Shown in pieces: positions 1-64,000 of a stretch of 64,000 nucleotides of DNA. The stretch spans positions 18,829 to 82,828 of the forward strand of contig CAYVDC010000004.1 of NCBI GenBank assembly GCA_964450735.1, read 5' to 3'. The notes below the pieces were generated by a model. That model did not search any database. It saw only the letters and a program-made list of their open reading frames with translations, and was not told the DNA's origin. The position numbers and the translations under genes were made by a program. Source of the DNA: an uncultured Candidatus Saccharibacteria bacterium (GTDB lineage: Bacteria; Patescibacteriota; Minisyncoccia; Phycocordibacterales; UBA9973). Each line of letters opens with the position of its first letter. Within the stretch, counting starts at the first letter, position 1.

Positions 1-1922
1 GCAACTTTAATTTCTTCCTTCTTCTTCAACTTAATCCCATGAGCCTTAATGATCTCCTCATATTCTTTCTGCTCAAGCGTTTCAGTTTCAATCAATTTCT
101 CCGCGATCGCATCAAGCGCCTTTCGGTATTCGCCAATCACCTTTCGTGCTGAAGCGAATCCTGCCTGCATGATCTTTGAAACTTCGGCGTCGATTTCAGC
201 TGATTTAGATTGCGAGTAGTCTTTGTCTTCCACTCCTCGTCCGAACATTGCTCGTCCGCCATCTGATTCGAGAGCAACTGGGCCAATCAAGTCTGACATT
301 CCCCATCGAGTAACCATTGCCCGTGCGAGCGATGTCGCAACCTGCAAGTCATTTGAAGGACCAGTCGTGATATCTCCAAAGATTGTTTCTTCAGCGACGT
401 ATCCGCCGAGCGACATTGCGATATCATCCATGAATTCTTTCTTTGACTGGAGCTTGCGGTCTTCGAGCGGAAGCTTCAATGTGTAACCACCAGCACGTCC
501 ACGAGCAACAATTGAGACTTTGTGAACTGGATCAGCATATGGAAGGACTGAGGCAACAAGTGCGTGACCAGCTTCGTGATAGGCAGTAATTTTCTTTTCC
601 TGCGGGCTCATGAGGTGACTCTTTCGTTCAGGACCCATCATCACTTTTTCAATTGATCGAACGAGATCAAACTGACCAATTGTCTTGCGTTCTTCGCGGG
701 CTGCGAGAATTGCACCTTCGTTCATGATCGAGTGGAGGTCAGCACCAGAGAATCCCGGTGTTCGTTCAGCAATCACCGTAAGGTTTACATCTTCAGCCAA
801 GGGCTTCTTGCGAGCATGGATCTTAAGAATTTCTTCACGATCAGATCGGTCTGGAAGATCGAGCACAACACGTCGATCGAAACGTCCCGGTCGGAGCAAT
901 GCTGGATCAAGAACATCATTTCGGTTAGTAGCCGCAATGACAATAACTTTTTCAGTAGGTTCAAATCCATCCATTTCAACGAGGATCTGGTTCAGTGTCT
1001 GTTCGCGTTCATCATTTCCGCCTCCAACACCAGTTCCACGAACTCGTCCAACAGCATCAATTTCATCGATGAAAATAATTGCCGGTGAAGCTTTCTTTGC
1101 CATATCGAAGAGGTCGCGCACGCGTGATGCACCAACACCGACGAACATTTCTACGAATTCAGAACCTGAGAGATGGAAGAATGGCACGCCTGCTTCCCCT
1201 GCTACGGCACGGGCAAGCAATGTTTTACCGGTACCTGGTGCCCCGGTAAGCAAGACTCCTTTCGGAATGCGTGCACCGATATCGAGGAATTTTTTCGGAT
1301 TTTTTAGAAAGTCCACGATTTCAGACAGTTCTTGTTTGGCTTCTTTGGAACCGGCAATATCTTTGAACGTGACGCGATTGTTCTTGTCAGTCGGATCAGT
1401 GAGTTTTGCTTTTGACTGTCCAAAGGTGAAAGCCTGTGCTCCTGCGCCTTTCATTTGACGGAAGAGTATCCACGCAAGAACGCCGATGAGGACAATCGGG
1501 AGAAGGATTGGCAAGAGATTGAGCAACCAATAGCCTGCACCTGACTCGCTCTTGATAATGATATTTGTTGCTGCAATTTTATCTGCAGGAACTCCATAGT
1601 TCGTAAGCGATTCTGACAAGCTTGCTTCAGCTTCCTTTTTTGCTTTTGCTAAGCCTCCATCAGTAAGTGTGATCTCAAGTGAATCTCCAGAAACTGTGAT
1701 CTCTTTGACCTGTCCAGCATTCATCTGGGCTGCAAGCTGGGAAATAGAAATATCGGTCACTTCTTTTTTGACCTGGGAAAATCCAGAATATGCAGCAACG
1801 AGGACCATCAGGACGAGAATGGTCCAGAGGAAATGATTATAAAATCGAGGGCCGCCTTTGGGCATTTTGGCCTTTTCTTTGAGCTTTTCAAATGGTTTTG
1901 TATCGGGTTTTTTGTCTGACAT
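1..1922 (-). CDS. ftsH: ATP-dependent zinc metalloprotease FtsH (C-terminal end runs off window start)
   Basis: Reverse-strand translation gives an N-terminal TM region, the AAA Walker A motif [22 protein letters not shown], a Walker B/SRH region and the HEAGH zinc motif. ATG at 1922. Antisense to the listed + ORFs at 223–1458. Confidence 0.9.
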
Positions 1923-1993
1923 AGGGCAATTATACATGAAAATGGGCAAAAAATCCTGGTACGAGAGAGGCTCAAAATGGTAGTATTAAGCAC

Positions 1994-2557
1994 ATGAAAA
2001 CCATTCTTTTCGACTACTTTAATGTCATCTCCGCTCCAGTGTATGAAAAAGTCATCAAAAAATTCTTAACGGCAGACGACTACGCTCCATGGATGCACAA
2101 GCTCGACGCCCTCGATGTTGGGGAAATTACCGAAGATCAATTAGTCCGAGAACTTGCCATCACGGCAAAAGTATCAGAAGGCACTATACTTTCTGAAGTA
2201 CGAAACTCATATGATATCAACCACGAACTGATCGACTACATTCGCACCAACCTTAAAGGGAAATATAAAATTGGCCTCCTAACCAATATCGCGCGAAGCT
2301 TGATCGAAAAAATGATTCCAGAAGAATTAAAGATGTTCGATGTGCCAATCATTTCCTCTGATCTCAAACTCATTAAGCCAGATCCAAGAATATTTGAAGC
2401 TGCGATAAAGCTCTGCAATTGCGATGCAAGCGAAATTCTTTTTATCGACGACAAAGAGGTGAACATCGAAGTAGCAAAAGAAGCCGGAATGAATGGGATG
2501 GTGTATACGACGTTTGGGGTCTTCAAGAATGAATTACCGAAGTATCTTGAAAAATAA
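1994..2557 (+). CDS. HAD-superfamily hydrolase
   Basis: 187 aa. C-terminal LFIDDKEVNIEVAKEAGMNGMVY matches HAD motifs III/IV. Confidence 0.55.
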   Translation: MKTILFDYFNVISAPVYEKVIKKFLTADDYAPWMHKLDALDVGEITEDQLVRELAITAKVSEGTILSEVRNSYDINHELIDYIRTNLKGKYKIGLLTNIARSLIEKMIPEELKMFDVPIISSDLKLIKPDPRIFEAAIKLCNCDASEILFIDDKEVNIEVAKEAGMNGMVYTTFGVFKNELPKYLEK

Positions 2558-2794
2558 TCAAATTAAATGTTTCCTCGCAAAAGCATGCCCCGAGCCGTGC
2601 TTTAAATATCTTTCAAATTCAAGCGCTTTATATTTATTTAAAAATGAACAGTAAAAAATCAAGCAGTAATTTTCCTTTTGTGTTGTTTTTACAGTTTTTT
2701 TCTTATGGTTTTTTAACCTCTGTTTCAGATCTGTACTAAAACCTATATAAATCTTATCTGAAGAAGCCGCTTGTAAAATATAAACATAAAACAT
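2558..2794 (-). CDS. GIY-YIG nuclease superfamily small protein (UPF0213-like)
   Basis: MFYVYILQAASSDKIYIGFSTDLKQRLKNHKK is a GIY-YIG motif, with the C-terminal E…LKHGSGHAFARKH region typical of YhbQ-like proteins. Confidence 0.7.
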   Translation of the reverse strand: MFYVYILQAASSDKIYIGFSTDLKQRLKNHKKKTVKTTQKENYCLIFYCSFLNKYKALEFERYLKHGSGHAFARKHLI

Positions 2795-2820
2795 GTTTAA
2801 TTCTTAGCATACTAGAATGA

Positions 2821-2861
2821 AGAAACAATAAAGCAGTTCTGCTCCGCTAAAGCTACGCAGA
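2821..2861. repeat. stable stem-loop: 12-bp stem with a 2-nt bulge (aagcagttctgc / gcagaaCCactgctt), 14-nt loop
   Basis: Seen directly. No U-tract. Sits 3' of tmRNA on the minus strand. Confidence 0.5.
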
Positions 2862-2899
2862 ACCACTGCTTCTTGGATAGTATGCAAAGTAGGTGCTGT

Positions 2900-2944
2900 G
2901 CACTGCGAAGCTAAAAGCCGCTCCTGAATTTGAAGCGGCTTTTA
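2900..2944. repeat. stable stem-loop: 12-bp perfect stem gctaaaagccgc / gcggcttttagc, 13-nt loop
   Basis: Seen directly. Immediately 3' of the tmRNA end on the minus strand. No U-tract. Confidence 0.5.
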
Positions 2945-2950
2945 GCGAAG

Positions 2951-3340
2951 CAGTGGAACTGGCGAGAATTGAACTCGCGTGCAAGAAGGAATGTAATATA
3001 GATCTACAAGCTTAGATCGTTTCAGGGTGTTTAAATACCGATGCTATGAAACAAACAAAATACAGCGGTATCGATTCTCAATTTATTTCAGGCTGTACGC
3101 GAGACGACGCACTTCCCTATCTCTAGATGTATGATATCCGATTTTCGCCTCTAGTGATCAACGAAGCGGATATCCAGATGTCGCGTTAAGCGAGGGCTGG
3201 AGCAAAATCTCCGAACGCAAAGTAAGGAGACTTTGTAAATGCAGTTTTTGCATTTGAGGTTTGCGCGATTATCACGAGATTCCGCACATACTCGGCATGC
3301 GTATACTACAAACGACTTCCTGTCGATGCCTGGCAGTCCC
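2951..3340 (-). ncRNA. ssrA: tmRNA (SsrA), CCA not encoded
   Basis: Minus-strand 5' end GGGACUGCCAGGCAUCGACAGG matches the tmRNA 5' acceptor plus the GGAUUCGACGGG motif. The 3' end has T-arm GCGAG-UUCAAUU-CUCGC, then CAGUUCC-A, which pairs with 5' GGGACUG (one G·U). Putative tag ORF runs from GCA (about nt 88) to ...GCU CCA GCC CUC GCU UAA (tag ends ...FAPALA). smpB is directly upstream on the same strand. Confidence 0.7.
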
Positions 3341-3433
3341 ATTATTCATTTTTCAATGAAAGCGCATCTCTGCACTCAGGGACGAACAAGTAGAATTGCT
3401 CCTACCGTTCACCCCTGGGCACAGATATACTAT

Positions 3434-3877
3434 TTATCTTCGTCCCTTCATCAATCGATTCACCTCGCGCCCCGTTTCGCGATCCTTGATGGTTTCGCGC
3501 TTGTCGAATTTCTTCTTTCCTTTCACAACGGCGATCTTTATCTTGATCTTGGTTCCCTTATTATACAATGAGAGTGGTACTATAGTCAATCCTTTCTCCA
3601 GATCAGTCAATTCCTGAATTTCTTTTTTCTTGAGCAGTATCTTGCGATTACGAAGTGGGTCTACCAGCGTTGCCGCATTCATCGGCTGATACGGTGGAAT
3701 ATCCATTCCCATGACAAAAGCCTCCCCGCCACGAATGATCACGTGGGCGCTTTCAATACGCCCGTGTTTTTGACGGATGCTTTTTACTTCCCAGCCTTCA
3801 AGTTCAATCCCCGCTTCATATTCGTCTATGATCTCGTAGTTGAACTTGGCTTTTGTGTTGTCGACATAATTGGCCAC
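3434..3877 (-). CDS. smpB: SsrA-binding protein SmpB
   Basis: 147 aa with the ...EGWEVKSIR...GGEAF...IPPY... SmpB signature. Confidence 0.9.
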   Translation of the reverse strand: MANYVDNTKAKFNYEIIDEYEAGIELEGWEVKSIRQKHGRIESAHVIIRGGEAFVMGMDIPPYQPMNAATLVDPLRNRKILLKKKEIQELTDLEKGLTIVPLSLYNKGTKIKIKIAVVKGKKKFDKRETIKDRETGREVNRLMKGRR

Positions 3878-3929
3878 GGGACTACTATATCATATTTCTT
3901 TTATCGTTTATTTATTCTACAATCATTCA

Positions 3930-5261
3930 ATGCAACCAAAACTCACTGTAGCCGGCTATCGAGGAATCTGGGGCGAAAGCCTCACCCCCGAGATTGCCCA
4001 CGATTTTACCCAAGCATTCGGACAATTTATTCAAAAACGAGGCGGCAAGCGAATCCTTATCGGCCGCGACGCTCGACCATCAGGACAAGAGTTGGTAAAA
4101 ACTGTTTCCGAAACACTTTCGGCTATGGGATTTCAAGTTACGGTTGGTGGATTGCTTCCCACTCCGACAGTTCTTTTCCTGGTCCGCGAATTGAAATTTG
4201 ACGGTGCGATGATCATTACCGCTTCTCATAATCCACCTGAATATAACGGACTTAAACTTGTGACATCAAAAGGAATGTTTACTGATGAAGCTGAAGTTGC
4301 GGAAGTAAAAGAATTGCTAGGCAATGAACCAGCAGATTTGCCAGGTGGGACAATTACTGTTGATGAATCATTGGGTGAAAAGCATGTCTCTCACATTTTA
4401 GAAAAAATTGATCGAAATTTGATCGCTTCAAAAAAATTCAAAGTCGTTCTCGACCCAATCAACAGCGCCGGTGCATTCCTCGGACCAAAGCTCTTACAAG
4501 AACTTGGATGCGAAGTAGTCGTGATCAACGGCGAACCAAATGGAGAATTCGCCCATATGCCGGAACCGTTGCCTGAAAACCTCAAGCAGCTTGGCGAAAC
4601 AGTACAGGCTGAAGACGCTCATATCGGATTCGCACAGGACCCAGACGCAGACCGACTTGTCGTCTGCAATGAAAAAGGAGAAGTAGTGTTTGAAGAATAC
4701 ACCCTTTCCCTTGCAATCAAAGCAGTCCTCTCAAAAACTCCCGGCGATATCGTCATCAACATGTCCACTTCAAGCACCAATGAAGCCCTGGCAAAAGAAT
4801 ACGGGGGCGAAACATTCCGAACCAAAGTCGGCGAAGCGAATGTCGTCGGAGGAATCATCAAAAACAACGCAGTCATCGGCGGCGAAGGCGGCGGAGGTGT
4901 GATCTACCCTGCTATTAACACCTGTAGAGATTCCCTTACAGGAATGGCATTGATACTCGAACTCATGGCACGCGAAGAAAAATCACTTTCAGAAATCATC
5001 GAATCCCTCCCCCACTTCGAAATGCGAAAAAACAAATTCAAATTCGACGGCGAGATCAGCGACCTGTTTGAAAAGATGGAAGCAGAATTCCCTGATGCGC
5101 TGCCAAACTTCCTCGACGGACTTCGTCTCGATTTTATTGACGGAGCGTGGCTGCATCTCCGAGCTTCAAATACAGAGCCAATCGTGCGACTCTACGGAGA
5201 AGCAAAGACGAGCGAACGGATTGAGAATTTGATTGAAAGGACAAAAATATTGATTGGATAA
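3930..5261 (+). CDS. alpha-D-phosphohexomutase (phosphoglucosamine mutase / phosphomannomutase family)
   Basis: Active-site loop TASHNPPEYNGLK, GGEGGGG sugar-binding loop. The conserved N-terminus begins at MQPKLTVAGYRGIWG (internal Met of ORF 3870–5261). Confidence 0.8.
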   Translation: MQPKLTVAGYRGIWGESLTPEIAHDFTQAFGQFIQKRGGKRILIGRDARPSGQELVKTVSETLSAMGFQVTVGGLLPTPTVLFLVRELKFDGAMIITASHNPPEYNGLKLVTSKGMFTDEAEVAEVKELLGNEPADLPGGTITVDESLGEKHVSHILEKIDRNLIASKKFKVVLDPINSAGAFLGPKLLQELGCEVVVINGEPNGEFAHMPEPLPENLKQLGETVQAEDAHIGFAQDPDADRLVVCNEKGEVVFEEYTLSLAIKAVLSKTPGDIVINMSTSSTNEALAKEYGGETFRTKVGEANVVGGIIKNNAVIGGEGGGGVIYPAINTCRDSLTGMALILELMAREEKSLSEIIESLPHFEMRKNKFKFDGEISDLFEKMEAEFPDALPNFLDGLRLDFIDGAWLHLRASNTEPIVRLYGEAKTSERIENLIERTKILIG

Positions 5262-5265
5262 AAAG

Positions 5266-5308
5266 AGAGCCAGAAAGTGTATGAAACTTCCTGGCTCTTT
5301 ATATTTAT
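5266..5308. terminator. bidirectional intrinsic terminator (agagccag…ctggctct + T-run)
   Basis: Hairpin then ttatatttat, between convergent genes. Confidence 0.55.
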
Positions 5309-5310
5309 CT

Positions 5311-5931
5311 CTAATTTTCTAAAGCTTTTAATTCCTCAATTGTATACTTTTTTTCTTTTATTCCAGCCCTGCCAGCCAGTTGTATCCCCAGACCACAAAT
5401 GGTCTTGGGTAAAAATTGTTCTTCAAGCATCCTATCGCCCTGCAAAGCTTCATGTATGTGCTTCTGCGAGGTTTCTCCAAATTTGTACGATTTTCCATCA
5501 AAAAGCCCAAACGGCCTTTCTTCAGAAAATTGATCGCGGGCAAACCGATCAGGTGCATATTGTTTAGTGGGATTTGCAATGGCAAGTGCCCCGCCGCCAT
5601 AGGTAGTAACTACAACATCTTCCCCAGTCAATTTTTTTTCCTCCAAAAAAGCAAGAATAATTTGGCTGTGAAAGATGTAGTCTACTCCTGGCCCAAGCAG
5701 TATGAACTTTCTGTTGTTCTGAAAAAGGTTTACGGAAATAATTATAAATTTGTAGAGTCCGAAAAAACCTAAATCTTCAAGGTTCTTAAACGAAAGGAGC
5801 GGTATTACTTTCATATATAATTGTGTTTTAGTGATTGAATAGCAAAATACACAAGCTATGTACTTAGCTATACAATCACGGATTTCAGAGAAGTTTGTTT
5901 TGAGATTACTGATGAATTGGTAATTTGTCAA
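5311..5931 (-). CDS. hypothetical protein (possible Rossmann-like fold; alternative start at 5814 MKVIPLL)
   Basis: 206-aa ORF. A GPGVDYIFHSQ…YGGGALAIANP segment is present. No confident family. Confidence 0.4.
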   Translation of the reverse strand: MTNYQFISNLKTNFSEIRDCIAKYIACVFCYSITKTQLYMKVIPLLSFKNLEDLGFFGLYKFIIISVNLFQNNRKFILLGPGVDYIFHSQIILAFLEEKKLTGEDVVVTTYGGGALAIANPTKQYAPDRFARDQFSEERPFGLFDGKSYKFGETSQKHIHEALQGDRMLEEQFLPKTICGLGIQLAGRAGIKEKKYTIEELKALEN

Positions 5932-5941
5932 ATCTCAATTT

Positions 5942-6676
5942 TTACTTGCCCATCTTCGTTCTCTTAATATGAAACGTCACCGTCGGCACCCCAAAATGCT
6001 TCCCGATATCGCTCACCAATTGCCGAATATAGAATCCCGCCGAAACATCCACTCGCCATTTTGTTATCTGGAATTCTTGGCTGTCTTTGTCTTTCAAAAT
6101 CTCCTTCCATTTCGCCTTGATTTCTTCCTGGCGGAAGTCGCCGTGAACAAGATCAACTCGATGCAATATGGTCGAAAGCAATTCCTCGTCACTAATAGTC
6201 CGCTCGTTCAAGAATTCAAAACCATACAAAGAAACCTCATGCTGAACCTCAGGCATATTCCCCTCTCTCGCATGGGTGTGCAATTGCTTGCCTTCAAATG
6301 TCTTGGAAGAATACGGCGGATAATTTTGTGTGATAGTTTTGGTATTTTCTTTGAAATAGCTAGAAACTTCTTCAACATCGAGTATTTTAGAAAAATCAGA
6401 ATCAGTTACCAAACCCAAAAGGTCATAGGTATCAGTGGAAACACCAGAAAGAATCTCAAACTCATATGTTTTGTTGAGTTTGGTGTATGCGTCTTTGTTT
6501 TTGCATTCCTCTCCAATCAATATGATCATCTGCCCTTCTACCAACGGATCCAAGCGGCCAGCATAGGTCATTGGCATACCTACAGGGATATTCTTTTCAA
6601 CTCGAACACGCTCGAGTGCTTCGAGCGGAGTTTCTCCCATGTTTTTGTAGATAAGAAGTGTATCCATACATGACAT
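5942..6676 (-). CDS. truB: tRNA pseudouridine(55) synthase TruB-like
   Basis: YAGRLDPLVEGQMIIL resembles the TruB catalytic GTLDPLATG motif. C-terminal ...GFYIRQLVSDIG... resembles the TruB KGTYIRSL region. Confidence 0.6.
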   Translation of the reverse strand: MSCMDTLLIYKNMGETPLEALERVRVEKNIPVGMPMTYAGRLDPLVEGQMIILIGEECKNKDAYTKLNKTYEFEILSGVSTDTYDLLGLVTDSDFSKILDVEEVSSYFKENTKTITQNYPPYSSKTFEGKQLHTHAREGNMPEVQHEVSLYGFEFLNERTISDEELLSTILHRVDLVHGDFRQEEIKAKWKEILKDKDSQEFQITKWRVDVSAGFYIRQLVSDIGKHFGVPTVTFHIKRTKMGK

Positions 6677-6747
6677 CCTACCATGCTAAATAAAAAAGAT
6701 CGGTATATGTTTTAAGCATATACCGATTTACATGTATCTTTTTCTTC

Positions 6748-7461
6748 TTATTTGTTTTTTACCTTCATTGTAGGTTTTTTGGGAACAACAAATATTCTCC
6801 CCGGTTCATACACTTTAGGTGCTAGTTCTGCAATCAAGCGATAGGTGCGTTCTTTCCCATCAGGTTGCGCTTTTGCCCTTTCAAGTGAAATTACGAACAT
6901 TTTGCTCTTTTTTAAAACAGGTTCTATGAGCCAGCAATATCCTAAATCGATAATTCTGTCTTTAGTTTCATCTGCTTCAAAAAGCGGGCCTTTACCATTC
7001 AGATCTAGCTCAATAAAATATCCAGCAATCTTTAAAATTGCCCTCAATCGTATTGGCTGAATTGCGCCTTTCAATACTCTATCTAAATCATGGGTAGTTT
7101 CCTGAGGTGACTTATATATTTTGTATTTTGGCCTGTCGGAGATGGCATGCTTCTTGCTTAAAAACAGCAAGGCAACGTCCTTCAAAACTGCATCTGGCGC
7201 AATTACCACTTTTTTTGTTAAGCGGGGTATGCGGCACGAAGCATATTTTGAGGTTACCTTATATCCTCTCAGCTTAAAACCATATGGTATGTTTATTTCG
7301 CCTTGTAAATTCCCCGGGTATTTAAATATCGGGAAATAATGCTTGGCAAACCCATATGTTTTAAGTTCTATATCAAGCTTTACATGTGCTTGATCGTGCA
7401 GCAATTTGTTTAAAGCGTTTTGTTTTTCAAGTGTTTGCGGTCCTAGTTGATTCTTTGCCAT
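6748..7461 (-). CDS. hypothetical protein, 237 aa, monocistronic
   Basis: Long ORF with no recognisable motif. Flanked by promoter-like and terminator-like sequence. Confidence 0.45.
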   Translation of the reverse strand: MAKNQLGPQTLEKQNALNKLLHDQAHVKLDIELKTYGFAKHYFPIFKYPGNLQGEINIPYGFKLRGYKVTSKYASCRIPRLTKKVVIAPDAVLKDVALLFLSKKHAISDRPKYKIYKSPQETTHDLDRVLKGAIQPIRLRAILKIAGYFIELDLNGKGPLFEADETKDRIIDLGYCWLIEPVLKKSKMFVISLERAKAQPDGKERTYRLIAELAPKVYEPGRIFVVPKKPTMKVKNK

Positions 7462-7528
7462 TTTTTGTTAATTTTTCTCAAAATAGCACGCAAATACCAT
7501 ACTGTCAATTAGTACCTCAATACCTCTT

Positions 7529-7557
7529 TACATTTTCCTTGTTTTAGGCTAGTATAC
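7529..7557 (+). promoter_or_regulatory. sigma70-like promoter candidate for the infC operon (TTACAT-N16-TAGTAT)
   Basis: Seen directly upstream of infC. Confidence 0.3.
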
Positions 7558-7580
7558 GTCTACGATATGTCCTCAAAATA

Positions 7581-8144
7581 TTGAGTAATAAACTCTGTAG
7601 AGGGAGGTGCTTATCTTTATTTAAATTGAAAGAAAGAATCAACAACCAAATACGCGCCAAAGAACTTCGCGTTCTCGTTGAAGAAGGAGAAAACCTCGGT
7701 GTTCTCCCCTTCAAAGAAGCATTGGAAAAGGCTCAGGAACTCGGATTGGATCTCATTGAGATCTCACCGAATGCCGTGCCTCCCGTTGCCAAAATCATGG
7801 ATTTCGGCAAATACCAGTACGTAGAGAGCAAGAAAGCCAAGAAGGCAAAGGCAAACGCCAAGACAAGTGAGACCAAGTCCATCCAGATCAAAGTAGGTAC
7901 GGGTGACCACGACCTCGAGCTCAAGGCCAAGACCGCTTCAAAGTGGCTCTCCGAAGGACACCGTATCAAAGTTGAGCTCTATCTCTCAGGACGAACCAAG
8001 TTCATGGACGAGAAATTCCTGAAGGAACGATTGGATCGAGTGTTAAAACTCATCACCGAAAACTTCAAGATCTCAGACCCAGCAAAGCGAAGCCCTAAAG
8101 GCCTCATGCTGACCATCGAACGAGACCTAGCAAAAAAAGTTTAA
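7581..8144 (+). CDS. infC: translation initiation factor IF-3 (non-AUG start; true start probably internal, e.g. TTG at 7626)
   Basis: ELRVLVEEGENLGVLPFKEALEKAQELGLDLIEISPNAVPPVAKIMDFGKYQY aligns with the IF3 N and C domains. Strong SD AGGGAGGTG at 7601–7609 lies inside the listed ORF. The ORF start itself is TTG. Confidence 0.85.
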   Translation: MSNKLCRGRCLSLFKLKERINNQIRAKELRVLVEEGENLGVLPFKEALEKAQELGLDLIEISPNAVPPVAKIMDFGKYQYVESKKAKKAKANAKTSETKSIQIKVGTGDHDLELKAKTASKWLSEGHRIKVELYLSGRTKFMDEKFLKERLDRVLKLITENFKISDPAKRSPKGLMLTIERDLAKKV

Positions 8145-8173
8145 TTACCATTATCAATTAAGATCGCATATAT

Positions 8174-8371
8174 ATGGCAAAAGGAATGAAAACAAAGAAG
8201 GCGGTTGCAAAACGCTTGAAAATCACCAAGAGCGGAAAGCTCATGGCACGAAAGCCAGGTTTCAACCACTTCAACGCAAAGCAGAGTCGAACGAAGCAGC
8301 TCGCTGGCCGCAAATCAACGGAATTTACAATCAAGCCGAAGACACGCAGCTACGTCTTACCATTTAACTAA
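8174..8371 (+). CDS. rpmI: 50S ribosomal protein L35
   Basis: MAKGMKTKKAVAKRLKITKSGKLMARKPGFNHF… matches L35. Confidence 0.9.
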   Translation: MAKGMKTKKAVAKRLKITKSGKLMARKPGFNHFNAKQSRTKQLAGRKSTEFTIKPKTRSYVLPFN

Positions 8372-8382
8372 GTAATTAATCT

Positions 8383-8727
8383 ATGTCACGAGTAAAACGA
8401 GGTGTCATCAAAGCAAAACGACGCCGCAATACCCTCGCCCAAGTAAAAGGATACCGATTTGGACGAAGCACTAAAGAAGCAATGGCCCGCGACGCTATCC
8501 GACATGCTGGAGCGCACGCATTCGCACACCGACGAGACAAGAAGAACGACAAGCGACAGCTCTGGAATACAAAGATCAGCGCAACAGCAGTCACCTTCTC
8601 TCTCTCATACTCCAAGCTTATGGGCGGTCTTAAGAAAAAAGGAATTCTCCTTGATCGAAAGATCCTCGCAACCCTTGCAGAAAAGAACCCAGAAACATTT
8701 GAACGATTGATCGCTCAAGTAAAATAA
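8383..8727 (+). CDS. rplT: 50S ribosomal protein L20
   Basis: MSRVKRGVIKAKRRRNTLAQVKGYRFGRST… matches L20. Confidence 0.9.
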   Translation: MSRVKRGVIKAKRRRNTLAQVKGYRFGRSTKEAMARDAIRHAGAHAFAHRRDKKNDKRQLWNTKISATAVTFSLSYSKLMGGLKKKGILLDRKILATLAEKNPETFERLIAQVK

Positions 8728-8734
8728 TACAAAA

Positions 8735-8768
8735 GAAAAAACCTCCATTTGGAGGTTTTTTCTTTTGT
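8735..8768. terminator. bidirectional intrinsic terminator aaaaaacctcca-ttt-ggaggtttttt
   Basis: Perfect GC stem flanked by an A-run and a T-run, between convergent rplT and the giant gene. Confidence 0.7.
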
Positions 8769-8772
8769 ATTA

Positions 8773-11700
8773 TTATTTGATCTTACTTATGAGGCTTCGC
8801 GTCAGCGGTCCAAAGAATCCGCTCGTCGGCTTGATACCATAAGCAGTCTGGAACTTAACCAAAGCCTTGAATGTAGCAGGACCGAAATAGCGAGTTTCAT
8901 TGCCAATTGATCCGGGACCAAACGCTGAGATTGGAAAACCGTGGCTATTCAAGAACTGCTGGAGTCTAAGAACATCGTCTGAGGTCATACCAAGCTTGAG
9001 ATCACGATTGAAGACATACGTCGTTGTTCCACCAGTTGAAGGATAGATAGGCGTGGTTGGAATAATTACGGGGGTTGATCCGATACTTGGAACAACCAAG
9101 CCGCTATTTCCAGGGAGAAGCACGACTCCGCCACTATTTGATACTGAAGGCGTAGGAGTTGGTACTACAGGCACGCTAACTTCAAAAGCTGAAACCGCTA
9201 ACGCGACTGAGGTGTTTCCTGCGCTATCAGTAATTGAGACTGTACAGTTTGTGTATGTTCCCCCGCCAAGAGTATTGAAAGTAATTGTATTTGAACCAGT
9301 GCTTGCTGACGTCGTAGGTGATGAACATGAGCCTCCGTATGACACAGTACCACCTTCATTTGTACTGAATACATAGTCAGGAGTGGTGTCAGTTGTCGGC
9401 GTCGTAATAGGAGTTACTTCGGTTAAGGTCGGAGGGTTAGTATCAATAACGATAGCCTTATTTGCCTCAAGGTTAGTTGCGGGTACGAAATCAGTCATAG
9501 CATTGCCCGCCTGATCAGCAATAGTTCCAGCAATAGTTTTAATATTCAAGTCGCTACTCAAATCCCCGGCTTGTACCGTGTAGTTACAGCTTGCAGATGA
9601 AGCGTTTGTAATAGTAAACGAGCAAGTCTGGTCAGTAATGCCAGTTTCGAGAGTGACAATTACTGAACCTGTCGAAGTAACAGCCTCTGAGAAGGTTACC
9701 TGGACGGCAATTACTTCCCCTGCTTTATATGAACCATCGGGCTTGCTTGAAGTGATGTTGGTAATTGTTGGAGGAGTTGTTTCGATAGTAAAGCTTGTAA
9801 CGGAAAGTGTATTTGAAACATTGCCGACAGTGTCAGTCACTTGGATCGTACAGTTTGAATAGGTGCCTACTGTAAGCGCGTTGAATGTGATCGTATTTGA
9901 TCCGCTTGTTGCTAAAGTTGTTGCAGATGAGCATGAACCTCCGTACGTGATAGTTCCAGCTTCTGTAGATCCGAATACATAGTTTGGCGTAGTGTCATTT
10001 CCAGGAGTAACAACTGGAGTCACCTGGGTAAGTGTTGGCCCTGCCGTATCAATAACCAATGCCTTGTTTGCAGCAAGGTTTGTAGCTGGCACAAAGTTCG
10101 TCATTGGATTTGCAGACTGGTCAGCAATTGTTCCTGAGATAGCATTCACATTCAAATCTCCGCTTGTGTCTCCTGCCTGAACAGTGTAGTTACATGAAGC
10201 CGAAGCGCTGTTTGAAACAGTAAACGTACATGTTCTGTCAGTCGCGCCTGTTTCAAGCGTGATAGTAACACTGCCAGTTGAAGTAACCGCTTCAGAGAAT
10301 GTAACCTGAATAGCGATCACTTCGCCGATGCCATATGTGCCGTTTGTCTTTGATGAGGTGATATTTGTAATTGTAGGAGCGTCTGCATCAATGGTTGTAA
10401 AGCTCCATGCAGTCGTGCTTGAAATGCCGGCGTAGCTATTTGTCGCGGCATCGCGGAATGCACCTGAATCAACTTGAACATAATATTCAGTAAAGCTTGC
10501 AAACGTTATTGAAGGATCGATTGTAATCGTTGTTGTTCCTGAACCTGTCACCTGTCCGCTTCCGACAGCAATAGTTTCTATTGTTGAATTATCAGATGTT
10601 TTTTTGATAGTAATATTACCAGTATTTGCTGTAACAGCTTCGGTGAATGTCATGACCAAGTTTGCAGTTGCAGAAACACCCGTAGCATTATCTAATGGCG
10701 AAAGGGTTGAAACAGTTGGGGCCGTAGTGTCTACTCTGAAAGTAGTGACACTGAGAGGTGTTGATGCGTTTAATGCTGCGTCTGTGACAGTAATCGTACA
10801 ATTACTATATGTAGCGTCAGTAAGCGTATTGAATGTAATGGTGTTGCTTCCAACAGTCGCAGATGTAGTCGCTGATGAGCATGAACCTCCGTAGGTAATA
10901 GTACCCGCTTCATTTATTGTAAATGTATAGTCAGGAGTTGCATCATTTGTTGGAGTCAAAACAGGAGTAACTTCCGAAATCGTTGGTGCAGTCACATCAC
11001 CGGATGAAGGAGTAACCGAGTTTGAAGCCGCTGACTGGCTGCTTGAACCAGCAGTGTTTGTTCCATACACTTTAAACGTATATGGCGTTGCCGAAAGACC
11101 GCTTACCGTAATCGGTGATGAACTTCCAGTTCCGGTAATGCTGCTCGGTGTTGAGATCGCAGTATAGGTAACATCCGCTCCCCCATCGAAATCTGAAATT
11201 GTAAATGCAACGTTTGCAGAACCTGCGCCAGCGGACGCTGTACCGATGGTTGGGGTGCTTGGAGCAACCACATCGGTGTATCCAATACGTGCCAAACCAT
11301 CACGCCATACATGGCCGATGATTGTTCGAGCTGCGTCATTTTCATGAATATGGTCATGACTCAATCCATCATAAATTGAATTAAGATTGCCAGATCCATC
11401 ATTCAAGAGATCAGTATGTCGGTATACGCGAGCATCCACGCCGGTAATTGGCGTTGCGCCATTGCCCTTGATAGCATCATTTACATCAAGCCATTTCTGA
11501 TAAGCAATCAATCCATTTGTAGAGCCGTACACATCGATATATCGTTGCTTCGCTGGTGTCATAGTAGCAATAACAATCTTTGAACCGGCCTTCTTGTTTG
11601 CGTTGATAGTCGTGATGAGGTCTTGAAGACGAGCAATGGCAACGCTTGCTGCTTCTGCAGGATCAAGGTCATTGAGTCCAATTTCAACGAACGTCACATC

Positions 11701-14514
11701 GAATGTTCCTCTGTTCCCTGTTGCGAGATAGGCTGTTTTTTGTTGCGCAATAGTATTGCCTGGTACCGCAATACTTGTAGCCGACCAGCCCAAATTTGAC
11801 TGCGCTGTTGTAAAGAGATAGTTAATGATCTGTGATCCTCCATCATACGTGGCAACAGTACTATCACCAATTGCAAGTGCGGTTCCATACACTGAGTACG
11901 AAAATGGTACATGGTTGGCAAGGGATCCATTGTTGGTAATTGAAATTGTTTTTGTTCCCGGTTGATATGGAGTGTAGGTAAATGTAGCTGTTGGTGAGCC
12001 TGAAGAAATCGAGACAGTGGTAGGAGTAAATGTTCCACCAGCACCACTATCGCTTGGAGTAACCACTACTGTGCCAGTAATCAAACCATCGGCCCCTATG
12101 CCAAAGGTGCTTGAAGCAACACCTACTGCCCCGCTTGAAGGAGCAGTCATGGTAATAGTTGTGGCTGGTCCATTGGGATTTGCGGTAAATGCGAATCCTG
12201 CTGGATTCGTCAATGCATCATTGTTTGTAAGAGAAATTGTTTTTGCTCCCACTGATTCAGGAGTATACGTAAATGTTGCAGTAGGAACAGATGGTGTAAG
12301 AGTGACGCTTGTTGGAGTAAAAGTTCCGCCATCACCGCCGTCATTTGGTGTCACAACAACATCATATGCAAGTGTGCCGTCTACACTCACCGTAAAATTT
12401 GTTGAGGCTAGGGTTGTAAGTCCAGACGATGGGCCTGACAATGAGATGTTAGCCGCTGCTGCTGCGAGAGTAGCATGGACACCAATTCGTGTGCTGTTCA
12501 AATCACTGTAGATAGCAACATGCTGCAATCTACCGCCGACGTAACCACCAGCTCCACCGTTTGACATCAAGTACAATGAAAGATTTCCGAACGCATTTGT
12601 GTTGTTATTTAAAAATGGCCTTGAAGTCGGGGTTACTAATGTTCCATCTATATAAGTATCAACCTCGTTGGCTGGCTGAGTTTTATCGAACACTGTAACA
12701 ACATGATGCCAGGCACCAACTGTTGGACGAGTATAGAGAGCGCCATTATAGCCAACGTTTCCAAAAAGTGCAGTCAGTGCGTCGGCGGTGCTACCACTAG
12801 TTCCTCCATCCACAACATAGCCAAATGTCCCATTTGTTTGTCCAAGGCTGGTACCATATCCCCATAGATTTTTTGGTGATATCGATCCATACGTAGGGAT
12901 ATACACCAATCCTTCAACAACTAATTTGCTATATGAAGAAAGACTGAGTGCCGAAGCAGAGACTGCATAATCATTTACACCATCAAACGAAACAGCTGTA
13001 CCGCCAGTTTTTCCCACAGCACCAACGGTGGCACCACCAGTGAGCGTGAGTGCGGTTCCACCGACTGTAGCGGCAAGCGAAGTACCCGATGATTCATTCA
13101 TTTTCCAGTAGTAAAGCAAGTTGCTCTCCGCTCCCACTGTTTGCGTATAAGTAGCAATAGTAGCAAAGTAACTGACTGAGCTTGGATTTACCAGTCCACC
13201 ATTGTTTGTAACTGAAATAGTTTTCGTACCTGTTGAACCTGCAGTGTACGTGAAAGTTGCAGTTGGTGAGCCTGCTGAAATAGCTACGCTCGTTGGGGTA
13301 AATGTTCCCCCACCGCTTGAATCACTTGGGGTTACTGTCACAGTTCCTGAAATTGCTCCGTCTGCACCGACAGTGAAATTGGTCGAGGCAAAAGCGACAC
13401 TACCACTTGAGGGACCAGAAAGTGTTACCGCCGTTGCTGCGTTACTTGAGACATAACTAAGTGAGCTAGGATTCGAGAGACTTTGATTGTTTGTTACAGA
13501 AATTGTTTTCGTTCCTGTTGATGCAGGCGTATACGTGAAAGTTGCAGTAGGAGTCCCCGAAGAAAGCGTAACCGTAGTTGGAGTAAAGGTTCCACCGTTT
13601 CCTCCATCGCTCGGAGTAACAATAGTGCTTGCTGCAAAAGTAGCATTTCCTCCAACAGTAAAGTTTGTCGATGCAACGCCATTCAACCCGTTAGTAGGAC
13701 CGGTAAGTGTAATTGCTGTCGCTGTATTCAAAAGATCAGCATGCGCTGCAATTCGAGCAGCGCTCAAGTCGCTATAAATAGCAAGGTGTTGCATTGAACC
13801 TGGAGAAAAAACAGAAGTGCCAGCGCGGCTCATCAAATACAATGTGAGGTTGGCAAAGTTGTTCGTGTTATTAAAATCGTATGGACGAGAAGTTGCAGTT
13901 TGCAAAACACCGTCAATATAAAAAGCTACTTCACCACTTGAAAGGCTTTTATCATATACCGCAACAATATGGTGCCAGGCTGCTGCTGATTGGCGGTTAT
14001 ATAACGCAATACTATAGCTAGTATTACCTAACAGAGCAACGTTTGCAGCAGCCGTTGTGCCGTTTACTCCACCATCCCCTGCATAATAAAATGAGCCATT
14101 CGAACCACTAACATCAGTACCGTATTCCCAAATATTTCTAGCGGAAGTGGTAGGAGTTGGATATGACGGTATATACACAAGTGCTTCAACAACCACCTTA
14201 TTATATGCAGAAAGATTAAGAACTGAAGCTGTCGAAGCATAGTCATTTACTCCATCAAATGACACAGCTGCTCCGTCGATACGGCCAGTAGCTCCCGCAA
14301 CTGCACCATTACCCAAGTTAATATTCACTCCTCCAACAAGGGCAGTTTCAACCGTCCCTGAAGCCGCATCCATTGGCCAGTAGTATTTCAAGTTGGTTTC
14401 ACCTTGAACGACGTCTCGGTAGGCAGCAAAGGCGCCACTTGAGGTTAAACCGAAAGCCAAAAAGGCTATTAAAATAAGAAGAATTTTTTTGATGTACATA
14501 GCGTAGTACATCAA
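8773..14514 (-). CDS. giant secreted multidomain surface protein (1913 aa): signal peptide, two LamG/concanavalin-like modules, repeated Ig-like (Big) modules, SGNH/GDSL hydrolase module, C-terminal PG_binding_1 domain
   Basis: N-terminal MMYYAMYIKKILLILIAFLAFGLTSSGAFA. The LamG-like segment YYW…GGT…VSFDGVNDY…GLVYIP…WHHVV…YIDG occurs twice. Repeated ...TGTKTISVTNN... Ig-like units. AIGDSTVA … DHIH (SGNH catalytic Ser and Asp/His). C-terminal LKLGMTSDDVLRLQQFLNSHGF…FGPATFKALVKFQ peptidoglycan-binding motif. Confidence 0.8.
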   Translation of the reverse strand: MMYYAMYIKKILLILIAFLAFGLTSSGAFAAYRDVVQGETNLKYYWPMDAASGTVETALVGGVNINLGNGAVAGATGRIDGAAVSFDGVNDYASTASVLNLSAYNKVVVEALVYIPSYPTPTTSARNIWEYGTDVSGSNGSFYYAGDGGVNGTTAAANVALLGNTSYSIALYNRQSAAAWHHIVAVYDKSLSSGEVAFYIDGVLQTATSRPYDFNNTNNFANLTLYLMSRAGTSVFSPGSMQHLAIYSDLSAARIAAHADLLNTATAITLTGPTNGLNGVASTNFTVGGNATFAASTIVTPSDGGNGGTFTPTTVTLSSGTPTATFTYTPASTGTKTISVTNNQSLSNPSSLSYVSSNAATAVTLSGPSSGSVAFASTNFTVGADGAISGTVTVTPSDSSGGGTFTPTSVAISAGSPTATFTYTAGSTGTKTISVTNNGGLVNPSSVSYFATIATYTQTVGAESNLLYYWKMNESSGTSLAATVGGTALTLTGGATVGAVGKTGGTAVSFDGVNDYAVSASALSLSSYSKLVVEGLVYIPTYGSISPKNLWGYGTSLGQTNGTFGYVVDGGTSGSTADALTALFGNVGYNGALYTRPTVGAWHHVVTVFDKTQPANEVDTYIDGTLVTPTSRPFLNNNTNAFGNLSLYLMSNGGAGGYVGGRLQHVAIYSDLNSTRIGVHATLAAAAANISLSGPSSGLTTLASTNFTVSVDGTLAYDVVVTPNDGGDGGTFTPTSVTLTPSVPTATFTYTPESVGAKTISLTNNDALTNPAGFAFTANPNGPATTITMTAPSSGAVGVASSTFGIGADGLITGTVVVTPSDSGAGGTFTPTTVSISSGSPTATFTYTPYQPGTKTISITNNGSLANHVPFSYSVYGTALAIGDSTVATYDGGSQIINYLFTTAQSNLGWSATSIAVPGNTIAQQKTAYLATGNRGTFDVTFVEIGLNDLDPAEAASVAIARLQDLITTINANKKAGSKIVIATMTPAKQRYIDVYGSTNGLIAYQKWLDVNDAIKGNGATPITGVDARVYRHTDLLNDGSGNLNSIYDGLSHDHIHENDAARTIIGHVWRDGLARIGYTDVVAPSTPTIGTASAGAGSANVAFTISDFDGGADVTYTAISTPSSITGTGSSSPITVSGLSATPYTFKVYGTNTAGSSSQSAASNSVTPSSGDVTAPTISEVTPVLTPTNDATPDYTFTINEAGTITYGGSCSSATTSATVGSNTITFNTLTDATYSNCTITVTDAALNASTPLSVTTFRVDTTAPTVSTLSPLDNATGVSATANLVMTFTEAVTANTGNITIKKTSDNSTIETIAVGSGQVTGSGTTTITIDPSITFASFTEYYVQVDSGAFRDAATNSYAGISSTTAWSFTTIDADAPTITNITSSKTNGTYGIGEVIAIQVTFSEAVTSTGSVTITLETGATDRTCTFTVSNSASASCNYTVQAGDTSGDLNVNAISGTIADQSANPMTNFVPATNLAANKALVIDTAGPTLTQVTPVVTPGNDTTPNYVFGSTEAGTITYGGSCSSATTLATSGSNTITFNALTVGTYSNCTIQVTDTVGNVSNTLSVTSFTIETTPPTITNITSSKPDGSYKAGEVIAVQVTFSEAVTSTGSVIVTLETGITDQTCSFTITNASSASCNYTVQAGDLSSDLNIKTIAGTIADQAGNAMTDFVPATNLEANKAIVIDTNPPTLTEVTPITTPTTDTTPDYVFSTNEGGTVSYGGSCSSPTTSASTGSNTITFNTLGGGTYTNCTVSITDSAGNTSVALAVSAFEVSVPVVPTPTPSVSNSGGVVLLPGNSGLVVPSIGSTPVIIPTTPIYPSTGGTTTYVFNRDLKLGMTSDDVLRLQQFLNSHGFPISAFGPGSIGNETRYFGPATFKALVKFQTAYGIKPTSGFFGPLTRSLISKIK

Positions 14515-14563
14515 TTATATACCAAAAACCTTATAATCAAAAGCTTTTCGGGCCTTTCAAGGA

Positions 14564-15148
14564 TTACTGGACTTGAGTCTTGGTATTTTTAGTTTTTTCG
14601 ATGATTTCCATCAATTTTTGAACCAAAACCTTGGGATCTTCATGGAAAATAACATTCTGAGTTGGATATTCACCTCGAGAAACGATTTCTTTGACGAGTG
14701 GAGCGATGCTTCCCTCTCCTTCAAGCACGCCAACTGGCTTGCTTTCCTGGAAAGCGACAGTAAATTCATTAACCGTTCCCACTCGCCCACAGCCAACAAT
14801 GATAGCGTCTGCGCTCCTGGAGAATAACAAATCACGGCCAGGTTCGCCGAATCCTGTATAAATAACGGCGTCAGTATATAACAGCGGCATACGATAGACT
14901 TCAGCATGTTCTTTTTCACTGCTTGCTGGGGATAGGCCGATGACAAAGCCCTTTTCTTCTTTAGCGCCCATGGCTGCCCACATTGGAAAACCCGAAGAAG
15001 CACCGGTAAGCAAAATGCCGCCTTGGCGTGAGATCTCGCGTCCAAGCTCTTTTGCTTGGTCGAGAGCATTGATGCCGCATGTTCCTGTTTCAGTTGCACC
15101 AGCAACACCAATTTTTATTTTGAGATAGTTGTGTTTTCCTGCTTGCAT
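14564..15148 (-). CDS. LOG-family / TIGR00725 Rossmann-fold nucleotide-binding protein
   Basis: IGVAGATETGTCG … ILLTGASSGFPMWAAMGA … GFGEPGRDLLFSRSADAIIVGCGRVGTVNE resembles the LOG/YgdH-like family. Confidence 0.55.
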   Translation of the reverse strand: MQAGKHNYLKIKIGVAGATETGTCGINALDQAKELGREISRQGGILLTGASSGFPMWAAMGAKEEKGFVIGLSPASSEKEHAEVYRMPLLYTDAVIYTGFGEPGRDLLFSRSADAIIVGCGRVGTVNEFTVAFQESKPVGVLEGEGSIAPLVKEIVSRGEYPTQNVIFHEDPKVLVQKLMEIIEKTKNTKTQVQ

Positions 15149-15152
15149 AGTT

Positions 15153-16532
15153 TTAACAATCTAACGTTACGCTTGTTCCTGCATCTGGAGCAACTGCACT
15201 CACACCCAAGAAATCTCTGAGCTTTTGGACCAAAAACAGCGCTGCTTTGGGTTCACCCATGACTACAAAGACTTTTTTGAGGCTGTCTGCCGTATTTGCC
15301 ACAAAATCAGTGAGCGCGTCAGTGTCTTTGTGTCCTGAATACCCGCTGATTTTTTCGATATGCGCGCGCACGGCGACTTTTTCATGCATGATCATTACCT
15401 CAGTAGCGCCTTCTTCTATCTTGCGGCCGAGTGTACCTTGAGACTGGTAGCCGATCAAAAGAATCGTGTTGTTTGGGTCTGGAAGATAATTGAGTTCATG
15501 GTGAATAATTCGTCCCCCGTTAGACATGCCTGACCCTGCGATGACAATTTTTGGATTTGGAATATGAACGATTTCTTTTGAATCTTTTGTATCGTCGGTA
15601 ATGCGCAGTCCTGGAAAGGAAAAAATATCAGCATCTTTTTTAATATCTGCCTGCACCATTGGATTGAAGTACTCAGAGTATTTTTTAAATACAGAAGTGA
15701 GTTTGATACCAAGCGGTGAATCGAAATACACAGGCATCTTTGGAATGCGCTCGTTTTCAACCAGAGTATTCATTTCATAAAGAAGTTCCTGGCTGCGCTC
15801 AAGCGAGAATGTAGGCATGATGAGAACTCCTTTTCGCTTGTAGTTGTCCTGTATGACTTCTTGCAATCGCTGCTTGCGGATCTCGCGATCTTCGTGCTTG
15901 CGGTCGCCATAGACGCTTTCCATGATGAGATAGTCAACGTTCTCGAGCTTCTCAGTATCTTGCAGAATTGGCGACGGTGAGTTTCCCAGGTCGCCAGTAA
16001 AGACAATTTTCTTGCCATAGAAGGTGAACTCGATCATTGATGAACCAAGCACATGGCCAGCATCAAGCAATCTAAATGAAAAATCAGGACCGAGCTCCAC
16101 TACTTTGTGGTATGGATACCCTTCCCAGAGGCTGATTGCATGCTTGATGTTTTCTTCGCCGTACATCGTGCGAAGATCATGTTCCTTGTCCTTGGTAACA
16201 ATAGCTGCAGTATCCTCAAGCATTGGATAAGTAAGTTCTTTGGTCGGCGGGGTTGAATAAATAACGCCTTTAAAGCCCTCCTCTATGAGTTTTGGTATAC
16301 GGCCGATGTGGTCAATATGGCAATGCGTGATAAATAGCGCATCGATCTCAGCTGGATTGTATGGAAATGGGCCCCAGTTTACTTTGTCAGCGATGCTTTC
16401 ACCCTGGATCATGCCGCAATCGACAAGAAGCTTCTTGCCGTCGGCTTCGATAAGAAAATTTGCACCAGTTACCGTGCCCGCACCGGAGCAGAAAGTAATT
16501 TTGAACGGGTGCGTTGTGTTAGTGTCTGTCAT
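15153..16532 (-). CDS. MBL-fold beta-CASP ribonuclease (RNase J / CPSF-like)
   Basis: HCHIDHIGRIP (HxHxDH motif), beta-CASP spacing, C-terminal His. Start set at MTDTNTTHPFKITFCSGAG (ATG 16532). The listed upstream extension to 16601 is encoded by the inverted-repeat element and is probably not coding. Confidence 0.7.
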   Translation of the reverse strand: MTDTNTTHPFKITFCSGAGTVTGANFLIEADGKKLLVDCGMIQGESIADKVNWGPFPYNPAEIDALFITHCHIDHIGRIPKLIEEGFKGVIYSTPPTKELTYPMLEDTAAIVTKDKEHDLRTMYGEENIKHAISLWEGYPYHKVVELGPDFSFRLLDAGHVLGSSMIEFTFYGKKIVFTGDLGNSPSPILQDTEKLENVDYLIMESVYGDRKHEDREIRKQRLQEVIQDNYKRKGVLIMPTFSLERSQELLYEMNTLVENERIPKMPVYFDSPLGIKLTSVFKKYSEYFNPMVQADIKKDADIFSFPGLRITDDTKDSKEIVHIPNPKIVIAGSGMSNGGRIIHHELNYLPDPNNTILLIGYQSQGTLGRKIEEGATEVMIMHEKVAVRAHIEKISGYSGHKDTDALTDFVANTADSLKKVFVVMGEPKAALFLVQKLRDFLGVSAVAPDAGTSVTLDC

Positions 16533-16560
16533 TACTGATAAGTATACAGTATTGGTGAGC

Positions 16561-16699
16561 AAAATCCCAAGCATATTCAAAATAATTTCTCCGCAAACCA
16601 AGGCCCCGTCTCGGGCTAGCGCCTCTTCGCGGGGTTTCGCCGGCGGAAAGCAGCAGCCGGCTCATGCTACGAAATTATTTTGAATATGCTTGGGATTTT
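16561..16699. repeat. 139-bp element: perfect 29-bp inverted repeats (aaaatcccaagcatattcaaaataatttc) flanking an 81-nt GC-rich core
   Basis: Seen directly. IR arms at 16561–16589 and 16671–16699 are exact reverse complements. The core 16590–16670 has internal hairpins ccccg…cgggg and gccggc…gccggc. Confidence 0.6.
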
Positions 16700-16960
16700 A
16701 TTGTATGAAATAAAAAAAATCCGCACTAACGCTAGGTTGTGCAGCTTCTTTTTAGGACTATCTGGCAGATATCACCTTAGCATGTATGCTAAGTGGGTTC
16801 TAGACGAGTGAGGCCAAGGCCAAACGCGATCGAGGATCCCTGGAGATATTGTTCTAAGTGATACTCCGAAATAATCCTATAGTCAGTATACGCTCATGAA
16901 ATTTCTTGGCAAGTATTTTTTCCAAAAAGAACACGAGTTTGGGAAATTTCAAATGTATTC

Positions 16961-17572
16961 TTATAAAAGATCCTTTGTTTTTTCTTTGAGCATACCTGCG
17001 CCTTCATAAAAATAACCATGCATGCCCAAACTTTTAGCAGTATCGACATTTTTTTGTCCGTCACAGAAGAACATTATTTCTTCTGGTTTCAGATTCAGTG
17101 TTTTAAAAACAAAATCCCAATATTCTGGCTGCCATTTATCATATCCTATGTCGCATGTGCAAAATATTCCATCAAAATGGTCTTTTAATCCGACAACGTC
17201 GAGAAGATACTGCTTTCTGTACTTTTCTTGTCTTGTTGCGATATAGCATTGCATGCCTTTTGACCGCAATTCATCGACAATTGTAAGTACTTCTTTGTCT
17301 GTAACATTGTAACCTTCGAACCAGTACTTAAGAAGGTCATCAACTGTACCCGGATAGTTCCATTTAGCTAGATAGGGTGTAATTTTTTCCTTAAGGTCTG
17401 CCCTGCCAAATGAACATTCTCGAAAATCCTTCACAAAGAACTCTGAAATTACTTCCATTGGGAGGTTAAGATCCTCTGCCAAACGCTCGCTGAATATCTT
17501 TCCATTTCCTAGGATTACCACTCCATCGAGATCAAATAAGACTGCTTTTATCATATTCCAAGATAATAACAC
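16961..17572 (-). CDS. HAD-superfamily hydrolase
   Basis: MIKAVLFDLDGVV (motif I DxD), …FFCDGQKNVDTAKSLGM (motif IV). Confidence 0.65.
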   Translation of the reverse strand: MLLSWNMIKAVLFDLDGVVILGNGKIFSERLAEDLNLPMEVISEFFVKDFRECSFGRADLKEKITPYLAKWNYPGTVDDLLKYWFEGYNVTDKEVLTIVDELRSKGMQCYIATRQEKYRKQYLLDVVGLKDHFDGIFCTCDIGYDKWQPEYWDFVFKTLNLKPEEIMFFCDGQKNVDTAKSLGMHGYFYEGAGMLKEKTKDLL

Positions 17573-17579
17573 AGAACCC

Positions 17580-17655
17580 GCTTGCAGGCTTTTTCACTTT
17601 CTTCTCAAAAACAAGCCGTGCTATACTCCGTACAGAGTTTTATCAGTTAGTCAGA
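17580..17655. repeat. intergenic repeat module, copy 1 (acccgcttgcaggcttttt…ctttcttct…aaaacaagc…tacagagttttatca-ttag)
   Basis: About 75 bp, about 85% identical to copy 2 at 18016–18092. Contains TTCTCA…TATACT promoter-like hexamers. Confidence 0.5.
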
Positions 17656-17663
17656 CATACACC

Positions 17664-18005
17664 ATGGAAAAAATGCAAGCCCCAGTACCGGGCCGTTCAA
17701 GCGGAGAAGGCCGCGGCGACCAAATAACACACAATGAATCTGCAGAATACAAAGAATCTGTTCAAATGCTTTTCAACCTTATAGACTCAGCGGCTAATGG
17801 CAAAAAAGAAATTTCTGCTGGATCGACCATGCTTACTCTTATTGATGAAAATCCTCGAGGTTGGCAGAGTTCTTCAGAAAATAATTGGCGTGTGTATGAA
17901 GATGGAACCTTCGAAGAAGCAGACTCTCAGCAAGCAACTTCACCGCAAACAGATCGCCAAGAAAAAATCGAGGACTTGATCATTAAATACAAAGGCATGC
18001 TATAA
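17664..18005 (+). CDS. small acidic hypothetical protein (113 aa)
   Basis: ORF directly downstream of repeat copy 1. No recognisable domain. Confidence 0.4.
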   Translation: MEKMQAPVPGRSSGEGRGDQITHNESAEYKESVQMLFNLIDSAANGKKEISAGSTMLTLIDENPRGWQSSSENNWRVYEDGTFEEADSQQATSPQTDRQEKIEDLIIKYKGML

Positions 18006-18015
18006 AACGGCACAA

Positions 18016-18092
18016 AACCCGCTTGCAGGCTTTTTTACTTTCTTCTGAAAAACAAGCAATACGCTACTCCCTACAGAGTTTTATCAATTAGC
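18016..18092. repeat. intergenic repeat module, copy 2
   Basis: Near-identical to 17580–17655. Confidence 0.5.
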
Positions 18093-18179
18093 GATTTAGC
18101 TAACAAAGAACAGTAAAATTGACTTCTAACCTTGTATGCACTACACTTTTATCATTACTAGGATAAATTATTACTGCAT

Positions 18180-18527
18180 ATGAGTGAAAAATTTGGCGGT
18201 ATGGGTGGAGGAGACTTCTCAAAGAAACTAGAAGATTCCAAGAAAGTACAGCAAGATAAGACACAAGAATTAAATACAAACACCGAGCTTCTTATAGGAA
18301 AAGAAAGATTTGGTGGTTTAACTAGCACCTTGGACCAGTTAAGCGAGGGAGTAAAACTGCTTATTTCTAAAGCTGAAAAAAATGAAGCAGGAAGCGGAGA
18401 AAAAATCGAAAACCTATTGCGCGATGTTTCAAATAATCTTTACGGACACGTCTCTTCTACAAACGGCAATCCTGAAAAACTTATCAAGGCACTGGAAGAA
18501 CTGCGAGATCGAACCAACTTCGGTTAA
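18180..18527 (+). CDS. small hypothetical protein (115 aa)
   Basis: ORF downstream of repeat copy 2. Glycine-rich N-terminus, no recognisable domain. Confidence 0.4.
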   Translation: MSEKFGGMGGGDFSKKLEDSKKVQQDKTQELNTNTELLIGKERFGGLTSTLDQLSEGVKLLISKAEKNEAGSGEKIENLLRDVSNNLYGHVSSTNGNPEKLIKALEELRDRTNFG

Positions 18528-18555
18528 AAATCCGATAACCGACCTGAATAAACAC

Positions 18556-18580
18556 AAAACCCGCTTGCAGGCGGGTTTTG
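18556..18580. terminator. bidirectional terminator aaaacccgc-ttgcag-gcgggtttt (third, complete copy of the cccgcttgcaggc repeat core)
   Basis: Perfect 9-bp stem with flanking A/T runs, between convergent genes. Confidence 0.65.
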
Positions 18581-18602
18581 AATTTCTCTCTTTAGGATTT
18601 CT

Positions 18603-19115
18603 TTATTTCTTCTTTGGCTGAGTGAACTTTTCGTGTGCAGTTGTGTAATCGAAGAGTTCTTCAGGCTTGAACCAGTGCTCGATTTCGAGCTTTGCTTCTT
18701 CAGCATCGCCAGAAGCGTGCATGAGGTTAGGAATACCGATCTCATGTGTGTCAGCGTGACCGTAGCTCACATGTGAGTAGTCGCCGCGAACAGTTCCTGG
18801 AAGAGCGCTCTTTGGCTCTGTAGCGCCAACCATCTTGCGGACGAGAGCAGCTGCTTCAACGCCTTCGAGAACGAAAGCGATGACAGGACCTGCGTTCATC
18901 ATTTCAAGAGTGATGTCGAAGACCTTCTGTCCTCGGCGTGAGATCACTTTGCCGATGTTCTCATAGTGGTGATGATAGTGCTCAGTTGTCGGTCGGAGCA
19001 TCTTGTTTCCGACGATCTTGAGGCCTACCTTCTCGAATCGAGCGAGGATTTCTCCTACAAGTCCGCGCTGTACAGCGTCAGGCTTGAAGAGGATGAGTGT
19101 GCGTTCTAGTTGCAT
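18603..19115 (-). CDS. ndk: nucleoside diphosphate kinase
   Basis: LILFKPDAVQRGLVGEI…GNKMLRPT…NLMHASGD (active-site His) matches NDK. Confidence 0.9.
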   Translation of the reverse strand: MQLERTLILFKPDAVQRGLVGEILARFEKVGLKIVGNKMLRPTTEHYHHHYENIGKVISRRGQKVFDITLEMMNAGPVIAFVLEGVEAAALVRKMVGATEPKSALPGTVRGDYSHVSYGHADTHEIGIPNLMHASGDAEEAKLEIEHWFKPEELFDYTTAHEKFTQPKKK

Positions 19116-19178
19116 AATTCAGTACTGTTTCTAAACCAATAATACGTTGAATTCTATCAGAAAACGGCGTTTTAGCAA

Positions 19179-19751
19179 TTATTTCTTTATTTGTTCCTTG
19201 AAGGTAAGAACCTTGTATGAATCTTCATCAAAACCCCTTTTCTTGTATACTGCCCTACTTGAACCGCTTACACGCTCTTCCCAATTCAAGCCAAGTTTCA
19301 ATGCCATCGCCTGAACAGCGTCCCAACTTTTTCCTTCGATTTCTACATGCGGATCGAGTAGCGGCCAAGTATCGATATCTACTTCAACACCGTCCAAAGT
19401 ATATCGAGTGCGCTTATTTTCTACATATATAAGCTCAACAAGACCAATTGCGGCAAGAATTTTTTCTGTTTCTTCAAAATTGCTGACTTTTACTTCGAGC
19501 TCATTCATTCCCCCTCCCAAAAGTTCTTTTGAACTTGCTACTCCAAATCGCTGTTTGTAGGTAAGAGTAATCTGCTCCCCTTCATCTCTCAAACGTATCC
19601 AACCGCCGTCTTTATCCAAGCGGCCATCCGGGAAGTCAAAAACTTTGCGGCGATAATTATAATCACCCACTTTAACCGCACCAAACGAAAGAAGCTTCTG
19701 TTCCAAAGCTTCTTTGTGTATATCCAAAAATTTTACTTCAATCTCTTCCAT
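19179..19751 (-). CDS. CYTH-domain protein (class IV adenylyl cyclase / triphosphate tunnel metalloenzyme family)
   Basis: N-terminal EIEVKFL (CYTH ExExK motif). About 190 aa, with Arg/Glu/Lys pattern typical of CyaB-like proteins. Its ATG overlaps the upstream gene's stop (TAATG). Confidence 0.6.
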   Translation of the reverse strand: MEEIEVKFLDIHKEALEQKLLSFGAVKVGDYNYRRKVFDFPDGRLDKDGGWIRLRDEGEQITLTYKQRFGVASSKELLGGGMNELEVKVSNFEETEKILAAIGLVELIYVENKRTRYTLDGVEVDIDTWPLLDPHVEIEGKSWDAVQAMALKLGLNWEERVSGSSRAVYKKRGFDEDSYKVLTFKEQIKK

Positions 19752-22495
19752 TATGAATTCGAATTATAGTTATAACGTCCCATGATCTCTGCTTCCACTT
19801 CTTCACGATCGCGGCCGAATTTGAGGTATGAAAGCTCTTTGAGTTTTGCTGCCATCTCGGGTGAGCCCTTTGGAGGAAATGGCGTATGTGAGTTAAATGG
19901 CTTTACCGGCATTCCGTTTACCAGCATCTTGATGTAGCAGTTCAAGTTCTCAAGCTTCAAGATATCCTTTGGAGTAAATTCAGGCTCAAATTGTTTTGAG
20001 AATATTTCAGCGTTCTCTGGAGACACACGATGCACTACCATAGTACCAACGTTACCGAAGACGGCGTTCTTGATATTGTCTTCAAGCTGTTCGACGTATT
20101 GGTGGGCAATGTTAAGCGAGAGGCGGTATTTACGAGCCTCAGACAAGATCACTTCGATCGAGTCAGTCGTGATGTTCTGGAATTCGTCGATGTACAAATA
20201 GAAATCATGAACCGGTACGCCAGTTCCCACGATGTCCACACGGGAAAGCGCAGCCATGGTGATCTTTCCAACAAGAATGAGACCAATCAAGTTCGCGTTG
20301 ATATCTCCAAGTCGTCCTTTTGAAAGATTCACTAAGAGAATCTTTTTGTTGTCCATGATCTCGCGGAAATTGAACACGGATTTTTCTTGAGCAACTACCG
20401 GGCGCATGATGTCGTTTGAAATAAACACGTCGAACTTGTTGGTAACATACGGCACGAAGTTCGCAAGTGATTGTTCACCTGACGTCTGCTCGGCATTTGT
20501 CCAGAATTGCTTGATGATTGGGTTCTTGCAGCGTGAAAGTTTGAGGTCGCGGAATTCTTTGTCAGCCAGCACGCGGCCGATCTCAAGAAGCGTCATTCCT
20601 GACGATGGGTCTTCCATCACGAGCAATGCAGAGTTACGGAAGTATTGTTCGAAAGCCGGACCGCCGGCAGTTTTCATATCGAAGAGCTTGTTGAAGATAG
20701 CCAAGAGTTCGTTTACCACGAATGTCTTTTGTTCAGGATACTTTGGATCGTATTCCAACATGTTCAATCCCATCGGGCGATCGATGTATGCAGGGTCAAA
20801 GTAGATCACATCATCAATACGTTCCTTTGGAATGTTTGCGAGAATGTCTTGGATATCTGAACCGTGTGGGTCGATAAAGCAAACACCGTCGCCGTTTTTG
20901 ATATCCTGAATAATCATATTTTTCAAGAACACCGTCTTACCAGTACCAGTTTGTCCGATAACATAGGTGTGGCGAACACGGTCTTCGCGAGCCATGTATA
21001 CATCGTTGAACTGTCCACGATACTCGTTTTGTCCGAGCAAGATTCCCTGAGGATTCATTTCCATTGGAAGCGGAGCTGTTGCGGCTTTTGCCTGCTTGAG
21101 CTGCGGAGTTCCTGAGACGCCGATTGGGAAATGGAATACTGATGCAAGTTCCTTGAGGTTCATAGCGAGCAATTCTTCTTCTCGCATCTGGCGATATGAA
21201 TAGTCGCGGAAGAATTGATCAGCATCGCGCTCATCAGTACGGTGCCATTCAATACGGTTTGCCAATGGCTCATTGAACTGGTTGAAAGCAGACTCGATCT
21301 CGCGAACAATGTCTTTGGAACGTTCCTTGGTTGCCCCTGATGCAACAATGCGGATACCAGCATATACGACAGTGCTCTTGAGCTTGTTTTGGATATTCTC
21401 GATATCTTTTTGATTAGCTTCTTTTTTGTCCTTTTCGCTATCGCTTCCAGCCAAGAGATCTTTGACCAAGAAAAAAGTCTGACGGGCAACTGAATGCATC
21501 TGTTTGACAGCCTCTCGCGCGCGGATCTTTTCTTCTTTGACGCGATGGAGTACATGGGAAAATTCTTTGACGAGCTTCTCCCCTGCTGGGACAATAATAA
21601 ATTGAAGCGATGCGCCTTCGCCAGAAGCCTTGAGTTTTGAAAATGCGTTCACGATCGTTCCCATTGGATCATGCTCGATAGCGTCGTGTGTCTTGATCGG
21701 ATAGACTTCTGTTTCTCCAAAGTGCGCATACGATCCTACTGCGTATCCGTCTTCGGTAAAAACATTGTAATCATCGGTAATCTCACGAAGCTTTGCGTCC
21801 TGGTAGAATCCTAGAATCTGCTTTTCAAAAAGATCTACTTTGTCGGTAGGAATAGCTGCATAGAACATCACCTGGTTTCCGTTGTTTGAAATTGCAATCT
21901 CAAGCGTGTAGTAGCGGCGAGAGCTATTGTTAGTTCCGCCGACATTTAACATACCAGCATAAAATTGCTCCATAGCTTGGATAAACTCTTTGTAACCTTT
22001 GGCGTTGTCTTTGTCTTCTTCTGGAAGTGTGATCTCAAAAAGCTTCATGTCCACGCCTTTCCAGATCGGGTTCGTTTCAGTCAGTCCAGGAACACCATGC
22101 GTTGCATGCAAATACTGCACAAGAAATCTGTGAAAGTCGCTATCAACGTGCGGGTTGTGGAGGCCGGCAACAACGTCGAGTGCGGTCTTGATGCCGCGAT
22201 CCATAAGGATACCGAGGAGTTCCTCCATTTTGCGATCATGTGTTTCTGGCTTGAGCTTGAGTACAAGTTCTTCAACCTTGTGTTCAGGCATGACGCGAGT
22301 TTCGTGGAGAATATCTTTTGCATCAGCGATCTTGTATGACTCAATCACTTCTTGAGTAACCTGCACCTTTTCTGCCTCCCCTCCCTGCCCGTTCTCAATC
22401 TGCTTCTCGCGCTCAGCGATCTTTTCACGCAAAAAAGCGATCTCTTCTTCGGGAGTTTTAAACTTTGGTGATGCGCCTAATTGAAGTCCTTCCAT
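19751..22495 (-). CDS. large P-loop ATPase, HerA/VirB4/VirD4(TraG)-like AAA-like (DUF87-type) C-terminal domain, with a 450-aa N-terminal domain of unknown function
   Basis: Walker A HTYVIGQTGTGKTV. Walker B-like YLYIDEFQN followed by LSEARKYRLSLNIAHQYVEQL (arginine-finger/Q motif region of HerA/VirB4/TrwB-type ATPases). No TM segment seen. Confidence 0.55.
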   Translation of the reverse strand: MEGLQLGASPKFKTPEEEIAFLREKIAEREKQIENGQGGEAEKVQVTQEVIESYKIADAKDILHETRVMPEHKVEELVLKLKPETHDRKMEELLGILMDRGIKTALDVVAGLHNPHVDSDFHRFLVQYLHATHGVPGLTETNPIWKGVDMKLFEITLPEEDKDNAKGYKEFIQAMEQFYAGMLNVGGTNNSSRRYYTLEIAISNNGNQVMFYAAIPTDKVDLFEKQILGFYQDAKLREITDDYNVFTEDGYAVGSYAHFGETEVYPIKTHDAIEHDPMGTIVNAFSKLKASGEGASLQFIIVPAGEKLVKEFSHVLHRVKEEKIRAREAVKQMHSVARQTFFLVKDLLAGSDSEKDKKEANQKDIENIQNKLKSTVVYAGIRIVASGATKERSKDIVREIESAFNQFNEPLANRIEWHRTDERDADQFFRDYSYRQMREEELLAMNLKELASVFHFPIGVSGTPQLKQAKAATAPLPMEMNPQGILLGQNEYRGQFNDVYMAREDRVRHTYVIGQTGTGKTVFLKNMIIQDIKNGDGVCFIDPHGSDIQDILANIPKERIDDVIYFDPAYIDRPMGLNMLEYDPKYPEQKTFVVNELLAIFNKLFDMKTAGGPAFEQYFRNSALLVMEDPSSGMTLLEIGRVLADKEFRDLKLSRCKNPIIKQFWTNAEQTSGEQSLANFVPYVTNKFDVFISNDIMRPVVAQEKSVFNFREIMDNKKILLVNLSKGRLGDINANLIGLILVGKITMAALSRVDIVGTGVPVHDFYLYIDEFQNITTDSIEVILSEARKYRLSLNIAHQYVEQLEDNIKNAVFGNVGTMVVHRVSPENAEIFSKQFEPEFTPKDILKLENLNCYIKMLVNGMPVKPFNSHTPFPPKGSPEMAAKLKELSYLKFGRDREEVEAEIMGRYNYNSNS

Positions 22496-22557
22496 GTGCT
22501 CCTATTATACGCCACAGGAAGAATAACTACAAAAGCTTCTTGTGCTATACTTTATGA

Positions 22558-22971
22558 ATGAACAAAAAATACATTCTTGGTCTCGTCTGCATCGCCATCG
22601 TCGCAGCATTAGTAATCTATGCTTCTGTCGCCGACAAAAAAGCCTCTACCGAGAAACCAGCACCTGCTACCGCAGAAGAAACTGATTTGGGAGTAACAGG
22701 TACTGGAGCCGTACAGCAGCCAGCATCAAGCAAGTACCCTGCTTTCGTACAGACATTTATCAATACCCACAGCACCGGCCAGGTCATCAAGTTCAATTTG
22801 AACAACAATACCTACTACTCGTTCCGCACCAGCTTTGCTTCAGGAGCAGGAACAACGCTCTATGACAAGAACGGAAACCTCGCGGCAAACTGCGCAGGAG
22901 CAGTCGGACCAGAAGAAAAGAACGAGCTTTGCAAGCAGTCAGGAATGGGAGAAGTTATCTGGAAAAGATAG
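22558..22971 (+). CDS. small secreted/membrane-anchored hypothetical protein
   Basis: N-terminal hydrophobic segment ILGLVCIAIVAALVIYA. TATACT -10 element lies about 12 nt upstream. Confidence 0.45.
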   Translation: MNKKYILGLVCIAIVAALVIYASVADKKASTEKPAPATAEETDLGVTGTGAVQQPASSKYPAFVQTFINTHSTGQVIKFNLNNNTYYSFRTSFASGAGTTLYDKNGNLAANCAGAVGPEEKNELCKQSGMGEVIWKR

Positions 22972-22975
22972 GAAA

Positions 22976-23008
22976 ATAAAAAAACACCTTAAGGGTGTTT
23001 TTTTATTT
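22976..23008. terminator. bidirectional terminator aaaaacaccc-ttaa-gggtgttttt
   Basis: Perfect stem with flanking A and T runs, between convergent genes. Confidence 0.7.
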
Positions 23009-23015
23009 CCGCAAA

Positions 23016-23498
23016 CTATTCTTTCTTAGCTAGATCTCGAATGTAGTCTCGAATCTTCTTGAGCTCATCAATTTCAGTTTTATCATACATCACCTGTTCG
23101 CTATCAGGGTTTGCCATATCAACTGAAAGAGCATTCTGGAGCATTGTCTCAACAATCTTTGAAAGTTCTTCAGTTCTACCGAAGTCTTCAAGACCACGAA
23201 GCGCTTCCTGAAGGTCATCAGGACTTATGCCCTTAGCATATCCCTTTCGATCTCTCTGGCCTTCGGGTAAGCCATGATTAAAAGGCTCACCTCGGCCTTG
23301 GTTACTTTTGAGATGTACCCAAGTGGTTATTTCTTCCAACTTTTTTTTATTTGCTTCCTCCTTTGCTTTAGCTGCTTTTGACTCTGTAGTTGAAAAACCT
23401 GAAAGTCCCACTTTTTCAAGAGGCACATTAGCTGCTTTTTTAATTTTTTCAGTAATTCCAGTAATTCGTCCCCCGTAACCTCCCATTCTTTCTGTCAT
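23016..23498 (-). CDS. hypothetical protein (160 aa)
   Basis: ORF with no recognisable motif. Confidence 0.4.
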   Translation of the reverse strand: MTERMGGYGGRITGITEKIKKAANVPLEKVGLSGFSTTESKAAKAKEEANKKKLEEITTWVHLKSNQGRGEPFNHGLPEGQRDRKGYAKGISPDDLQEALRGLEDFGRTEELSKIVETMLQNALSVDMANPDSEQVMYDKTEIDELKKIRDYIRDLAKKE

Positions 23499-23637
23499 AT
23501 TGTTTATGTTGAATAGCTAATAATATAGTACTGAACTCTTGACAGTTAGAGTATAAAACAGCAGAAACTATTACGCAACTAAACTACTCCGCTAAGTATA
23601 AAATCACCTTCTTTTACAGTAAGGCGATTTTTTCTAT

Positions 23638-24405
23638 CTAGAATATTGTCAGTATCTCTGGCTCCCCTTCTGTGATAAGCACTGTATGTTCGAAATGGGC
23701 GCTTCGCGATGCGTCTTCGGTTTTCACCGTCCATCCGTCGCGAGCAACGATTGTATAGTCTTCGCCGATGTTGAGCATTGGTTCAATAGCAACCACCATT
23801 CCTGGCTTGAGCAATTCTCCTTTACCTGCTTTGCCGTAGTTTGGAATATATGGATCTTCGTGGATAGCTTTACCGACACCATGACCTGAGAGATCGCGAA
23901 CAATTCCATAGCCAAGGGGCTTTACGAATTGCTCGATGGCGAAACCAATATCTCCAACTCTATTGCCGCCCTTTGCTGCAGCGATGCCGACAAGCATCGC
24001 TTCTTTGGTTTTATACAAAAGTTCTTGATCTTTTTTTGAAATTTTTCCAACGCCGACTGTGATCGCGTGATCGGTAAATAGGCCTTGGTGTTTGAGTCCG
24101 AGATCAAGTGAAACGATGTCGCCTTCCTTGAGGATCTTTTGGGCTGTAGGAATGCCGTGAACGATTTCATTGTTTACGGAAACACAGAGCGATGCTGGGA
24201 AAGGGGTCATGTGGAGAGCTGGCTTGTAGTGTTTGAAAGCAGGCTCGTCTCCGCCGTCGCGGATCAATCCCTCAGCGATCGTATCAAGCTCAAGCGTCGA
24301 AATACCTGGCCGTACATGGGTTGCAACCTCGGCCAATATCCGTGCAAGGCGCTTGCCGCCCTCTCGGAGGATCTCGATCTCTTCAGGTGTCTTGATGATT
24401 ACCAT
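23638..24405 (-). CDS. map: methionine aminopeptidase, type I
   Basis: KTPEEIEILREGG…VHGIP…DIVSLDLG…GHGVGKAIHEDP…VVAIEPM…FEHTVLIT covers the MetAP metal-ligand motifs. Confidence 0.9.
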   Translation of the reverse strand: MVIIKTPEEIEILREGGKRLARILAEVATHVRPGISTLELDTIAEGLIRDGGDEPAFKHYKPALHMTPFPASLCVSVNNEIVHGIPTAQKILKEGDIVSLDLGLKHQGLFTDHAITVGVGKISKKDQELLYKTKEAMLVGIAAAKGGNRVGDIGFAIEQFVKPLGYGIVRDLSGHGVGKAIHEDPYIPNYGKAGKGELLKPGMVVAIEPMLNIGEDYTIVARDGWTVKTEDASRSAHFEHTVLITEGEPEILTIF

Positions 24406-24514
24406 TGCCCTACTCTAGCAAAGTTATGGGACTTTTGCACCTGTTTTGCTTGACCTGCCAATGTGTAAATGGTACAACCAGACTAATCCCTCCTGTCATC
24501 TAAACCCCAACACC

Positions 24515-25219
24515 ATGACAACAAAAACCATCATCCTTGGCAACGCATCTATTGATGCAATTCTTAATTCGCTTTTGGAGAGTACTATCATCATGAAAGG
24601 CAAGAATGCACTCGAGTATTTTGGCCCAGAAATCTACACCCCTGAAACAAAATTTCTTGGTGACGAAGTTTTTCTGGTAAACCACAGTGCCGTCGGGAAT
24701 TTGAGCCGTCGCCACGATCTTGCTGTGTTACGCCGCCAGTTTCCGAACCTACTTATTGTAGGCAATGCGCTGTGCACACAAGAAGTACAAAATTTTTTGG
24801 CAAAGATGCCGAGGAATTTTGATTTCATTTTTTTACAGCAGTCTAACAAGCGTCTTAATATGCGCGAAAGAATTTTTTCAGTCGATATTTGGAACTGCCT
24901 CTATATGCTTCAGCATTTTAGAAAGCAAAACCCAACTACTCGAGTTAATCAATTCTCTTTAGGGCCTATCGGGGAGGATGTAATAATACAAGGTTTTGCT
25001 GAACTGATTGATAGAGGTAAGATTGCCGAAGCAGTACATTATGCAAATTGCTTAGCTGTACCTGACCCTGAAATACAAAGAATATCTCGAAGCAAAAAAC
25101 TAAGAGAATCACTTTTACATTTTCATCGTTTCTCTGCAAAAATACAATCAACCAGTAAAGAACTTACCAAAACCTTCAACCTACTATTTCCGAAACCGCT
25201 CGATATTATGTATTCATAA
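24515..25219 (+). CDS. hypothetical protein (possible alternative start at 24446)
   Basis: Long ORF with no recognisable motif. Confidence 0.4.
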   Translation: MTTKTIILGNASIDAILNSLLESTIIMKGKNALEYFGPEIYTPETKFLGDEVFLVNHSAVGNLSRRHDLAVLRRQFPNLLIVGNALCTQEVQNFLAKMPRNFDFIFLQQSNKRLNMRERIFSVDIWNCLYMLQHFRKQNPTTRVNQFSLGPIGEDVIIQGFAELIDRGKIAEAVHYANCLAVPDPEIQRISRSKKLRESLLHFHRFSAKIQSTSKELTKTFNLLFPKPLDIMYS

Positions 25220-25237
25220 CCACCACCCGTAAGAAAA

Positions 25238-25282
25238 GCAAAAGCCCCCTACTAGATCTGTATCTAGTGAGGGCTTTTTTAT
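25238..25282. terminator. bidirectional terminator (aaaagccc…gggctttt with a palindromic loop)
   Basis: Seen directly between convergent genes. Confidence 0.55.
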
Positions 25283-25284
25283 TT

Positions 25285-25968
25285 TTATCTGATTGTAGTT
25301 CCTTTGAACTCGTTTCCATCCAAATAGTTTTTGAGATTTTCGATACTCTTGCCATTCATCACAACTACTTCTACTCCAAGCTCTGAACATTTTCTTGAGG
25401 CAACTGGATCAAACGGAGCAGAGGTGTTTGCCATATGGTCATGAGGTAAAAGCTTCATGAAATCCACCCATGAAACATTTTCAAGCTTCTCTGCGTCAGG
25501 GTTGGTGCGCGGGTCTTTGGTATAGACAAAATCAATGTTTGAAAGGTTTACCAAGCGCTTTGCCTGGAATCGTTCAGCGAAAAGAGCTGCAACATTGTCT
25601 GTAGAAGCGCCTGGCTGCCATCCGCCTGCGATAACAACTGATTTTGAGGGATCAATTGCCTCTGTTGGCTCGCGTAACACAAAAGCTTCTGCGAGGCTGC
25701 CAAACAAGACTCGCACTAGTTCCGCGTTCAGTCTTGTTGCTGCAATCCCAACTCTATGTAGTTCAAAATCATCAGTGATGCCGAGAGACTGGGCAACATC
25801 CCCATATCGGCGGGCAAGCTTGCCTCCACCGACAACAACGACAAACTTTTTGCCTTCAGCTACTTGCGCTTTAAGCAGGTCTGTAAAATTCTTGAGAAGC
25901 TCTGCATCTACGCTATCAGGAGCAACGAGCGATCCACCAAGAGAAATGATTGTCCAGTTTGTTTCCAT
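25285..25968 (-). CDS. pyrH: UMP kinase (amino-acid kinase family)
   Basis: IISLGGSLVAP…VVVVGGGKLARRY…VIAGGWQPGASTD match PyrH motifs. Confidence 0.8.
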   Translation of the reverse strand: METNWTIISLGGSLVAPDSVDAELLKNFTDLLKAQVAEGKKFVVVVGGGKLARRYGDVAQSLGITDDFELHRVGIAATRLNAELVRVLFGSLAEAFVLREPTEAIDPSKSVVIAGGWQPGASTDNVAALFAERFQAKRLVNLSNIDFVYTKDPRTNPDAEKLENVSWVDFMKLLPHDHMANTSAPFDPVASRKCSELGVEVVVMNGKSIENLKNYLDGNEFKGTTIR

Positions 25969-25969
25969 A

Positions 25970-26554
25970 TTAGAGTCCTAATACTTTTTTAATTTCTTCG
26001 TGAACCTCCGGTACTGTCTGCAAGCCGTTCACTTTGTAGAGCTTGTAGCCTTTTTGCTTGAGAACTTCAAGGGCAGGAAGAACACTGTTCTCATACACGT
26101 CAAAACGGTTCGCAATGCCGGCGTCTGTATCGTCTGCACGGTTGCGAAGTTTCATTCGCTTGATCGCTTCTTCTTTGGAGACATCAACATAGATGAGATC
26201 AACGTTGGTACGTCCATAGAATTCCATCATAGTAATGAAGTCTTCTGACTGGCGAATGCTTCGAGGATAGCCGTCGAGAAAGAGCACAGTCTCAGGACCT
26301 TTCAAATCTCGGCTCATGAGTGTCGTGAACATGCCTCCAGTAAGTACATCAGGGAGAAGGCGGCCGTTGTCTAGGATGTCTTTGATCACTGTGCCAGTAT
26401 AATTGTCGCTTGCAGTAATAGCTCGAAATTCATTACCTGGAGAAAAATGGACAATTGAGTGCCCTCCATCAGTAAAAAACTTCTTGAGAAGCTCTACTTG
26501 GGTGCCTTTGCCGGCGCCGACGTTTCCAAAAAATACATAGGTTTTAGGTTCCAT
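25970..26554 (-). CDS. adk: adenylate kinase
   Basis: P-loop FFGNVGAGKGTQ. NMP-binding and LID regions present. Confidence 0.9.
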   Translation of the reverse strand: MEPKTYVFFGNVGAGKGTQVELLKKFFTDGGHSIVHFSPGNEFRAITASDNYTGTVIKDILDNGRLLPDVLTGGMFTTLMSRDLKGPETVLFLDGYPRSIRQSEDFITMMEFYGRTNVDLIYVDVSKEEAIKRMKLRNRADDTDAGIANRFDVYENSVLPALEVLKQKGYKLYKVNGLQTVPEVHEEIKKVLGL

Positions 26555-26574
26555 ATACCAGCCATACTAGCATA

Positions 26575-26606
26575 CAAAAACAGCCCGACAAAGTGGGCTG
26601 TTTTTG
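26575..26606. terminator. intrinsic terminator aaaacagccc-gacaaagt-gggctgttttt
   Basis: Seen directly between the 504-aa gene and adk. Confidence 0.65.
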
Positions 26607-26629
26607 AAGATCATTTAAACAATGAGCGA

Positions 26630-28144
26630 CTAGTTTGAGGGAGAAAGAAGCTTTTCTTCTAGTTTTTCAATAAAAGTATCTCTTGTCGTCCCCTCTTCAA
26701 GAAGACATTCAATAGCTGAGCTCAAGTGGTACTTGATCACAGCAGCGGGAAGCTCATCAATATTGTCGATGTTGTCACATAAAATAGTCCAAACCAAATT
26801 AGGATCAACTTTGTTTAGAAGTTCCGTATACTCTCGACGCTCGCTAGATGTAAGTTGTGTGCCTAAAGGATCCAATGATTCAGTAAGTTTGCCACGCATT
26901 TCATCAAACAACTTCGCTTGTTCAAATGAACCAGTAAAAGTCTTAAATAATTCTGCGTGGGGCGTAAACTTTGAATCGATACTATCTTTTTGAAGCATCC
27001 CTTTTTCACCAAAAGCGAATTCTCTCACTTTGTCTTCCTGTGTTCCAAGGTCGGCAAGATCAGGATATGCATCATGGATTTCCTTGAACAAAGGATCTGT
27101 CGCAAATCTCTCCGGGCTGATAAGCCGGAAAAACCCAAAGGCATACGCTTTCATTAAGTACTCTTTGGTATCTTCTGCAAGTTCTCTATCAGAAATGCCT
27201 GCTGTGGCTTTTTCTACCGAATGCAGGTAACTATTCATATGGCTTCGAATATACCGCATGATCGCAGGACGTTCTGAAACAAATTCTTCAAAAACAGACT
27301 GGTGAAAATTGAGGGACCATAGTTCCCCAGCAAAGACTGAGCTTGATACGCTAGCATCTTGAATTGGAGTGTTATTAAAATCTCTCGTTAAAGATTCATT
27401 TCCACCCGCAGCAAGGATCACGCTATCTGCGGAATTCGCACCACCAGGCAAGAATGCTGTATGCGAAATAAGATCATGATTGAACCATGTTGCCATTTCT
27501 TGCAGTTTTGTAGCAATATTTTTTGACTCTGAATTTTGACGGATCTGTGCAAGCGGTTCTTCTTCCAAGACGATAGTGCCCTGATTGAATCCAGACATGG
27601 TTGGGTGAAACTTATCACGAAAATGTGAGAAGCCGAACAACAATTCCCAATTGCGCTTTTTATTTACCATTATTGGATCAAAAAATCCTAACGATACTTT
27701 TCTTCCATCTTCAAGCTGTTTGGTTCCCGCAAGCATTACCCCATTGATGCTTTTTTCTTTTCTTAAATCCTTCAGCTCTTTAAAATATTCTTTTGAAATA
27801 AGCGATGTTGTAGCAGAAACTACCGTTTTATCAGGCATTGTTTTTGCAAGGACATCATGTTTTTCTATTGAAACTTTTTCTATTGAGACGCCGGCGACCT
27901 TAAAAAATGGATCGTTCTTTGCATTAATCTCTGGATCAAATCCGAGAGTGCTTTTGACAGTTTTTTTGTATAAATCTATCTCCTCGTTTCGGATCTGCTC
28001 GAGCGTATAATCTGATAGATCATCCATAGACCTGGAAAAAGCTTCTGTGACTTCTTCATTGCTTTTGAATAGTAAATTCTCTTTGTTTACCAATAATTTT
28101 CCTTCTGTCTTTTTGTTATTCTCGATTGCTGGCATTTCCATCAT
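26630..28144 (-). CDS. hypothetical protein, 504 aa, no recognisable domain; monocistronic insert between secY and adk
   Basis: Long ORF flanked on both sides by intrinsic terminators. Confidence 0.5.
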   Translation of the reverse strand: MMEMPAIENNKKTEGKLLVNKENLLFKSNEEVTEAFSRSMDDLSDYTLEQIRNEEIDLYKKTVKSTLGFDPEINAKNDPFFKVAGVSIEKVSIEKHDVLAKTMPDKTVVSATTSLISKEYFKELKDLRKEKSINGVMLAGTKQLEDGRKVSLGFFDPIMVNKKRNWELLFGFSHFRDKFHPTMSGFNQGTIVLEEEPLAQIRQNSESKNIATKLQEMATWFNHDLISHTAFLPGGANSADSVILAAGGNESLTRDFNNTPIQDASVSSSVFAGELWSLNFHQSVFEEFVSERPAIMRYIRSHMNSYLHSVEKATAGISDRELAEDTKEYLMKAYAFGFFRLISPERFATDPLFKEIHDAYPDLADLGTQEDKVREFAFGEKGMLQKDSIDSKFTPHAELFKTFTGSFEQAKLFDEMRGKLTESLDPLGTQLTSSERREYTELLNKVDPNLVWTILCDNIDNIDELPAAVIKYHLSSAIECLLEEGTTRDTFIEKLEEKLLSPSN

Positions 28145-28176
28145 GATGGATGGATTTTAGCACATTTGGACAAATA

Positions 28177-28210
28177 CAAAAGAGCGGCGCCGTAGGCGCC
28201 GCTCTTTTTG
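28177..28210. terminator. intrinsic terminator aaaagagcggcgcc-gtag-gcgccgctcttttt
   Basis: Seen directly, immediately after secY. Confidence 0.7.
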
Positions 28211-28218
28211 TTCTATAT

Positions 28219-29490
28219 CTAATACTCTCGCATTGAGAGCTGCGCATCGATGCGCTTCAAGAGGTCGAGGACCACTGAAACGACGATGAGGAGCGCGGTA
28301 CCACCGATAGCGATCTGCGTGATGCCGGTAACTTCTTTGAGGATGAGCGGAATAATCGCGATCAAGCCCAAGAAGATAGCGCCGACAAACGTGATTCGTG
28401 AAGTGATGTTTCCGACATACTCTTCAGTCTGCATACCTGGGCGAACGCCTGGGATAAATGCACCGTTCTTCTGAAGGTTCTCAGCCATTTGATGTGGATC
28501 AAAAGTGATAGCCGTGTAGAAGTACGTAAATACGAATACGAGTACGAAGTAGACAGCGGCATATGCCCAAGCATTCTGAACGAATGCAGTAAGCGCATGA
28601 CCGATACCCTGCAATGTGCCGTTCGCTGCGCCAGAGAGAGCTGTACCAAGAATCTGCGGGAACAATAGAATTGAAAGCGCGAAGATAATTGGCATAACGC
28701 CTGCCTGGTTGATGCGAATTGGAACATAGGTAGATACACCACCTGTTGTCTTGTTACCGACAAGTCGCTTAGCGTAAGTAACTGGAATCGATCGCTCCGC
28801 TTCGGAGACAAATACGACTGCAGCAACGACCACAAGAGCGATTGCGATAAAGATGATCAATGTAGGAATCTGTGAAGCATCGAAGGTGAACAAGAAGCGT
28901 GAGAGCTCTTGAGGAACCTGTGCAACGATACCTGCGAAGATAATGAGTGACATACCGTTTCCAATACCGAACTCAGTAACGATCTCACCGATCCACATAA
29001 GCAAGATTGAACCTGCAATGATGGTGATGAGTGCTACGAGCTGCTGGAAGAGGTCGAGCTGTCCGAGGATCCCTTGTCGAGACAAGATGACCATCAAGCT
29101 AAAGCCCTGAATTGCTGCCAACGGAACGGTAAGCAATCGTGTGTACTGTGCGAACTTTCTGCGTCCGTTCTCTCCTTCTTCTTGGTAGAGCTGCTTCAAG
29201 CGCGGGATCATGATCGTGAGCAACTGGAGAATGATCGAAGCCGTAATGAACGGTCCGACTCCAAGCATGATCAATGAGAGCGTTGAGAGTCCTCCACCTG
29301 AGAAGATGTTGAGTACGCCGAAGAATTGGTTGTTGTTGAGGAATGCAGCGAGACGTCCGGCATCGATGCCCGGAACTGGGATTGCGGCCAAAAGGCGAAA
29401 CGCCAAGAGTGCCAAGATCATGATCAAGACTCGTTTGCGGAGCAAGCGGTCAGTGAACACCATCTTAATTTTTTTCCATACTGTTTCCAT
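28219..29490 (-). CDS. secY: preprotein translocase subunit SecY
   Basis: 423 aa, 10 TM segments, with the conserved SecY N-terminal and plug-region motifs. Confidence 0.9.
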   Translation of the reverse strand: METVWKKIKMVFTDRLLRKRVLIMILALLAFRLLAAIPVPGIDAGRLAAFLNNNQFFGVLNIFSGGGLSTLSLIMLGVGPFITASIILQLLTIMIPRLKQLYQEEGENGRRKFAQYTRLLTVPLAAIQGFSLMVILSRQGILGQLDLFQQLVALITIIAGSILLMWIGEIVTEFGIGNGMSLIIFAGIVAQVPQELSRFLFTFDASQIPTLIIFIAIALVVVAAVVFVSEAERSIPVTYAKRLVGNKTTGGVSTYVPIRINQAGVMPIIFALSILLFPQILGTALSGAANGTLQGIGHALTAFVQNAWAYAAVYFVLVFVFTYFYTAITFDPHQMAENLQKNGAFIPGVRPGMQTEEYVGNITSRITFVGAIFLGLIAIIPLILKEVTGITQIAIGGTALLIVVSVVLDLLKRIDAQLSMREY

Positions 29491-29521
29491 ACATGTTGGA
29501 AGCTACAGCTAGCGAAGTCAA

Positions 29522-29953
29522 TTACTTGACTGCGCCGCCTGCAGCGACAATTTTATCTTGTGCCTGCTTTGAAACTTTGCAGCCGGAGAACAAAAGAGGA
29601 ATTGAAATGTTTCCAGTTGCCAAGATCTTCACGACCGGTTTTGAACCTTTCGGATAGGTCACGAGCTTCTTTTCACGCAATGACTCAGGAGTTACCTGGT
29701 CGTTCTTCTGGAATGCTGTTTCAAGAGCGCTCAAGTTGACGACGCAAGCTTTTCCCTGAAATGAATGAAAACGGTAACCGCGAAGCTTTGGGAGCTTCTT
29801 GATGATGACGCGCAATTCTGGATATTTTTTGTTTCCAGCTCGAGCGTTCTGACCTTTGGTACCACGACCAGAAGTCTTACCTCGTTTTCCTCCACGTCCT
29901 ACTTGAACGTGTTTTTCATTTGGATTTTTTCGTTTGAGTTGATGTAACTGCAT
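29522..29953 (-). CDS. rplO: 50S ribosomal protein L15
   Basis: L15 KRGKTSGRGTKGQNARAG… motif. Confidence 0.9.
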   Translation of the reverse strand: MQLHQLKRKNPNEKHVQVGRGGKRGKTSGRGTKGQNARAGNKKYPELRVIIKKLPKLRGYRFHSFQGKACVVNLSALETAFQKNDQVTPESLREKKLVTYPKGSKPVVKILATGNISIPLLFSGCKVSKQAQDKIVAAGGAVK

Positions 29954-29957
29954 AAGA

Positions 29958-30662
29958 TTACTCCTTTACTGGGGCTGCAGCAGCAGCTTCAGGTGCTTTT
30001 ACTTCGACCGGTCCCATTCCTCGCTTGGTAGCGATTTTAGAAAGAGCTTTGATCGTCACACGGGCGATGTTGAGCTTGTTCTTTGAACCTGAGTTGATTT
30101 TTGAAGTGACGTTTGAAATACCGGCGAGGTTCAAGATGTCGCGAGTTGCTGATCCTGATACCAATCCTTTACCGTTGTTCGGTCGGATCATAACGCTTGC
30201 GCTTGAGTACTTAGCTGCTACTTCATGAGGGATCGAGCCTTTCTTGTTGAGATTGATCTTGATCATCTGCTTGCGAGCGCTTCGTACTGCTTTGTTGATT
30301 GCGAGCGATGTATCGCCTGCCTTTCCTGTTCCGACTCCGACTGATCCTTTCTTGTCGCCGATTGCAATTGAAACTGCAAATGACATACGTCGTCCTCCTG
30401 ATACCACACGGGTAACGCGGCGGATTGAGATCATCTTCTGTTCGAATTCAGGCTTTGGTCGGTCAAATGAAGGACGTCCTCGGCGATCTCCGCCTCGGCT
30501 TCCTCCTGGTCCGCCAGTTCGTGGGCCTGAAGAGCTACCTGCGCCTCGAGGACCTCCTGGTCCGCGTGAGCCTGCACCTCCACGAGCACCACCTGCACCT
30601 GCTGGTCGAGCATGAGCTGGACGAGCTGCTGGGGCTGCTGTTGTTGGTTTTGTGTCTGCCAT
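29958..30662 (-). CDS. rpsE: 30S ribosomal protein S5 with an approx. 75-aa Gly/Arg/Pro-rich N-terminal extension and an Ala-rich C-terminal tail
   Basis: S5 core …IRRVTRVVSGGRRMSFAVS…GKGLVSGSATRDILNLAGI… The extension is encoded by a locally GC-rich stretch. Confidence 0.9.
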   Translation of the reverse strand: MADTKPTTAAPAARPAHARPAGAGGARGGAGSRGPGGPRGAGSSSGPRTGGPGGSRGGDRRGRPSFDRPKPEFEQKMISIRRVTRVVSGGRRMSFAVSIAIGDKKGSVGVGTGKAGDTSLAINKAVRSARKQMIKINLNKKGSIPHEVAAKYSSASVMIRPNNGKGLVSGSATRDILNLAGISNVTSKINSGSKNKLNIARVTIKALSKIATKRGMGPVEVKAPEAAAAAPVKE

Positions 30663-30667
30663 ATAGT

Positions 30668-31018
30668 TTAGAATTTAAGACCAGCCTTACGTGCAGCATC
30701 CGCGAGGAGCTTTACGCGACCAGTGTATTTAAAACCGTTTCGATCAAAGACGACCTCCTTGATGTTTTTTGCGAGAGCAGCTTCTGCAACGAGCTTTCCG
30801 ATCTCTTCAGCGCGAAGAGTCTTGGTGCCTTTTGCAGTTTTTACGTCTGATGCCTGTGCTACTGTCTTTCCTGCATTGTCATCGATGATCTGAGCATAGA
30901 TGAATTTGTTGGAACGATAGACTGACAAACGTGGACGTGATTCGGTACCCGAAATTTTCATTCGGATTTTTCGCTTCAAGCGAAGGCGCTTCTGATCTTT
31001 GTTTTGCTGTGTTTTCAT
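30668..31018 (-). CDS. rplR: 50S ribosomal protein L18
   Basis: L18 motif …[20 protein letters not shown]…. Confidence 0.9.
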
Positions 31019-31029
31019 ATAGTTGATGC

Positions 31030-31563
31030 TTACGCAGTTTTCTTACCTTGCTTGCGGCGAACGACCTCACCTTCATAGTGAAATCCTTTACCTTTATATG
31101 GTTCTGGCTTTTTGAGGGCGCGTACCATAGAAGCGAATTGTCCGACCTTTTCTTTATCGATACCAGTGACAGTGATGTTGTTTTTTTCAGCAGTGACAGT
31201 AAGTCCTTCTGGAACTGGAACTGAAACTGGGTGTGAGAATCCGAGGGCGAGATCAAGGTTTGAGCCTTTTACTTCGCTTTTGAATCCCACTCCTTCGAGA
31301 ATGAGCTTCTTTACATATGGAGTGTTTACGCCTGCAATCATGTTTTTGACATGTGAAGCGTATGTTCCCCAAAGTGCGTATGCGAATCCTCCTGAAATCG
31401 ATGGCTTGAAAGTGACTTTGTCGCCTTCAATCATGATGGTAACTTCATCTCGAAATGTTCGTGTAAGTGTTCCCTTTGGACCTTTGACAGTCAAAGTGCC
31501 GTCCTGAAGTTTTACTTCAGTTCCGCTTGGAATAACTAGTTCTTGTTTACCGACTCGTGACAT
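31030..31563 (-). CDS. rplF: 50S ribosomal protein L6
   Basis: [33 protein letters not shown]…. Confidence 0.9.
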
Positions 31564-31583
31564 ATATATAACTCAAAATTCGA

Positions 31584-31970
31584 TTACCAAATCGAAAGGA
31601 TTACTTCGCCACCGACGTGCTCTTTCTTGGCTTCCTTGTCTGTAAGGATTCCTTTTGGAGTTGAGAGTACCATGATGCCGCGGCCGTTTTTGACTGGCTT
31701 GAGATCATTGACGCCCATATAGGTTCGTCGTGATACTTTCGATACGCGCATGACATCGTCAATGCGTGGTGTTGCGTCTTTGTAAAGAAGTTCGACCTCG
31801 ATAACTTCTCCTACTTTCTTTGCCTTCTTGCTTACGCTCTTGATAAATCCCGAACGTACCAAAGTGTTTGCGATCTCGAGCTTGATTTTTGAATGCGGAA
31901 AAGCGACGGTAGCATTACCGGCACGTGACGCGTTCTTGATCATGACGAGCATGTTTGCGATTGGATCCAT
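31584..31970 (-). CDS. rpsH: 30S ribosomal protein S8
   Basis: MDPIANMLVMIKNASRAG…. Confidence 0.9.
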   Translation of the reverse strand: MDPIANMLVMIKNASRAGNATVAFPHSKIKLEIANTLVRSGFIKSVSKKAKKVGEVIEVELLYKDATPRIDDVMRVSKVSRRTYMGVNDLKPVKNGRGIMVLSTPKGILTDKEAKKEHVGGEVILSIW

Positions 31971-31997
31971 AGATAACTTCTGAGAGTTAGGCGGTTA

Positions 31998-32183
31998 TTA
32001 CCATGATGACTTGCGTACTCCAGGAATCATTCCTTCGTTTGCAAGTTCACGGAAACAGATTCGGCAAAGGCCGAAATCCCGCATGAATCCTCTACCGCGA
32101 CCACAGCGAAAACAACGATTTTTCGCTCGTGTGGAGAACTTTGGCTTTTTTAACGATCGGGCAACAGTTGATGTTTTTGCCAT
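31998..32183 (-). CDS. rpsZ: 30S ribosomal protein S14 type Z (zinc-binding, 61 aa)
   Basis: [61 protein letters not shown] has the CxxC…CxxC pattern. Only the C-terminal part of listed ORF 31998–32357 is coding. Confidence 0.85.
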
Positions 32184-32524
32184 ACTTAAAAAGCTACTTT
32201 TTTTAATAAATTCATCCTCCAATATCGCGCTTGGGCTCATGAGATGCTTAATTGGGCAAAAACCCTGTAAGCACAATATGAAACCGAACGGATTAAGAAG
32301 ACAAAAGCACCATGACCGGTGCTTTCGACATAATAGCAGAAATGGGTGAAAAGTCAATAATTATTACTGACAACCTTCGATACCAGGATCCATATCTATA
32401 ACGCATGGTGAGCCCCACTCCGTATTTACTACATCCATAAAGTTAGGATTTAAATTAAATTGCTTGGTGTACACTAAAAAAGAAGCTCCAATAAGAACTA
32501 TTTGAATAATGAATAGTTTTTTAA

Positions 32525-33022
32525 TCATATATAAACAACAGGTATATTAAAAAATACAATAATAAGGAATCGCGAAATTATCTGGCATAAAGTAAAAAGT
32601 ATAACAGTTAGAAGCAATTGTTTTTTAAATTTCCCTCTGCGGTATGGAAGATATGTTACCAAGATTGGTAAAATAACGACAAAAATATAACCGGTAGTGA
32701 AAAGCAATATAGTATTTCTTGGTTGAGTTACTATGCTTTCTTGCAGAAGAGCACGTACATTAGGAAGAATAGTCAAAACAATATGAGCAATACTCCCTAC
32801 TACAAGCAACCAAAAAGACCATTTAGCTAGGGTCGCATCACTTGAATCAGAAACTGGAGCCGGGATTGGCGTTGGAATTGAAGCTGATCCAGTAAGAAAA
32901 CTTGCTTCTGTTATCTCCTCATCTTTCCAACCTTGAGCGACCAATGTGGGGCGATAGACGGATTCGGGAATACCTGCTGCTTTTTGTTTTTGTATATATG
33001 AGACCAGATCCTGGTTTAACAT
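32525..33022 (-). CDS. membrane protein: N-terminal 40-aa soluble motif (L..YIQ.Q...G...E.I...L...GW..EEI.E.F) plus 3–4 TM helices; inserted between rplE and rpsZ
   Basis: N-terminal DLVSYIQKQKAAGIPESVYRPTLVAQGWKDEEITEASF, then hydrophobic helices. Paralogous N-terminus to the gene at 49756–50520. Confidence 0.5.
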   Translation of the reverse strand: MLNQDLVSYIQKQKAAGIPESVYRPTLVAQGWKDEEITEASFLTGSASIPTPIPAPVSDSSDATLAKWSFWLLVVGSIAHIVLTILPNVRALLQESIVTQPRNTILLFTTGYIFVVILPILVTYLPYRRGKFKKQLLLTVILFTLCQIISRFLIIVFFNIPVVYI

Positions 33023-33048
33023 ACACAGAGTATATCAGACCGTATAAA

Positions 33049-33080
33049 AGAAAAACACCCAGTAACGGGTGTTTTTCTTT
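33049..33080. terminator. intrinsic terminator aaaaacaccc-agtaac-gggtgttttt
   Basis: Seen directly, immediately after rplE. Confidence 0.7.
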
Positions 33081-33088
33081 TTGAAGTT

Positions 33089-33643
33089 TTATTTAGCAGC
33101 TTCTGCTGACTTGAACGGCACCCCGATCAACTCAAAGAACTTTGTAGCTTCTTTTTTGTTTTTCGCTGATGTGACGATAGTGATCGCCAAACCGAAGATG
33201 TCTTTCAATTCTTCATCTCCAGTCTCAGGAAAGATGCTGTGCTCTTTCACTGGGATAGTGATGTTACCGATGTCGTCTACGATGCGTCGCTCGAGACCGC
33301 GGAAGTCCTTTGTTCGAGGAAGTGCGATGTTGAGGAGCTTGTCGAGGAACGAGTACATGCGAGTATTTCGGAGTGTGACTGCAACGCCGATAGCGTCACC
33401 TGCACGAACCTTGAAGCTCGCAACTGATTTCTTTGCCTTGCGGAGAGTTGGCTTCTGGCCAGTGATCTTCGCGAGACGATCAAGAATGAAGTCGTTACGG
33501 TTCTTGTCTTTCTTGATAGCGCTTCCAGTTCCAACAGATATTACTACCTTCTGGATCTTTGGAGCAGCCATCTTGTTCTTGTAGCCGAACTCGCCTTTCA
33601 TTGATGCGATCGATTCTTCTGCTTTTGCTTTGACTGATTTCAT
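33089..33643 (-). CDS. rplE: 50S ribosomal protein L5
   Basis: L5 motifs …PKIQKVVISVGTG… LRNTRMYSFLDKLLNIALPR…. Confidence 0.9.
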   Translation of the reverse strand: MKSVKAKAEESIASMKGEFGYKNKMAAPKIQKVVISVGTGSAIKKDKNRNDFILDRLAKITGQKPTLRKAKKSVASFKVRAGDAIGVAVTLRNTRMYSFLDKLLNIALPRTKDFRGLERRIVDDIGNITIPVKEHSIFPETGDEELKDIFGLAITIVTSAKNKKEATKFFELIGVPFKSAEAAK

Positions 33644-33648
33644 AGGTA

Positions 33649-33957
33649 TTACTTGAGCTCTTGTCCGCTCTTCTGAGCGACGCGAACTCGCTTACCGGAA
33701 ACGACCTTTTTCTGAACGCGTGTGCCCTTTCCTCCTTTCGGATCAACTGGCTGAACGTTTGAGATGTGAATTGAACGAGTAACATCGATGATCTCACCTT
33801 TGCCGCCTGATGTGCGGGTCTTCTGGTGCTTCTTCCAAATGTTTACTCCTTCAACGAGGACTCGATTCTTTGCAGTCAAGACCTTTGCGATCTTGCCTTT
33901 TGCTCCCTTGTCCTTACCTGAGAGCACTACTACGCTGTCTCCTTTTTTGATATGCAT
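33649..33957 (-). CDS. rplX: 50S ribosomal protein L24
   Basis: MHIKKGDSVVVLSGKDKGAKGKI…. Confidence 0.9.
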   Translation of the reverse strand: MHIKKGDSVVVLSGKDKGAKGKIAKVLTAKNRVLVEGVNIWKKHQKTRTSGGKGEIIDVTRSIHISNVQPVDPKGGKGTRVQKKVVSGKRVRVAQKSGQELK

Positions 33958-33961
33958 ATAA

Positions 33962-34333
33962 TTAGAGCACTTCAGGTGCGAGTGAAATTATCTTCTGATA
34001 ACCTGCCTCACCGACTTCACGTGGGATTGGACCAAAGATGCGACCTGCTTTTGGTTCTGGCTTTTCTTTATCGAGGATCACAACTGCGTTGTCATCGAAT
34101 CGGATGTACGAACCGTCCTTGCGGCGGTAAGCATCGCGAACTCGAACTACAACTGCGCGGTGAACGTCTTTCTTCTTGACCGCCTTGCGAGGCTCAGCGA
34201 TTTTGACTGAAATAATGACGAGGTCTCCGATCGAAGCGTAACGTCGCTTTGAGCCTTTCAAAACTTTGAAGACTTTACCAACTTTACCTCCGGCGTTGTC
34301 TGTGATCTTTACTACTGTTCCATCTTGAATCAT
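33962..34333 (-). CDS. rplN: 50S ribosomal protein L14
   Basis: MIQDGTVVKITDNAGGK…. Confidence 0.9.
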   Translation of the reverse strand: MIQDGTVVKITDNAGGKVGKVFKVLKGSKRRYASIGDLVIISVKIAEPRKAVKKKDVHRAVVVRVRDAYRRKDGSYIRFDDNAVVILDKEKPEPKAGRIFGPIPREVGEAGYQKIISLAPEVL

Positions 34334-34360
34334 ATAAGTTTCTGAGTTAGTAGGATGCGA

Positions 34361-34654
34361 TTATGCAGCCTTGCCAACTACGATGAATTTTTTATCTTTA
34401 GAGATCGGACGAGTCTCCATTATTTCGACCTTGTCGCCTGTCTTGTAGGCATTTTCTTCGTCATGCGCCTTGTACTTCTTTGAGATAGTGTAGTACTTCT
34501 GGTATTTTTCGTGCTTAACGTAACGGTCAACTTTGACGACAACAGTCTTGTTCATCTTGTCAGAAGTGATCACGCCCGCCATGACTTTACCTTTTGGCTC
34601 GCTAGCAGTTTCCTGCTTTGCTACTTTTGCTTTCTTTGTTGTTGCTGCTTTCAT
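34361..34654 (-). CDS. rpsQ: 30S ribosomal protein S17
   Basis: …[29 protein letters not shown]… with an N-terminal Lys/Ala extension. Confidence 0.9.
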
Positions 34655-34656
34655 GA

Positions 34657-34854
34657 TTATTGTGCTGCGCGAGTCGCAAGTTCTGTCTTCAACTGCGCGA
34701 TTAATTTTTTAGAAGTACGACCTGCTTTGACATCTTTCTGGCGTGTCATTCCTTCAGCGAATTTGAATCCTCGAACATTTTCCATTTCCGTAGCGAGCAT
34801 AGTTGCGAGCTCTTCAGTAGTCTTGTCTTTGAGAGTTGCTTTCTGTGTTTTCAT
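34657..34854 (-). CDS. rpmC: 50S ribosomal protein L29
   Basis: 65 aa, alpha-helical, in the L29 position (…[20 protein letters not shown]…). Confidence 0.85.
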
Positions 34855-34858
34855 ATAA

Positions 34859-35281
34859 TTATGCTCGGCTTACGATTTTGGTTTTGACCGGGAGTTTTGT
34901 TCCTGCCTTGCGGAGAGCTTCCTTTGCGATGACTGCATCTACGCCGTCAACTTCAAAGATAATGCGTCCTGGGCGAACTTCGAAGCAGTATGAATCTGGA
35001 TCTCCTTTTCCTTTTCCCATACCCACTTCAGCAGCCTTTCGGGTAACTGGTCGGTCAGGGAAAATACGAATCCATACCTTGCCGGCCTTTGTGAGGTGGC
35101 GAGTCATGGCCTTTCGAGCTGATTCAAGCTGAGCTGACGTTACGCGGTGGAGGCCTTCAGATTTGAGTCCGAATCCGCCGAATGCGAGGGTCACGCCACG
35201 AGTATCAGGCTTTGAGAGTTTGGCATCGCTCTTGCGATTCGTCTGCCACTTGCGGTGTTTTACTTTTTTAGGGAGTAACAT
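34859..35281 (-). CDS. rplP: 50S ribosomal protein L16
   Basis: MLLPKKVKHRKWQTNRK…. Confidence 0.9.
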   Translation of the reverse strand: MLLPKKVKHRKWQTNRKSDAKLSKPDTRGVTLAFGGFGLKSEGLHRVTSAQLESARKAMTRHLTKAGKVWIRIFPDRPVTRKAAEVGMGKGKGDPDSYCFEVRPGRIIFEVDGVDAVIAKEALRKAGTKLPVKTKIVSRA

Positions 35282-35293
35282 ATTATTTAACTC

Positions 35294-35974
35294 TTATTGT
35301 TTGCCTCCCGCCTTTGGAGCGTCAGCAAATACTATTCCTCGGTTGATCCAGACCTTGATACCGATGTCGCCGTAAGGCAAGTGTGCTCGCTCTCGAGCGA
35401 AGTCGATGTCCGCTCGGAATGTCTGAAGTGGGATTGATCCACGCTTCAATTCTTCTGAACGTGCGATTTCAGCGCCGCCGAGACGTCCGCCGATAACGAT
35501 ACGTGCTCCTTCTACGCCGCGAACGCCCATGACCTTTTCGATCGTCTGCTTGATGACGCGTCGGTATGGCATGCGCTTTTCGAGACCTTCAGCAACTGCA
35601 AATGCGACCAAGCGTGCGTCTGCATCTGGGTTGGTAACTTCAACGATATCGATCTTGAGTTCTTCAGGCATGCGAAGTTTCTTCGCTGTGATGAACTTAG
35701 TGATATCGTTCTTGAGCTTGAGTGTTCCTTCGCCTGATCGTCCAATCAAAACGCCTGGGCGTGATGTGCGGAAAATAATGCGAGTAGATTTCTGGTTTCG
35801 CTCGATTTCAATCGATGAAACATATGATCCGCGGAGCTTCTTATCCAAATATTCTCGCAAGAGAACGTCTGTTTTCAAATTGTCCTGATACTTCTTGTCG
35901 CCTGCAAACCATCGTGATTTCCAGTCGCGAAGCATAATGAGACGGTGTGCGTATGGGTGAACTATTTTTGACAT
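35294..35974 (-). CDS. rpsC: 30S ribosomal protein S3
   Basis: MSKIVHPYAHRLIMLRDWKSRWFA… with KH domain. Confidence 0.9.
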   Translation of the reverse strand: MSKIVHPYAHRLIMLRDWKSRWFAGDKKYQDNLKTDVLLREYLDKKLRGSYVSSIEIERNQKSTRIIFRTSRPGVLIGRSGEGTLKLKNDITKFITAKKLRMPEELKIDIVEVTNPDADARLVAFAVAEGLEKRMPYRRVIKQTIEKVMGVRGVEGARIVIGGRLGGAEIARSEELKRGSIPLQTFRADIDFARERAHLPYGDIGIKVWINRGIVFADAPKAGGKQ

Positions 35975-35991
35975 ATATATGTGTTAGATAA

Positions 35992-36459
35992 TTACTTTTT
36001 TGTTGCTGTCTTCTTCGCGACCTTTGGTGCAGCTGCTTTCTTGACTGCTACTTTCTTTGCTGGAGCTTTTGCTGCTGATTTCTTAGCAACTACCGGCTTT
36101 GGCAAACCTTTTCGGTGTTTTGGAGCTTTTTCAGTCTTTTCAGCAAGGAGGATCATAACGTGTGATCCGCGCTTGTTGATGCTTGATGCACGTCCGAATG
36201 CGCGTGGCATTGAACGATGCAAGACAATTCCTTTGTCTACACGCATTTCCTTGATAACAAGGTTTTCTGCTGAGAGACCATTCTGGTTGACTGCGTTAGC
36301 TACTGCTGAAGCCAAAAGCTTCTCGAGCGGAGCTGCTGCGCGCTTGACCATGAACTTAAGTTCCATTTCTGCTTCCTTAACGCTTTTGCCAACGAGTGAT
36401 TTTGCAACCAATCGGACTTTACGTGGAGCTTGTCTGTAATTTGAGAGTAATGCTTTCAT
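35992..36459 (-). CDS. rplV: 50S ribosomal protein L22 with a Lys/Ala-rich C-terminal tail
   Basis: MKALLSNYRQAPRKVRLVAKSLVGKSVKEAEMELKF…. Confidence 0.9.
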   Translation of the reverse strand: MKALLSNYRQAPRKVRLVAKSLVGKSVKEAEMELKFMVKRAAAPLEKLLASAVANAVNQNGLSAENLVIKEMRVDKGIVLHRSMPRAFGRASSINKRGSHVMILLAEKTEKAPKHRKGLPKPVVAKKSAAKAPAKKVAVKKAAAPKVAKKTATKK

Positions 36460-36470
36460 AGTATGGACTC

Positions 36471-36815
36471 TTATTTCTTCTTATCAGCTGGAGCGGATTT
36501 TGCTGCCTGAGCTGCTGAGATTTCGGCCTCTTTCTTCTTTTGCTCAAGTTCTTTCTGCATCTTACCTCCGTGTTTGGTAAACTTGCGAGTCAAAGAGAAT
36601 TCTCCGAGTCTGTGTCCGACCATGTCTTCTGTAACTAGAACTTCTACGTGTATCTTGCCGTTGTGAACGCCGAAGATGAATCCCACCATTTCTGGTGCGA
36701 TCTGTGATGCGCGGGACCATGTCTTGATAACGCCAGTCTTTTGTGGCTCTTTGCCAGCAATTTTCTTGAGCAGGCGCTCATCGACATACATTCCCTTTTT
36801 GAGTGATCGTGTCAT
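36471..36815 (-). CDS. rpsS: 30S ribosomal protein S19 with a C-terminal extension
   Basis: [19 protein letters not shown]…[31 protein letters not shown]…. Confidence 0.9.
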
Positions 36816-37084
36816 GTATAGGGTTTCTCGAACGACCTTATAAAATAAGGCTATTCGGTTATTAAAGCAAGGAAAGTAATGGTATTCCTTGCCAAGTTAA
36901 CAATAATAATTTACTAGTTTCAAGCCCGAAATCCGGGTTTGAGACTAATTAAAAGGGCTCTTTCGAGGAGCCGATGGGGTCAGATTAGCAGGAAATGGGC
37001 TGAATGTCAAATATAACCTTGATTTTATTGACGAAAGAGCAGTTTATGGTAAGGTAAGAGGTATTTCCTCATTAAAACCTGAAT

Positions 37085-38623
37085 ATGGAACGATTAAAAA
37101 ACAAAGACCTCATCAAGAAAATTTTTGACAGAGGCATAGTTGGGACCAATTTCCTTAAACCTATCACCTTCAAATCGCGTATCCGTTCATGGATATATTG
37201 CGACTGGCGCAAAGCCTGCGGCCACCCCGATTTGATGGATGATATAAAAGAGGGGCTTGCAGAGATTGTAAGAACCGCTCCTATTACAGCTGATGCAGTA
37301 TTTGGAGTAGCAACCGGTGCTATTCCGCACGCCACGCTTCTTGCGCAGCACTTAAAGCTGCCATTTGGCTATGTGCGCCCTGATGCCAAAGCAAAAAATT
37401 ACGGCTTAGGCAAAAGAGTAGAAGGCACTGATGTAAAAGGCAAAGTAGTATTATTGGTAGAAGACTTAAACTCAACAGCAACCAGCATGATAGAAAATGC
37501 TGCTATCTTAAAAGAAGAAGGCGCTGCCGAAGTTATTCTGTTATCAATATTTACTTACAACCTGGCAGAAGCAAATGCAAATATTGAGAATTCCGGCTTA
37601 CGGTACTACTCATTACTGAGCATTAATGACTTATTGCCGTACTTGAAGGAACAATTGGATGTAGATCAATTTGTATCTGCAACTGATTGGATACAAGACC
37701 CACGCGCATGGTTTGATAAATACAAAACCACATTCAATTTTGGTTTTCTAACCACACTTCGTAAATCGGCAAAACAAGCCGGTAACATTGCGTGCATGGG
37801 CCTTGATCCTGTGCTGGAATCACTACCAAATGAATTCAGCTCGCAAGGGGTTCGGGGCATATACAGCTTTTACAAAGTTTTGTTTGAGGCAATGCGCACT
37901 GCAAATCTTTCGCCGGCGATGTTTAAGCCTAATGAAGGATTTTTCTCTTCACTCAATAATGGCTTCGAAGGAAGCTTTGTGGGAGACGAAACTTTGAGCA
38001 AGGTTAATGCGTTGGTAAGAGATATTTTCTTTGGCATTCCTCTTAATATAGATGCAAAGAGAGGCGACATTGGAAAATCATCAGATAATTACGCTAAAGA
38101 GTATTACTGTGGTTGGAAAACTGAAGCCATGACTATTCATACTTACATGGGCAAAGATTCAGTTATGCCTTTTGTTAAATACTGTTCAGCCGAAAAATGC
38201 TGCGGAGTATACGCATTAGACAGAACATCGAACCCCGGCGGTAATGATTTTCAAACACTGCTTATCGGCAATGAACCGCTTCATAGTATTGTTGGCGGAA
38301 AAATTATCGAATGGGGCACGGGCGCTTATGGTTTGGGAGCAGTAGTAGGAGCAACATCTATCGAAGAACTTTCTTTTTTAGCTAAAAAGTTTGCAGGTAA
38401 AGATGTTCCATTACTTGTTCCTGGCGTTGGCGATCAAGGCGGTAAAGCGCCTGATGTGATGCATGCGTTACATATGGCGAAGTACGAAATAGAGTTGGCG
38501 CGCATTAACAGCTCGTCAAAACTAACACACCCTTGGGGAACAAACGAGGCACCGAGTAACTGGCTTGAACTTTGTTTAAACAATATTAAACAGTTATGCC
38601 ACGAAACAAACATTGCGGCATAA
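37085..38623 (+). CDS. pyrEF: bifunctional orotate phosphoribosyltransferase / OMP decarboxylase (pyrE–pyrF fusion, type-2 OMPDC)
   Basis: N-terminal half has the PRTase type I PRPP loop VVLLVEDLNSTATSMIENAA and the OPRT flexible loop. C-terminal half has CMGLDP, NIDAKRGDIGKSSDNYAKEY and LLVPGVGDQGG, the three type-2 OMP decarboxylase signatures. Confidence 0.75.
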   Translation: MERLKNKDLIKKIFDRGIVGTNFLKPITFKSRIRSWIYCDWRKACGHPDLMDDIKEGLAEIVRTAPITADAVFGVATGAIPHATLLAQHLKLPFGYVRPDAKAKNYGLGKRVEGTDVKGKVVLLVEDLNSTATSMIENAAILKEEGAAEVILLSIFTYNLAEANANIENSGLRYYSLLSINDLLPYLKEQLDVDQFVSATDWIQDPRAWFDKYKTTFNFGFLTTLRKSAKQAGNIACMGLDPVLESLPNEFSSQGVRGIYSFYKVLFEAMRTANLSPAMFKPNEGFFSSLNNGFEGSFVGDETLSKVNALVRDIFFGIPLNIDAKRGDIGKSSDNYAKEYYCGWKTEAMTIHTYMGKDSVMPFVKYCSAEKCCGVYALDRTSNPGGNDFQTLLIGNEPLHSIVGGKIIEWGTGAYGLGAVVGATSIEELSFLAKKFAGKDVPLLVPGVGDQGGKAPDVMHALHMAKYEIELARINSSSKLTHPWGTNEAPSNWLELCLNNIKQLCHETNIAA

Positions 38624-38649
38624 ATAATGCCAAGATTAATTAAAAGAAC

Positions 38650-38686
38650 AGCGGGTCGAGATTAAAATCTCTTCCCGCTTTTTTAG
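38650..38686 (+). terminator. intrinsic terminator agcggg…cccgct + tttttt
   Basis: Seen directly after pyrEF. Confidence 0.55.
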
Positions 38687-38739
38687 TTGCCTTATTTCCC
38701 TTTTTATGGGATAAATGGCCAAACAAACGTACTCTACAC

Positions 38740-39738
38740 ATGAGAAAAATAACCTTTACCTACGGTGGCTTCAATAATGCCTTCCGTGTCATGCCAGGAG
38801 CTGGCATTGCAAAAACCATTGAGGATGTAAAAGCCTTGCTCAAAAACAAGGACATCACCATCATCGTATTTGGCTCTATTACAGTTTTGGGACGCAACGG
38901 AAACGACGGCAACCAAATGTACATAGATCCCAAAGGCGAGTTTACTGTTAACTCAGTTGGTATGACCAACCTCGGCAAAGAAAAGTACAAAACAGTACTC
39001 AGAGAAATTGTTGAGCTTGTTCACGAAGCTGGTAAAAAACTTGTGGTAAGCATCGCTGCTGTACAGTCATACAAAGAATACTCTGAACTGCTTCAGTTCT
39101 GCATCGAGTGCGGCGCAGACGGCGTTGAACTAAACTTCGGCTGTCCTAACGTTGTTGACGGTGGTACAAGTCACGCAATACCAAGCTTTGATCCGGAAAA
39201 CCTTCGCATTACGCTTGAGTACATTGAAAATGAGTTTGGCGGCACAGTGCCTATACCAGTATGGGTGAAAATTTCACCGCTCATACATGAACACACGATG
39301 GTTCGAACCGTCGCTTCTAGTAAACCTATCGAATACACATTTGCGCTTAACAAAGACTTGGCGAAAAAAGTTTGCGATGTACTGAACGGATTCAATTTCA
39401 TAAAAGCAGTAGTATGTTGCAACACTATCGGCAATGTATGCGCGCTTGATGAAACTGGAAAACCGATGATTGGGCCGAACAGCAACAATCCCAAAAATAC
39501 CGGCGGACTTTCAGGAAAAGCAGTGCATGCGATAAGTGTACGGCAAACCATGTTTTTTAGAGCAAACTTGAAACCAACCATTGATATTATTGGTGCAGGC
39601 GGCAATGAGACAGGCGAAGACATGGACGACTTTATTAGAGCAGGAGCTGCTGGAATTCAGGTAGTTTCTCCATACTATCGGAACAAAGATCCCTTCGTAT
39701 TCAGCAATATTGCATCTTTATACGTCTTACTTGATTAA
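38740..39738 (+). CDS. pyrD: dihydroorotate dehydrogenase, class 1 (catalytic Cys)
   Basis: LNFGCPNV (N.SCPN with Cys), GGLSGKAV, IIGAGGNETGEDMDDFIRAGAAGIQV match DHODH motifs. No pyrK nearby. Confidence 0.8.
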   Translation: MRKITFTYGGFNNAFRVMPGAGIAKTIEDVKALLKNKDITIIVFGSITVLGRNGNDGNQMYIDPKGEFTVNSVGMTNLGKEKYKTVLREIVELVHEAGKKLVVSIAAVQSYKEYSELLQFCIECGADGVELNFGCPNVVDGGTSHAIPSFDPENLRITLEYIENEFGGTVPIPVWVKISPLIHEHTMVRTVASSKPIEYTFALNKDLAKKVCDVLNGFNFIKAVVCCNTIGNVCALDETGKPMIGPNSNNPKNTGGLSGKAVHAISVRQTMFFRANLKPTIDIIGAGGNETGEDMDDFIRAGAAGIQVVSPYYRNKDPFVFSNIASLYVLLD

Positions 39739-39762
39739 CGAACTACTTACGTACGATATATT

Positions 39763-39792
39763 CGGCCTTCGGAAACGAAGGCCTTTTTTATT
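39763..39792 (+). terminator. intrinsic terminator ggccttcg-gaaa-cgaaggcc + tttttt
   Basis: Seen directly after pyrD. Confidence 0.7.
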
Positions 39793-39843
39793 GTCTTTTT
39801 TGATTTCCATGGTAATGTGTGAGCAACTAAATTCCATTAAAAC

Positions 39844-41070
39844 ATGAAACTGAACAACAACCAGCTGAAAAAAGTATTGGCATTTTTGCACAATATGGGC
39901 CTTACTGATGTAACCGAAGAAGACATACTACAAATAGTAGAGAATGACTTCGACGGCCATGCCCATGCACGCAAAGGCGCACAGACCAAAATCATCATTC
40001 CGCAAATGAAACAAGTTTCTGTTGCAGCATTTTATATGCCTAATGCAACCGTCAATGAAATTGGCGATAATGAAATCGGAATTACCTCCTACGAAAAATT
40101 GATGTGGTACCGCAATCATATTTTAGAAGAATGCGGCCCAAATTTTTTACCGCTCTTTTCTTTATACCTTTCAGAAAAACTTTCCGTGGCTGACATTGAA
40201 CGGGCATGGAAAGAAAAGCTGATTTCCGGTATCAAGTATTATCCAAAGGGTGCGACCACAGGCAGTGAAGGCGGCTCAAGCGGCTTTGCAAAACTGCGTG
40301 CACAATTGGAATGCATGAACGATCTTAAAATTACTTTTAACATGCATGGTGAAATACCCACTATCGACGGCATCAACCCCGTACCTGGCGGAGAACGCGA
40401 ACCTTTATTCTACCGAACCGAAGGTGAGGAATTACTGCAATGGTACACAGGACCAATTGTTGCTGAACATATCACAACATGGGAAGGCGTTGAGTTTACG
40501 AAGCGGTATGACAATGTAGTAGCTACGCTCACACCTCAACATTGCTTGCTTAGCAATATGGCAATCTTTCATAAAGTAAAAGCAAACAACGATTGGTATA
40601 ACTACGCCATAAAAATGGGTCTGTGCCCTAGCATGATATGCGCGCCAGTCCTAAAAGAACAAACGCAAGTTGCCGCCATATGGCAAGCACTTATTTGGCA
40701 GTATCGCCAAAAAAAGAAAAAGTTCTTCAAAGGTACTGACACTGCACATCACCCACCGCACGGAAAATACAAAGAAGAATGCGACTGCGGCGTGTACAAC
40801 TCACCGATACAGATGGAAATGTATTACATGCTGTTTAAATACCTCGACACATATTCGTGCAAAGGTATTATGGACGACTTTCAACGGTTTATGAGCGATA
40901 TTGGTATGGAGTTTTATGGGATTACCGGCAAGGTAACAAACAAAACCATAGCTATTGTACGTACGCCAAACAAAATCGAAGCCGAATACGGCGGAGCAGT
41001 GCCACCATTTGCTGGTGAAACGCTTCCTTGGAAGGCAATCGATATAACTGCCGCCTTGGCAGACGAATAA
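39844..41070 (+). CDS. pyrC: dihydroorotase, class II-like (amidohydrolase superfamily)
   Basis: DGHAHAR metal motif. IKYYPKGATTGSEGG resembles E. coli PyrC KLYPANATTNSSHG. GTDTAHHPPHGK resembles the LGTDSAPH… motif. Confidence 0.7.
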   Translation: MKLNNNQLKKVLAFLHNMGLTDVTEEDILQIVENDFDGHAHARKGAQTKIIIPQMKQVSVAAFYMPNATVNEIGDNEIGITSYEKLMWYRNHILEECGPNFLPLFSLYLSEKLSVADIERAWKEKLISGIKYYPKGATTGSEGGSSGFAKLRAQLECMNDLKITFNMHGEIPTIDGINPVPGGEREPLFYRTEGEELLQWYTGPIVAEHITTWEGVEFTKRYDNVVATLTPQHCLLSNMAIFHKVKANNDWYNYAIKMGLCPSMICAPVLKEQTQVAAIWQALIWQYRQKKKKFFKGTDTAHHPPHGKYKEECDCGVYNSPIQMEMYYMLFKYLDTYSCKGIMDDFQRFMSDIGMEFYGITGKVTNKTIAIVRTPNKIEAEYGGAVPPFAGETLPWKAIDITAALADE

Positions 41071-41094
41071 TTACAACACTAAAAAAACCTATGT

Positions 41095-41125
41095 CCCCGT
41101 TTCGAAAGAGACGGGGCTTTTTGTA
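41095..41125 (+). terminator. intrinsic terminator ccccgt…acgggg + cttttt
   Basis: Seen directly after pyrC. Confidence 0.6.
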
Positions 41126-41155
41126 CCAAAGCGTTTTTTCGTATATAGTGGAGCT

Positions 41156-41956
41156 ATGAAGATCGGCATATTTGATTCAGGCCTCGGAGGACTTTTCATC
41201 ATGAAAAGCATTGTTTCGAGCTTGCCACAATATGACTATATCTACCTCGGAGACACCTTACGCCTTCCCTACGGAGATCGCGACCAGGCCACCATCCAGA
41301 CGTTTCTTCGAAACGGAGTGGACTATCTGTTTAAACAAGGCTGCGTGCTCATCATAGTTGCCTGTAACACCGCCTCAGCAGAAGCTCTGCGTCAGATACA
41401 GCAAACATATCTCCCCGAATGCTATCCCGATCGCCGCGTACTCGGCGTGATCATCCCTGCAATCGAAGAAGCTATGCGCGGCGACCGAGTCGGCGTCCTT
41501 GGGACCATGGCCACAGTGAAGTCTCGTACCTACGAAAAAGAATTCAAAAAAAAGAGCAGCCATATTCGCGTCTTTCAACAAGCAGCGCCGCTTCTCGTTC
41601 CCATGATTGAAAACGGCGAATGGAACCTCATCGAGCCCGTACTGCGCGAATACTTGCAGCCGCTTTTGGAAAAAGATATCGACACACTCGTCCTCGGCTG
41701 TACGCACTACCCTATTTTGAAAAAAGAAATCCGCAATATCATCGGACCGGAGGTCCATCTCGTCTGTCAGGATGAATTCATCGACAAGAAACTTGAGGAC
41801 TACCTCAAACGTCATCCTGAGATCAGCGACAGACTTTCCTCAAACGGAACACGTGAATTTACAATTACAAAAACTAGCGAGCATTTTGAAAAGCTCGCCA
41901 AAGAATGGTTCAACAAAGACATCGAACTAAAAGTTATTGAGATTCCGGAGATCTAG
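41156..41956 (+). CDS. murI: glutamate racemase
   Basis: IGIFDSGLGGL, IVACNTAS, LGCTHYP match MurI motifs. Confidence 0.85.
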   Translation: MKIGIFDSGLGGLFIMKSIVSSLPQYDYIYLGDTLRLPYGDRDQATIQTFLRNGVDYLFKQGCVLIIVACNTASAEALRQIQQTYLPECYPDRRVLGVIIPAIEEAMRGDRVGVLGTMATVKSRTYEKEFKKKSSHIRVFQQAAPLLVPMIENGEWNLIEPVLREYLQPLLEKDIDTLVLGCTHYPILKKEIRNIIGPEVHLVCQDEFIDKKLEDYLKRHPEISDRLSSNGTREFTITKTSEHFEKLAKEWFNKDIELKVIEIPEI

Positions 41957-41972
41957 AAAATAAAATTACATC

Positions 41973-43136
41973 CTACTTTTCCACCTGCGCTTCATCGATA
42001 ATTCTTGAAGCCTCGCGCCCAAACGTAGTGACAATCTCTCGACAAGCGGCAACAAATTCCTTGTCTTCGAATAAACTCGTATCGATCTCCTGAGAACTGT
42101 CATTTTGACGATCATATTCTCCAAGAAAAGCTCCGTATGTTGAAAAAAGGTTTTCAATCTCTGCATTCATTTTTCCATACAGGTCAGCAAGCTTGGACTC
42201 CGACTGGGTCATTTTGATCTTTTGATCCTGTTTAAGCTTGGCGAACAAACCGCCAACGAACAGTTGAGACTCAGCAATAAGTCGAAACGTACTTTTGCCA
42301 CTGAATTCAGTGGGCCGTATTTCAAGACGGCAAATATTACGCGCCTGTTTCTTCATTTTCCTCGATTTCTGAGTACGCCCTGACTTTATGAGAACCGAGT
42401 TTGCTGTTTTGCGTTTTTTTATGCGATCAGCTGTGACAAATGCGTAGGTTAAAATATCGGTCACGCGTTGCACGTGGTTGCGTGTTTCCGAATCTTCAAA
42501 TGTTAATCCTTCTGGAACACCAAAATTAAGATGAAGGGAAAGTGAGCCAGGTATGATTTCTCTTTCTCCTGAAACAGGATTGTCTTGTGTCGGCAATATA
42601 TCAAGCATGCCAAGTTCTTGGAGGACTCGCGCCTGTGGTCCGGGACTATAAGAAAAGTTCGGATTAACTTCAAAAAGCATTTCTGATTCCTGATCAGTAT
42701 GTACGTCGAGAAGATCGAAAGTTTTTTTGTAATCAAGCAATTCTTCAGTTTCGGGTATTTCAACTTCGATGCCGATTGTAGGCAACGGATTGGTTTTGCT
42801 CATATACTTCTCTTCTTTCTCTGAGTAGTATCTCATCTCCGCATATTCATTCGCCAGATCCGTATCAGTGGCATGCGGATTCTGCTTAAGAAATGTAAAA
42901 AGATGCAACCGCGCCATAGGCATGACAGTCGGTTCAAGCTCTCTGAACATTCTGGTGAAATCGATTACTCGCTTGGCTAGACCTGAATATTCTTTTGATT
43001 TTGGGCTTTCGTTCGTTATCTCAGGCTCAAAGAGGCCTTCTTCTGGAGGTAAATCAAATCCATCATCGATGCCTTCATACGATTCTTCAGGTATTTGGGT
43101 TTTGGGCCTAGGGGCACCAATAAATCTCTCTTGCAT
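41973..43136 (-). CDS. hypothetical protein; weak resemblance to GCS2/YbdK-type carboxylate-amine ligases (amidoligase fold)
   Basis: TIGIEVEIPE (G.E.E), SLHLNFGVPEG (H.H), ICRLEIRPTEF (E.R) occur in the order seen in glutamine-synthetase-like GCS2 enzymes. Length 387 aa is close to YbdK. Low certainty. Confidence 0.35.
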   Translation of the reverse strand: MQERFIGAPRPKTQIPEESYEGIDDGFDLPPEEGLFEPEITNESPKSKEYSGLAKRVIDFTRMFRELEPTVMPMARLHLFTFLKQNPHATDTDLANEYAEMRYYSEKEEKYMSKTNPLPTIGIEVEIPETEELLDYKKTFDLLDVHTDQESEMLFEVNPNFSYSPGPQARVLQELGMLDILPTQDNPVSGEREIIPGSLSLHLNFGVPEGLTFEDSETRNHVQRVTDILTYAFVTADRIKKRKTANSVLIKSGRTQKSRKMKKQARNICRLEIRPTEFSGKSTFRLIAESQLFVGGLFAKLKQDQKIKMTQSESKLADLYGKMNAEIENLFSTYGAFLGEYDRQNDSSQEIDTSLFEDKEFVAACREIVTTFGREASRIIDEAQVEK

Positions 43137-43138
43137 AA

Positions 43139-43540
43139 TTATGAATGGAAATAGGAAATAAGCTTTGGGATGAAAATAATGCAGCCGATCACGATTGCCG
43201 CGATAGCTGAGAGTAACACTGCGCCAGCTGCGACGTCTTTGGTATCACGAGCGAATGGATGTTCCTCTGGACTGGTAAGATCAATATCAAATTCAATTGC
43301 GGTATTGAATGCTTCCGCGAGAATGACGATTGAAATAGCAAGCACGATTGCGAGCCACTCGCTTTGGGTTATCCGAAAAAAGAAACCGAGAAACACGGCA
43401 ACTGCCCCAGCTAGCAAATGGAGCCACATATTGTGCTGAGTTTTTAGTAATACAAAGATACCGCGTAGCGCATATTGGAAGCTCTTGCCTCGCTTTACCA
43501 CGCTGAATGCTTCAAGTTCTTTGGCTGGTTCATCAAACAT
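43139..43540 (-). CDS. dgkA: prokaryotic diacylglycerol kinase / undecaprenol kinase family (DgkA)
   Basis: Three TM helices and signature LAEAFNTAIEFDID (A.E..N.AIE…D). Confidence 0.7.
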   Translation of the reverse strand: MFDEPAKELEAFSVVKRGKSFQYALRGIFVLLKTQHNMWLHLLAGAVAVFLGFFFRITQSEWLAIVLAISIVILAEAFNTAIEFDIDLTSPEEHPFARDTKDVAAGAVLLSAIAAIVIGCIIFIPKLISYFHS

Positions 43541-43612
43541 AGGGTAAGTATAGCAGAGTATGCGAAAGGGGGAAATTGATACCTTAGATCTCTTTGGTGT
43601 ACAATTTTGAGT

Positions 43613-43650
43613 AGAAAAAATGCCCCGCGTGTAGGCAGGGCATTTAAATA
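43613..43650 (-). terminator. intrinsic terminator aaatgccc…gggcattt + T-run on the minus strand
   Basis: Seen directly downstream of the 43665–44135 gene. Confidence 0.6.
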
Positions 43651-43664
43651 AAAATCTTATACGA

Positions 43665-44135
43665 TTAGGATGTTTTTTGTGATGGATGATGTAGGTATCT
43701 CAGAAGTTTTTGCTCAAATGCGCTAAATTTCTGTGTTTTTTTCTTAGCTGCTTTTCTAGGCTTATTGTGCATAATTTGAACAATCATGTATATGGTATAT
43801 ATAAATATCAGTGCGCCGATAATAGACGCCCATGATAAATAAGGAACCCATTCAACACGGTACATTAGAATCAAGCATGCCGGAATAGTTGTGAGCGTAA
43901 GCATGCTCGCAACAAAAGCAGAAACCTCCTGATCAAGGAATATCCGAGCAAGATTGTACACGCAAACACACATACCAAACGATAATCCGAGTAAAACAAA
44001 AAAACCTTCAATACCCTGCAAGTAACGGGGGTACTGAAAGAGCGTGTACTCATCGAGCGGCAGCAATCTGCCTGCAAAGAAATTCATGCAAAAAGTAATA
44101 CCAAGAGCGGCGGAGAGGGTAACGGTTTTCTTCAT
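43665..44135 (-). CDS. hypothetical polytopic membrane protein (156 aa)
   Basis: Four hydrophobic helices. Own promoter (TTCAAA-N16-TACAAT at 44168–44194 on minus) and own terminator. Confidence 0.45.
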   Translation of the reverse strand: MKKTVTLSAALGITFCMNFFAGRLLPLDEYTLFQYPRYLQGIEGFFVLLGLSFGMCVCVYNLARIFLDQEVSAFVASMLTLTTIPACLILMYRVEWVPYLSWASIIGALIFIYTIYMIVQIMHNKPRKAAKKKTQKFSAFEQKLLRYLHHPSQKTS

Positions 44136-44167
44136 AAGTGTTTTTTCTTTTAAAGTGTGTACGAATG

Positions 44168-44194
44168 ATTGTAACTAGAGTACACCTGATTTGA
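44168..44194 (-). promoter_or_regulatory. sigma70-like promoter TTCAAA-N16-TACAAT for the 43665–44135 gene
   Basis: Seen directly, about 35 nt upstream of the ATG. Confidence 0.3.
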
Positions 44195-44312
44195 ACAAAA
44201 GTCGAGAGCTAAAATTTCTACTACAATCGTAACTAATGTTACATAAACATTTGTTACTGAGTGGCTGCACGCGCCTGATCGCTGAGTTTTAAAAGTATCA
44301 CGCGGCGCGCGG

Positions 44313-44360
44313 TGATGCCCCTTCCGGGGCATCAAAAAACCACGCTTGCAGGCGTGGTTG
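44313..44360 (-). terminator. rplB terminator: aaccacgc-ctgcaa-gcgtggtt + tttttt, followed by a second hairpin gatgcccc-ggaa-ggggcatc
   Basis: Seen directly downstream of rplB on the minus strand. Confidence 0.65.
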
Positions 44361-44389
44361 ATTGAAAATTTCTCTCTTTGTTTGTGTGA

Positions 44390-45238
44390 TTAAGATTCCT
44401 TTCGCTTCTTGCCAGTGACGCGGCGTGAGACGATGAATGGGTTTGAGTATTTCTTTGGAGTACGAGTCTTTCGTCCACCAGTAACTTTACCCCACATTGT
44501 CTTCGGTCGTCGCAATCCACGGCCTTGTCGTCCTTCACCTCCACCGTATGGGTGGTCAACAGGGTTCATAACCGAACCACGAACAGTTGGGCGAATACCC
44601 TTCCATCGTGAGCGTCCAGCTTTACCGTAGTTTCGAAGTTTGTTCTCGTCGTTTGATACTTCACCGATTGTAGCCCAGCAAAGCTCAGAAACTTTTCGAA
44701 CTTCAGATGATGGCATCTTCAAGTTTGTATATCCATCAGCGTTCGCGACAACTTGTACGAATGTTCCAGCGCCACGTGAGAGTTTTGCTCCACCGTTTTG
44801 CTTGAGTTCGACGTTGTAGACAAACATACCGACTGGGATGTACTTGAGCGGAAGTCGGTTTCCCGGCTTGAGAGCTGCCTTTTCAGAAACGATGAATTCG
44901 TCTCCGACGCGAGTCGTCTTTGAGGCGATCACGTAGCGCTTCTCTCCGTCAGCATACACTGCGAGAGCAATGAAGGCTGTTCGGTTTGGATCGTATTCAA
45001 CAGAAGCGATCTTGGCTGGGATTTCTTTCTTGTTGTACAAGAAATCGATCTCGCGGTAGACACGCTTGTTACCACCTCCCTTGTGTCGAGTAGTGATACG
45101 GCCCTGGTTGTTGCGTCCAACTGAACGCTTGGTTCCCTTGGTGAGAGCCTTTTCAACTTTGTGGCCGGAAAGCTTTTCCTTGTAGTTAACTGTCTGAAGC
45201 TGGCGTCGTGACGCGCTTGTAGGTTTATAGGTTTTCAT
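44390..45238 (-). CDS. rplB: 50S ribosomal protein L2
   Basis: …SVMNPVDHPYGGGEGR… L2 signature. Confidence 0.9.
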   Translation of the reverse strand: MKTYKPTSASRRQLQTVNYKEKLSGHKVEKALTKGTKRSVGRNNQGRITTRHKGGGNKRVYREIDFLYNKKEIPAKIASVEYDPNRTAFIALAVYADGEKRYVIASKTTRVGDEFIVSEKAALKPGNRLPLKYIPVGMFVYNVELKQNGGAKLSRGAGTFVQVVANADGYTNLKMPSSEVRKVSELCWATIGEVSNDENKLRNYGKAGRSRWKGIRPTVRGSVMNPVDHPYGGGEGRQGRGLRRPKTMWGKVTGGRKTRTPKKYSNPFIVSRRVTGKKRKES

Positions 45239-45239
45239 A

Positions 45240-45632
45240 TTACATCAACTCTATTTTGTCCCCTTTCTTGAGGTACACATACGCTTTTCGACCGCCTGCT
45301 GTAACTCCACGCTTGCCTCGAACAAATACTTTTCGCGCTCGGATCTTCATAACGTTAACCTTGAGAGGTGTAACTTTGTAAAGTTTTACGATTGCTTCTT
45401 TTACTTGTGTCTTGGATGCGTTAGGAGTGATATCAAATGTATATACATTTGCTTCAGCAACCTTCGTTGCCTTTTCAGTGATGCGAGGTCGTACGATTAC
45501 AGATGCCACATCTTTTGTGTACACTGCATTCTTTGCGACTGCATCTTTTGAAACTTCAACCGGAGCTGAGACTTTCTTCGCAGTTACTGCTTTTTTCACA
45601 GTAGTTTTCTTTGCTGTAGTTTTTGTAGCCAT
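45240..45632 (-). CDS. rplW: 50S ribosomal protein L23 with a Lys/Ala/Thr-rich N-terminal extension
   Basis: …VIVRPRITEKATKVAEANVYTFDITPNASKTQVKEAI…. Confidence 0.85.
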   Translation of the reverse strand: MATKTTAKKTTVKKAVTAKKVSAPVEVSKDAVAKNAVYTKDVASVIVRPRITEKATKVAEANVYTFDITPNASKTQVKEAIVKLYKVTPLKVNVMKIRARKVFVRGKRGVTAGGRKAYVYLKKGDKIELM

Positions 45633-45637
45633 ACAGA

Positions 45638-46378
45638 TTATTTAGCAAGACGTGACAACAAGAGATCAAAAGATTTCTTGGTATCAGTCATGACAAGATA
45701 TTTGCTGCTCAAAAGTTCGACCGGATTGATGTCTTTGACATAAGTTGTAGCGAGCTGAGGAAGATTTTTGATAGCGCGGAGTGTGCTGTCATTTTTTGCA
45801 GGCAATGCAACGAGTGCTGTCTGCTTCTTGCCAGCCAATCGCTCGAAGCCCTTGATGCCAGACAATGTCTTGAATGCTTTTGCTGCATCCTTTGTTTTTG
45901 CTGTCTTGAAATCAAGAGAGTCAACGAAGAGAATGTGTCCTTCTTTGTGTTTCTGTGAGAGAACCATAAAGAGAGCTTTTGCACGCATCTTTTTGTTGAT
46001 CTTTTTCTTGTAGTTCTTTTCAGCGAGTGGTCCGTGCGTTACGCCTCCACCTTTCCAGATTGGAGATCGTGATGAACCGTGACGTGCGCGTCCAGTACCC
46101 TTCTGCTTCCACGGCTTTCGTCCTCCACCACGGACTTCTCCGCGGCCTTTGGTGTCAGCTGTGCCAGCGCGAGCGTTGGACATCATCGAAGTAACAACTT
46201 GGTGTACAAGGTCGGAATTGAAAGTGAGACCGAAGATTTCCTGTGGGAGATCAACAGTACCTACTTCCTTGCCGGCGAGGCTGTACAATTTTGAATCAGT
46301 AGCGATAGCTGCCTTTTCTTTCTTTACTGCAACTTTTTTAGGAGCTGCTGCTTTCTTTGTAGTTTTTGTAGTAGCCAT
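45638..46378 (-). CDS. rplD: 50S ribosomal protein L4 with an N-terminal extension
   Basis: …GRGEVRGGGRKPWKQKGTGRARHGSSRSPIWKGGGVTHGP…. Confidence 0.9.
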   Translation of the reverse strand: MATTKTTKKAAAPKKVAVKKEKAAIATDSKLYSLAGKEVGTVDLPQEIFGLTFNSDLVHQVVTSMMSNARAGTADTKGRGEVRGGGRKPWKQKGTGRARHGSSRSPIWKGGGVTHGPLAEKNYKKKINKKMRAKALFMVLSQKHKEGHILFVDSLDFKTAKTKDAAKAFKTLSGIKGFERLAGKKQTALVALPAKNDSTLRAIKNLPQLATTYVKDINPVELLSSKYLVMTDTKKSFDLLLSRLAK

Positions 46379-46381
46379 ATA

Positions 46382-46996
46382 TTAACCGACAATTGAGACA
46401 ACCGTACCACGGCGTCCTGGAATTGCTCCTTTAACAACTAAGATGTTATTCGCTGTATCGACATCAACGATTTTAAGATTCTGAACAGTGATGATATCAC
46501 CGCCCATTCGTCCCGCCATGCGCATTCCTTTCGGAACGCGTGTTCGGAGACCTCCGCCGATGGATCCCGGTTCGCGCTCAGAGTGTTTCTGACCGTGAGT
46601 TCGTGGACCTCCGTGGAAGCCGTGACGCTTGACCACACCCTGGAAACCTTTACCTTTTGAGGTGCCGGTTACGCGGACTGTGTCGCCTGGCTGGAACTGT
46701 GAAAGTTCGATAACATCGCCGACTTTGAGAACAGGCAATGCACCAACCTTTGAACGATATTCCTTGAGGTATCGGAATTGACCGAGTTCCTTCATGTGAC
46801 CGAGACGAGCCTTGGTCATGCGTTCTTTCTTCTGTTCGCCGAAACCTACTTGAACGGCATCATAGCCTTCTTTCGCTTTCGTTTTTACCTGTGTGACAGT
46901 GGCAGGACCTGTTGCGATAACAGTTGATGGCACTACTTTACCGTCTGCGGTAAAGTATTGGATCATCTCCACTTTTGTTCCAATAACGAATTTCAT
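46382..46996 (-). CDS. rplC: 50S ribosomal protein L3
   Basis: …FQPGDTVRVTGTSKGKGFQGVVKRHGF…. Confidence 0.9.
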   Translation of the reverse strand: MKFVIGTKVEMIQYFTADGKVVPSTVIATGPATVTQVKTKAKEGYDAVQVGFGEQKKERMTKARLGHMKELGQFRYLKEYRSKVGALPVLKVGDVIELSQFQPGDTVRVTGTSKGKGFQGVVKRHGFHGGPRTHGQKHSEREPGSIGGGLRTRVPKGMRMAGRMGGDIITVQNLKIVDVDTANNILVVKGAIPGRRGTVVSIVG

Positions 46997-47022
46997 ATAA
47001 GTTCTCGCGCTCTGCTATATGC

Positions 47023-47376
47023 TTAGAGCATTTTCACATCAACGTCGACTCCTGAAGGGAGTGAGAGGTTGGTAAGCGCTTCAATAGTTTTCTGATTAGG
47101 ATTAACGATATCGATTACTCGCTTGTGAATTCGAATTTCGAATTGTTCACGAGTATTTTTGTAGATGAATGATGAGCGATTGACAGTGTATTTCTTGATC
47201 TCTGTCGGCATCGGGATCGGACCAAGGACGACTGCGTCATAACGAGCGGCAGTATCCATGATCTGTTTGACGGACGCATCGAGAATTTTGTTCTCGTACG
47301 CTCGTACGCGGATGCGCAATTTCACTACACCTTCCTCTTTGCTCTTTGCAGTTTTTGATTTTGTCGCTGTAGCCAT
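47023..47376 (-). CDS. rpsJ: 30S ribosomal protein S10
   Basis: …LRIRVRAYENKILDASVKQIMDTAARYDAVVLGPIPMPT…. Confidence 0.9.
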   Translation of the reverse strand: MATATKSKTAKSKEEGVVKLRIRVRAYENKILDASVKQIMDTAARYDAVVLGPIPMPTEIKKYTVNRSSFIYKNTREQFEIRIHKRVIDIVNPNQKTIEALTNLSLPSGVDVDVKML

Positions 47377-47401
47377 AATGGGAGGAAAGCATTATCCGTG
47401 A

Positions 47402-47428
47402 AGCGCGAGCGAAGCTCGCGCTTCATTG
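47402..47428 (-). promoter_or_regulatory. stem-loop gaagcgcgagc-ttc-gctcgcgcttc in the tuf–rpsJ intergenic region (possible processing or attenuator site in the S10 leader)
   Basis: 11-bp perfect stem, seen directly. No SD upstream of rpsJ. Confidence 0.35.
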
Positions 47429-47431
47429 GGA

Positions 47432-48631
47432 CTATGCAATGATCTTAGTAACAACTCCAGCGCCAACAGTCTTACCACCTTCGCGGATAGCAAAACGTGT
47501 CTGAGCCTCGAGAGCGACCGGTGTAACGAGTTTAACTTTGAAAGTAACAGTATCTCCTGGCATAACCATTTCCTTTCCTTCTGGAAGGGTAACTTCTCCA
47601 GTCACGTCAGTTGTACGAACGTAGAACTGAGGCTTGTAACCAGTGATGAAAGGAGTGTGGCGTCCACCTTCTTCCTTTTTCAAGATGTACACTTCTGATT
47701 CGAATTCAGCGTGAGGAGTAACAGTACCTGGCTTAACGAGAACCTGTCCGCGTGTAAGGTCTTCTTTCTTGACACCTCGGAGGAGGATACCAGCGTTGTC
47801 GCCAGCCATACCTTCTTTCAAGTTCTTGTTGAACATTTCGATACCAGTAACAGTTGTCTTCTGAGTGTCCTTGATACCGACGATTTCGATATCTTCACCA
47901 ACCTTAACAACTCCACGTTCGATACGGCCTGTAACTACAGTTCCGCGTCCTTCGATTGAGAAGATGTCTTCGATAGGCATAAGGAATGGCTTGTCGAGAT
48001 CACGCTCTGGCATAGGGATGTATGTATCCAATGCGTTTGCGAGTTCGAGAACCTTCTGAGCCCAAGGATCGTTGTTGTCAGCTGATTCGAGAGCCTTGAG
48101 TCCTGAACCGCGGATAACTGGAGCACCTGCGCCGTCGAATCCCTGCTTTGTGAGGAGTTCTCGGATTTCTTCTTCAACCATATCAATCATGTCTTTGTCA
48201 TCAACCATGTCGCACTTGTTGAGGAAAACGATGATCTTTGGCACACCAACCTGTTTTGCAAGCAAAACGTGTTCGCGAGTCTGTGGCATCGCACCGTCAG
48301 TAGCAGCAACCACGAGTACAGCGCCGTCCATCTGAGCAGCACCAGTAATCATGTTCTTGATGTAGTCAGCGTGACCTGGAGCATCAATGTGAGCGTAGTG
48401 ACGAGTAGGAGTTTCGTACTCGTTGTGTGAGAGGGCGATCGTGATTCCACGAGCCTTTTCTTCTGGGGCGTTGTCGATCTGATCAACACCTTTCATCTTT
48501 GATGAGTAACCACCACCCTGTCGGTTGAGGACAGTGAGGATAGCTGCTGTCAAAGTAGTCTTGCCGTGGTCGACGTGGCCGATTGTACCTACGTTAACGT
48601 GTGGCTTCGCGCGATTAAATTCTTCTGCCAT
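47432..48631 (-). CDS. tuf: elongation factor Tu
   Basis: [31 protein letters not shown]… The ORF's upstream extension to 48691 is not conserved. Confidence 0.95.
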
Positions 48632-48842
48632 AAGCTTTTTTCTTCGATTCCTGGGTGAAGGAGAGATGACGAGAACGCGTATCTTTCCCAAACCTATGAA
48701 TCAATAAAGAACAAATACTAGTTATTAATTGGCTGGATTGACTGTCCAGACCATGTTTATTTACTTTTGTCAAATTTGGCAAAAATAAAAACGCCCCGAA
48801 GGAGCGATCAGAGATAGAATACCCTATCTGGCCTTATAAGTC

Positions 48843-48880
48843 AAGAAAAATAGCCCCTTCAGTAATCTGGGGGGGCTATT
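48843..48880 (-). terminator. minus-strand intrinsic terminator tagcccc…ggggcta + ttttt
   Basis: Seen directly. Terminates an about 245-nt ORF-free transcribed stretch (48881–49126). Confidence 0.5.
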
Positions 48881-49126
48881 AAGTGCAAATTTTGCTTAAA
48901 TTGTAGTTAAAAGTGGAAGTTTTAGTAAAAAAACCTTATTTTAAGGGGTTTTTAGGTTGCCATGACCACGGCCTCCCCTGTCATCTTTGGGGATTTCTGT
49001 GTACCTGCCACGCTTCCTTTTGGTGTCTACAAATTCCCGTGAGCCGAATTCAAGATGGGAATTCTTCTTGGTGGATTTTTTCTTTGTTGCCATTGAGTCA
49101 AATTTTAGAATGATTGGGTGAAAAAA

Positions 49127-49600
49127 TTAAGGTTTTTTATATACAACAAGCAGAATGGAAACTACGGTACCGATAATACCTACCATATTTATCCATGTCA
49201 GGGTCTCAAGCCTCTCAAATAGAGGCGCAGCAAGCCGATTGACGGCAGGAACTCCAGCCATGACTACTGCCATGCAAATGATAGCGCTGACATTCGACGG
49301 ATCGCTAATTTGAGCAAAGGTGATCATACCGCTTACATTGAGAAATGCAGCAAGTGCAACAAGCGCCAGAGCAAATCCTACTGGCAGCGCACTGGTTTGG
49401 TATGACAAATCTTGTTTAGGGGAAAAAGCAAAAACCAATGCAGCAGCAACCAGAAACCCAATGCCAAGAAAAAGAAGAATCCATGCAAGCGGCAGTCCGG
49501 CTTTGCGGGAAAGAAATGGCCACAGAGCCCAGACAAACAAAGTAAATACTGTTCGGAAGATTATTTTTGTTTCCATAGTTAACAGGGATTGGGTTTTCAA
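49127..49600 (-). CDS. hypothetical polytopic membrane protein (157 aa; alternative start METKIIF at 49576)
   Basis: Four or five hydrophobic helices. Inserted between fusA and tuf. Confidence 0.45.
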   Translation of the reverse strand: MKTQSLLTMETKIIFRTVFTLFVWALWPFLSRKAGLPLAWILLFLGIGFLVAAALVFAFSPKQDLSYQTSALPVGFALALVALAAFLNVSGMITFAQISDPSNVSAIICMAVVMAGVPAVNRLAAPLFERLETLTWINMVGIIGTVVSILLVVYKKP

Positions 49601-49649
49601 ATTTGTTTCTTATGTGTATATAACCATGTGCGGTTTGTAAATGCAATAC

Positions 49650-49746
49650 AAAAGCCGGGCGCGCTTGATTTACCGATAGGTAAATCACTTCGAGCAGCGT
49701 GATAGTGCAAATCCTGTCACCACGCGAGAAGCAGCGCCCGGCTTTT
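49650..49746 (-). other. 97-nt structured element: 13-bp perfect GC-rich closing stem (aaaagccgggcgc / gcgcccggctttt) enclosing internal hairpins (e.g. gatttacc-gata-ggtaaatc)
   Basis: Seen directly between the two membrane-protein genes. T-run follows on the minus strand. Confidence 0.45.
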
Positions 49747-49755
49747 GATCTATAT

Positions 49756-50520
49756 CTAATTCACCTGCATATTCATCTGATACTGCTGATTCTGAAAATT
49801 CGGCTGTTCATTCATTACTTGTGTAGAAGGGAAAAACAATTTTAGTATCCCTACCCCTGCCATTGCTCCAATAACTGCAAACACAGCAAATATCGCAATA
49901 CCAAATACCAGCCAGAGACCAAACACTGCAAGTGTTTTGAGCACTGTAACAGAATAGTAATACCAGAATATCGCCAAGTTGAAGACAAGTCCGAGAATAG
50001 GAACAAGAAACGGCGGCATACCTGCGTATGCTAAAAGTACCAACACAAACGTAACCGCAAAGCTCAACCCTCCATAAAAGAGTGCCTTGCTAAATGTGCT
50101 TCCAGGAATTTTTAAAAGCTTTGTAATCAAATACAGCACGATTGCACCGATCAGTCCTGACACGAATGTAATTGCAGCGCTCAAGCCGATAAACGATGGT
50201 ACTGCAAATGTTCCTGACACCAGCGCGAGATAGCCAATGTTCAGCAGGCATCCTGCTAAGTACATTACCGCTCCGATCGCAAGAGTCGGATTTTTTGCTG
50301 CGTGCATGAATTCAGATTCGCGAGTCGGCGCGTAGACCGACTGTGCTTGCATCTGCTGATTGTATTGTGGCGGTGGCACTGGATTTTCTAATTCATAAAA
50401 TCCTTCGCTGATCTCTTCGATCGGCCATCCGTGCGACTGGAGTGCGTAAATAATTTCTTCGCGACGCAGCCCTCTTTGTTGTTGTGTCTGAATGAAATTC
50501 AGCAGTTCTGGTTTTGCCAT
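49756..50520 (-). CDS. membrane protein with the same N-terminal 40-aa motif as 32525–33022, plus 6 TM helices and a Gln/Asn-rich C-terminus
   Basis: N-terminal ELLNFIQTQQQRGLRREEIIYALQSHGWPIEEISEGF aligns with the 32525–33022 product. Confidence 0.5.
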   Translation of the reverse strand: MAKPELLNFIQTQQQRGLRREEIIYALQSHGWPIEEISEGFYELENPVPPPQYNQQMQAQSVYAPTRESEFMHAAKNPTLAIGAVMYLAGCLLNIGYLALVSGTFAVPSFIGLSAAITFVSGLIGAIVLYLITKLLKIPGSTFSKALFYGGLSFAVTFVLVLLAYAGMPPFLVPILGLVFNLAIFWYYYSVTVLKTLAVFGLWLVFGIAIFAVFAVIGAMAGVGILKLFFPSTQVMNEQPNFQNQQYQMNMQVN

Positions 50521-50565
50521 ACGTACAGTATAAAATAATGTTGCTAATGTGTGAACTATACAAAA

Positions 50566-50596
50566 TAAAAACCCAAGCCGAAGCCCGAGTTTTTAT
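50566..50596 (-). terminator. terminator after fusA (aactcgggc-ttcg-gcttgggtt, with G·U pairs, then ttttt)
   Basis: Seen directly. Confidence 0.45.
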
Positions 50597-50604
50597 TTCG
50601 AATA

Positions 50605-52764
50605 TTATTTTCGCTTTGAGATGATAAGGTCTGCAACGTTCTGAGGAACAACATCGTAACGGAGGAATTCCATAGTGAATCCTGCGCGTCCTTCTGTCAT
50701 TGATCGGAGCGATGTCATGTAGCCGAACATTTCTGATAATGGAACGACAGCTTTGACCACCTGGTTCAAGCCGCGAGCTTCCATTCCTTCGATGATTCCG
50801 CGCTTTGATGACATTGATCCAGCAACGTCTCCCATGAACTTGTCAGGAGTGATAACTTCAACTTTCATCATAGGTTCGAGGATCACTGGGCGAGCCTGCT
50901 TGGCTGCATCCTGGATAGCCATAGATGCTGCGATCTTGAAGGCCATTTCGTTCGAGTCCACATCGTGGAAGCTTCCGTCCCAAAGATCAACTGAAACGTC
51001 AACCATTTTGAATCCAGCGAGCACGCCACGTTCGAGACCTTCCTTGAGTCCTTTTTCAACTGCAGGGATGTATTCCTGTGGAATCGCACCTCCTTTAATT
51101 GTGTTCATGAACTCGAAGTGAGCTTCTCGTTTAACGTTTCGTGGCAAGTCTTCGATCTGCTCTTTGGTAAGAGTCATATCCATCGGCTTGATCTTGATCT
51201 TGACGTGACCATAGTTACCACGACCTCCAGACTGCTTGATGTACTTACCTTCAACTTCAGCAGTTCCCAAGATTGTTTCGCGGTATGCAACCTGTGGGTT
51301 ACCTACGTTTGCTTCAACAGCGAATTCGCGCTTCATTCGGTCAACGATGATTTCAAGGTGAAGTTCTCCCATACCTGCGATGATTGTTTCGCCAGTTTCC
51401 TGGTCAGTAGTCACGCGGAATGTTGGGTCTTCCTGAGCGAGGCGGTTAAGTGCCATACCCATTTTTTCCTGGTCAGCTTTTGTTTTTGGTTCGATTCGGA
51501 GGGAGATAACTGGTTCTGGGAAGACGATTCGGTTCAATTCGATTGGATTTTCTTCATCACAGAGCGTGTCTGAAGTAATAGTGTCTTTCAAACCGACGGC
51601 TGCAGCGATTTCTCCTGCGAACACCTTCTTCACTTCTTCTCGGTCGTTAGCATGCATTCGCAAGATACGTCCGATTCGTTCCTTGTTTCGAGTTCGTGGG
51701 TTGTAGATGTATGAACCTGCAGCCAAGCTACCAGAGTAGACTCGGAAGAAGATAATCTGTCCTACGAATGGGTCAGTAGCAACCTTGAAGGCAAGAGCTG
51801 CAAATGGTTCTGAATCAGAAGCATTTCGGACAGCTGGTTCTTCAGTATCAGGGTTGATACCTGGAATTGGAGGAATGTCAGTTGGGGCTGGCAAGTAGTC
51901 AATAACAGCATCGAGTACGAGCTGTACGCCTTTGTTCTTGAGAGCTGATCCTGCGAACACTGGGAAGATCGCGTTTGCGATAACTGCCTTTCGGAGGATC
52001 TTTTTGAGTTCATCTACAGATGGAACTTTTCCATCGAGGTAAGCGGTCATAGCGGCCTCATCGTTTGCAACGATAGCTTCGATGAGTTCTGTGTGATACT
52101 TTTCAGCATCAGCTTTCATGTCTTCAGGGATATCTTTTTCGATAACCTTGTTTCCCATGTCTCCTTCGAAGTAGTACGCCTTCATTTTCAAAAGGTCTAC
52201 TACACCTTCATGCTTTTCTTCGAGACCGATTGGAATCTGCATGCGGACAGCTGACTTGTTCAAACGATCAAGAATCGTTGCGAATGAACGTTCAAATGAT
52301 GCGCCAGTTCGGTCGAGCTTGTTGATGAAACAGATACGTGGAACGTTTGCTTCGTCAGCATAGCGCCAGTTTGTTTCTGACTGTGGTTCTACGCCGGCTA
52401 CTCCGTCGAATACCACTACCGCACCGTCAAGCACGCGGAGTGATCGCTTCACTTCCACAGTGAAGTCGATGTGTCCAGGAGTATCGATGATGTTGAATCG
52501 CATTTTCTTGCTCTTGTCTGCACCTGCGTATGTAGGTGTCCAGAAACAAGTAACAGCAGCTGAAGTAATTGTAATACCTCGCTCGCGTTCCTGTTCCATC
52601 CAGTCAGTGGTAGTTTCACCGTCGTGAACTTCACCGATCTTGTGTGACACACCCGTGTAGTACAACACGCGTTCTGTCGTCGTAGTCTTTCCGGCATCAA
52701 TGTGGGCGATGATACCGAAGTTTCGCACTTTTTCTAATGGGTAATCTCTTTCCATAAAACTCAA
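50605..52764 (-). CDS. fusA: elongation factor G (likely start MERDYPL at 52755)
   Basis: …[24 protein letters not shown]… plus all EF-G domains, 719 aa. Confidence 0.95.
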
Positions 52765-52898
52765 ATTATTACTAAGTTCGTTGCTGATAAATAAAAATGA
52801 CCGCTAGGTCTTTTATGCCAAGACTATAGCACAGAATGGGAAATTTACAAATCAACGGTAAGCCCTCTAAGTTAGAGCTTAAAAGGCCTCAAGAGTGT

Positions 52899-54389
52899 TT
52901 ATTCTTCAAGAAAATGATGGCTTCCGAAGAGCTTCATATGCCGCACACGATCTTCTTCTGTAAATGGGTTAGTGGTGCTTTTTACATTCTTATCATGCCA
53001 ATCTGACTGCAAAATAGGATCCCAACTATCAAACCCCTCAGGGAAGCCAGTAACGCCTTCATTGAAAACAATTTTTGATTCTGTAATCGGTCGATTCTTA
53101 GTTTCTTCGTACGCATCTTTCCACTTCTTTTCTTCTGAATTAACAGATTCTTCAGCGATTCTTGCCGCCTCTTCAGGATTTTTTTTGCGATAAACAATGT
53201 TGTAATCCGTCAGGATATCTCGGATTTCTTTCTTGGAATACGCTCGTCCTTTTTCTTCGCCGTTAAATACTCTTCCGTTATGTTCAAGCACCTGATACAC
53301 AAATGATGTTGTGTTGTCCGACTGATACAAATTGGAAGTACCAACATATGTACCGGGAGTAACCTCAAATTTGCCAGGGAATATATTATTTAGATTTTCT
53401 TCATACCATTTACAGAATTTACTTTCAGTGATCACATCAATGTTTTTTTCTATGAAATCATTCGCTTTCTGCCATGCACTGTCACGATTCCCCTTTTCCT
53501 GGTACAAAAAGTATTTATACATATCATTAAGAGCATTCTTTCGAGCTTCTGCTTTTGGAATGCCAAAATCTCTATAATGCGGCTGCAATAAGAAACGATC
53601 AATATTCCAATGACTGTCACCCTCAACTGGAACGCCGGTGATAACCGAGTCCATTGTATTGTGATAATTATAATACCTGTTGCCTGTCTCCGGATCAGTT
53701 ACAACATCATCTGTTTCTGAACGGGCATTAATATAGTTGCTGAAAAAGTCTGTCTCACCTAAACTTTTTGGCACTCGAGTTTTTTCTTTCATTTCTTCTA
53801 GTGTCTTAAATGGCGTTTCAGTTGCACCAAAGGCATATGAAACTTTTTGAAGCCCTGTTTCGGTATACCAACCTGATTTAGGATTATGAAAATGACGAAC
53901 ATTGCCATCCTTAGTTACATAGTCTTCATCCTTCCAAGGATTATTATTTTCTTTTTGAGATTTCGCTTCTTTTTTTATATCTGTTTTAGTTTTTGTTTCT
54001 GTATTCTGGGCTATTCCCTGTTGCGATAAAAAAGAGAACGCTGCTACTAACGCAACTTTTACTCCTTTCGCAAATTCACGCTTCAGTTTTCCAACTGAAT
54101 CTGCAAATCGTGCCTGCGCTAATTTTCCTTCAACGCCGCTAGCGTCAGGACTTTTGGCAATTTCATCTGCCAAGGCTTTTTCACCTTCAGTAATAAATTT
54201 AAATTCTTCTTCCGAGGCATCTTTCTCTAGTCGATTAACAACGTAATCAAATTCCGCCGTTGTCATATCCTTGTGCGCAAGATTTTCAATCAAGCCTTCG
54301 CCAACTTCTTTTGGAATAGTTCGCTCTTGCGGTGAAGCTGGTACGCCAGACTTTCCAGATTGTTCCATCATATACAGCAATTGAACCAT
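52899..54389 (-). CDS. hypothetical bitopic membrane protein (496 aa) inserted between rpsG and fusA
   Basis: Start ATG 54389 lies 11 nt after a GGAGG embedded in the rpsG terminator stem. Single hydrophobic segment VKVALVAAFSFLSQQGIA. Large C-terminal domain with no recognised motif. The listed ORF 52899–54668 overlaps rpsG out of frame upstream of this start. Confidence 0.55.
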   Translation of the reverse strand: MVQLLYMMEQSGKSGVPASPQERTIPKEVGEGLIENLAHKDMTTAEFDYVVNRLEKDASEEEFKFITEGEKALADEIAKSPDASGVEGKLAQARFADSVGKLKREFAKGVKVALVAAFSFLSQQGIAQNTETKTKTDIKKEAKSQKENNNPWKDEDYVTKDGNVRHFHNPKSGWYTETGLQKVSYAFGATETPFKTLEEMKEKTRVPKSLGETDFFSNYINARSETDDVVTDPETGNRYYNYHNTMDSVITGVPVEGDSHWNIDRFLLQPHYRDFGIPKAEARKNALNDMYKYFLYQEKGNRDSAWQKANDFIEKNIDVITESKFCKWYEENLNNIFPGKFEVTPGTYVGTSNLYQSDNTTSFVYQVLEHNGRVFNGEEKGRAYSKKEIRDILTDYNIVYRKKNPEEAARIAEESVNSEEKKWKDAYEETKNRPITESKIVFNEGVTGFPEGFDSWDPILQSDWHDKNVKSTTNPFTEEDRVRHMKLFGSHHFLEE

Positions 54390-54394
54390 ATAAA

Positions 54395-54425
54395 CAAAAA
54401 ACCTCCAACAAGTGGAGGTTTTTCT
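54395..54425. terminator. intrinsic terminator aaaaaacctcca-acaag-tggaggttttt (same family as the rplT terminator)
   Basis: Seen directly, immediately after rpsG. Confidence 0.65.
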
Positions 54426-54438
54426 AAGATTGAGGTTA

Positions 54439-54909
54439 TTACCAAGCAAAGTGAGCGAACGCCTTGTTTGATTCTGCCATCTTGTGAGTGTCTTCGCGCT
54501 TTTTGACCGCTGAACCTTCACCTTTAGCTGCTGCCAACAATTCGTCAGCGAGCTTGATATGCATTGGCTGTCCTTTCTTGCTTCGCGCTGCTCCGATGAT
54601 CCATCGGATAGCGAGTGCCTGTCGTCGTTCTGGTCGAACTTCTCGAGGAACCTGGTAGTTAGCTCCACCGATTCGGCGTGAGCGGACTTCCATGAGTGGT
54701 GAAGCGTTTTTCATTGCTTCTGCAAACACTTCGAGAGGGTCTTTGCCATCTGACTTTTCTTTGATGAGGTCAAATGCGCCATAGACTACCTTGAGTGCTG
54801 TTTCCTTCTTTCCTGAAAGCATAACTGAGTTGATCAACTTTGAGAGTTCAGCTGAGTTGTATACGCTATCTGGACCAGGAATATTTCGATTTTTTACTTT
54901 TCTTCGCAT
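54439..54909 (-). CDS. rpsG: 30S ribosomal protein S7
   Basis: …SRRIGGANYQVPREVRPERRQALAIRWII…. Confidence 0.9.
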   Translation of the reverse strand: MRRKVKNRNIPGPDSVYNSAELSKLINSVMLSGKKETALKVVYGAFDLIKEKSDGKDPLEVFAEAMKNASPLMEVRSRRIGGANYQVPREVRPERRQALAIRWIIGAARSKKGQPMHIKLADELLAAAKGEGSAVKKREDTHKMAESNKAFAHFAW

Positions 54910-54966
54910 AAATGTATGTTCTTCTCCCGTTTAGTGCCTCACAACAGGAGGCGGGATACTGTTAGA

Positions 54967-55395
54967 TTATTTCTTAGCTGCGCCAGCTTTTGGACGCTTG
55001 TTTCCGTAGAGGGAACGACCTTGGCGACGTTTTTCAACGCCAGATGCATCGAGACGTCCACGAACGATGTGGTAACGTACTCCGATCAAGTCTTTAACAC
55101 GTCCACCGCGGAGCATGACAACTGAGTGTTCCTGCAAGTTGTGTCCTTCTCCTGGGATGTATGCTGTTACTTCCATACCGTTAGTAAGTCGTACACGAGC
55201 GATCTTTCGGAGCGCTGAGTTCGGCTTCTTTGGTGTAGTAGTTGTAACTTTGGTACATACGCCACGCTTGAATGGTGATGCGTAGTAAATTGGGCGGTTT
55301 TTAAGCGCATTGAAGCCTCGAGCCAAAGCGACTGCTTTTGACTTTCGAACGACTTTCTTTCTTGGGTTTCGAACTAGCTGGTTGATTGAGGGCAT
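54967..55395 (-). CDS. rpsL: 30S ribosomal protein S12
   Basis: [14 protein letters not shown]…[10 protein letters not shown]… Start at the conserved MP(T/S)INQL. Confidence 0.9.
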
Positions 55396-55594
55396 TTGTA
55401 ATGATGCGCCGATCCTCACGGATGGCATAAGGGCTAAATAATGTATTGAAAATACTAACTAAAATGGGGCAACTCGTTTACTACTTCCCTCCTCTTCAGA
55501 CAAAAGTCGGGCAAGCAAAAAAGTCTGCTAGAGACTTGTGCGAGTACTATACAAGATGGTTTGAGAAAATGCAAGTCCTCGGAGAGCGCTGCCG

Positions 55595-55639
55595 GAACAC
55601 TTTAGATCGCCCTCTCCGAGAGGCGCTCTAAAGTGTTCC
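55595..55639. promoter_or_regulatory. 45-bp palindromic element: 12-bp perfect stem ggaacactttag / ctaaagtgttcc around a GC-rich 21-nt interior; about 200 nt upstream of rpsL
   Basis: Seen directly. No U-tract. Confidence 0.4.
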
Positions 55640-55697
55640 TTCGCGCCATGAGCAGCTACGAGTCATATATACAGAGACTGATTGTTATGCCAGTAAG

Positions 55698-56366
55698 TTA
55701 GAGTCGAACTCCAGTAAGTATAGTATAGAGCCCGCTCATGAGCGGCGAGATGAAATCGAACTTCCAGAGGATCACCACCAGGATAAAAACAAGGAAAAAG
55801 CCATTGCCTTCAAGCATTTCTCGAATACCCCGGTATTTTTGTGGGAGGATTGAAAAGAGGATTTTGGATCCATCGAGCGGAGGAACCGGCAATAGGTTGA
55901 AGAAAGCAAGGCCAATATTGGCAAGGATGACGACAGATACAATATATGCAAAGCTGTCATTGGCGAAATTAAACCAGTAGCCTGCTCGAAACACTAGTCC
56001 AAATACGATTGCCATTAGAAGGTTTGCGATAATACCTGCAGATGCAACGGCAAGCGTTCCCCATCGTTTGTTTGTAAGGTTATTTTCGTTATATGGCACT
56101 GGCCGAGCCCAACCGAATGGGAATGGTGACCCTGAGATGAGGAGGACACCCGGTACTATAATAGAGCCTACAAGGTCAATATGCTTGATTGGATTGAGGG
56201 TAAGGCGTCCTGCAGCCTCTGCTGTACGGTCACCGAGCCAAAGAGCTGCATAGCCGTGAGCCACCTCATGGATGATTACTGAAAAGATAAGTATTATGGC
56301 GCTTGCGATGGCAGTTACCGGGTCGTTCATGAAAATAAGTATACCAGGAGACAGGCATAGTTGCAT
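55698..56366 (-). CDS. site-2 protease family zinc metalloprotease (peptidase M50-like)
   Basis: HEVAHG (HExxH) in a TM helix. LLPVPPLDGS (LDG motif). Multiple TM segments. Confidence 0.6.
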   Translation of the reverse strand: MQLCLSPGILIFMNDPVTAIASAIILIFSVIIHEVAHGYAALWLGDRTAEAAGRLTLNPIKHIDLVGSIIVPGVLLISGSPFPFGWARPVPYNENNLTNKRWGTLAVASAGIIANLLMAIVFGLVFRAGYWFNFANDSFAYIVSVVILANIGLAFFNLLPVPPLDGSKILFSILPQKYRGIREMLEGNGFFLVFILVVILWKFDFISPLMSGLYTILTGVRL

Positions 56367-56399
56367 AATATAAAAGTATATGTTAGTCTAACTCTACTT

Positions 56400-56642
56400 A
56401 TGGCTAAAGTATGTCCAATAACTAAAACAGGTTCACGCGTAGCTGGAGGTTACTCCAACCGTGTTCGTGCAACCAAATTCAACCCAACCGGAAAGGTCCG
56501 AAAGTATCCAAACCTCCAGAAAAAGAAGGTCTGGGTTCCTGAACTCAAGAAATCAATCACTCTTACGATCTCAACTCGTGCAATCCGCACAATCAACAAG
56601 CGAGGAGCACTTGCAACCCTCCGAAAAGCTGGAATTCTCTAA
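56400..56642 (+). CDS. rpmB: 50S ribosomal protein L28
   Basis: MAKVCPITKTGSRVAGGYSNRVRATKFNPTG…WVPELKKSITLTISTRAIRTINKRG matches L28. Confidence 0.85.
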   Translation: MAKVCPITKTGSRVAGGYSNRVRATKFNPTGKVRKYPNLQKKKVWVPELKKSITLTISTRAIRTINKRGALATLRKAGIL

Positions 56643-56655
56643 TTCGCAACTATCA

Positions 56656-56688
56656 AACAAAAAACCGCCCATGTGGCGGTTTTTTGTT
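56656..56688. terminator. bidirectional terminator aaaaaaccgccc-atgt-ggcggtttttt
   Basis: Seen directly. Near-identical copy at 59751–59790. Confidence 0.7.
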
Positions 56689-56708
56689 TATGAACTTTAC
56701 TTTATTTC

Positions 56709-59700
56709 CTACGGCAATACTGTAAAACTCTTGCCCATTGTATTGTTTGTCTCATTTGATTCATCAACCATTCTAAACGCATATGGCCCAAAATCATCGA
56801 CAGTGGCAGTAAGGTCTATTGTGCGTGCAGTAGCAAGAATATTCGGTACAGAGTTTTGGTATACGGTCATGACATATGTCTGTCCGGGCTGAAGTGTTAC
56901 TGGAGTCAAAAGCTGACGTGCTCCATACGACACACCGCTACTTGAAACACTGAACTGAGTTCCCTGAGGAAGAACTGCAGCAGCTACAGTACTGATATTT
57001 TTTACGGTGATAGTGAATTGAAAGTTAGGGTTTGGATTAGGAGTCGGAGCAGTCAAAGGATTGATTGCCGTCACTCGTGGGAGTTGAGGAGCCCAAGTGA
57101 AACTGTCTACGATCAAATCGGGTTTAGCAGCCGAAGCAGGGATTGATGCACTTGGTGAACAATACTCCCAAGTATCTTTCAAATTCACATTGATGTTATT
57201 GTGGTAGCCATTATAACCGGTCATCATATATCCTTTAGTGCTAGTTGCGAGGGCAACTGGCATATATCTTTCAGGTCCACCAATATCTGCTTTTTGGCTC
57301 CATGTATTCGTTGCTGGGTTATATTCCCAGAAGTCAGCAAGAAATGTATTGCTAATAGTATTACCTCCTCCTATATACCCCTGCCCACCTAAGGAGAAGC
57401 CTCCAGCTCCAGCTCGAGCAACTCCACCAATATCTGCTTTTTGGCTCCATGTATTCGTTGCTGGGTTATATTCCCAGAAATCTTTAGTGCTATTGCTGAC
57501 ACTTAGACCACTTCCAATATATCCTTTTGATCCAATTGAAAAACCCGTAGCTTCATATCTTACAGTTCCTCCAAAGTTTGCCTTTTGAGCCCATGTATTC
57601 GTTGCAGGATTATATTCCCAGAAATCACGGCTCTGTCCACTATTTCCAAGTCCAGTACCAGCATAGCCCTTAGTACCGACCGAAAAGCCGACGCCACTTA
57701 CTCTCTCCAAACCACCGAAATCTGCTTTCTGAGTCCATGTGTTTGTTGCTGGATCATATTCCCAGAAATCTTTTTTTGATCCACCTGAAGCAGATTCTTG
57801 TCCTGTTCCCACATACCCTTTGTTACCGATTGAAAAGCCGAATGAAAATCTTGAGGTTCGTGGGAAATCTGCTTTTTGTGTCCAAGTATTCGTTGCTGGG
57901 TTATATTCCCAGAAATCTTTCATGAATGTTCCGTATGCTTCGCCTGTACCAACATAGAGCTTATCATCGATAGAAAAACCGACTGCTCCATATCTTTCAG
58001 TTCCAGGGAAATTTGCCTTCTGTGTCCAAATACTTAAAGCACATACCGAAGGAGCCCTTGGAATTGTGTTTATTACAACAGGGCCAGGTGGATTTACCGG
58101 CGGAGGCATAATAATAGTTACTGGCTTAACAATGACTGAATGATAGATTCTTCCAGTCCATGGAACCGAGCTTGCTGCTTGAGTCCAATTGATACCGTCT
58201 GATGTCACCCATTCATCTGAAGCTGCAGAAAAACCAGCAAAACCTCCTACTATCCATAGTTTGCCAGCATACACAACCATCTGGTGCGCGCTGCGAAGCC
58301 CCCAACCGGAAGTTGTTGTTACTCGAGACCAGTGTGCGCCGTCAGAAGATACAATAACATCCTGAGAATTTCCACCGCTTCCAAAACCTCCAGACATATA
58401 TATTTTTCCGTTAAACACCGCAGTACCCGCTTTTGAACGTGCGAGTAACGGAACCCCCGAGGCAGCCTGAGTCCAAGTACTGCCGTTAGTAGAATACCAA
58501 GCATCATCAACTTGCATGCTCATACAACCGCCCTGCCAAGTCGGACCGATACCGGTACAACTGAAGCCAGAAACAACCCACATCTTATTATCAAAAACAA
58601 ATGTAGAAGCCCCAGCACGCTCCTTCCATGGAGCTTTTGCTGTCACATTCGTCCAATTTATTCCGTCTGGGCTAGACCAAACATCATTGTAGTAAGTTGC
58701 AGTTATTGTAGGTTGGTTATTGGTATTGTAACCTCCCATAACCCAAAGTTTATTTTGATACACAACAACGGAATGATCGCCTCGAGCCGACCAAGGAGCA
58801 TTTGCTGTTACCTGGGTCCAAGTCACGCCGTCAACAGAACTCCAAACGTCATTTTTGTAATTGTAGCCTTGCTGTGGATGATCTTTCCCACCAATAACCC
58901 AGAGTTTATTATTGAAATAAACTGCTTGCTGCTTAGTTCGATTTCCCCATTGTGCAGCTGCTTGGATTTGAGTCCAATTTATTCCGTCACCTGAAGACCA
59001 CACATCTTTAAAAGCCTGTGACGTACCTGAGGATGATATTGAATTATAATTGTTGTCACCAGCAAGCAAAAATATTTTTTCTTGAATACCTGCCGCGCCC
59101 CCTGTTGGCCCTTGTGCTGGAATAGAGCCACCGTTTAATCGTGCCAGTGCTTCCTGAGTCTTTGGACCGATATTCATTCCATCGCCACTGATTCCATTTT
59201 GTTGTTGAAAGCGAATGATCGCACCCTTGGTTCCATTACCGTAATAGCCCGTCGCTTCTCCTGAAAGGAGGCCGGTTGAAATGAGATATTCCTGAATTTT
59301 TTGAATATCGGTGCTAGTTTCGCCAAAATTTAAAGTTCGGGAAATAGTAATCGGTGAAACCGCCTGAACAGTAGCAGTGGGAACTATACTTGTTGTTGAT
59401 ACTGCAGGAAGTTCTGTACGCCCATTCAATACCGCTGAATTTAATGTAGTAACTGGAAGCGTGCCAGCTGGAATGACTTTTACTGAAGCTTGGGCTTCGG
59501 TCATAGTAGAATAAGTCGCAGGATCTACCTTGTTTGCAGACACTGCTGTCGCACGGTTAACGACCGCTCCGAGTTCCGTACGCAGTTCTACAACTTGCTG
59601 TCGAAGACTAAGTACTTCATTCCACAGATCATCAAGTGGTGAGGCGTGAGCAAACGATACCGACCCAAGAAATGCAATTGCCAGGAGCAATCCAACTATG

Positions 59701-59729
59701 TATTTTTTCATATAAGAAAAGTATCCCAT
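56709..59729 (-). CDS. large secreted protein (1006 aa): signal peptide, PG_binding_1 domain, two arrays of Kelch/beta-propeller-like repeats, C-terminal beta-sandwich
   Basis: N-terminal KKYIVGLLLAIAFLGSVSFAHA. …IQKIQEYLISTGLLSGEATGYYGNGTKGAIIRFQ… is PG-binding. Repeats …WSS.DGINWTQ…KLWV.GG… and …FWEYNPATNTW.QKADFGG…GFS.G.KGY.GTG…. Confidence 0.75.
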   Translation of the reverse strand: MGYFSYMKKYIVGLLLAIAFLGSVSFAHASPLDDLWNEVLSLRQQVVELRTELGAVVNRATAVSANKVDPATYSTMTEAQASVKVIPAGTLPVTTLNSAVLNGRTELPAVSTTSIVPTATVQAVSPITISRTLNFGETSTDIQKIQEYLISTGLLSGEATGYYGNGTKGAIIRFQQQNGISGDGMNIGPKTQEALARLNGGSIPAQGPTGGAAGIQEKIFLLAGDNNYNSISSSGTSQAFKDVWSSGDGINWTQIQAAAQWGNRTKQQAVYFNNKLWVIGGKDHPQQGYNYKNDVWSSVDGVTWTQVTANAPWSARGDHSVVVYQNKLWVMGGYNTNNQPTITATYYNDVWSSPDGINWTNVTAKAPWKERAGASTFVFDNKMWVVSGFSCTGIGPTWQGGCMSMQVDDAWYSTNGSTWTQAASGVPLLARSKAGTAVFNGKIYMSGGFGSGGNSQDVIVSSDGAHWSRVTTTSGWGLRSAHQMVVYAGKLWIVGGFAGFSAASDEWVTSDGINWTQAASSVPWTGRIYHSVIVKPVTIIMPPPVNPPGPVVINTIPRAPSVCALSIWTQKANFPGTERYGAVGFSIDDKLYVGTGEAYGTFMKDFWEYNPATNTWTQKADFPRTSRFSFGFSIGNKGYVGTGQESASGGSKKDFWEYDPATNTWTQKADFGGLERVSGVGFSVGTKGYAGTGLGNSGQSRDFWEYNPATNTWAQKANFGGTVRYEATGFSIGSKGYIGSGLSVSNSTKDFWEYNPATNTWSQKADIGGVARAGAGGFSLGGQGYIGGGNTISNTFLADFWEYNPATNTWSQKADIGGPERYMPVALATSTKGYMMTGYNGYHNNINVNLKDTWEYCSPSASIPASAAKPDLIVDSFTWAPQLPRVTAINPLTAPTPNPNPNFQFTITVKNISTVAAAVLPQGTQFSVSSSGVSYGARQLLTPVTLQPGQTYVMTVYQNSVPNILATARTIDLTATVDDFGPYAFRMVDESNETNNTMGKSFTVLP

Positions 59730-59750
59730 GAGTGAGCAGGTTTAGCAATC

Positions 59751-59790
59751 AAACAAAAAAACCGCCCGAGTGGCGGTTTTTTTGTTTGAT
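59751..59790. terminator. bidirectional terminator aaaaaaaccgccc-gagt-ggcggttttttt
   Basis: Seen directly. Confidence 0.7.
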
Positions 59791-59804
59791 TTGTACTAAC
59801 TACG

Positions 59805-60023
59805 TTATCTAGTAGTAGGCTGTTTAGTAGGCTGTTCAACCTGAACGTTTTGTTCATTCATATTATCCTTCAACGCTGGACCTGGAACGTCACGAGTAAC
59901 CTGATCAGTAACACGAGCTGGTCCGCCCATACCACCTTTATTAAAAGCCATCATTCCAACAATTACTATTAATGCGATCGCGATAACTCCCAATAGGAAG
60001 TTAGTTATATTATTTTGCTGCAT
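59805..60023 (-). CDS. small membrane protein (72 aa), hypothetical
   Basis: One TM helix, LLGVIAIALIVIVGMMAF. Confidence 0.35.
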   Translation of the reverse strand: MQQNNITNFLLGVIAIALIVIVGMMAFNKGGMGGPARVTDQVTRDVPGPALKDNMNEQNVQVEQPTKQPTTR

Positions 60024-60096
60024 ATGCTGTTAAGTGTAGCACTGCTTATTTTTAAATACTATTGGAGTAATGCACAGTTTGCTATACTTCATATAT

Positions 60097-61902
60097 ATGA
60101 AAAAAATAGTGAGCGCAATCGTACACAAAGTACGAGAATGGTTTTCCTTGGACTACCGGTCGATGGCATTGCTTCGTATCGGCGTCGGAATAACCATACT
60201 TTTTGATCTTGCGCAGCGGCTGCCCGATCTTCGAGCTTTTTATTCAGATGCTGGTATTTTGCCTCGCGTTGAATACCTCAGACTCTGGGAAAATAAATGG
60301 TGGATCTCTCTTCATATGGCAGGAGGGCTTACTGCATTTGAATTGGTCCTTTTCATCGTTGCGGCAGCATTTGCAGTTATGCTTATCCTCGGATATCGAA
60401 CGCGCTTTGCAATGATAATGACCTGGGTCTTTTTGATTTCGCTTCAGATGCGAAATCCGGTAGTTCTCCAAGGAGGTGATGTGCTTTTCCGCGTGGTACT
60501 TTTCTGGATGATGTTTTTGCCGCTCGGCAAGGTTTGGTCGCTTGATCGATTATTCAGCCGAGTTGCTGCACCGACAAAAGAAACGTATTTTTCTGCTGCG
60601 ACACTTGCCTATATCGTTCAGATTTGTCTTCTCTATGTATTTACTGGATTACTGAAGACTGGAGATACATGGCATAACGGCACGGCTGTTTACTATGCGC
60701 TCCATGTTGACCAGCTCATCACGCCACTCGGTGCGTATTTGCGAGAGTTCCCTCAGCTCATGAGTGTTCTTACCTATGCAACATGGTATATAGAGTCATA
60801 CGGAGTTTTGCTCTTTTTCTCTCCGGTCGCCACAGGATTCTTCCGCACATTGGGACTCTTCCTCTTTGCTGCCCTGCAGGTTGGATTCAATAGTTCAATG
60901 CGGCTTGGCCTCTTTGGAATGATTGCAATCGTAGTAACATTTGGTTTGCTGCCGAGCGGATTTTGGAATGAAGGATATGAACGATTTACTACCTGGGTTT
61001 CGGGTGCTGGCAAAAAAGGATTGAAAATATATTACGATTTCGAATGCAGCTTCTGCTACAAAATGAGCCATCTGCTTAAACGTGTGCTACTACTTAATCA
61101 TCAAACTGAAATCCTAGCCGCAGAGTCTGATCCTGAAGTAGAAAAAATCATGCAGGCGAAAAATTCTTGGGTCATTGTCGATGCGCAAGGTAACAAGCAT
61201 ACAAGCTGGAATGGAGTTGCGACGGTACTTTCCTATTCTCCAGTTTTTGGTTGGACTTCGTGGTTCGCAAAACTTCCTGGGATCTCACATCTAGGTGAAA
61301 AAATCTATGCCTTGGTTTCTCGCAAACGAAAGCTTGTCTGCACGCCAGAACCAATCGAGCGCACACCGACAGTTATACAAACATGGGGCATCATCGCAGT
61401 AGAAGTTACTTTGATTTTCTTGATGCTCTACACGATAGCTTGGAACATCGATACCATCGACAATGGCCAGCCAAAACTTATTTCTCCTAAAATGCAATCG
61501 CTCGCATGGACCATTCATCTTGATCAGAAGTTCAACATGTTCGCACCAACACCGCTTACTGAGGACGGATGGTATGTCATGCCAGGCAAACTGCGAGATG
61601 GTACAGACGTAGACGTCTTCACCGGCAAAGCAGAGGTTTCATATACCAAACCAGAGTGGGTTGCCTACACGTACAAAAACCAACGCTGGCAAAAATATCT
61701 CATGAATCTTTGGAGTAAAGATTTTAGCGAATACCGTTTGAGTTACGGCAGATACTTGTGCCGAGAATGGAACAGCAAGCATTCTTCAGAGAAACAACTG
61801 GTAAGCTTCGAGATTATATTTATGCTCGAGAATACACCCGGTCCTAACGAAGCCCCTTTGCCGGTAGTGCCAACGACGATTTGGACGCATAGTTGTTTTT
61901 AG
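60097..61902 (+). CDS. HTTM-domain (vitamin-K-dependent gamma-carboxylase-like) membrane protein fused to a DCC-family thiol-disulfide oxidoreductase (DUF393) and a C-terminal domain
   Basis: N-terminal SLDYRSMALLRIGVGITILFDL… is an HTTM signature with multiple TM helices. KIYYDFECSFCYKMSHLLKRV is the DCC CxxC motif. Start taken at MKKIVSAIV (the ORF may extend to 60070). Confidence 0.6.
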   Translation: MKKIVSAIVHKVREWFSLDYRSMALLRIGVGITILFDLAQRLPDLRAFYSDAGILPRVEYLRLWENKWWISLHMAGGLTAFELVLFIVAAAFAVMLILGYRTRFAMIMTWVFLISLQMRNPVVLQGGDVLFRVVLFWMMFLPLGKVWSLDRLFSRVAAPTKETYFSAATLAYIVQICLLYVFTGLLKTGDTWHNGTAVYYALHVDQLITPLGAYLREFPQLMSVLTYATWYIESYGVLLFFSPVATGFFRTLGLFLFAALQVGFNSSMRLGLFGMIAIVVTFGLLPSGFWNEGYERFTTWVSGAGKKGLKIYYDFECSFCYKMSHLLKRVLLLNHQTEILAAESDPEVEKIMQAKNSWVIVDAQGNKHTSWNGVATVLSYSPVFGWTSWFAKLPGISHLGEKIYALVSRKRKLVCTPEPIERTPTVIQTWGIIAVEVTLIFLMLYTIAWNIDTIDNGQPKLISPKMQSLAWTIHLDQKFNMFAPTPLTEDGWYVMPGKLRDGTDVDVFTGKAEVSYTKPEWVAYTYKNQRWQKYLMNLWSKDFSEYRLSYGRYLCREWNSKHSSEKQLVSFEIIFMLENTPGPNEAPLPVVPTTIWTHSCF

Positions 61903-62002
61903 GAAAGAATAGAAAACTAAGAAGTGTTATAACACTATACAAATAAAAAGCGGGGCGCCTTCGGCGCCCCGCTTTTTTGTTCTCGTCTTTTACTTTTGAA
62001 TT

Positions 62003-63985
62003 CTATTGTCTAATTGAATATGAACCAGTTGGAAAATTATAGATCAACTGACCTCCCAAGTTAGTACCGCTGCCAGTAGCAGAAATGTTGTCGCCAACAA
62101 ATGTTGCTGTTGCAGTATCATCCCAATTAAATCCATATTGATTTAATGAAGTGGATACCATTCCTGCTCCGTTAGATGTACCAGTCAAAGTAGCATACAG
62201 ATTAAATGTTTTTGAGGTACCTGCCGATATGGTGTAGCCATCAAAATCCATGTTTGATTCGGTATTAAAGCTAGTATTGCCTGAAGACATAGTATTTCCT
62301 GTCGTTGCGAATTCACAGAAAATTGAGTCTGTAACATCAGAAATTCCACAGCTGCTTCCTAATACTGTATTCGCACCATCAGCGATTCGAAGGTTTGACA
62401 TTGTCAGTGAGCTGAAATTTGCAAGACCATAGATAAATGCGAGATCGTTTATCTTGATGTTTCCTTTAACATCCGCGGTGATAGTGACTTGGCCAATTTT
62501 ATTTTCAGCACCGACTAGTAAGCCGTTAACTACTGTACTATTTACAGTAACAGTGGGCTTTGATCCAACCAATGTCATTGTTGGAGCAAAAACTGTAGGA
62601 GTAATTATAGTAGTAGCACCTCCACAAGTGTATTTTGCATACGTAAGAGCAATCGATGATGTTCTATTAGAAGGAATTCCACTTATTCCAACTGAAGAAT
62701 ACGAAACATATACATCGATAAATACGCCCGAGTTAACAACTGGAATATTAAGACCTGTTAGCCAAGCAACCCCGCTAACTACAGGTGCAGTAACATTACC
62801 AACCTTAACACTTGTTATGGTACTGAGACCGTTCTCAGTAAACTTCAGTTCTGTAATAACCGGAGATCCGCCTGTGGGACTGACAAACAATGTCATTCTA
62901 GTTCCATCGACTGCCCCTGTATTACCTGCCGCAACATATTGTGCCTGAGTTGAATTACCACCTATAGTAGGAGTAAAAATGCCGCAGGCCTGCTGAACAG
63001 GTGCATTAATCGTAAACAAATTATCTGATGCATCAGTTGCAGCACCAACAATTGTTATCTTGTAGTTCAAACCATATACCATCTGTCCCCAAGTTGAGGT
63101 TGAAGGTAATGTAACTACCTGTGATCCATCATTAAGTGTGTGTGTAAGATTCACTCCCTGGTTAATACCAGGCATAGTCAAGAAAATATCAACATATGCT
63201 GATGAAGGAATGCTACATGTTTTCCAAGTAACAGTGATCTGCTGACCAGCTGTGTATATTTCTCCTCCATCTGGAGAAGTTACTTTTAGTTTAGGAGCTG
63301 CGTTTGGATTGAACTGGCAAACCCATCCTATCTGAGCAACTTGAATGTTTGCGCCGCATGGCTGTCCATTGATTGGGCTGAATCCATTAAATGAAGTGCA
63401 GCCGGGTGGCAAGATGCTTGATGCAGGAGTTCCAGTTCCTGTTGGGATCTGAGCCTGTGCACTTGCGCCGCCATTGAGAAGAAGTTGTGTCTTGGGACCA
63501 ACTACTGTTCCGTCATCATTGATGCCATTTGCTCGCTGGAGAGCCATCACTGCAGCTGCAGTAACCTTTCCATAGAGACCAGTAGCATTGTCAGACGCAA
63601 GGTATCCTTTTGAAACAAGAACATCCTGGAGTTTTTTAACTTCAGGTCCCTTCTCACCAATAGTAAGACTGTGAGAAAAAGAAATTCCTGGCGTTGGTTG
63701 TGTGCTGATTGTGGATCCTGAAGTTCCAGGATTAGTGCTAGGACATGGGCCTGTGCCACCGTTAGGGTTGCTACATGGTCCAGTATCGAAAACTGGCCAT
63801 TGATTAGGGGTTACACTTGAGTTCGTATTAAGTTTAGTGCTAGGACATGGGCCTGTGCCACCGTTAGGGTTGCTACATGGTCCAGTATCGAAAACTGGCC
63901 ATTGATTAGGGGTAGTATCTACTGTATTTATACTTGCCTTTGAAACATTTAGGCTAGCTCCCGATTTTAAAACAGCAGCACCCAA
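62003..63985 (-). CDS. secreted protein with PG_binding_1 domain and beta-rich C-terminal region; 5' end may lie beyond the listed start (near window end)
   Basis: …LTIGEKGPEVKKLQDVLVSKGYLASDNATGLYGKVTAAAVMALQ… is PG-binding. N-terminal tandem duplicated TPNQWPVFDTGPCSNPNGGTGPCPST units. Confidence 0.6.
   Translation of the reverse strand: MGAAVLKSGASLNVSKASINTVDTTPNQWPVFDTGPCSNPNGGTGPCPSTKLNTNSSVTPNQWPVFDTGPCSNPNGGTGPCPSTNPGTSGSTISTQPTPGISFSHSLTIGEKGPEVKKLQDVLVSKGYLASDNATGLYGKVTAAAVMALQRANGINDDGTVVGPKTQLLLNGGASAQAQIPTGTGTPASSILPPGCTSFNGFSPINGQPCGANIQVAQIGWVCQFNPNAAPKLKVTSPDGGEIYTAGQQITVTWKTCSIPSSAYVDIFLTMPGINQGVNLTHTLNDGSQVVTLPSTSTWGQMVYGLNYKITIVGAATDASDNLFTINAPVQQACGIFTPTIGGNSTQAQYVAAGNTGAVDGTRMTLFVSPTGGSPVITELKFTENGLSTITSVKVGNVTAPVVSGVAWLTGLNIPVVNSGVFIDVYVSYSSVGISGIPSNRTSSIALTYAKYTCGGATTIITPTVFAPTMTLVGSKPTVTVNSTVVNGLLVGAENKIGQVTITADVKGNIKINDLAFIYGLANFSSLTMSNLRIADGANTVLGSSCGISDVTDSIFCEFATTGNTMSSGNTSFNTESNMDFDGYTISAGTSKTFNLYATLTGTSNGAGMVSTSLNQYGFNWDDTATATFVGDNISATGSGTNLGGQLIYNFPTGSYSIRQ
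63735..63910. repeat. in-frame tandem duplication (2 x about 76 bp identical, about 100 bp period) inside the 62003–63985 gene
   Basis: Seen directly: 63735–63810 is identical to 63835–63910. Confidence 0.8.
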
Positions 63986-64000
63986 CTGGGTCCGTAAATC

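Follow-up and report, generated by a model that had tools for sequence, protein, structure and literature searches.

The locus lies on the minus strand of the window, by which we mean the whole 64-kb stretch of DNA that was analysed, and comprises the gene for a large soluble ATPase (914 aa), the gene for a CYTH (triphosphate tunnel metalloenzyme) protein and ndk, in this order (Table 1). Both the ATPase frame (stop codon included in its coordinates) and the CYTH frame start with ATG, and neither is a chance ORF, with over 2,100 homologues for the former and 922 for the latter. The two genes meet in the sequence CATAATGG, in which the TAA of the ATPase occupies positions 19753-19751 and the ATG of the CYTH gene positions 19751-19749, with one A in common. 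In a greedy ATG-only gene call, this junction was the sole overlap among the 47 same-strand neighbour pairs of the window, 11 of which are spaced by 10 nt or less. As the ATPase and CYTH genes overlap, and do so as the only case in 47 pairs, co-translation is likely in the source genome and some stoichiometric link is possible. The overlap is not conserved among relatives: the spacing ranges from 0 to 28 nt at seven measured adjacent junctions, and in two further loci the genes overlap by 1 nt and are 2 nt apart, respectively. Together with ndk the two genes would form one transcription unit, made up of housekeeping genes end to end in a Paceibacteria-type CPR genome, with its 3' end likely at the bidirectional hairpin past ndk. 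Upstream, a second hairpin sets map and a 160-aa ORF apart from the ATPase; neither this ORF nor a further one of 137 aa has a counterpart in 80 related loci. The TAATG overlap, the CYTH assignment and four ATPase motifs (Walker A, DEFQN, SEARKYRLSL and QYVEQL) had been reported previously from the DNA alone (the sequence-only reading), and we recovered all of them: the overlap in the ORF coordinates and the junction sequence, the CYTH domain through Pfam and every one of the motifs in the ATPase translation.

Table 1. Features of the ATPase-CYTH-ndk locus, in the direction of transcription (positions counted from the first nucleotide of the window).
Feature	Position	Strand	Evidence
17-bp hairpin and T-run past the 160-aa ORF	22972..23010	-	terminator scan
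Soluble ATPase gene: DUF8128 N-terminal half, T4CP (TrwB/VirD4)-type NBD and all-alpha domain	19751..22495	-	ORF, homologues, model
Helical N-terminal extension, aa 1-145, specific to the ~910-aa subfamily	22061..22495	-	helices 15-132 in model
DUF8128 core, alpha/beta domain, aa 146-470	21086..22060	-	PF26449 on homologues; plasmid/phage alignments; Foldseek
T4CP-type motor, aa 471-914: NBD with inserted all-alpha domain and C-terminal helical tail	19754..21085	-	hhalign and Foldseek against TrwB
Walker A GQTGTGKT, aa 514-521	20933..20956	-	aligned with TrwB Walker A
All-alpha domain between Walker A and Walker B, aa 589-715	20351..20731	-	helices in model; covered by hhalign alignment to TrwB
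Walker B region YIDEFQN, aa 768-774	20174..20194	-	aligned with TrwB Walker B
TAATG stop/start overlap, ATPase/CYTH	19749..19753	-	sequence
CYTH / triphosphate tunnel metalloenzyme gene, 190 aa	19179..19751	-	PF01928, E = 3.8e-17
ExExK motif E3-I-E5-V-K7, extreme N-terminus	19731..19745	-	translation and alignment
WxRxR motif W51-I-R53-L-R55	19587..19601	-	R53 and R55 invariant; W51 in at least 90% of sequences
ExE motif on beta8, E137-I-E139	19335..19343	-	both Glu invariant
ndk, third in the unit; in relatives usually found directly after the ATPase	18603..19115	-	PF00334, E = 7.5e-38
Bidirectional terminator-like hairpin just past ndk	18555..18580		10-11 bp stem, 6 GC pairs, T-rich tail

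The homologues of the ATPase are about 910 aa in length and carry PF26449 together with weak TrwB_AAD_bind, DUF87 and TraG-D_C matches; the family is a large one of Paceibacteria, present in at least 594 species genomes. The AF2 model of the protein (pLDDT 89.6, pTM 0.80) shows the helical parts listed in Table 1, and family members of 690-840 aa enter the alignment near query residue 145, at the end of the helical extension. The N-terminal 450 aa, left unassigned in the sequence-only reading, can probably be assigned, from homologue annotations, to Pfam PF26449 (DUF8128): almost every homologue listed carries this domain, among them two with 95% and 64% identity, and residues 1-470 are matched by 947 clusters at 50% identity. 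DUF8128 occupies the position at which canonical T4CPs hold their transmembrane domain. No TM helix was found in the ATPase, the highest 19-residue Kyte-Doolittle mean being 1.7 (located in the P-loop core), compared to two segments with means of 2.15 and 2.48 in TrwB. The motor domain is near-invariant across the family: in the Walker A region (HTYVIGQTGTGKT, aa 509-521) residues G514, G517, G519 and K520 are invariant (n=106 sequences), and D770, E771, F772, Q773 and N774 of Walker B are kept in at least 90% of family sequences. DEFQN spans aa 770-774, with SEARKYRLSL at 785-794 and QYVEQL at 799-804.

Comparison with structurally characterised ATPases bore out the earlier placement of the large protein in the VirD4/TrwB-HerA group of P-loop ATPases, with TrwB the point of reference in both hhalign and Foldseek. 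The family profile aligned to R388 TrwB (95%, E=3e-8) over aa 499-806, corresponding to TrwB 115-393 and taking in Walker A, the all-alpha domain and Walker B; superposition with Foldseek gave a TMt of 0.62-0.67 (~0.66) and an rmsd of 4.4-6 Å over ~420 columns, at a structure-based identity of ~17%. TrwB was also the sole significant match of a PDB sequence search, and the Pfam model TrwB_AAD_bind scored 24.8 bits (cut-off 20.5). The nucleotide-binding domain with Walker A/B and inserted all-alpha domain is co-linear in the two proteins, and at NCBI the homologues carry the name 'type IV secretion system DNA-binding domain-containing protein'. However, TrwB carries an N-terminal transmembrane domain where the ATPase has a 470-aa soluble DUF8128 region, and the ATPase gene is chromosomal and fixed within a housekeeping operon. 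No relaxase or T4SS gene was found beside it in the window or in any related locus examined, and a T4SS link is therefore unsupported by context. T4CPs devoid of a TMD are a recognised T4CP subfamily (PMC7434980). One of these, TraJ of pIP501, is by description likewise a coupling-type ATPase without membrane anchor, but it acts together with a small membrane partner, TraI, encoded beside it, whilst the ATPase has no conserved adjacent partner.

VirB4/TrwK is of similar length to the ATPase and may share with it the layout of an N-terminal alpha/beta domain followed by a C-terminal ATPase. Foldseek matched the full-length proteins with E=2e-14 over ~900 columns, albeit with TM-scores of only 0.25-0.33, and returned VirB4 as the sole significant match for a model in which only the N-terminal half was well modelled. 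DUF8128 thus appears, from the predicted structure, to resemble the VirB4 N-terminal domain, the VirB4-like two-domain fold match coming from Foldseek alone. At the sequence level, an identity with VirB4 was rejected: TIGR00929 scored 17.7 bits, with its cut-off at 643, PF03135 gave no match, and hhalign against TrwK reached 12.5% in the Walker A region only. HerA was rejected as well, with PF01935 covering no more than aa 508-545 and no NurA-like neighbour at the examined loci; the structural match to HerA (4d2i; E=1e-12, TMt 0.54) has a TM-score below that with TrwB.

The closest homologues with informative surroundings are encoded on Bacillaceae plasmids, where they are annotated as 'DUF87 domain-containing' proteins. 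In hhalign, aa 175-871 of the ATPase aligned to a B. subtilis protein encoded on the MH-1 plasmid (653 columns; 100%, E=7.5e-45), and phrog_5156 of Bacillus/Geobacillus phages matched aa 146-907 with E=2e-78. These proteins share the two-domain core (DUF8128 core and motor) with the CPR ATPase and the plasmid homologue also has no TM helix, but identity to the CPR ATPase is only 21-25% and the 145-aa helical N-terminal extension is an addition of the CPR subfamily. On both the MH-1 plasmid and pBM69 of B. methanolicus, the homologue lies directly upstream of a replication-relaxation protein and TcpE-like/conjugal-transfer genes, in contrast to the position of the CPR gene between map and ndk; both plasmids encode a second large 'ATP-binding protein' nearby, which, judging by size and position, we take to be the VirB4 homologue. 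No characterised member was found among the plasmid and phage homologues in the literature searched. Since the two-domain core is homologous to Bacillaceae plasmid proteins encoded directly upstream of relaxase and T4SS genes, the CPR gene most likely descends from a conjugative coupling ATPase and has become fixed in the chromosome.

By analogy with TrwB, the ATPase would assemble into a ring and use ATP to engage and move DNA or a nucleoprotein/protein substrate, with the DUF8128 domain possibly providing docking or oligomerisation in place of a membrane anchor. It may feed a Patescibacteria T4SS encoded elsewhere, or have been exapted for a T4SS-independent role. We regard T4SS coupling as a tentative proposal, somewhat short of an even chance. 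The alternative, that the ATPase is a coupling protein put to use on its own chromosome as a soluble ring translocase akin to FtsK (with a part in segregation, dimer resolution or some other DNA transaction), we consider rather unlikely, although several observations point towards it. Of 3,035 Patescibacteria genomes surveyed, 2,918 (96%) encode homologues of VirD4-type T4CPs and only 80% encode VirB4, and just 148 of 5,713 T4CP homologues lie near virB4; exaptation is raised by the authors of that survey (PMC12102498). The fixed housekeeping site of the gene and the extreme conservation of the motor domain fit such a role, as does a weak FtsK_SpoIIIE match at the Walker A region; one distant family member adjoins a XerC/D-type recombinase and divIC, and another, adjoining adk-map-ruvX-recO, is located ~6 kb from ftsA-ftsZ. 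Against this, the nearest homologues with informative context are found among conjugation genes, and the division-gene neighbourhoods stem from single loci only. In S. epibionticum, moreover, a reported T4CP homologue, which may or may not be of the DUF8128 family, is non-essential in published work; with the T4SS itself being essential there, this also counts against the T4SS coupling reading.

The ATPase could also power DNA uptake as a motor in the cytoplasm, comparable to the archaeal Ced system or ComFA, and deliver imported DNA to nucleotide salvage. Such a role would account for a neighbourhood rich in nucleotide-phosphate enzymes, with adk, UMP-kinase-like, ndk, CYTH, HAD/HD and RNase J-like genes, would suit CPR bacteria, which do not synthesise nucleotides de novo (PMC10633639), and would agree with NCBIfam CedB/CedD matches at the Walker A region. 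However, these weak matches are confined to the P-loop and far under the cut-offs, neither comEC nor pilus genes occur near the ATPase in the window or at the examined loci, and the gene order is also that of an ordinary spc operon tail and need not reflect function. Furthermore, competence of S. epibionticum depends on ComEC, the loss of which has no effect on viability (PMC12857230). We thus hold a role in DNA uptake to be improbable.

Regarding the CYTH protein, the residues of the catalytic set (E3, E5, R53, R55, K66, E84, R114, D127, E137 and E139) are all invariant in the alignment. NCBI and JGI call its homologues 'class IV adenylate cyclase' or 'adenylate cyclase class 2', and the CYTH fold family is indeed shared with CyaB. 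Class IV cyclases are distinguished by an HF motif that precedes ExExK by four residues, by a small residue in place of the first Arg of W/YxRxR, a motif that marks ThTPase-type CYTH enzymes, and by a strict Ala at the second Glu of the beta8 ExE (PMC8233210). None of these three determinants is found here: the protein begins M-E-E-I-E-V-K, leaving no residues for an HF motif, and both R53 and E139 are kept. In line with this, TIGR00318 (cyaB) scored 43.2 bits, under its trusted cut-off of 57.95, and the identity as class IV adenylate cyclase (CyaB) was rejected. With no HF motif and with both WxRxR arginines and both ExE glutamates kept, the protein would be a hydrolase by the published criteria (PMC8233210). 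The best solved relative is SaTTM (Saci_0718, 7ns8), a triphosphatase, although the match is weak (phmmer E=2.8e-4): ExExK, WxRxR, ExE and the basic and acidic tunnel residues of this ThTPase-type group are all present, the difference being a small residue in SaTTM at the position of W51. From its motifs, we therefore predict the CYTH protein to be a triphosphate hydrolase with an intact catalytic set rather than a cyclase, and the cyclase name given to its homologues in the databases is probably wrong. The enzyme would cleave a triphosphate, be it inorganic triphosphate, thiamine triphosphate or an NTP, and would not make cAMP; such an activity would place it, by function, among the nucleotide-phosphate genes nearby (ndk, adk, UMP-kinase-like and HAD). 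As all cyclase determinants are missing, the idea of a cyclic-nucleotide signal is without basis.

Conservation of the pair was assessed through the genomic setting of relatives. The gene order in 80 related loci is map-ATPase-ndk, within the backbone spc operon-secY-adk-AA_kinase-map-ATPase-(CYTH)-ndk-...-RNase J-like-SLOG-rplT-infC. A CYTH ortholog directly follows the ATPase in only 7 of the 75 assessable loci, whilst ndk does so in 38; any CYTH gene within the available flank was present at 16 of the 80 loci, and none near the four distant ATPase family members P0473, P0492, P0477 and P0404. Of three CYTH orthologs looked up in other places, two (P0138 and P0196) have unrelated surroundings and do not adjoin a gene for this ATPase. 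It is ndk and its surroundings, and not the ATPase, that the CYTH genes follow, with paralogs located after ndk in L014, L035 and L084. The loci with adjacent CYTH are dispersed over several separate clades of the ATPase NJ tree; the occurrence of CYTH at exactly the same position in these clades could reflect, rather than chance alone, an ATPase-CYTH-ndk operon in the ancestor from which CYTH was lost several times. Thus, whilst the domain calls of the sequence-only reading stand, the functional coupling of the two genes as a module does not: the 'hard-wired' pair is rarely adjacent and its CYTH orthologs also occur without the ATPase, so that non-conservation in relatives, named at the outset as the result that would speak against it, is largely what was found. 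The defence module proposed in the same reading fares no better, as PADLOC returned no system for the pair and the neighbours are genes for ribosomal proteins and nucleotide metabolism rather than a defence island; nor is there support for its DNA-uptake machine with a regulatory cyclase, given the missing cyclase determinants and the lack of conservation of the pair. That the CYTH protein makes or destroys a nucleotide or triphosphate signal controlling the translocase, as part of a defence or signalling module, is hence highly improbable: the overlap in the source genome, tight adjacency (from a 1-nt overlap to a 28-nt gap) at no fewer than nine other loci of several clades and weak PADLOC matches of the ATPase to mad8, HerA and DndH, of which those to mad8 and HerA could be taken in its favour, are set against absence from ~90% of related loci and all four distant members, and against a CYTH protein that has no PADLOC match of its own and sits in a housekeeping setting.

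Taken together, our analysis favours, with reasonable confidence, two independent genes, one encoding a TM-less ATPase of the T4CP lineage and the other a CYTH protein that acts as a hydrolase and not as a cyclase. The arrangement of the two is an ordinary adjacency brought about by local gene packing and not a conserved two-part machine or defence system. Orphan T4CP homologues in Patescibacteria have already been reported, and it is the role of the ATPase itself that makes the moderately interesting part of this locus.

Both genes of the pair lie on the minus strand where the sequence-only reading had placed them, and all of the motifs that it had quoted are present in the translation (coordinates are collected in the table below, in which L-numbers denote fetched loci carrying relatives of genes in the window). 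At the junction, CATAATGG, the stop codon TAA of the ATPase gene and the start codon ATG of the CYTH gene have one base in common; in a greedy ATG-only gene call of the window this is the sole overlap amongst 47 same-strand neighbour pairs, 11 of which are spaced by 10 nt or less. A hairpin bearing a T-run precedes the ATPase gene, another hairpin follows ndk, and the terminator scan revealed no terminator-like element between the CYTH gene and ndk, so that the transcription unit in this genome is probably ATPase-CYTH-ndk. The upstream hairpin and two ORFs of 137 and 160 aa form an insertion that parts map from the ATPase gene: neither ORF has a counterpart in any of the best 80 related loci, and in related loci map usually abuts the ATPase gene.

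Coordinates of features in the window and in related loci
Feature	Location	Strand	Description
ATPase gene	22495..19751	minus	914 aa
CYTH gene	19751..19179	minus	190 aa
ndk	18603..19115	minus	
Hairpin with T-run	22972-23010		17 bp; upstream of ATPase gene
Strong bidirectional hairpin	18555-18580		after ndk
137-aa ORF	22558-22971	plus	N-terminal hydrophobic segment; likely secreted or membrane protein
160-aa ORF	23016-23498	minus	charged
beta-CASP/SLOG pair	14564-16601	minus	RNase J-like beta-CASP enzyme, then SLOG (LDcluster4) protein; position kept in L084, L087, L088
504-aa protein	26630-28144	minus	no family match; inserted between secY and adk
512-aa ORF	37085-38623	plus	apparent phosphoribosyltransferase and OMP decarboxylase fusion (pyrE-pyrF-like)
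610-aa protein	60070-61902	plus	HTTM domain and DCC1-like thiol-disulfide oxidoreductase domain
PG_binding_1 protein	8773-14514	minus	1,913 aa; Big_5/filamin repeats
PG_binding_1 protein	56709-59729	minus	1,006 aa; Kelch repeats
PG_binding_1 protein	62003-63985	minus	660 aa
CYTH paralogs around ndk	L084:7203-7754		also in L022, L023, L027, L071 and others
Second T4CP-like ATPase	L062:2792-4288		~498 aa as read; T4SS-DNA_transf/TrwB_AAD_bind
ATPase-only paralog (IMG/VR)	L090:7956-9704		14 further loci, L091-L104
TP-84 gp48	L106:6908-9172		phage member of the ATPase family
Distant family members	L086:6669-7004, L086:9432-10819, L085:156-1307		

The motor half of the ATPase gave weak partial matches in local Pfam near Walker A and at residues 765-835 (TrwB_AAD_bind, DUF87, TraG-D_C), whilst NCBIfam TraD/VirD4-type matches were far under their cut-offs and an exact-sequence look-up returned no matching record. 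Amongst PDB sequences TrwB was the sole significant match, and hhalign of a family profile comprising 106 sequences against R388 TrwB (source NC_028464) gave a probability of 95% (E=3e-8), with residues 499-806 aligned to TrwB 115-393 through Walker A, the all-alpha insertion and Walker B. An initial AlphaFold model, for which the alignment was shallow (24 sequences), was good in the N-terminal half and poor in the C-terminal half (pLDDT ~45); a second model from the 106-sequence alignment, which includes a divergent family branch, reached a pLDDT of 89.6 and a pTM of 0.80. Foldseek comparison of the second model with TrwB gave target-normalised TM-scores of 0.62-0.67 (rmsd 4.4-6 Å, ~420 columns), with HerA and Cag-beta below TrwB; the best E-values (2e-14) were those of full-length VirB4/TrwK over ~900 columns, at TM-scores of just 0.25-0.33. 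Using the first model, of which the N-terminal half alone is reliable, VirB4 was the sole significant match. By hhalign, the family profile matches VirB4/TrwK in the P-loop (Walker A) region only (12.5%), and homology of DUF8128 to the VirB4 N-terminal domain is not established. All 106 sequences share Walker A and the R506/R508/H509 stretch without variation, Walker B varies very little, and no transmembrane segment was found in the protein. The ATPase is an intact, soluble P-loop motor of the T4CP type that is fixed in a housekeeping operon, and it would be expected to form a ring and to move DNA or another substrate.

The domain calls made from the sequence alone were right for the ATPase and the CYTH protein, and the N-terminal 450 residues, then left unassigned, correspond to Pfam DUF8128 according to precomputed matches on homologues. 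Searching this half alone against 1.84 billion representatives returned 947 clusters; full-length family members comprise 880-1,120 aa, with a shorter form of 690-840 aa being devoid of the first ~145 helical residues. We found no literature on DUF8128. No conserved small partner gene (TraI/TraJ-like) lies upstream of the ATPase in related loci, where the upstream ORFs are mutually unrelated (e.g. ClpP, membrane proteins). In one Nomurabacteria genome a second T4CP-like ATPase is encoded 5 kb ahead of the DUF8128 ATPase, in line with published figures of about two T4CP homologues per genome.

Outside CPR, phrog_5156 of PHROGs (function unknown) matches residues 146-907 (E=2e-78), and tblastn retrieved the two-domain core at 21-25% identity from Bacillus and Geobacillus phages (G gp156, TP-84 gp48, CP-51 and others). 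Further phage members are found in JL, Shanette and SP-10; the TP-84 gene lies in the early region, upstream of a RecB-like/Erf/replication module, and several phage members carry the erroneous name 'lipid A export ATP-binding/permease protein MsbA'. Relatives were also detected by tblastn in 235 plasmid records (Bacillus, Streptomyces, Clostridium, haloarchaea and Sulfolobus), with part of the matches spanning the motor half only. In case of a B. subtilis plasmid (886 aa) and B. methanolicus pBM69 (833 aa), the homologue is named 'DUF87 domain-containing protein' and its gene directly precedes one for a replication-relaxation family protein, after which come TcpE-like and other conjugal-transfer genes and then a second large 'ATP-binding protein', which from its size and position is taken to be the VirB4 homologue: the plasmid homologue thus lies where a coupling protein would be encoded. 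The B. subtilis plasmid protein has no transmembrane helix, and the CPR profile aligns to it over both domains (hhalign 100%, E=7.5e-45, 653 columns, residues 175-871). Judged by this homology to phage and plasmid proteins and by the plasmid gene context, the CPR gene belongs, as a chromosomal representative, to a lineage of TM-less two-domain coupling ATPases found in mobile elements of monoderms and archaea; the T4CPs are known to include a subfamily devoid of a transmembrane domain (PMC7434980). IMG/VR contained no two-domain form and yielded ATPase-only paralogs alone, 28-41% identical to the motor half and without DUF8128. These are ~360-450 aa, some longer, and mostly lie on high-GC contigs (54-65% GC); the locus of one of them, L090 (34% GC), is a CPR-like chromosomal stretch with a serine recombinase, a type III R-M system and a reverse transcriptase alongside.

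The window stems from the chromosome of a CPR bacterium with a small genome: on it lie EF-G, EF-Tu, the S10/spc ribosomal genes, secY, adk, a UMP-kinase-like AA_kinase and map, then the ATPase, CYTH and ndk genes, and farther along a HAD hydrolase, an RNase J-like beta-CASP enzyme, a SLOG protein and infC. Homologues stem from Candidatus Nomurabacteria, Paceibacterota and Minisyncoccia MAGs, and those of 50-64% identity are surrounded by a backbone like that of the window. No T4SS, relaxase, pilus or defence genes were found within the 64 kb. The secY/adk interval, which here holds a 504-aa protein, is empty or contains one small gene in relatives. Three large proteins with PG_binding_1 (peptidoglycan-binding) domains look like typical CPR surface or host-interaction candidates.

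A one-genome-per-species scan identified at least 594 genomes with an ATPase relative, and all ORFs of the best 80 loci were searched with the window proteins and a CYTH profile. The recurrent gene order is map-ATPase-ndk; in 38 of the 75 loci that offer enough sequence downstream of the ATPase, the start of ndk lies no farther than ~250 nt from the ATPase stop. A CYTH ortholog (N-terminus MEEIEVKF...) directly adjoins the ATPase in 7 of these 75; in four further loci it lies 1.2-3 kb downstream, and any CYTH gene, including up to two paralogs that usually follow ndk, occurs in 16 of the 80. The overlap itself is not conserved, as the spacing of adjacent genes varies from a 1-nt overlap to a 28-nt gap, and the neighbourhoods of four more distant family members contain no CYTH gene near the ATPase. 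Amongst three CYTH orthologs that were looked up (53-55% identical), two are found among unrelated genes and the third is arranged as in the window. Conservation in relatives, upon which the sequence-only reading had staked its pair, is thus largely lacking: CYTH adjacency is rare and CYTH orthologs occur in other contexts. In a neighbour-joining tree of the ATPase the CYTH-adjacent loci are scattered among ndk-adjacent ones, and the fact that CYTH recurs at this location in several clades is best interpreted as an ancient gene order subject to frequent loss. CYTH genes follow the surroundings of ndk no less than they follow the ATPase. Related genomes carry up to three CYTH paralogs around ndk, one type starting MHEIETKVLEV; the window has a single CYTH gene, with no second paralog or remnant. 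Two housekeeping genes are locally adjacent here; they do not constitute a conserved module.

The CYTH protein clearly matches PF01928, its closest solved relative is the Sulfolobus triphosphatase SaTTM, and E3, E5, R53, R55, K66, E84, R114, D127, E137 and E139 of the tunnel are invariant across 25 sequences. According to Vogt et al. (PMC8233210), class IV cyclases differ from hydrolases in three determinants: they have an HF motif that precedes ExExK by four residues, a small residue instead of the first Arg of xxRxR, and Ala instead of the second Glu of the beta8 ExE. For each of the three, the state here is that of a hydrolase: ExExK begins at residue 3, so that the HF motif is impossible, whilst R53 and E139, the Arg and Glu in question, are invariant. 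The aromatic residue of WxRxR, linked to thiamine-triphosphatase-type enzymes (PMC8233210), is conserved as W51, and the TIGR00318 cyaB score falls under the cut-off. These features make a triphosphatase the most likely identity of the protein, which would fit the nearby nucleotide-phosphate genes (adk, AA_kinase, ndk, HAD); a cyclase is rejected on these motifs, and the name 'class IV adenylate cyclase' given to homologues by NCBI and JGI is probably an over-annotation. With a likely triphosphatase as neighbour, the proposed cyclic-nucleotide signal acting on the ATPase loses its basis.

As to what the ATPase does, two readings are compatible with the data. It could be the coupling protein missing from the Patescibacteria T4SS, a machinery homologous to that of monoderm conjugation and encoded elsewhere, near dnaA (PMC12102498): this reading accounts most economically for the homology to plasmid coupling ATPases, and the T4SS cluster of S. 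epibionticum has no recognisable coupling protein (Wang et al., PMC10633639). Also compatible is exaptation, for which the published counts argue, with VirD4-type homologues in 2,918 of 3,035 genomes as opposed to VirB4 in 2,417, and with just 148 of 5,713 such homologues near virB4; furthermore, the S. epibionticum homologue is dispensable whilst its T4SS is indispensable (all PMC12102498). Pointing the same way are two gene contexts, each from a single distant locus: in one, the ATPase gene is overlapped by 4 nt at its upstream side by a small unrelated ORF and is followed by a xerC-like gene (XerC/D-type recombinase) and divIC; in the other, it neighbours adk-map-ruvX-recO, with ftsA-ftsZ ~6 kb upstream. 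Such division-gene neighbourhoods provide a lead to a cell-division or chromosome role. An extended version of exaptation, which we regard as improbable, would have a conjugative coupling ATPase domesticated early in Paceibacteria and now serving as a T4SS-independent core housekeeping motor, such as a soluble FtsK-like protein handling DNA of the cell itself; ATPase-CYTH-ndk would then be the ancestral operon, with triphosphatase and NDK tuning the local nucleotide supply, and the present pair the relic of a real but dispensable functional link. A single translocase/cyclase module is rejected on the lack of conservation and the hydrolase-type CYTH motifs, and a defence module is rejected on PADLOC, in which the CYTH protein had no match and the ATPase only weak P-loop-type ones (mad8, HerA, DndH), and on surroundings that are not a defence island.

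A translocase wired to a cyclase would, if true, have pointed to a novel system of signalling or defence; this reading is done away with by the evidence, and the probably wrong cyclase label bears on claims of cAMP signalling in CPR. Orphan Patescibacteria T4CP homologues, Pfam DUF8128 and TMD-less T4CPs are already known in outline. To these our analysis adds the homology of the two-domain core to presumed Bacillaceae plasmid coupling ATPases and phrog_5156, the fixed map-ATPase-ndk position, and the reassignment of the neighbouring CYTH protein to the hydrolases. The orphan T4CP homologues counted in PMC12102498 include a well-defined, TM-less family with two domains, DUF8128 and motor, whose position between map and ndk in Paceibacteria is fixed. 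The DUF8128 family thereby provides both a candidate and comparators for asking whether the coupling protein of the CPR T4SS is present or has been exapted.

Follow-up and report, generated by a model that had tools for sequence, protein, structure and literature searches.

We analysed the rplE-rpsZ junction in a 64,000-nucleotide stretch of DNA from an uncultured Candidatus Saccharibacteria bacterium (the window), in which all ribosomal protein genes lie on the minus strand. Two sets of genes meet here. The upstream set ends with rplE, and the downstream set, rpsZ-rpsH-rplF-rplR-rpsE-rplO-secY, has junctions of 4-31 bp. The gap between rplE and rpsZ measures 905 bp, compared with 2-31 bp for all other cluster junctions in the window. 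It is richer in AT than its surroundings (GC 0.36 vs 0.44 for the window); the earlier note on this DNA had described AT-rich sequence in the part next to rpsZ. From upstream to downstream, the following features are found:

33089-33643, minus strand: rplE (L5; Pfam Ribosomal_L5, E 4.5e-17, and Ribosomal_L5_C, E 3.1e-27), last gene of the putative upstream unit
33046-33081, minus strand: intrinsic-terminator-like hairpin with a perfect 15-bp stem, a 6-nt loop, an A-tract on the 5' side and a U-tract on the 3' side
33029-33037, minus strand: TGATATACT, resembling an extended -10 promoter element and lying 6 nt before the ATG of ORF165, read from the sequence
32525-33022, minus strand: ORF165, 165 aa, with an N-terminal three-helix domain of about 45 aa, a Pro/Ser linker and three transmembrane helices
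32364-32528, minus strand: ORF54, 54 aa, with an N-terminal membrane anchor and the conserved two-cysteine motif PCVIDxDPxIxGCQ
32330-32357, minus strand: predicted rpsZ promoter with -35 TTGACT, a 13-nt spacer and the extended -10 element TGCTATTAT
32302-32327, minus strand: GC-cored hairpin followed by a U-rich tract (-16.2 kcal/mol, z = -5.3), beginning at about the predicted transcription start
32203-32312, minus strand: structured rpsZ leader (covariance-model match of 56.6 bits, E 3e-9, the only match in the window)
31998-32183, minus strand: rpsZ, encoding a 61-aa zinc-ribbon S14 (Pfam Ribosomal_S14, E 2.8e-24)
31584-31970, minus strand: rpsH (S8; Pfam Ribosomal_S8, E 4.5e-38), the product of which is the proposed trans-acting repressor of the leader

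The hairpin after rplE begins 7 nt past the stop codon, carries the tail UUUUUCUUUU and has the sequence features of a Rho-independent terminator. Its folding energy of -20.5 kcal/mol (z = -5.6) was equalled by 0 of 200 shuffles. It was also recovered as a perfect inverted repeat (repeat I3), and several weak Rfam matches at 33046-33151 (ohsC, Phe-leader etc.) are mere reflections of it. The strong terminator that had been noticed directly after rplE is thereby borne out, but it belongs to rplE and is not the insert's own terminator as had also been suggested. The predicted rpsZ promoter reads TTGACT-16-TATTAT with a TG upstream, matches the consensus at 10 of 12 positions and conforms to the sequence of a sigma-70 extended -10 promoter. 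An automated terminator scan overlooked the rplE hairpin because pairing of the A-tract with the U-tract takes up the tail, and total counts in a promoter and terminator scan of the window sequence were no higher than in shuffles. A single-sequence scan proves nothing alone, and the argument for both elements therefore rests on conservation. A terminator after L5, counted as a hairpin with a T-tail at or below -12 kcal/mol and no more than 130 nt from the L5 stop codon, is present in 57 of 79 relatives (72%) vs 17 of 581 control windows (2.9%). In an alignment with five relatives the columns of the -35 and extended -10 elements are invariant, and 41/59 loci have the pattern TTGAnn-N13-16-TGnTAnnWT ahead of rpsZ, usually at a distance of 100-125 nt from the start codon.

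Comparison of 80 related genomes showed that the L5-S14 junction is exceptional in the cluster. Its median length is 917 bp, whereas the remaining 14 junctions have medians of 13-94 bp. In 43 of 58 loci it is longer than 300 bp; among the other junctions this is seen for L24-L5 alone, in 6 loci. In 11 further loci at least 5.5 kb of downstream DNA contain no S14, and overall the junction takes lengths between about 20 bp and over 6 kb. The adjacency of L5 and S14, which had been taken as the norm, holds in general but not in the present clade.

The contents of the junction are mostly unrelated between genomes. Of 166 gap ORFs, 117 are singletons, and the Pfam content is heterogeneous, with TrwB/TraG-like genes in the slot of a few genomes. 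Relatives that have gaps of 160-230 bp and no cargo gene nevertheless possess the terminator behind rplE as well as the promoter and leader of rpsZ. Because all three elements are already held by these cargo-free relatives, the split appears to predate the insertion, and the gene would fill a pre-existing slot. This stands against the implication of the earlier note that the membrane-protein gene broke the operon. A recently acquired foreign or mobile cassette that came with signals of its own and separated rplE from rpsZ would fit the low GC of part of the insert (0.27-0.33 vs 0.44 for the window) and the restriction of the cassette to the closest relatives. Still, the lowest GC in the gap (0.27-0.29) is limited to the transmembrane-coding part, the N-terminal domain of ORF165 having a GC of 0.44. 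Further, the window gap contains neither a tRNA nor an integrase or transposase domain of Pfam, and no significant repeats in direct or inverted orientation flank it; we consequently rejected a mobile element or genomic island as the source of the cargo and regard breakage by insertion as quite improbable.

Separate transcription units at the rplE-rpsZ junction, as had been claimed, are very probable since terminator, promoter and leader all recur across relatives. Long ribosomal protein clusters often have internal promoters and partial terminators, and it is conceivable that the cluster is still essentially one unit, in which a leaky terminator or RNA-stability hairpin follows rplE, the rpsZ promoter acts as an internal booster and the cargo is co-transcribed. 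The orientation of the cargo ORFs speaks on both sides, with 64 of 76 in the relatives co-directional with the operon and 12 on the opposite strand. A perfect 15-bp stem followed by a U-tract is, however, a canonical strong terminator with equivalents in 72% of relatives, and the loci in which rpsZ is absent from the downstream DNA are incompatible with obligatory co-transcription. We therefore consider a single unit unlikely, although part of the transcription may continue from rplE into cargo and rpsZ.

In the window the slot holds ORF165 and ORF54. A 165-aa membrane protein between rplE and rpsZ had been reported before, and the ORF indeed contains three hydrophobic segments (residues about 65-90, 103-127 and 135-165). 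An AlphaFold2 model shows the N-terminal three-helix domain plus three long helices at a whole-chain pTM of 0.31; the best Foldseek matches of this model in the PDB did not surpass E = 3, a comparison that is uninformative at so low a pTM. The 341 bp between ORF165 and rpsZ, previously taken as non-coding, contain ORF54 as well as the promoter, hairpin and structured leader. The start codon of ORF54 overlaps the stop codon of ORF165 (ATGA). ORF54 is conserved in three relatives and has been independently called as a gene in another assembly. In L011 its homologue has 189 aa and runs on into a Kre9_KNH-like Ig domain; the short forms of the window and L009 share the motif at which they stop.

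Pfam analysis of ORF165 returned DUF2231 only, and at 18.4 bits (E 0.0023) against a gathering threshold of 26.4 bits we did not assign the protein to this family. No known family was found for ORF165 or ORF54 in NCBIfam or by PDB sequence search. A profile search of 1.84 billion proteins yielded only three full-length relatives of ORF165, a number that stayed the same when a search of 5.8 billion proteins was included. The N-terminal helical domain and the three-transmembrane module were each seen separately on other proteins, the former on many unrelated membrane proteins. A repeat match of this search (P0004) to an EGF-like protein is probably spurious. Homologues are limited to L009, L001/L011 and L033, show 45-47% identity and always lie between L5 and S14. 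Such a fixed position in all four lineages having the gene, for a membrane protein whose gene cluster closes with secY, could be functional, with ORF165 serving as a conserved ribosome- or translocon-associated factor placed by rplE and rpsZ and upstream of secY. We consider this very improbable given the small number of full-length homologues, the replacement of ORF165 by unrelated cargo elsewhere, the wide occurrence of its N-terminal domain and the L033 homologue, which has a stop at codon 4. A lineage-wide ribosome-associated factor, which the earlier note had named as a counter-explanation, is not what we find, the homologues being confined to the four closest lineages.

The premature stop in L033 may indicate that selection on the cargo is weak. 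Together with the shortness of ORF54 relative to the 189-aa L011 protein and the lack of family matches for both proteins, it could also point towards unexpressed, decaying remnants. This explanation is improbable as well: three lineages have an intact ORF165, about 45% identical between them, in which 51 residues are invariant and all indels are multiples of three, and the two short ORF54 copies end at the same motif. In addition, the layout upstream of ORF165 (TGnTATAMT, 6 nt, ATG) is also present in L009 and L033. This extended -10 element suggests a leaderless or near-leaderless mRNA. Judged by these comparisons, ORF165 and ORF54 are a real cassette, which L009, L011 and L033 carry in the same place, and are best read as cargo common to the closest relatives only and not as a ribosome factor. 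The cassette would consist of a three-transmembrane protein, the N-terminal helical domain of which would be cytoplasmic, and a membrane-anchored Cys-loop mini-protein, and is probably accessory cargo with a role in the cell envelope. Its transcription probably starts from an extended -10 promoter of its own and probably ends at the hairpin at 32302-32327. This hairpin is present in the three closest sequences only (window, L011 and L033), a set that offers no covariation from which to judge its role; it may terminate the cargo transcript, form a stem-loop at the 5' end of the rpsZ mRNA, or do both.

Downstream of the predicted promoter, the rpsZ leader is about 145 nt long in the window. Its core is composed of the following elements:

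32296-32301 paired with 32215-32220, minus strand: P1
32295-32293, then U-C at 32292-32291, minus strand: 5' side of the 7-nt internal loop
32227-32290, minus strand: P2/P3 hairpin
G-A at 32226-32225, then U-A-U-U at 32224-32221, minus strand: 3' side of the internal loop

The structure was evaluated in a hand-curated alignment of 39 leaders (A5), in which L026 is misaligned at the 5' end. Across these leaders 87.7% of cells were paired, vs 64.4% in shuffles and 33-52% when the structure was slid along the alignment. Compensatory (double) changes were observed in 23 of 25 pairs, and 0 of 500 shuffles were as good. RNAalifold independently found P1 and P2. In a search of 910 kb, the covariance model gave exactly one match per locus in 45 loci, always just upstream of rpsZ, including sequences that were not part of the training set (L013, L040, L076, L041, L070 and L005). 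The conserved leader is present in about 45 of 59 loci, while some 14 of the 59 rpsZ-bearing relatives, mostly the most distant ones, have none. An upstream ORF of 9 codons (32215-32186) stops 2 nt short of the AUG of rpsZ; since L011 and L033 do not conserve it, it was set aside as a coupling device.

The internal loop of the leader was compared with the binding site of ribosomal protein S8 in helix 21 of 16S rRNA. The rRNA site is a seven-nucleotide asymmetric internal loop with 3 nt on the 5' strand and 4 nt on the 3' strand, with A596-U644, G597-C643, A642 and U641, the pyrimidine at 641 being able to form a triple with 597-643, and with U598-A640 and C599-G639 as flanking pairs (PMC4176348). 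The leader loop, formed by columns 18-20 and 110-113 of A5 between P1 and P2, has the same 3 + 4 nt in 39/39 sequences. The equivalent of A596-U644 (columns 19 and 113) is A-U in 30 and G-C in 9 leaders and that of G597-C643 (columns 20 and 112) is A-U in 37 and G-C in 2; both are paired in every leader and covary perfectly. A bulged A in column 111, corresponding to A642 and to position 32223 of the window, is invariant (39/39), and the neighbouring column 110, equivalent to 641, is always a pyrimidine (U in 37, C in 2). Of the flanking pairs, U21-A109 (U598-A640) occurs in 39/39 and C22-G108 (C599-G639) in 38/39 leaders. In L012 the leader sequence AGUCC...GAUACU is the rRNA sequence itself. 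Further, the S8 protein of the window keeps the VLSTPKG and RRTY stretches, which we matched by eye to the S/T and Tyr residues that contact RNA in S8 (PMC4176348).

The match is not complete. The pair equivalent to G597-C643 is mostly A-U in the leader, and the helices surrounding the loop are unrelated in sequence to those of helix 21. Column 18, the equivalent of A595, is variable (U 25, C 5, A 5, G 3) and not consistently a purine. In the rRNA site A595 forms a base triple with 596-644, and Thermus has G595 with a C-G pair for 596-644 (PMC4176348). The leader also carries an extra bulged nucleotide after the C599-G639 equivalent (column 107), which the rRNA site lacks, and P2 contains a conserved CUCC/GAAA region, with C-A mismatches, for which we could map no counterpart in helix 21. 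The last three of these deviations would fit a leader that is real but binds S14, L6, L18, S5, L15 or a small molecule, or is only an mRNA-stability element. In view of the position-by-position copy of the S8 site in the loop, its two covarying pairs, the invariant A and the flanking pairs, together with the location of the S8 gene as the second of the unit and the known repression of the E. coli spc genes by S8 (PMC3616713), we regard a ligand other than S8 as a minor possibility. On sequence grounds, the 7-nt internal loop of the leader reproduces the S8 site of helix 21, and S8 autoregulation of the rpsZ-rpsH unit is probable.

Based on these findings, we consider it likely, at well above even chances, that the rplE-rpsZ junction is an ancestral split into two units, with a probably S8-autoregulated rpsZ-rpsH unit and a permissive slot in between. 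What the sequences show directly is the anatomy of the junction, its conservation, the covariation and the fact that this junction alone is affected to such an extent; termination, promoter activity, S8 binding, repression and the expression and function of the cargo are inferences from them. The S10-spc cluster of this Parcubacteria/Paceibacteria-type lineage would then comprise two transcription units. The first (...rplN-rplX-rplE) would end at the intrinsic terminator after rplE. The second (rpsZ-rpsH-rplF-rplR-rpsE-rplO-secY) would be transcribed from its own strong extended -10 sigma-70-type promoter, with a 5' leader of 100-145 nt that is predicted to fold into a long hairpin bearing the S8-site loop. 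Excess S8 would bind the leader, stabilise P1 and thus repress translation of rpsZ, and tight translational coupling would carry the repression to the genes downstream. This mechanism is less straightforward for the window and the two relatives nearest to it, where about 37 nt separate the S8-like loop from the start codon and no clear Shine-Dalgarno sequence falls within P1. Elsewhere among the relatives, the 3' strand of P1 is rich in purines and is located 9-15 nt from the AUG, and in L080 and L060, for example, P1 overlaps the Shine-Dalgarno sequence. The DNA between terminator and promoter would be transcriptionally insulated and for this reason tolerate insertions, the slot being filled differently by lineage, mostly with envelope-related or hypothetical genes.

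In E. coli, the site at which S8 autoregulates the spc operon was reportedly described by Cerretti et al. (1988) and Merianos et al. (2004). The mechanism proposed here would follow the logic of that system but act at another site. Both sites are mRNA hairpins with an asymmetric internal loop mimicking the helix 21 S8 site (PMC3616713, PMC4176348), both lie upstream of rpsH within the spc gene set, and in both, translational feedback on S14, S8, L6, L18, S5 and L15 via coupling would be expected. The E. coli site, however, overlaps the rplE start codon inside a continuous operon and has been reported to be narrowly distributed in Gammaproteobacteria (PMC3616713), whereas the leader described here lies in a dedicated rpsZ 5' UTR with its own predicted promoter, after a terminator, leaving L5 outside the regulated unit. 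An origin independent of the E. coli site is likely.

As a structured 5' UTR mimicking an rRNA site, the leader resembles the ribosomal protein leaders contained in Rfam (L10, L13, L19, L20, L21 and S15). Unlike these, it matches no Rfam 15 family, either in the window gap at E <= 5 or in five relatives at E <= 1. Eckert and Weinberg (2020) described 20 candidate ribosomal protein leaders, and their catalogue contains no S8 or S14 leader (PMC7247131). An incomplete search of the literature found no report of an S8 or S14 leader, or of a split between L5 and S14, in Patescibacteria.

The S10, spc and alpha clusters of other phyla, e.g. actinobacteria, are also interrupted by non-ribosomal genes. 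The present case is similar in that non-ribosomal genes lie between otherwise conserved ribosomal protein genes, but it differs in that one junction has been struck repeatedly and independently across the clade, with cargo varying by genome, and in that this junction is bounded by a conserved terminator on one side and a conserved promoter and leader on the other.

We lean, by a narrow margin over even chances, towards a broader reading in which the leader represents an undescribed S8-responsive RNA class of a large Parcubacteria/Paceibacteria clade, independent of the E. coli rplE site, and the accompanying terminator and promoter have made the L5-S14 junction a clade-wide landing pad at which lineage-specific genes, many of them envelope-related or peptidoglycan-binding, have been repeatedly gained and lost. 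Ribosomal protein feedback is well understood in E. coli, where the RNA sites are mostly confined to Gammaproteobacteria (PMC3616713), and is understood far less in other phyla, especially in uncultured candidate phyla with reduced genomes. The rpsZ leader would be a second, independently placed case of S8 mimicry, and a covariation-supported mimic of the S8 site before rpsZ offers a directly testable regulatory element in an uncultured lineage. Further, L5-S14 is commonly taken as fixed synteny in phylogenomic concatenation and binning, whereas it is a hot spot of length variation here, which bears on annotation and on quality checks of metagenome-assembled genomes. Beyond this clade, the junction may be relevant to how insulated slots in essential operons gather accessory genes.

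All ribosomal genes of the cluster in the window lie on the minus strand. The L5 and S14 genes are separated by 905 bp, and the remaining rpsS-to-secY junctions measure 2-31 bp each. The features of this region are as follows:

33089-33643, minus strand: rplE (L5; Pfam)
33046-33081, minus strand: hairpin, perfect 15-bp inverted repeat directly 3' of the rplE stop
32525-33022, minus strand: ORF165, 165 aa
32364-32528, minus strand: ORF54, start overlapping the ORF165 stop via ATGA
32357-32330, minus strand: predicted rpsZ promoter, TTGACT-N13-TGCTATTAT
32302-32327, minus strand: GC hairpin with U-rich tail, -16.2 kcal/mol
31998-32183, minus strand: rpsZ (61-aa zinc-type S14; Pfam)
31584-31970, minus strand: rpsH (S8; Pfam)

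The membrane-protein gene that the earlier note had placed between rplE and rpsZ was borne out together with the hairpin after rplE, and hydropathy analysis indicated three transmembrane segments in ORF165. The 340 bp 5' of rpsZ, previously read as non-coding, instead hold ORF54, a promoter, the U-tailed hairpin and a structured leader. Gap GC content is 0.36 compared with 0.44 for the window. Its minimum falls within the stretch coding for the TM segments, and the ORF165 N-terminal domain is at the genomic level. Elsewhere in the cluster, no rpmD (L30) gene lies between rpsE and rplO since only 4 bp (29954-29957, minus strand) separate them. S5 (29958-30662, minus strand) carries a Gly/Arg/Pro-rich N-terminal extension of ca. 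75 aa, which results in a local GC peak of ca. 0.6 at 30400-30700, and the C-terminal tails of L22 and S19 are rich in Lys and Ala. A tmRNA gene at 2951-3340 (minus strand; Rfam 115 bits, ARAGORN tag peptide AQTSNAKTAFTKSPYFAFGDFAPALA) is the sole Rfam gathering-level match and sole tRNA-like gene of the whole 64-kb window.

Using an L5-protein scan of species-representative genomes, 80 loci from Parcubacteria/Paceibacteria/Nomurabacteria-type MAGs were collected. Their L5-to-S14 distance varied between about 20 bp and 5.4 kb (median near 900 bp); 11 loci, each with 5.5 kb or more of sequence downstream, showed neither S14 nor S8. The other 14 junctions had medians of 13-94 bp, and only L24-L5, in six loci, went beyond 300 bp. 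Because these junctions stay short in the same loci, length variability is specific to the L5-S14 junction. The rplX (L24)-rplE junction, above 300 bp and up to 5.3 kb in 6 of 77 relatives, represents a second, rarer variable junction. Non-ribosomal gap genes (cargo) had no relative in any other gap for 117 of 166 ORFs, and their Pfam content was mixed, with PG_binding_1 in 17 of 150 proteins alongside DUF2177, RecG, RsmE, GH3, sigma-70, TraG/TrwB, MiaA and others. Most larger cargo ORFs (64 of 76) run in the direction of the operon, and a hydrophobic segment is present in about half. A single-TM cargo family of ca. 450 aa occurs in nine genomes (L026, L031, L032, L038, L042, L043, L046, L051 and L052), four of which encode a DUF2177-type 3-TM protein after it on the opposite strand.

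The hairpin after rplE has a 6-nt loop, a 5' A-tract and a 3' U-tract, with a folding energy of -20.5 kcal/mol (z = -5.6; 0 of 200 shuffles equal or better). A simple terminator scan did not flag it because A/U-tract pairing absorbs the tail. At a cut-off of <= -12 kcal/mol, a hairpin with T-tail within 130 nt of the L5 stop was present in 57 of 79 loci compared with 17 of 581 control windows taken inside the same clusters. Of 59 loci, 41 matched a strict promoter pattern (TTGAnn, 13-16 nt, TGnTAnnWT) upstream of rpsZ, usually at 100-125 nt from the AUG. An alignment of the window and five relatives showed invariant columns for the -35 and the extended -10, and unrelated sequence further upstream. 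Since cargo-free loci whose gaps measure just 160-230 bp (e.g. L014, L019, L023, L059, L060, L066) already possess terminator, promoter and leader, the operon split appears to be a property of the clade, with boundary elements older than the cargo, which would occupy the space between terminator and promoter. The split operon proposed from the window is thereby backed by comparative sequence evidence across relatives. The hairpin at 32302-32327 may act as a terminator for the cargo, as a shield for the 5' end of the rpsZ mRNA, or in both ways; no covariation was seen there, the window and the two closest relatives being near-identical in sequence. Six more distant loci (L078, L079, L082, L084, L085, L087) keep a TTGACw-N14-TGnTAGTAT promoter upstream of rpsZ and carry, in place of the apparent S8-mimic leader, a 26-77 nt leader with a small hairpin, CCCAGCUUG...AAGCU. 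Two further loci (L081 and L090) share a common leader of ca. 115 nt that is different again.

A leader lying between promoter and rpsZ is shared by about 45 of the 59 loci, with the motif order P1, RAUCC, P2/P3 hairpin, GNGAUAUY, P1'. In an alignment of 39 leaders, the proposed structure left 87.7% of cells paired compared with 64.4% after shuffling (0 of 500 shuffles as high), and sliding the 3' partners by 1-3 columns gave 33-52%. Compensatory double changes were seen in 23 of 25 pairs, and RNAalifold independently recovered P1 and P2. A covariance model built from this alignment was run over 910 kb (the window and 81 loci) and gave a single match per locus, on the operon strand and immediately 5' of rpsZ, including sequences outside the training set; the window match is at 32203-32312 (56.6 bits, E 3e-9). 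In case of L041, a locus without detected S14, a match at its extreme end (12424-12513) implies that rpsZ lies just past the locus end, about 6 kb from rplE, so that some loci of this kind would merely have very large gaps. No Rfam 15 family matched the leader in the window or five relatives, the 2020 r-leader catalogue is without an S8 or S14 entry (PMC7247131), and the leader is apparently uncatalogued. A 9-codon uORF (32186-32215, minus strand; MNLLKKVAF) starts in the P1 3' strand (GGAGGAUG), has its stop 2 nt short of the rpsZ AUG and is probably fortuitous, as its length and position differ in the relatives L011 and L033.

The leader internal loop, with 3 nt on the 5' and 4 nt on the 3' strand, maps one-to-one onto the S8 site of 16S rRNA helix 21, with both strands running the same way. 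In that site seven conserved loop nucleotides interrupt the helix, with the triples A595-(A596-U644) and (G597-C643)-U641 (C596-G644 in Thermus) and flanking U598, A640 and G639 (PMC4176348). Columns 19 and 20 and columns 110-113 occur in the joint states AA/UAUU (29), GA/UAUC (6), GA/CAUC (2), AG/UACU (1) and GG/UACC (1); 19-113 and 20-112 therefore covary perfectly between A-U and G-C in the 39 leaders. Column 111 is always A (39/39), column 110 is a pyrimidine, and the loop-flanking pairs are U-A (39/39) and C-G (38/39). One leader (L012) contains the exact rRNA sequence AGUC/GAUACU. In contrast to helix 21, the A595 equivalent varies, with U in most leaders, the C-G pair is followed by one additional bulged nucleotide that is never G, and P2 places a conserved CUCC opposite GAAA (columns 30-33 and 94-97) with two C-A mismatches, for which no counterpart was mapped. 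S8 is encoded by the second gene of the unit starting with rpsZ. Taken on sequence likeness, the leader is apparently a mimic of the S8 site. In the E. coli spc operon S8 is the repressor and its site, confined to Gammaproteobacteria, overlaps the rplE start (PMC3616713), whereas the leader described here lies 5' of rpsZ.

AlphaFold2 modeling of ORF165 (mean pLDDT 70.6) gave a confident three-helix domain at residues 1-45 (pLDDT about 86-93), which a disordered Pro/Ser linker joins to three long helices; the TM2-TM3 loop PYRRGKFKK fits an N-in topology. ORF54 (54 aa), also annotated in an independent assembly, combines an N-terminal membrane anchor with a PCVIDxDPxIxGCQ motif and is kept in L009, L033 and L011, the last running on into a Kre9_KNH-like Ig domain. 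Searches of 5.8 billion proteins and, by profile, of 1.84 billion representatives both returned only three full-length ORF165 homologues (45-47% identity), every one downstream of rplE. The L009 order is L5, a 163-aa homologue and a 56-aa ORF; L001/L011 carry the homologue as gene three in an insert of 3.6 kb. The L033 copy has a TAA at codon 4 (6606-6617), with promoter and ATG retained and only a 118-aa TM module (P0005) called, representing either pseudogenisation or a domain-loss variant. An extended -10 element (TGATATACT in the window and L033, TGGTATAAT in L009) sits exactly 6 nt 5' of the cassette ATG, which suggests leaderless transcription starting just 3' of the rplE terminator. The cassette is common only to the closest relatives (L5 identity 87-93%) and unrelated cargo is found elsewhere; a conserved ribosome-associated factor, the alternative raised in the earlier note, is therefore ruled out. 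ORF165 is ordinary lineage-specific cargo, with a function that is probably envelope-related.

From these sequence features we infer that transcription of the first unit would end after rplE and that of the second would begin at about 32323. Any S8 present in excess of 16S rRNA would attach to the leader loop, thereby stabilising P1. The purine-rich P1 3' strand lies 9-15 nt ahead of the AUG in several relatives (e.g. L080, L060, L067), where S8 binding would block access to the ribosome-binding site. In the window and in the two relatives closest to it, 37 nt separate the loop from the AUG, and the extra hairpin at 32302-32327 precedes P1. Coupling across the 4-31-bp junctions downstream of rpsZ would carry any repression further. 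The main interest lies in the architecture around ORF165 more than in the membrane-protein gene itself, namely a junction-specific break across the clade, a conserved terminator-promoter pair that may serve as an insertion-tolerant slot, and a putative S8-mimic leader.

Follow-up and report, generated by a model that had tools for sequence, protein, structure and literature searches.

The window analysed here is a stretch of 64 kb from the genome of an ultrasmall CPR bacterium that we place as Paceibacteria/Nomurabacteria-like, in agreement with the original prediction of a CPR/Patescibacteria host. Within it, the ribosomal protein genes rplB and rpsS are separated by 7,574 bp holding seven intact genes, some of them on the opposite strand (Table 1), and the block of about 7.6 kb first read from the sequence is confirmed in size and gene positions. 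The order of the surrounding genes, rpsJ-rplC-rplD-rplW-rplB-rpsS-rplV-rpsC-rplP-rpmC-rpsQ-rplN-rplX-rplE-rpsN-rpsH, is that of the S10-spc cluster of E. coli and B. subtilis, and the order rpsJ…rplB-rpsS…rpsQ was retained in the window and in every locus surveyed. We predict that rplB is the final gene of an upstream transcription unit, tuf-rpsJ-rplC-rplD-rplW-rplB, and that rpsS leads a downstream unit, rpsS-rplV-rpsC-rplP-rpmC-rpsQ-rplN-rplX-rplE.

Table 1. Features of the rplB–rpsS interval and its borders, in window coordinates
Feature	Position	Strand	Evidence or description
rpsS (S19)	36471-36815	-	TIGR01050, 116 bits
Structured rpsS leader, about 160 nt	36816-36975	-	MFE -48.7 vs -29.4 for shuffles, z -5.4; RNAalifold
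Putative sigma-70-type promoter of the rpsS...rplE unit	36982-37010	-	TTGACA (37010-37005), 17 nt, TAATCT (36987-36982)
pyrE-pyrF fusion	37085-38623 (to 38684 with terminator)	+	Pribosyltran and OMPdecase above Pfam cut-off
Terminator-like site after pyrEF	38650-38684	+	by eye
pyrD, class-1A-like dihydroorotate dehydrogenase	38740-39738 (to 39783 with terminator)	+	DHO_dh, 114 bits
Terminator-like hairpin and T-run after pyrD	39764-39783	+	
pyrC, divergent E. coli-type dihydroorotase	39844-41070 (to 41116 with terminator)	+	TIGR00856, 171 bits (cut-off 293)
Terminator-like hairpin and T-run after pyrC	41095-41116	+	
murI, glutamate racemase	41156-41956	+	TIGR00067, 200 bits (cut-off 146.65)
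387-aa protein	41973-43136	-	GS/GCL/PafA-type carboxylate-amine ligase fold
dgkA, prokaryotic diacylglycerol/undecaprenol kinase family	43139-43540	-	PF01219 DAGK_prokar, 116 bits
Membrane protein, 156 aa	43665-44135	-	about 4 TM helices (by eye)
Terminator-like hairpin (8 bp, 5 GC) and T-run	44338-44359	-	30 nt past the rplB stop
rplB (L2)	44390-45238	-	TIGR01171, 363 bits; Pfam L2_N and L2_C

Steps 3–6 of UMP synthesis (PyrC, PyrD, PyrE and PyrF) are all encoded in the block, with catalytic residues present. The pyrE-pyrF fusion product carries an N-terminal OPRT and a C-terminal type-2 ODCase (TIGR02127 pyrF_sub2, 133.6 bits against a cut-off of 110.6). It belongs to a family of ~40 clusters whose named members are Patescibacteria, and is 86% identical to the copy at the same place in a close relative, L082. 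Eukaryotic UMP synthase likewise joins the last two UMP steps in one polypeptide, with OPRT preceding ODCase as in animal UMPS, but the ODCase half of the window fusion is of the bacterial type-2 PyrF family. The bacterial bifunctional PyrF/PyrE (NF004034) has the order F then E, and the window fusion reaches only 122 bits against its cut-off of 656. For PyrD, the best PDB matches are without exception fumarate-type enzymes of class 1A; the motif NFGCPNV retains the catalytic Cys, with 'eln..cpnv' aligned to L. lactis DHODA. This Cys base, the absence of an adjacent pyrK and the absence of an N-terminal membrane domain suggest a class 1A enzyme. PyrD homologs at least 40% identical are represented by only 4 clusters among 1.8 billion, and the three top named homologs (P0145, P0150, P0151) are annotated by JGI as 'dihydroorotate dehydrogenase (fumarate)'. 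PyrC gave no Pfam match; it aligns with E. coli-type dihydroorotases at E 1e-30, including the HxH, Lys, HGE, EHITT and GTD.A.H ligand motifs, and its nearest homologs (50–55% identical) adjoin pyrD genes on other CPR-type contigs. Equivalog scores for both pyrC and pyrE fall below the NCBIfam cut-offs, and the motifs are conserved. With their active-site motifs kept, the pyr enzymes of the window look active.

Six of the seven original gene assignments hold. The two catalytic Cys motifs of MurI, ACNTAS and GCTHYP, are present in its translation, and the membrane protein gene has, as had been proposed, its own promoter-like (44195-44168) and terminator-like (43645-43618) sites. The exception is the 387-aa protein, for which the label GCS2-like fails at the family level because the protein matches no Pfam or NCBIfam model, even at E up to 10 across all 10 family members; nor did it match any PDB entry by sequence. 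Its resemblance to GS-type ligases is at the fold level only, with TM-scores of about 0.3, and extends to YbdK/GCS2, PafA/Dop and glutamine synthetase, with a sequence-profile match to none of them. The family is rare, with about 10 known homologs and no Pfam model, and the gene appears as a single-gene addition that is lacking from L082 and from a second close relative, L002.

The signals at the borders of the block suggest how the ribosomal protein genes may be transcribed around it. Of 80 related loci, 50 (62%) have a hairpin with a T-run in the first 70 nt past the rplB stop, versus 0–2% for control ribosomal protein genes, and the site in the window fits the original claim that rplB ends in a terminator. 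That rpsS would be re-initiated from within 36816-37084 is likewise borne out by a predicted promoter, whose TTGACA-17-TAATCT sequence is invariant in the window, L082, L002 and L003. Nearly all of 64 loci have an equivalent, TTGAC(A/T)-16/17-TAnTAT, before rpsS; at a threshold of at least 10/12 matches, TTGAC[AT]-16-TAnTAT was found on the forward strand in 45 of the 64 and on the reverse strand in one. Just downstream, the leader opens with a hairpin, H1 (GGCTC-CTCGAAA-GAGCC plus a U-run, 36972-36956), which is conserved lineage-wide. Across 61 loci, 89% of its cells are paired and one pair shows AU-to-GC covariation; three more hairpins are confined to the subclade of the window. Rfam gave no match to the leader. 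The same design of promoter and 5′ hairpin precedes rpsN and tuf in the window. In E. coli, an L4-controlled attenuator in the leader of the S10 operon resembles H1 in being a promoter-proximal hairpin with a U-run in a ribosomal protein operon leader. H1 differs in starting a few nt from the predicted 5′ end, in having only 5–6 bp, in lacking sequence or Rfam similarity, and in its position before rpsS (and, as a type, rpsN and tuf). Together, the inferred terminator, promoter and 5′ hairpin suggest that rplB|rpsS is a transcription-unit boundary. Inside the block, the expectation that each opposite-strand gene has its own terminator held for pyrEF, pyrD and pyrC; murI has none, and the convergent 387-aa gene lies 16 nt away.

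We compared 80 loci from fairly close relatives, with L2 at least 71% identical. The rplB|rpsS gap in 63 related Paceibacteria loci had a median of 572 bp (range 71–7,635) and exceeded 300 bp in 47, and in 8 further loci rpsS was absent within 10 kb. Two other junctions were comparably open, rplE|rpsN (median 904 bp) and fusA|tuf (median 1,436 bp), and rpsG|fusA was often open too, whereas the 17 remaining junctions had medians of no more than 90 bp and almost never exceeded 300 bp. In E. coli K-12, by contrast, rplB|rpsS and rplE|rpsN span 16 and 14 bp and it is rpsQ|rplN (164 bp) that separates the units, a junction that is tight in the lineage of the window (median 1.5 bp). The boundaries of that lineage, unlike those of E. 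coli, are rplB|rpsS and rplE|rpsN, with predicted terminator and promoter and with hundreds to >10,000 bp of variable cargo. Adjacency and co-transcription of rplB and rpsS, which define a canonical S10 operon, thus fail in the window, the latter as judged from the predicted signals. We conclude that rplB|rpsS is a probable lineage-wide operon break, in the window and about 70 relatives, and a fast-changing gene slot. The 7.6-kb block, although real, is therefore no isolated insertion event.

The contents of the slot bear this out. Genes of the same kinds (dgkA, murI and/or pyr) occupy the slot in five relatives (L082, L002, L003, L005 and L012); dgkA, the most widely shared cargo, is present in all five and also in L052 and L078. 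In L082, whose L2 is 98.9% identical, the slot holds pyrEF, a 193-aa ORF and an 825-aa protein at the murI position with MurL_N, MurL_epimerase_C and Mur_ligase_M domains and a weak Mur_ligase_C match; pyrD, pyrC, murI and the 387-aa gene are absent. This protein is probably a MurL+MurD-type fusion replacing murI. MurI and the MurD2/MurL pair of Xanthomonas are two known routes for D-Glu into the peptidoglycan stem peptide; in L082 both predicted activities of the latter route are fused in one protein, and the swap would lie between two genomes with nearly identical L2. L002 (L2 95% identical) has a murI whose product is 90% identical to that of the window (74% in L003). Its pyrC (Amidohydro_1, 503 aa) and pyrD (364 aa) differ from those of the window, its pyrF is unfused, and a pyrE-like gene is also present. 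Among the closest relatives, the slot keeps these three kinds of gene (dgkA, D-Glu supply and pyr), but in different, non-orthologous versions. Elsewhere the cargo includes proCBA, HicA, AbiEii and a helicase, and unrelated small ORFs take the place of the membrane protein in L082 and L002.

The original prediction had regarded the insertion as peculiar to this genome, and a recent, one-off horizontal insertion of a foreign pyr/murI island into a canonical S10 operon would agree with the own terminator-like site behind each pyr gene and with the divergence of pyrEF-pyrD-pyrC, which has no DNA homology to the matching L002 segment and encodes proteins 25–34% identical to the L002 and L012 versions. 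The synteny comparison, which had been named at the outset as a test of the insertion, nevertheless largely refutes this reading, as dgkA, murI and pyrEF occur at the same place in relatives and rplB|rpsS is open in essentially all of them. Nor did composition give a foreign signal: GC, GC3 and codon usage of the block are within the host range. The pyr families are shared with other CPR-type contigs, which hold the nearest homologs. No integrase or transposase was found among the seven proteins and no tRNA at the block, and the only repeats were short and at chance level, with no flanking repeat, so that none of the marks of a mobile genomic island (mobility gene, tRNA or repeat borders, deviant composition) is present. 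We regard a one-off insertion as improbable.

The points at which homology to the relatives ends (37078, 38688 and 41134) coincide with edges of genes or terminators, and DNA-level homology is lost over 43553-44370. One tract of 1,554 bp matches L002 at 100% identity while its flanks diverge by 8–13%, and could be a recombination footprint or an assembly chimera. Since the source is a metagenome and such a tract, identical to another MAG, could reflect strain mixing, we considered whether a chimeric contig had joined two halves of the ribosomal protein cluster through unrelated DNA. However, the window and an independent assembly from Logan (L001) agree fully (100% identity) over 36762-41731, rpsS|pyrEF junction included, and the architecture recurs, with homologous dgkA, murI, pyrEF and leader, in four relatives that were assembled independently. 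This leaves an assembly or binning artefact with hardly any credence.

Integration hotspots, or flexible genomic islets, between conserved core genes are a known concept, and the rplB|rpsS slot resembles them in its fixed core-gene position, in content that differs between close relatives, and in cargo that ranges from toxin-antitoxin and abortive-infection genes to metabolic modules. It differs from the usual hotspots in lying inside a ribosomal protein cluster, where neither an integrase or tRNA nor attachment repeats or deviant composition were found, and, in the subclade of the window, in that one version of a gene gives way to another with the function preserved.

We therefore favor, with fair confidence, a lineage-typical flexible slot at the rplB|rpsS boundary with in-situ turnover of cassettes. 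On this account, the Paceibacteria (Nomurabacteria-like) lineage would have moved the operon boundaries of its translation cluster while keeping gene order, the units now being bounded at rplB|rpsS, rplE|rpsN, fusA|tuf and often rpsG|fusA. Since rplB would end in an intrinsic terminator, and rpsS would start from a strong sigma-70 promoter of the extended -10 type with the conserved 5′ hairpin and U-run directly behind it, interruption of the boundary would carry no polarity cost, and it may for that reason have become a flexible slot whose cargo varies even among near-identical relatives. The ancestral slot of the subclade, as judged from a handful of relatives and from neighbour joining of 4 proteins, which does not place L002, would have held dgkA, a D-glutamate supply gene (murI or the MurL+MurD-type fusion) and late pyrimidine genes. 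Other CPR would then have supplied non-orthologous replacements, exchanged as cassettes of a gene plus its terminator, most likely by homologous recombination anchored in the highly conserved ribosomal protein genes on either side.

Pyrimidine genes had been thought unexpected in such a host, but about 20 relatives carry pyrC/D/E/F between fusA and tuf. The cassette would lead from carbamoyl-aspartate through dihydroorotate, orotate and OMP to UMP. It is possible, although we are doubtful, that pyrB and carAB lie elsewhere in the genome and that the organism is pyrimidine-autonomous: PyrC mainly serves the de novo route, the four enzymes look intact, purine genes accompany this pyrEF family on some CPR contigs, and the window takes in 64 kb of a contig that runs to 108 kb or more. 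As originally noted, pyrB and carAB are missing from the window; neither these nor pyrG are among its large ORFs, and tblastn with an E. coli PyrB query, run with no positive control, found no ATCase match in the window and 97 loci (1.5 Mb, ~20 pyr clusters). A survey of freshwater CPR also found full UMP synthesis only in Microgenomatia and did not find it encoded in Paceibacteria (PMC9166423). Several close relatives, moreover, keep only pyrE and pyrF. Because neither pyrB nor carAB adjoins pyr genes at any fetched locus, and because pyrE and pyrF are the most widely retained pyr genes among the loci, the likeliest role of the cassette is the conversion of scavenged orotate, dihydroorotate or carbamoyl-aspartate to UMP. 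A soluble class-1A-type DHODH would suit an organism without a quinone chain, and, more speculatively, MurI, DgkA and UMP would all feed the supply of peptidoglycan precursors.

The adjacency of L2 and S19 is a textbook invariant of prokaryotic gene order. In the window the translation gene cluster lies on the minus strand and runs through rpsL, rpsG, fusA, tuf, rpsJ, rplC, rplD, rplW and rplB, then from rpsS through rpsE to secY. Equivalog models agree on both flanks, confirming the original prediction that rplB and rpsS are split, here by 7,574 bp that enclose seven intact ORFs. An independent Logan assembly reproduces 36762–41731 exactly, which makes misassembly on the rpsS side unlikely. 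Terminator-like hairpins with T-runs lie 3′ of rplB, the membrane-protein gene, pyrD, pyrC and pyrEF; the expectation that each opposite-strand gene has its own terminator thus holds for pyrEF, pyrD and pyrC and fails for murI, which has none.

Features of the window, with positions and supporting matches
Feature	Position	Strand	Remarks
tmRNA gene	2951–3340	-	Rfam 115 bits; ARAGORN tag peptide AQTSNAKTAFTKSPYFAFGDFAPALA
Surface protein, 1,913 aa	8773–14514		Big_5, filamin, PG_binding_1 domains
TraG/TrwB-like coupling-protein ATPase, 914 aa	19751–22495		
rpsN	about 31998–32183	-	
rplE–rpsN gap	32187–33088		Second cluster split
Promoter plus hairpin before rpsN	about 32357–32306	-	
rpsN promoter	32357–32330	-	Extended -10, TTGACT-16-TATTAT
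rpsN hairpin and U-run	32323–32306	-	AGCACC/GGTGCT
Membrane protein, 165 aa	32525–33022		
rplE	33089–33643	-	
Tract identical to L002	34971–36524		L002 9960–11513 (approximate)
rpsS	36471–36815	-	Equivalog model
Three further leader hairpins	36816–36955	-	
Hairpin H1	36972–36956	-	
rpsS promoter	37010–36982	-	
PyrE–PyrF fusion	37085–38623	+	Pribosyltran and OMPdecase; TIGR02127 over cut-off
PyrD	38740–39738	+	DHO_dh; nearest solved relatives class-1A fumarate enzymes; Cys base kept
PyrC	39844–41070	+	No Pfam match; E. coli-type dihydroorotases E 1e-30; all metal-ligand motifs align
MurI	41156–41956	+	TIGR00067 over cut-off
387-aa protein	41973–43136	-	No family match
DgkA	43139–43540	-	DAGK_prokar
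Membrane protein, 156 aa	43665–44135	-	No significant family
rplB	44390–45238	-	Equivalog model
fusA–tuf gap	48692–50604		1,913 bp; membrane-protein ORFs 49127–49600 and 49756–50520
Promoter plus hairpin before tuf	about 48844–48792	-	
tuf hairpin and U-run	about 48792–48806	-	
rpsG–fusA gap	52765–54438		1,674 bp; one 589-aa ORF without Pfam match
Kelch-repeat surface protein, 1,006 aa	56709–59729		PG_binding_1
Surface protein, 660 aa	62003–63985		PG_binding_1

An L2 scan gathered 80 loci from Paceibacteria/Nomurabacteria-type MAGs (L2 identity 71–95%), and gaps at 19 consecutive junctions were measured with a single pipeline. The rplB–rpsS gap had a median of 572 bp (range 71–7,635), exceeding 300 bp in 47/63 and 1 kb in 19/63, and the rplE–rpsN gap a median of 904 bp (range 138–4,230), while the 17 other r-protein junctions had medians of at most 90 bp and almost never exceeded 300 bp. 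Eight more loci carried 10 kb downstream of rplB without rpsS or any gene that normally follows it. Medians were 1,436 bp at fusA–tuf and 120 bp at rpsG–fusA, the latter exceeding 1 kb in 9/38. In E. coli K-12, by contrast, rplB–rpsS and rplE–rpsN measure 16 and 14 bp, and the sole sizeable gap is the S10/spc boundary, rpsQ–rplN, a junction that is tight in this lineage. Here gene order has been kept while the predicted transcription-unit boundaries have moved. In relatives, the rplE–rpsN slot holds type IV pilin-like (N_methyl) proteins in 18 loci. The window’s tuf probably starts downstream of the listed TTG (48691): the conserved N-terminus, MAEEF..., begins at an ATG near 48631, as in relatives.

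Predicted signals for ending and restarting transcription are found at this boundary. Of the 80 loci, 50 have a hairpin with a T-run no more than 70 nt past the rplB stop; such a site follows the control genes rplW, rpsS, rpsC, rplN and rpsH in 0–2% and rplE in 36%. Upstream of rpsS, the window and its relatives L082, L002 and L003 align over an invariant TTGACA, 17 nt, and TAATCT or TACTAT; more broadly, the best match to TTGAC[AT]-16-TAnTAT reached at least 10/12 on the rpsS strand in 45 of 64 loci, and on the opposite strand in one locus. A re-initiation promoter for rpsS had been predicted within 36816–37084, and the conservation of this site across loci supports it. In nearly every locus, (A/G)GCTC-loop-GAGC(T/C) and then a U-run follow 6–12 nt past the -10 box. 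An alignment (A4) of 59 related loci covers this hairpin, H1; counted over 61 loci, 89% of its cells are paired versus 23–61% in slid controls, and the closing pair covaries, being AU in 43 loci and GC in 10. The design is repeated in the window before rpsN and tuf, such that three translation-gene units have a strong promoter and, no more than about 10 nt on, a short GC-containing hairpin with a U-run. This candidate new regulatory element may serve as an attenuator, stabilise the 5′ end or bind a protein.

The rpsS leader of the window’s subclade is longer, at ~160 nt, and nhmmer with a four-sequence leader alignment restricted it to the window, L082, L002 and L003. Its MFE z-score is -5.4 against shuffles, and a few of its changes are compensatory. 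In one of its further hairpins the stem covaries and the loop, ACCAUUAC, is conserved. Rfam, applied at gathering cut-offs to the whole window and permissively around the rpsS leader, returned the tmRNA alone and no leader match.

The block between rplB and rpsS had been read as a unique insertion of unexpected genes. The relatives replace this reading with an open junction shared across the lineage; in the closest of them the slot also carries dgkA, D-Glu and pyr cargo.

Slot contents in the window and four related loci, read from rplB towards rpsS
Locus	L2 identity to window	Contents
Window		TM protein, dgkA, 387-aa gene, murI, pyrC, pyrD, pyrEF
L082	98.9%	135-aa ORF, dgkA, 825-aa MurL_N + MurL_epimerase + Mur_ligase fusion (7878–10355), 193-aa ORF, pyrEF (86%)
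L002	95%	Two small ORFs, dgkA, murI (90%), 503-aa Amidohydro_1 dihydroorotase, 364-aa PyrD, separate PyrF, 358-aa PyrE-like protein
L003	92%	dgkA, murI, pyrF, pyrE-like
L012	77%	dgkA, murI, pyrF, pyrE, pyrC, pyrD

PyrD and PyrC of the window are only 25–28% identical to the L002 and L012 versions, and DNA homology breaks fall on gene or terminator edges (37078 and 41134 against L002; 38688 and 43156 against L082). The same slot holds the same functions as non-orthologous or analogous versions. Where the window has murI, L082 has MurL (N-terminal and epimerase domains) fused to a Mur ligase, which would be an alternative route to peptidoglycan D-Glu, swapped into the same slot. Other relatives carry proC-proB-proA, HicA, two AbiEii toxins, a ResIII helicase or large Zn-ribbon proteins, and 146 of the 218 gap ORFs in the slot across relatives are singletons. 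The 156-aa and other TM proteins and the 193-aa ORF of L082 had no matches in Pfam, NCBIfam, PADLOC or PHROGs. We found pyrC/D/E/F genes at fusA–tuf in about 20 relatives, with co-directional pyrC-pyrD-pyrE-pyrF between these genes in a larger sister clade. The pyrEF fusion family comprises about 40 clusters, whose named members are Patescibacteria. Families of the window type recur on other CPR-type contigs, with relatives of PyrC and PyrD in non-ribosomal contexts. A fixed pairing of window-type pyrD with window-type pyrC was rejected: on two such contigs, L092 and L094, PyrC is 53–55% identical, and the PyrD beside it has no BLASTP match to that of the window at E 1e-3 or better. On L094 (a JGI 3300048588 contig), window-type pyrD-pyrC occurs together with a purC/purE fusion, pyrE and pyrF; many genes of this contig, CTP synthase and an ABC transporter among them, are called as short fragments, suggesting an alternative genetic code lineage or poor assembly.

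A horizontal origin, which GC and codon usage had been proposed to test, gained no signal from either composition or codon usage, the block lying within the host range. Repeat searches for possible island borders gave short, chance-level matches only, and the block has no tRNA or mobility genes. The rplB–rpsS junction is best read as a lineage-wide relocated operon boundary serving as a flexible slot; its cargo of pyr genes, D-Glu supply and dgkA was probably already there in the ancestor of the subclade and has since been exchanged within the slot. Its known counterparts are operon reorganisation and the integration hotspot. No description of this case was found in the searchable literature: work on CPR pyrimidine/orotate and on S10-operon/gene order in Patescibacteria gave no account of an operon split, and described nucleotide synthesis only in general terms, as incomplete.

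Beside the slot, the window and L002 share 1,554 bp at 100% identity, which take in the 3′ portion of rpsS, all of rplV and rpsC and most of rplP, with flanks that are 8–13% divergent; the next-longest identical run in this pair measures 55 bp, and no other pair has one above 167 bp. Either recent homologous recombination or chimeric assembly produced this tract; a genuine tract would support an exchange that uses the conserved r-protein genes as anchors. We tentatively propose, as a possibility we consider doubtful, that the Paceibacteria translation gene cluster is a recombination scaffold, in which the few fixed operon boundaries would act as exchange slots and the near-invariant r-protein genes flanking a slot as homology arms. 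Through uptake of DNA of other CPR, whole gene-plus-terminator cassettes could be swapped between divergent lineages (late pyrimidine genes, proline genes, alternative D-Glu routes and toxin-antitoxin genes), with slot function retained while the gene version is exchanged. The identical tract would then be a fresh footprint of cassette exchange, and the shared promoter, 5′ hairpin and U-run would form an element, specific to the lineage, that controls the r-protein units so created.

The window’s four pyr enzymes span carbamoyl-aspartate to UMP, and several relatives retain pyrE and pyrF only. In line with the original statement that the window lacks pyrB and carAB, an E. coli PyrB probe, used without a positive control, found no ATCase-like sequence there or in related loci totalling 1.5 Mb, and neither carB nor pyrG is among the ten largest ORFs that the window has beyond the r-protein cluster. 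In a freshwater CPR survey, the full UMP route was found in Microgenomatia only (PMC9166423). A location of pyrB and carAB elsewhere in the genome seems to us rather unlikely; we infer instead that the pyr genes turn scavenged orotate, dihydroorotate or carbamoyl-aspartate into UMP. The window also encodes large surface or interaction proteins, which are typical epibiont equipment.

Among 5.8 billion clusters, 10 homologs of the 387-aa protein were found. It has no matches in Pfam, NCBIfam, PADLOC or PHROGs, and its family profile gave only noise against PDB sequences (saposin, E about 0.3). Invariant Glu-x-Glu, Glu, His and Arg-x-Glu positions of the family would fit a GS-type ligase active site. 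With a ligase-type fold and no family match, the earlier label ‘GCS2-like’ therefore holds for the fold and fails for the family, and this GS-fold protein is a candidate new enzyme family. The L082 and L002 slots lack the gene. A functional tie to murI is unsupported; the sole homolog with context examined, P0002, adjoins TGT genes in a locus without murI.

CPR phylogenomics and binning are built on ribosomal protein blocks, and the 1,554-bp tract bears on such use, since recombination or chimerism is possible inside these marker-gene blocks. In a whole CPR lineage the predicted operon boundaries among the r-protein genes have shifted to rplB–rpsS and rplE–rpsN, where fast-evolving cargo slots now lie; the operon architecture of these reduced genomes is therefore not frozen. 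The slots give defined positions for finding lineage-specific metabolic add-ons. Among these, pyrC-D-E-F recurs as a set without pyrB, from which it seems that these epibionts may import a pyrimidine intermediate (orotate, dihydroorotate or carbamoyl-aspartate), beyond nucleotides alone.
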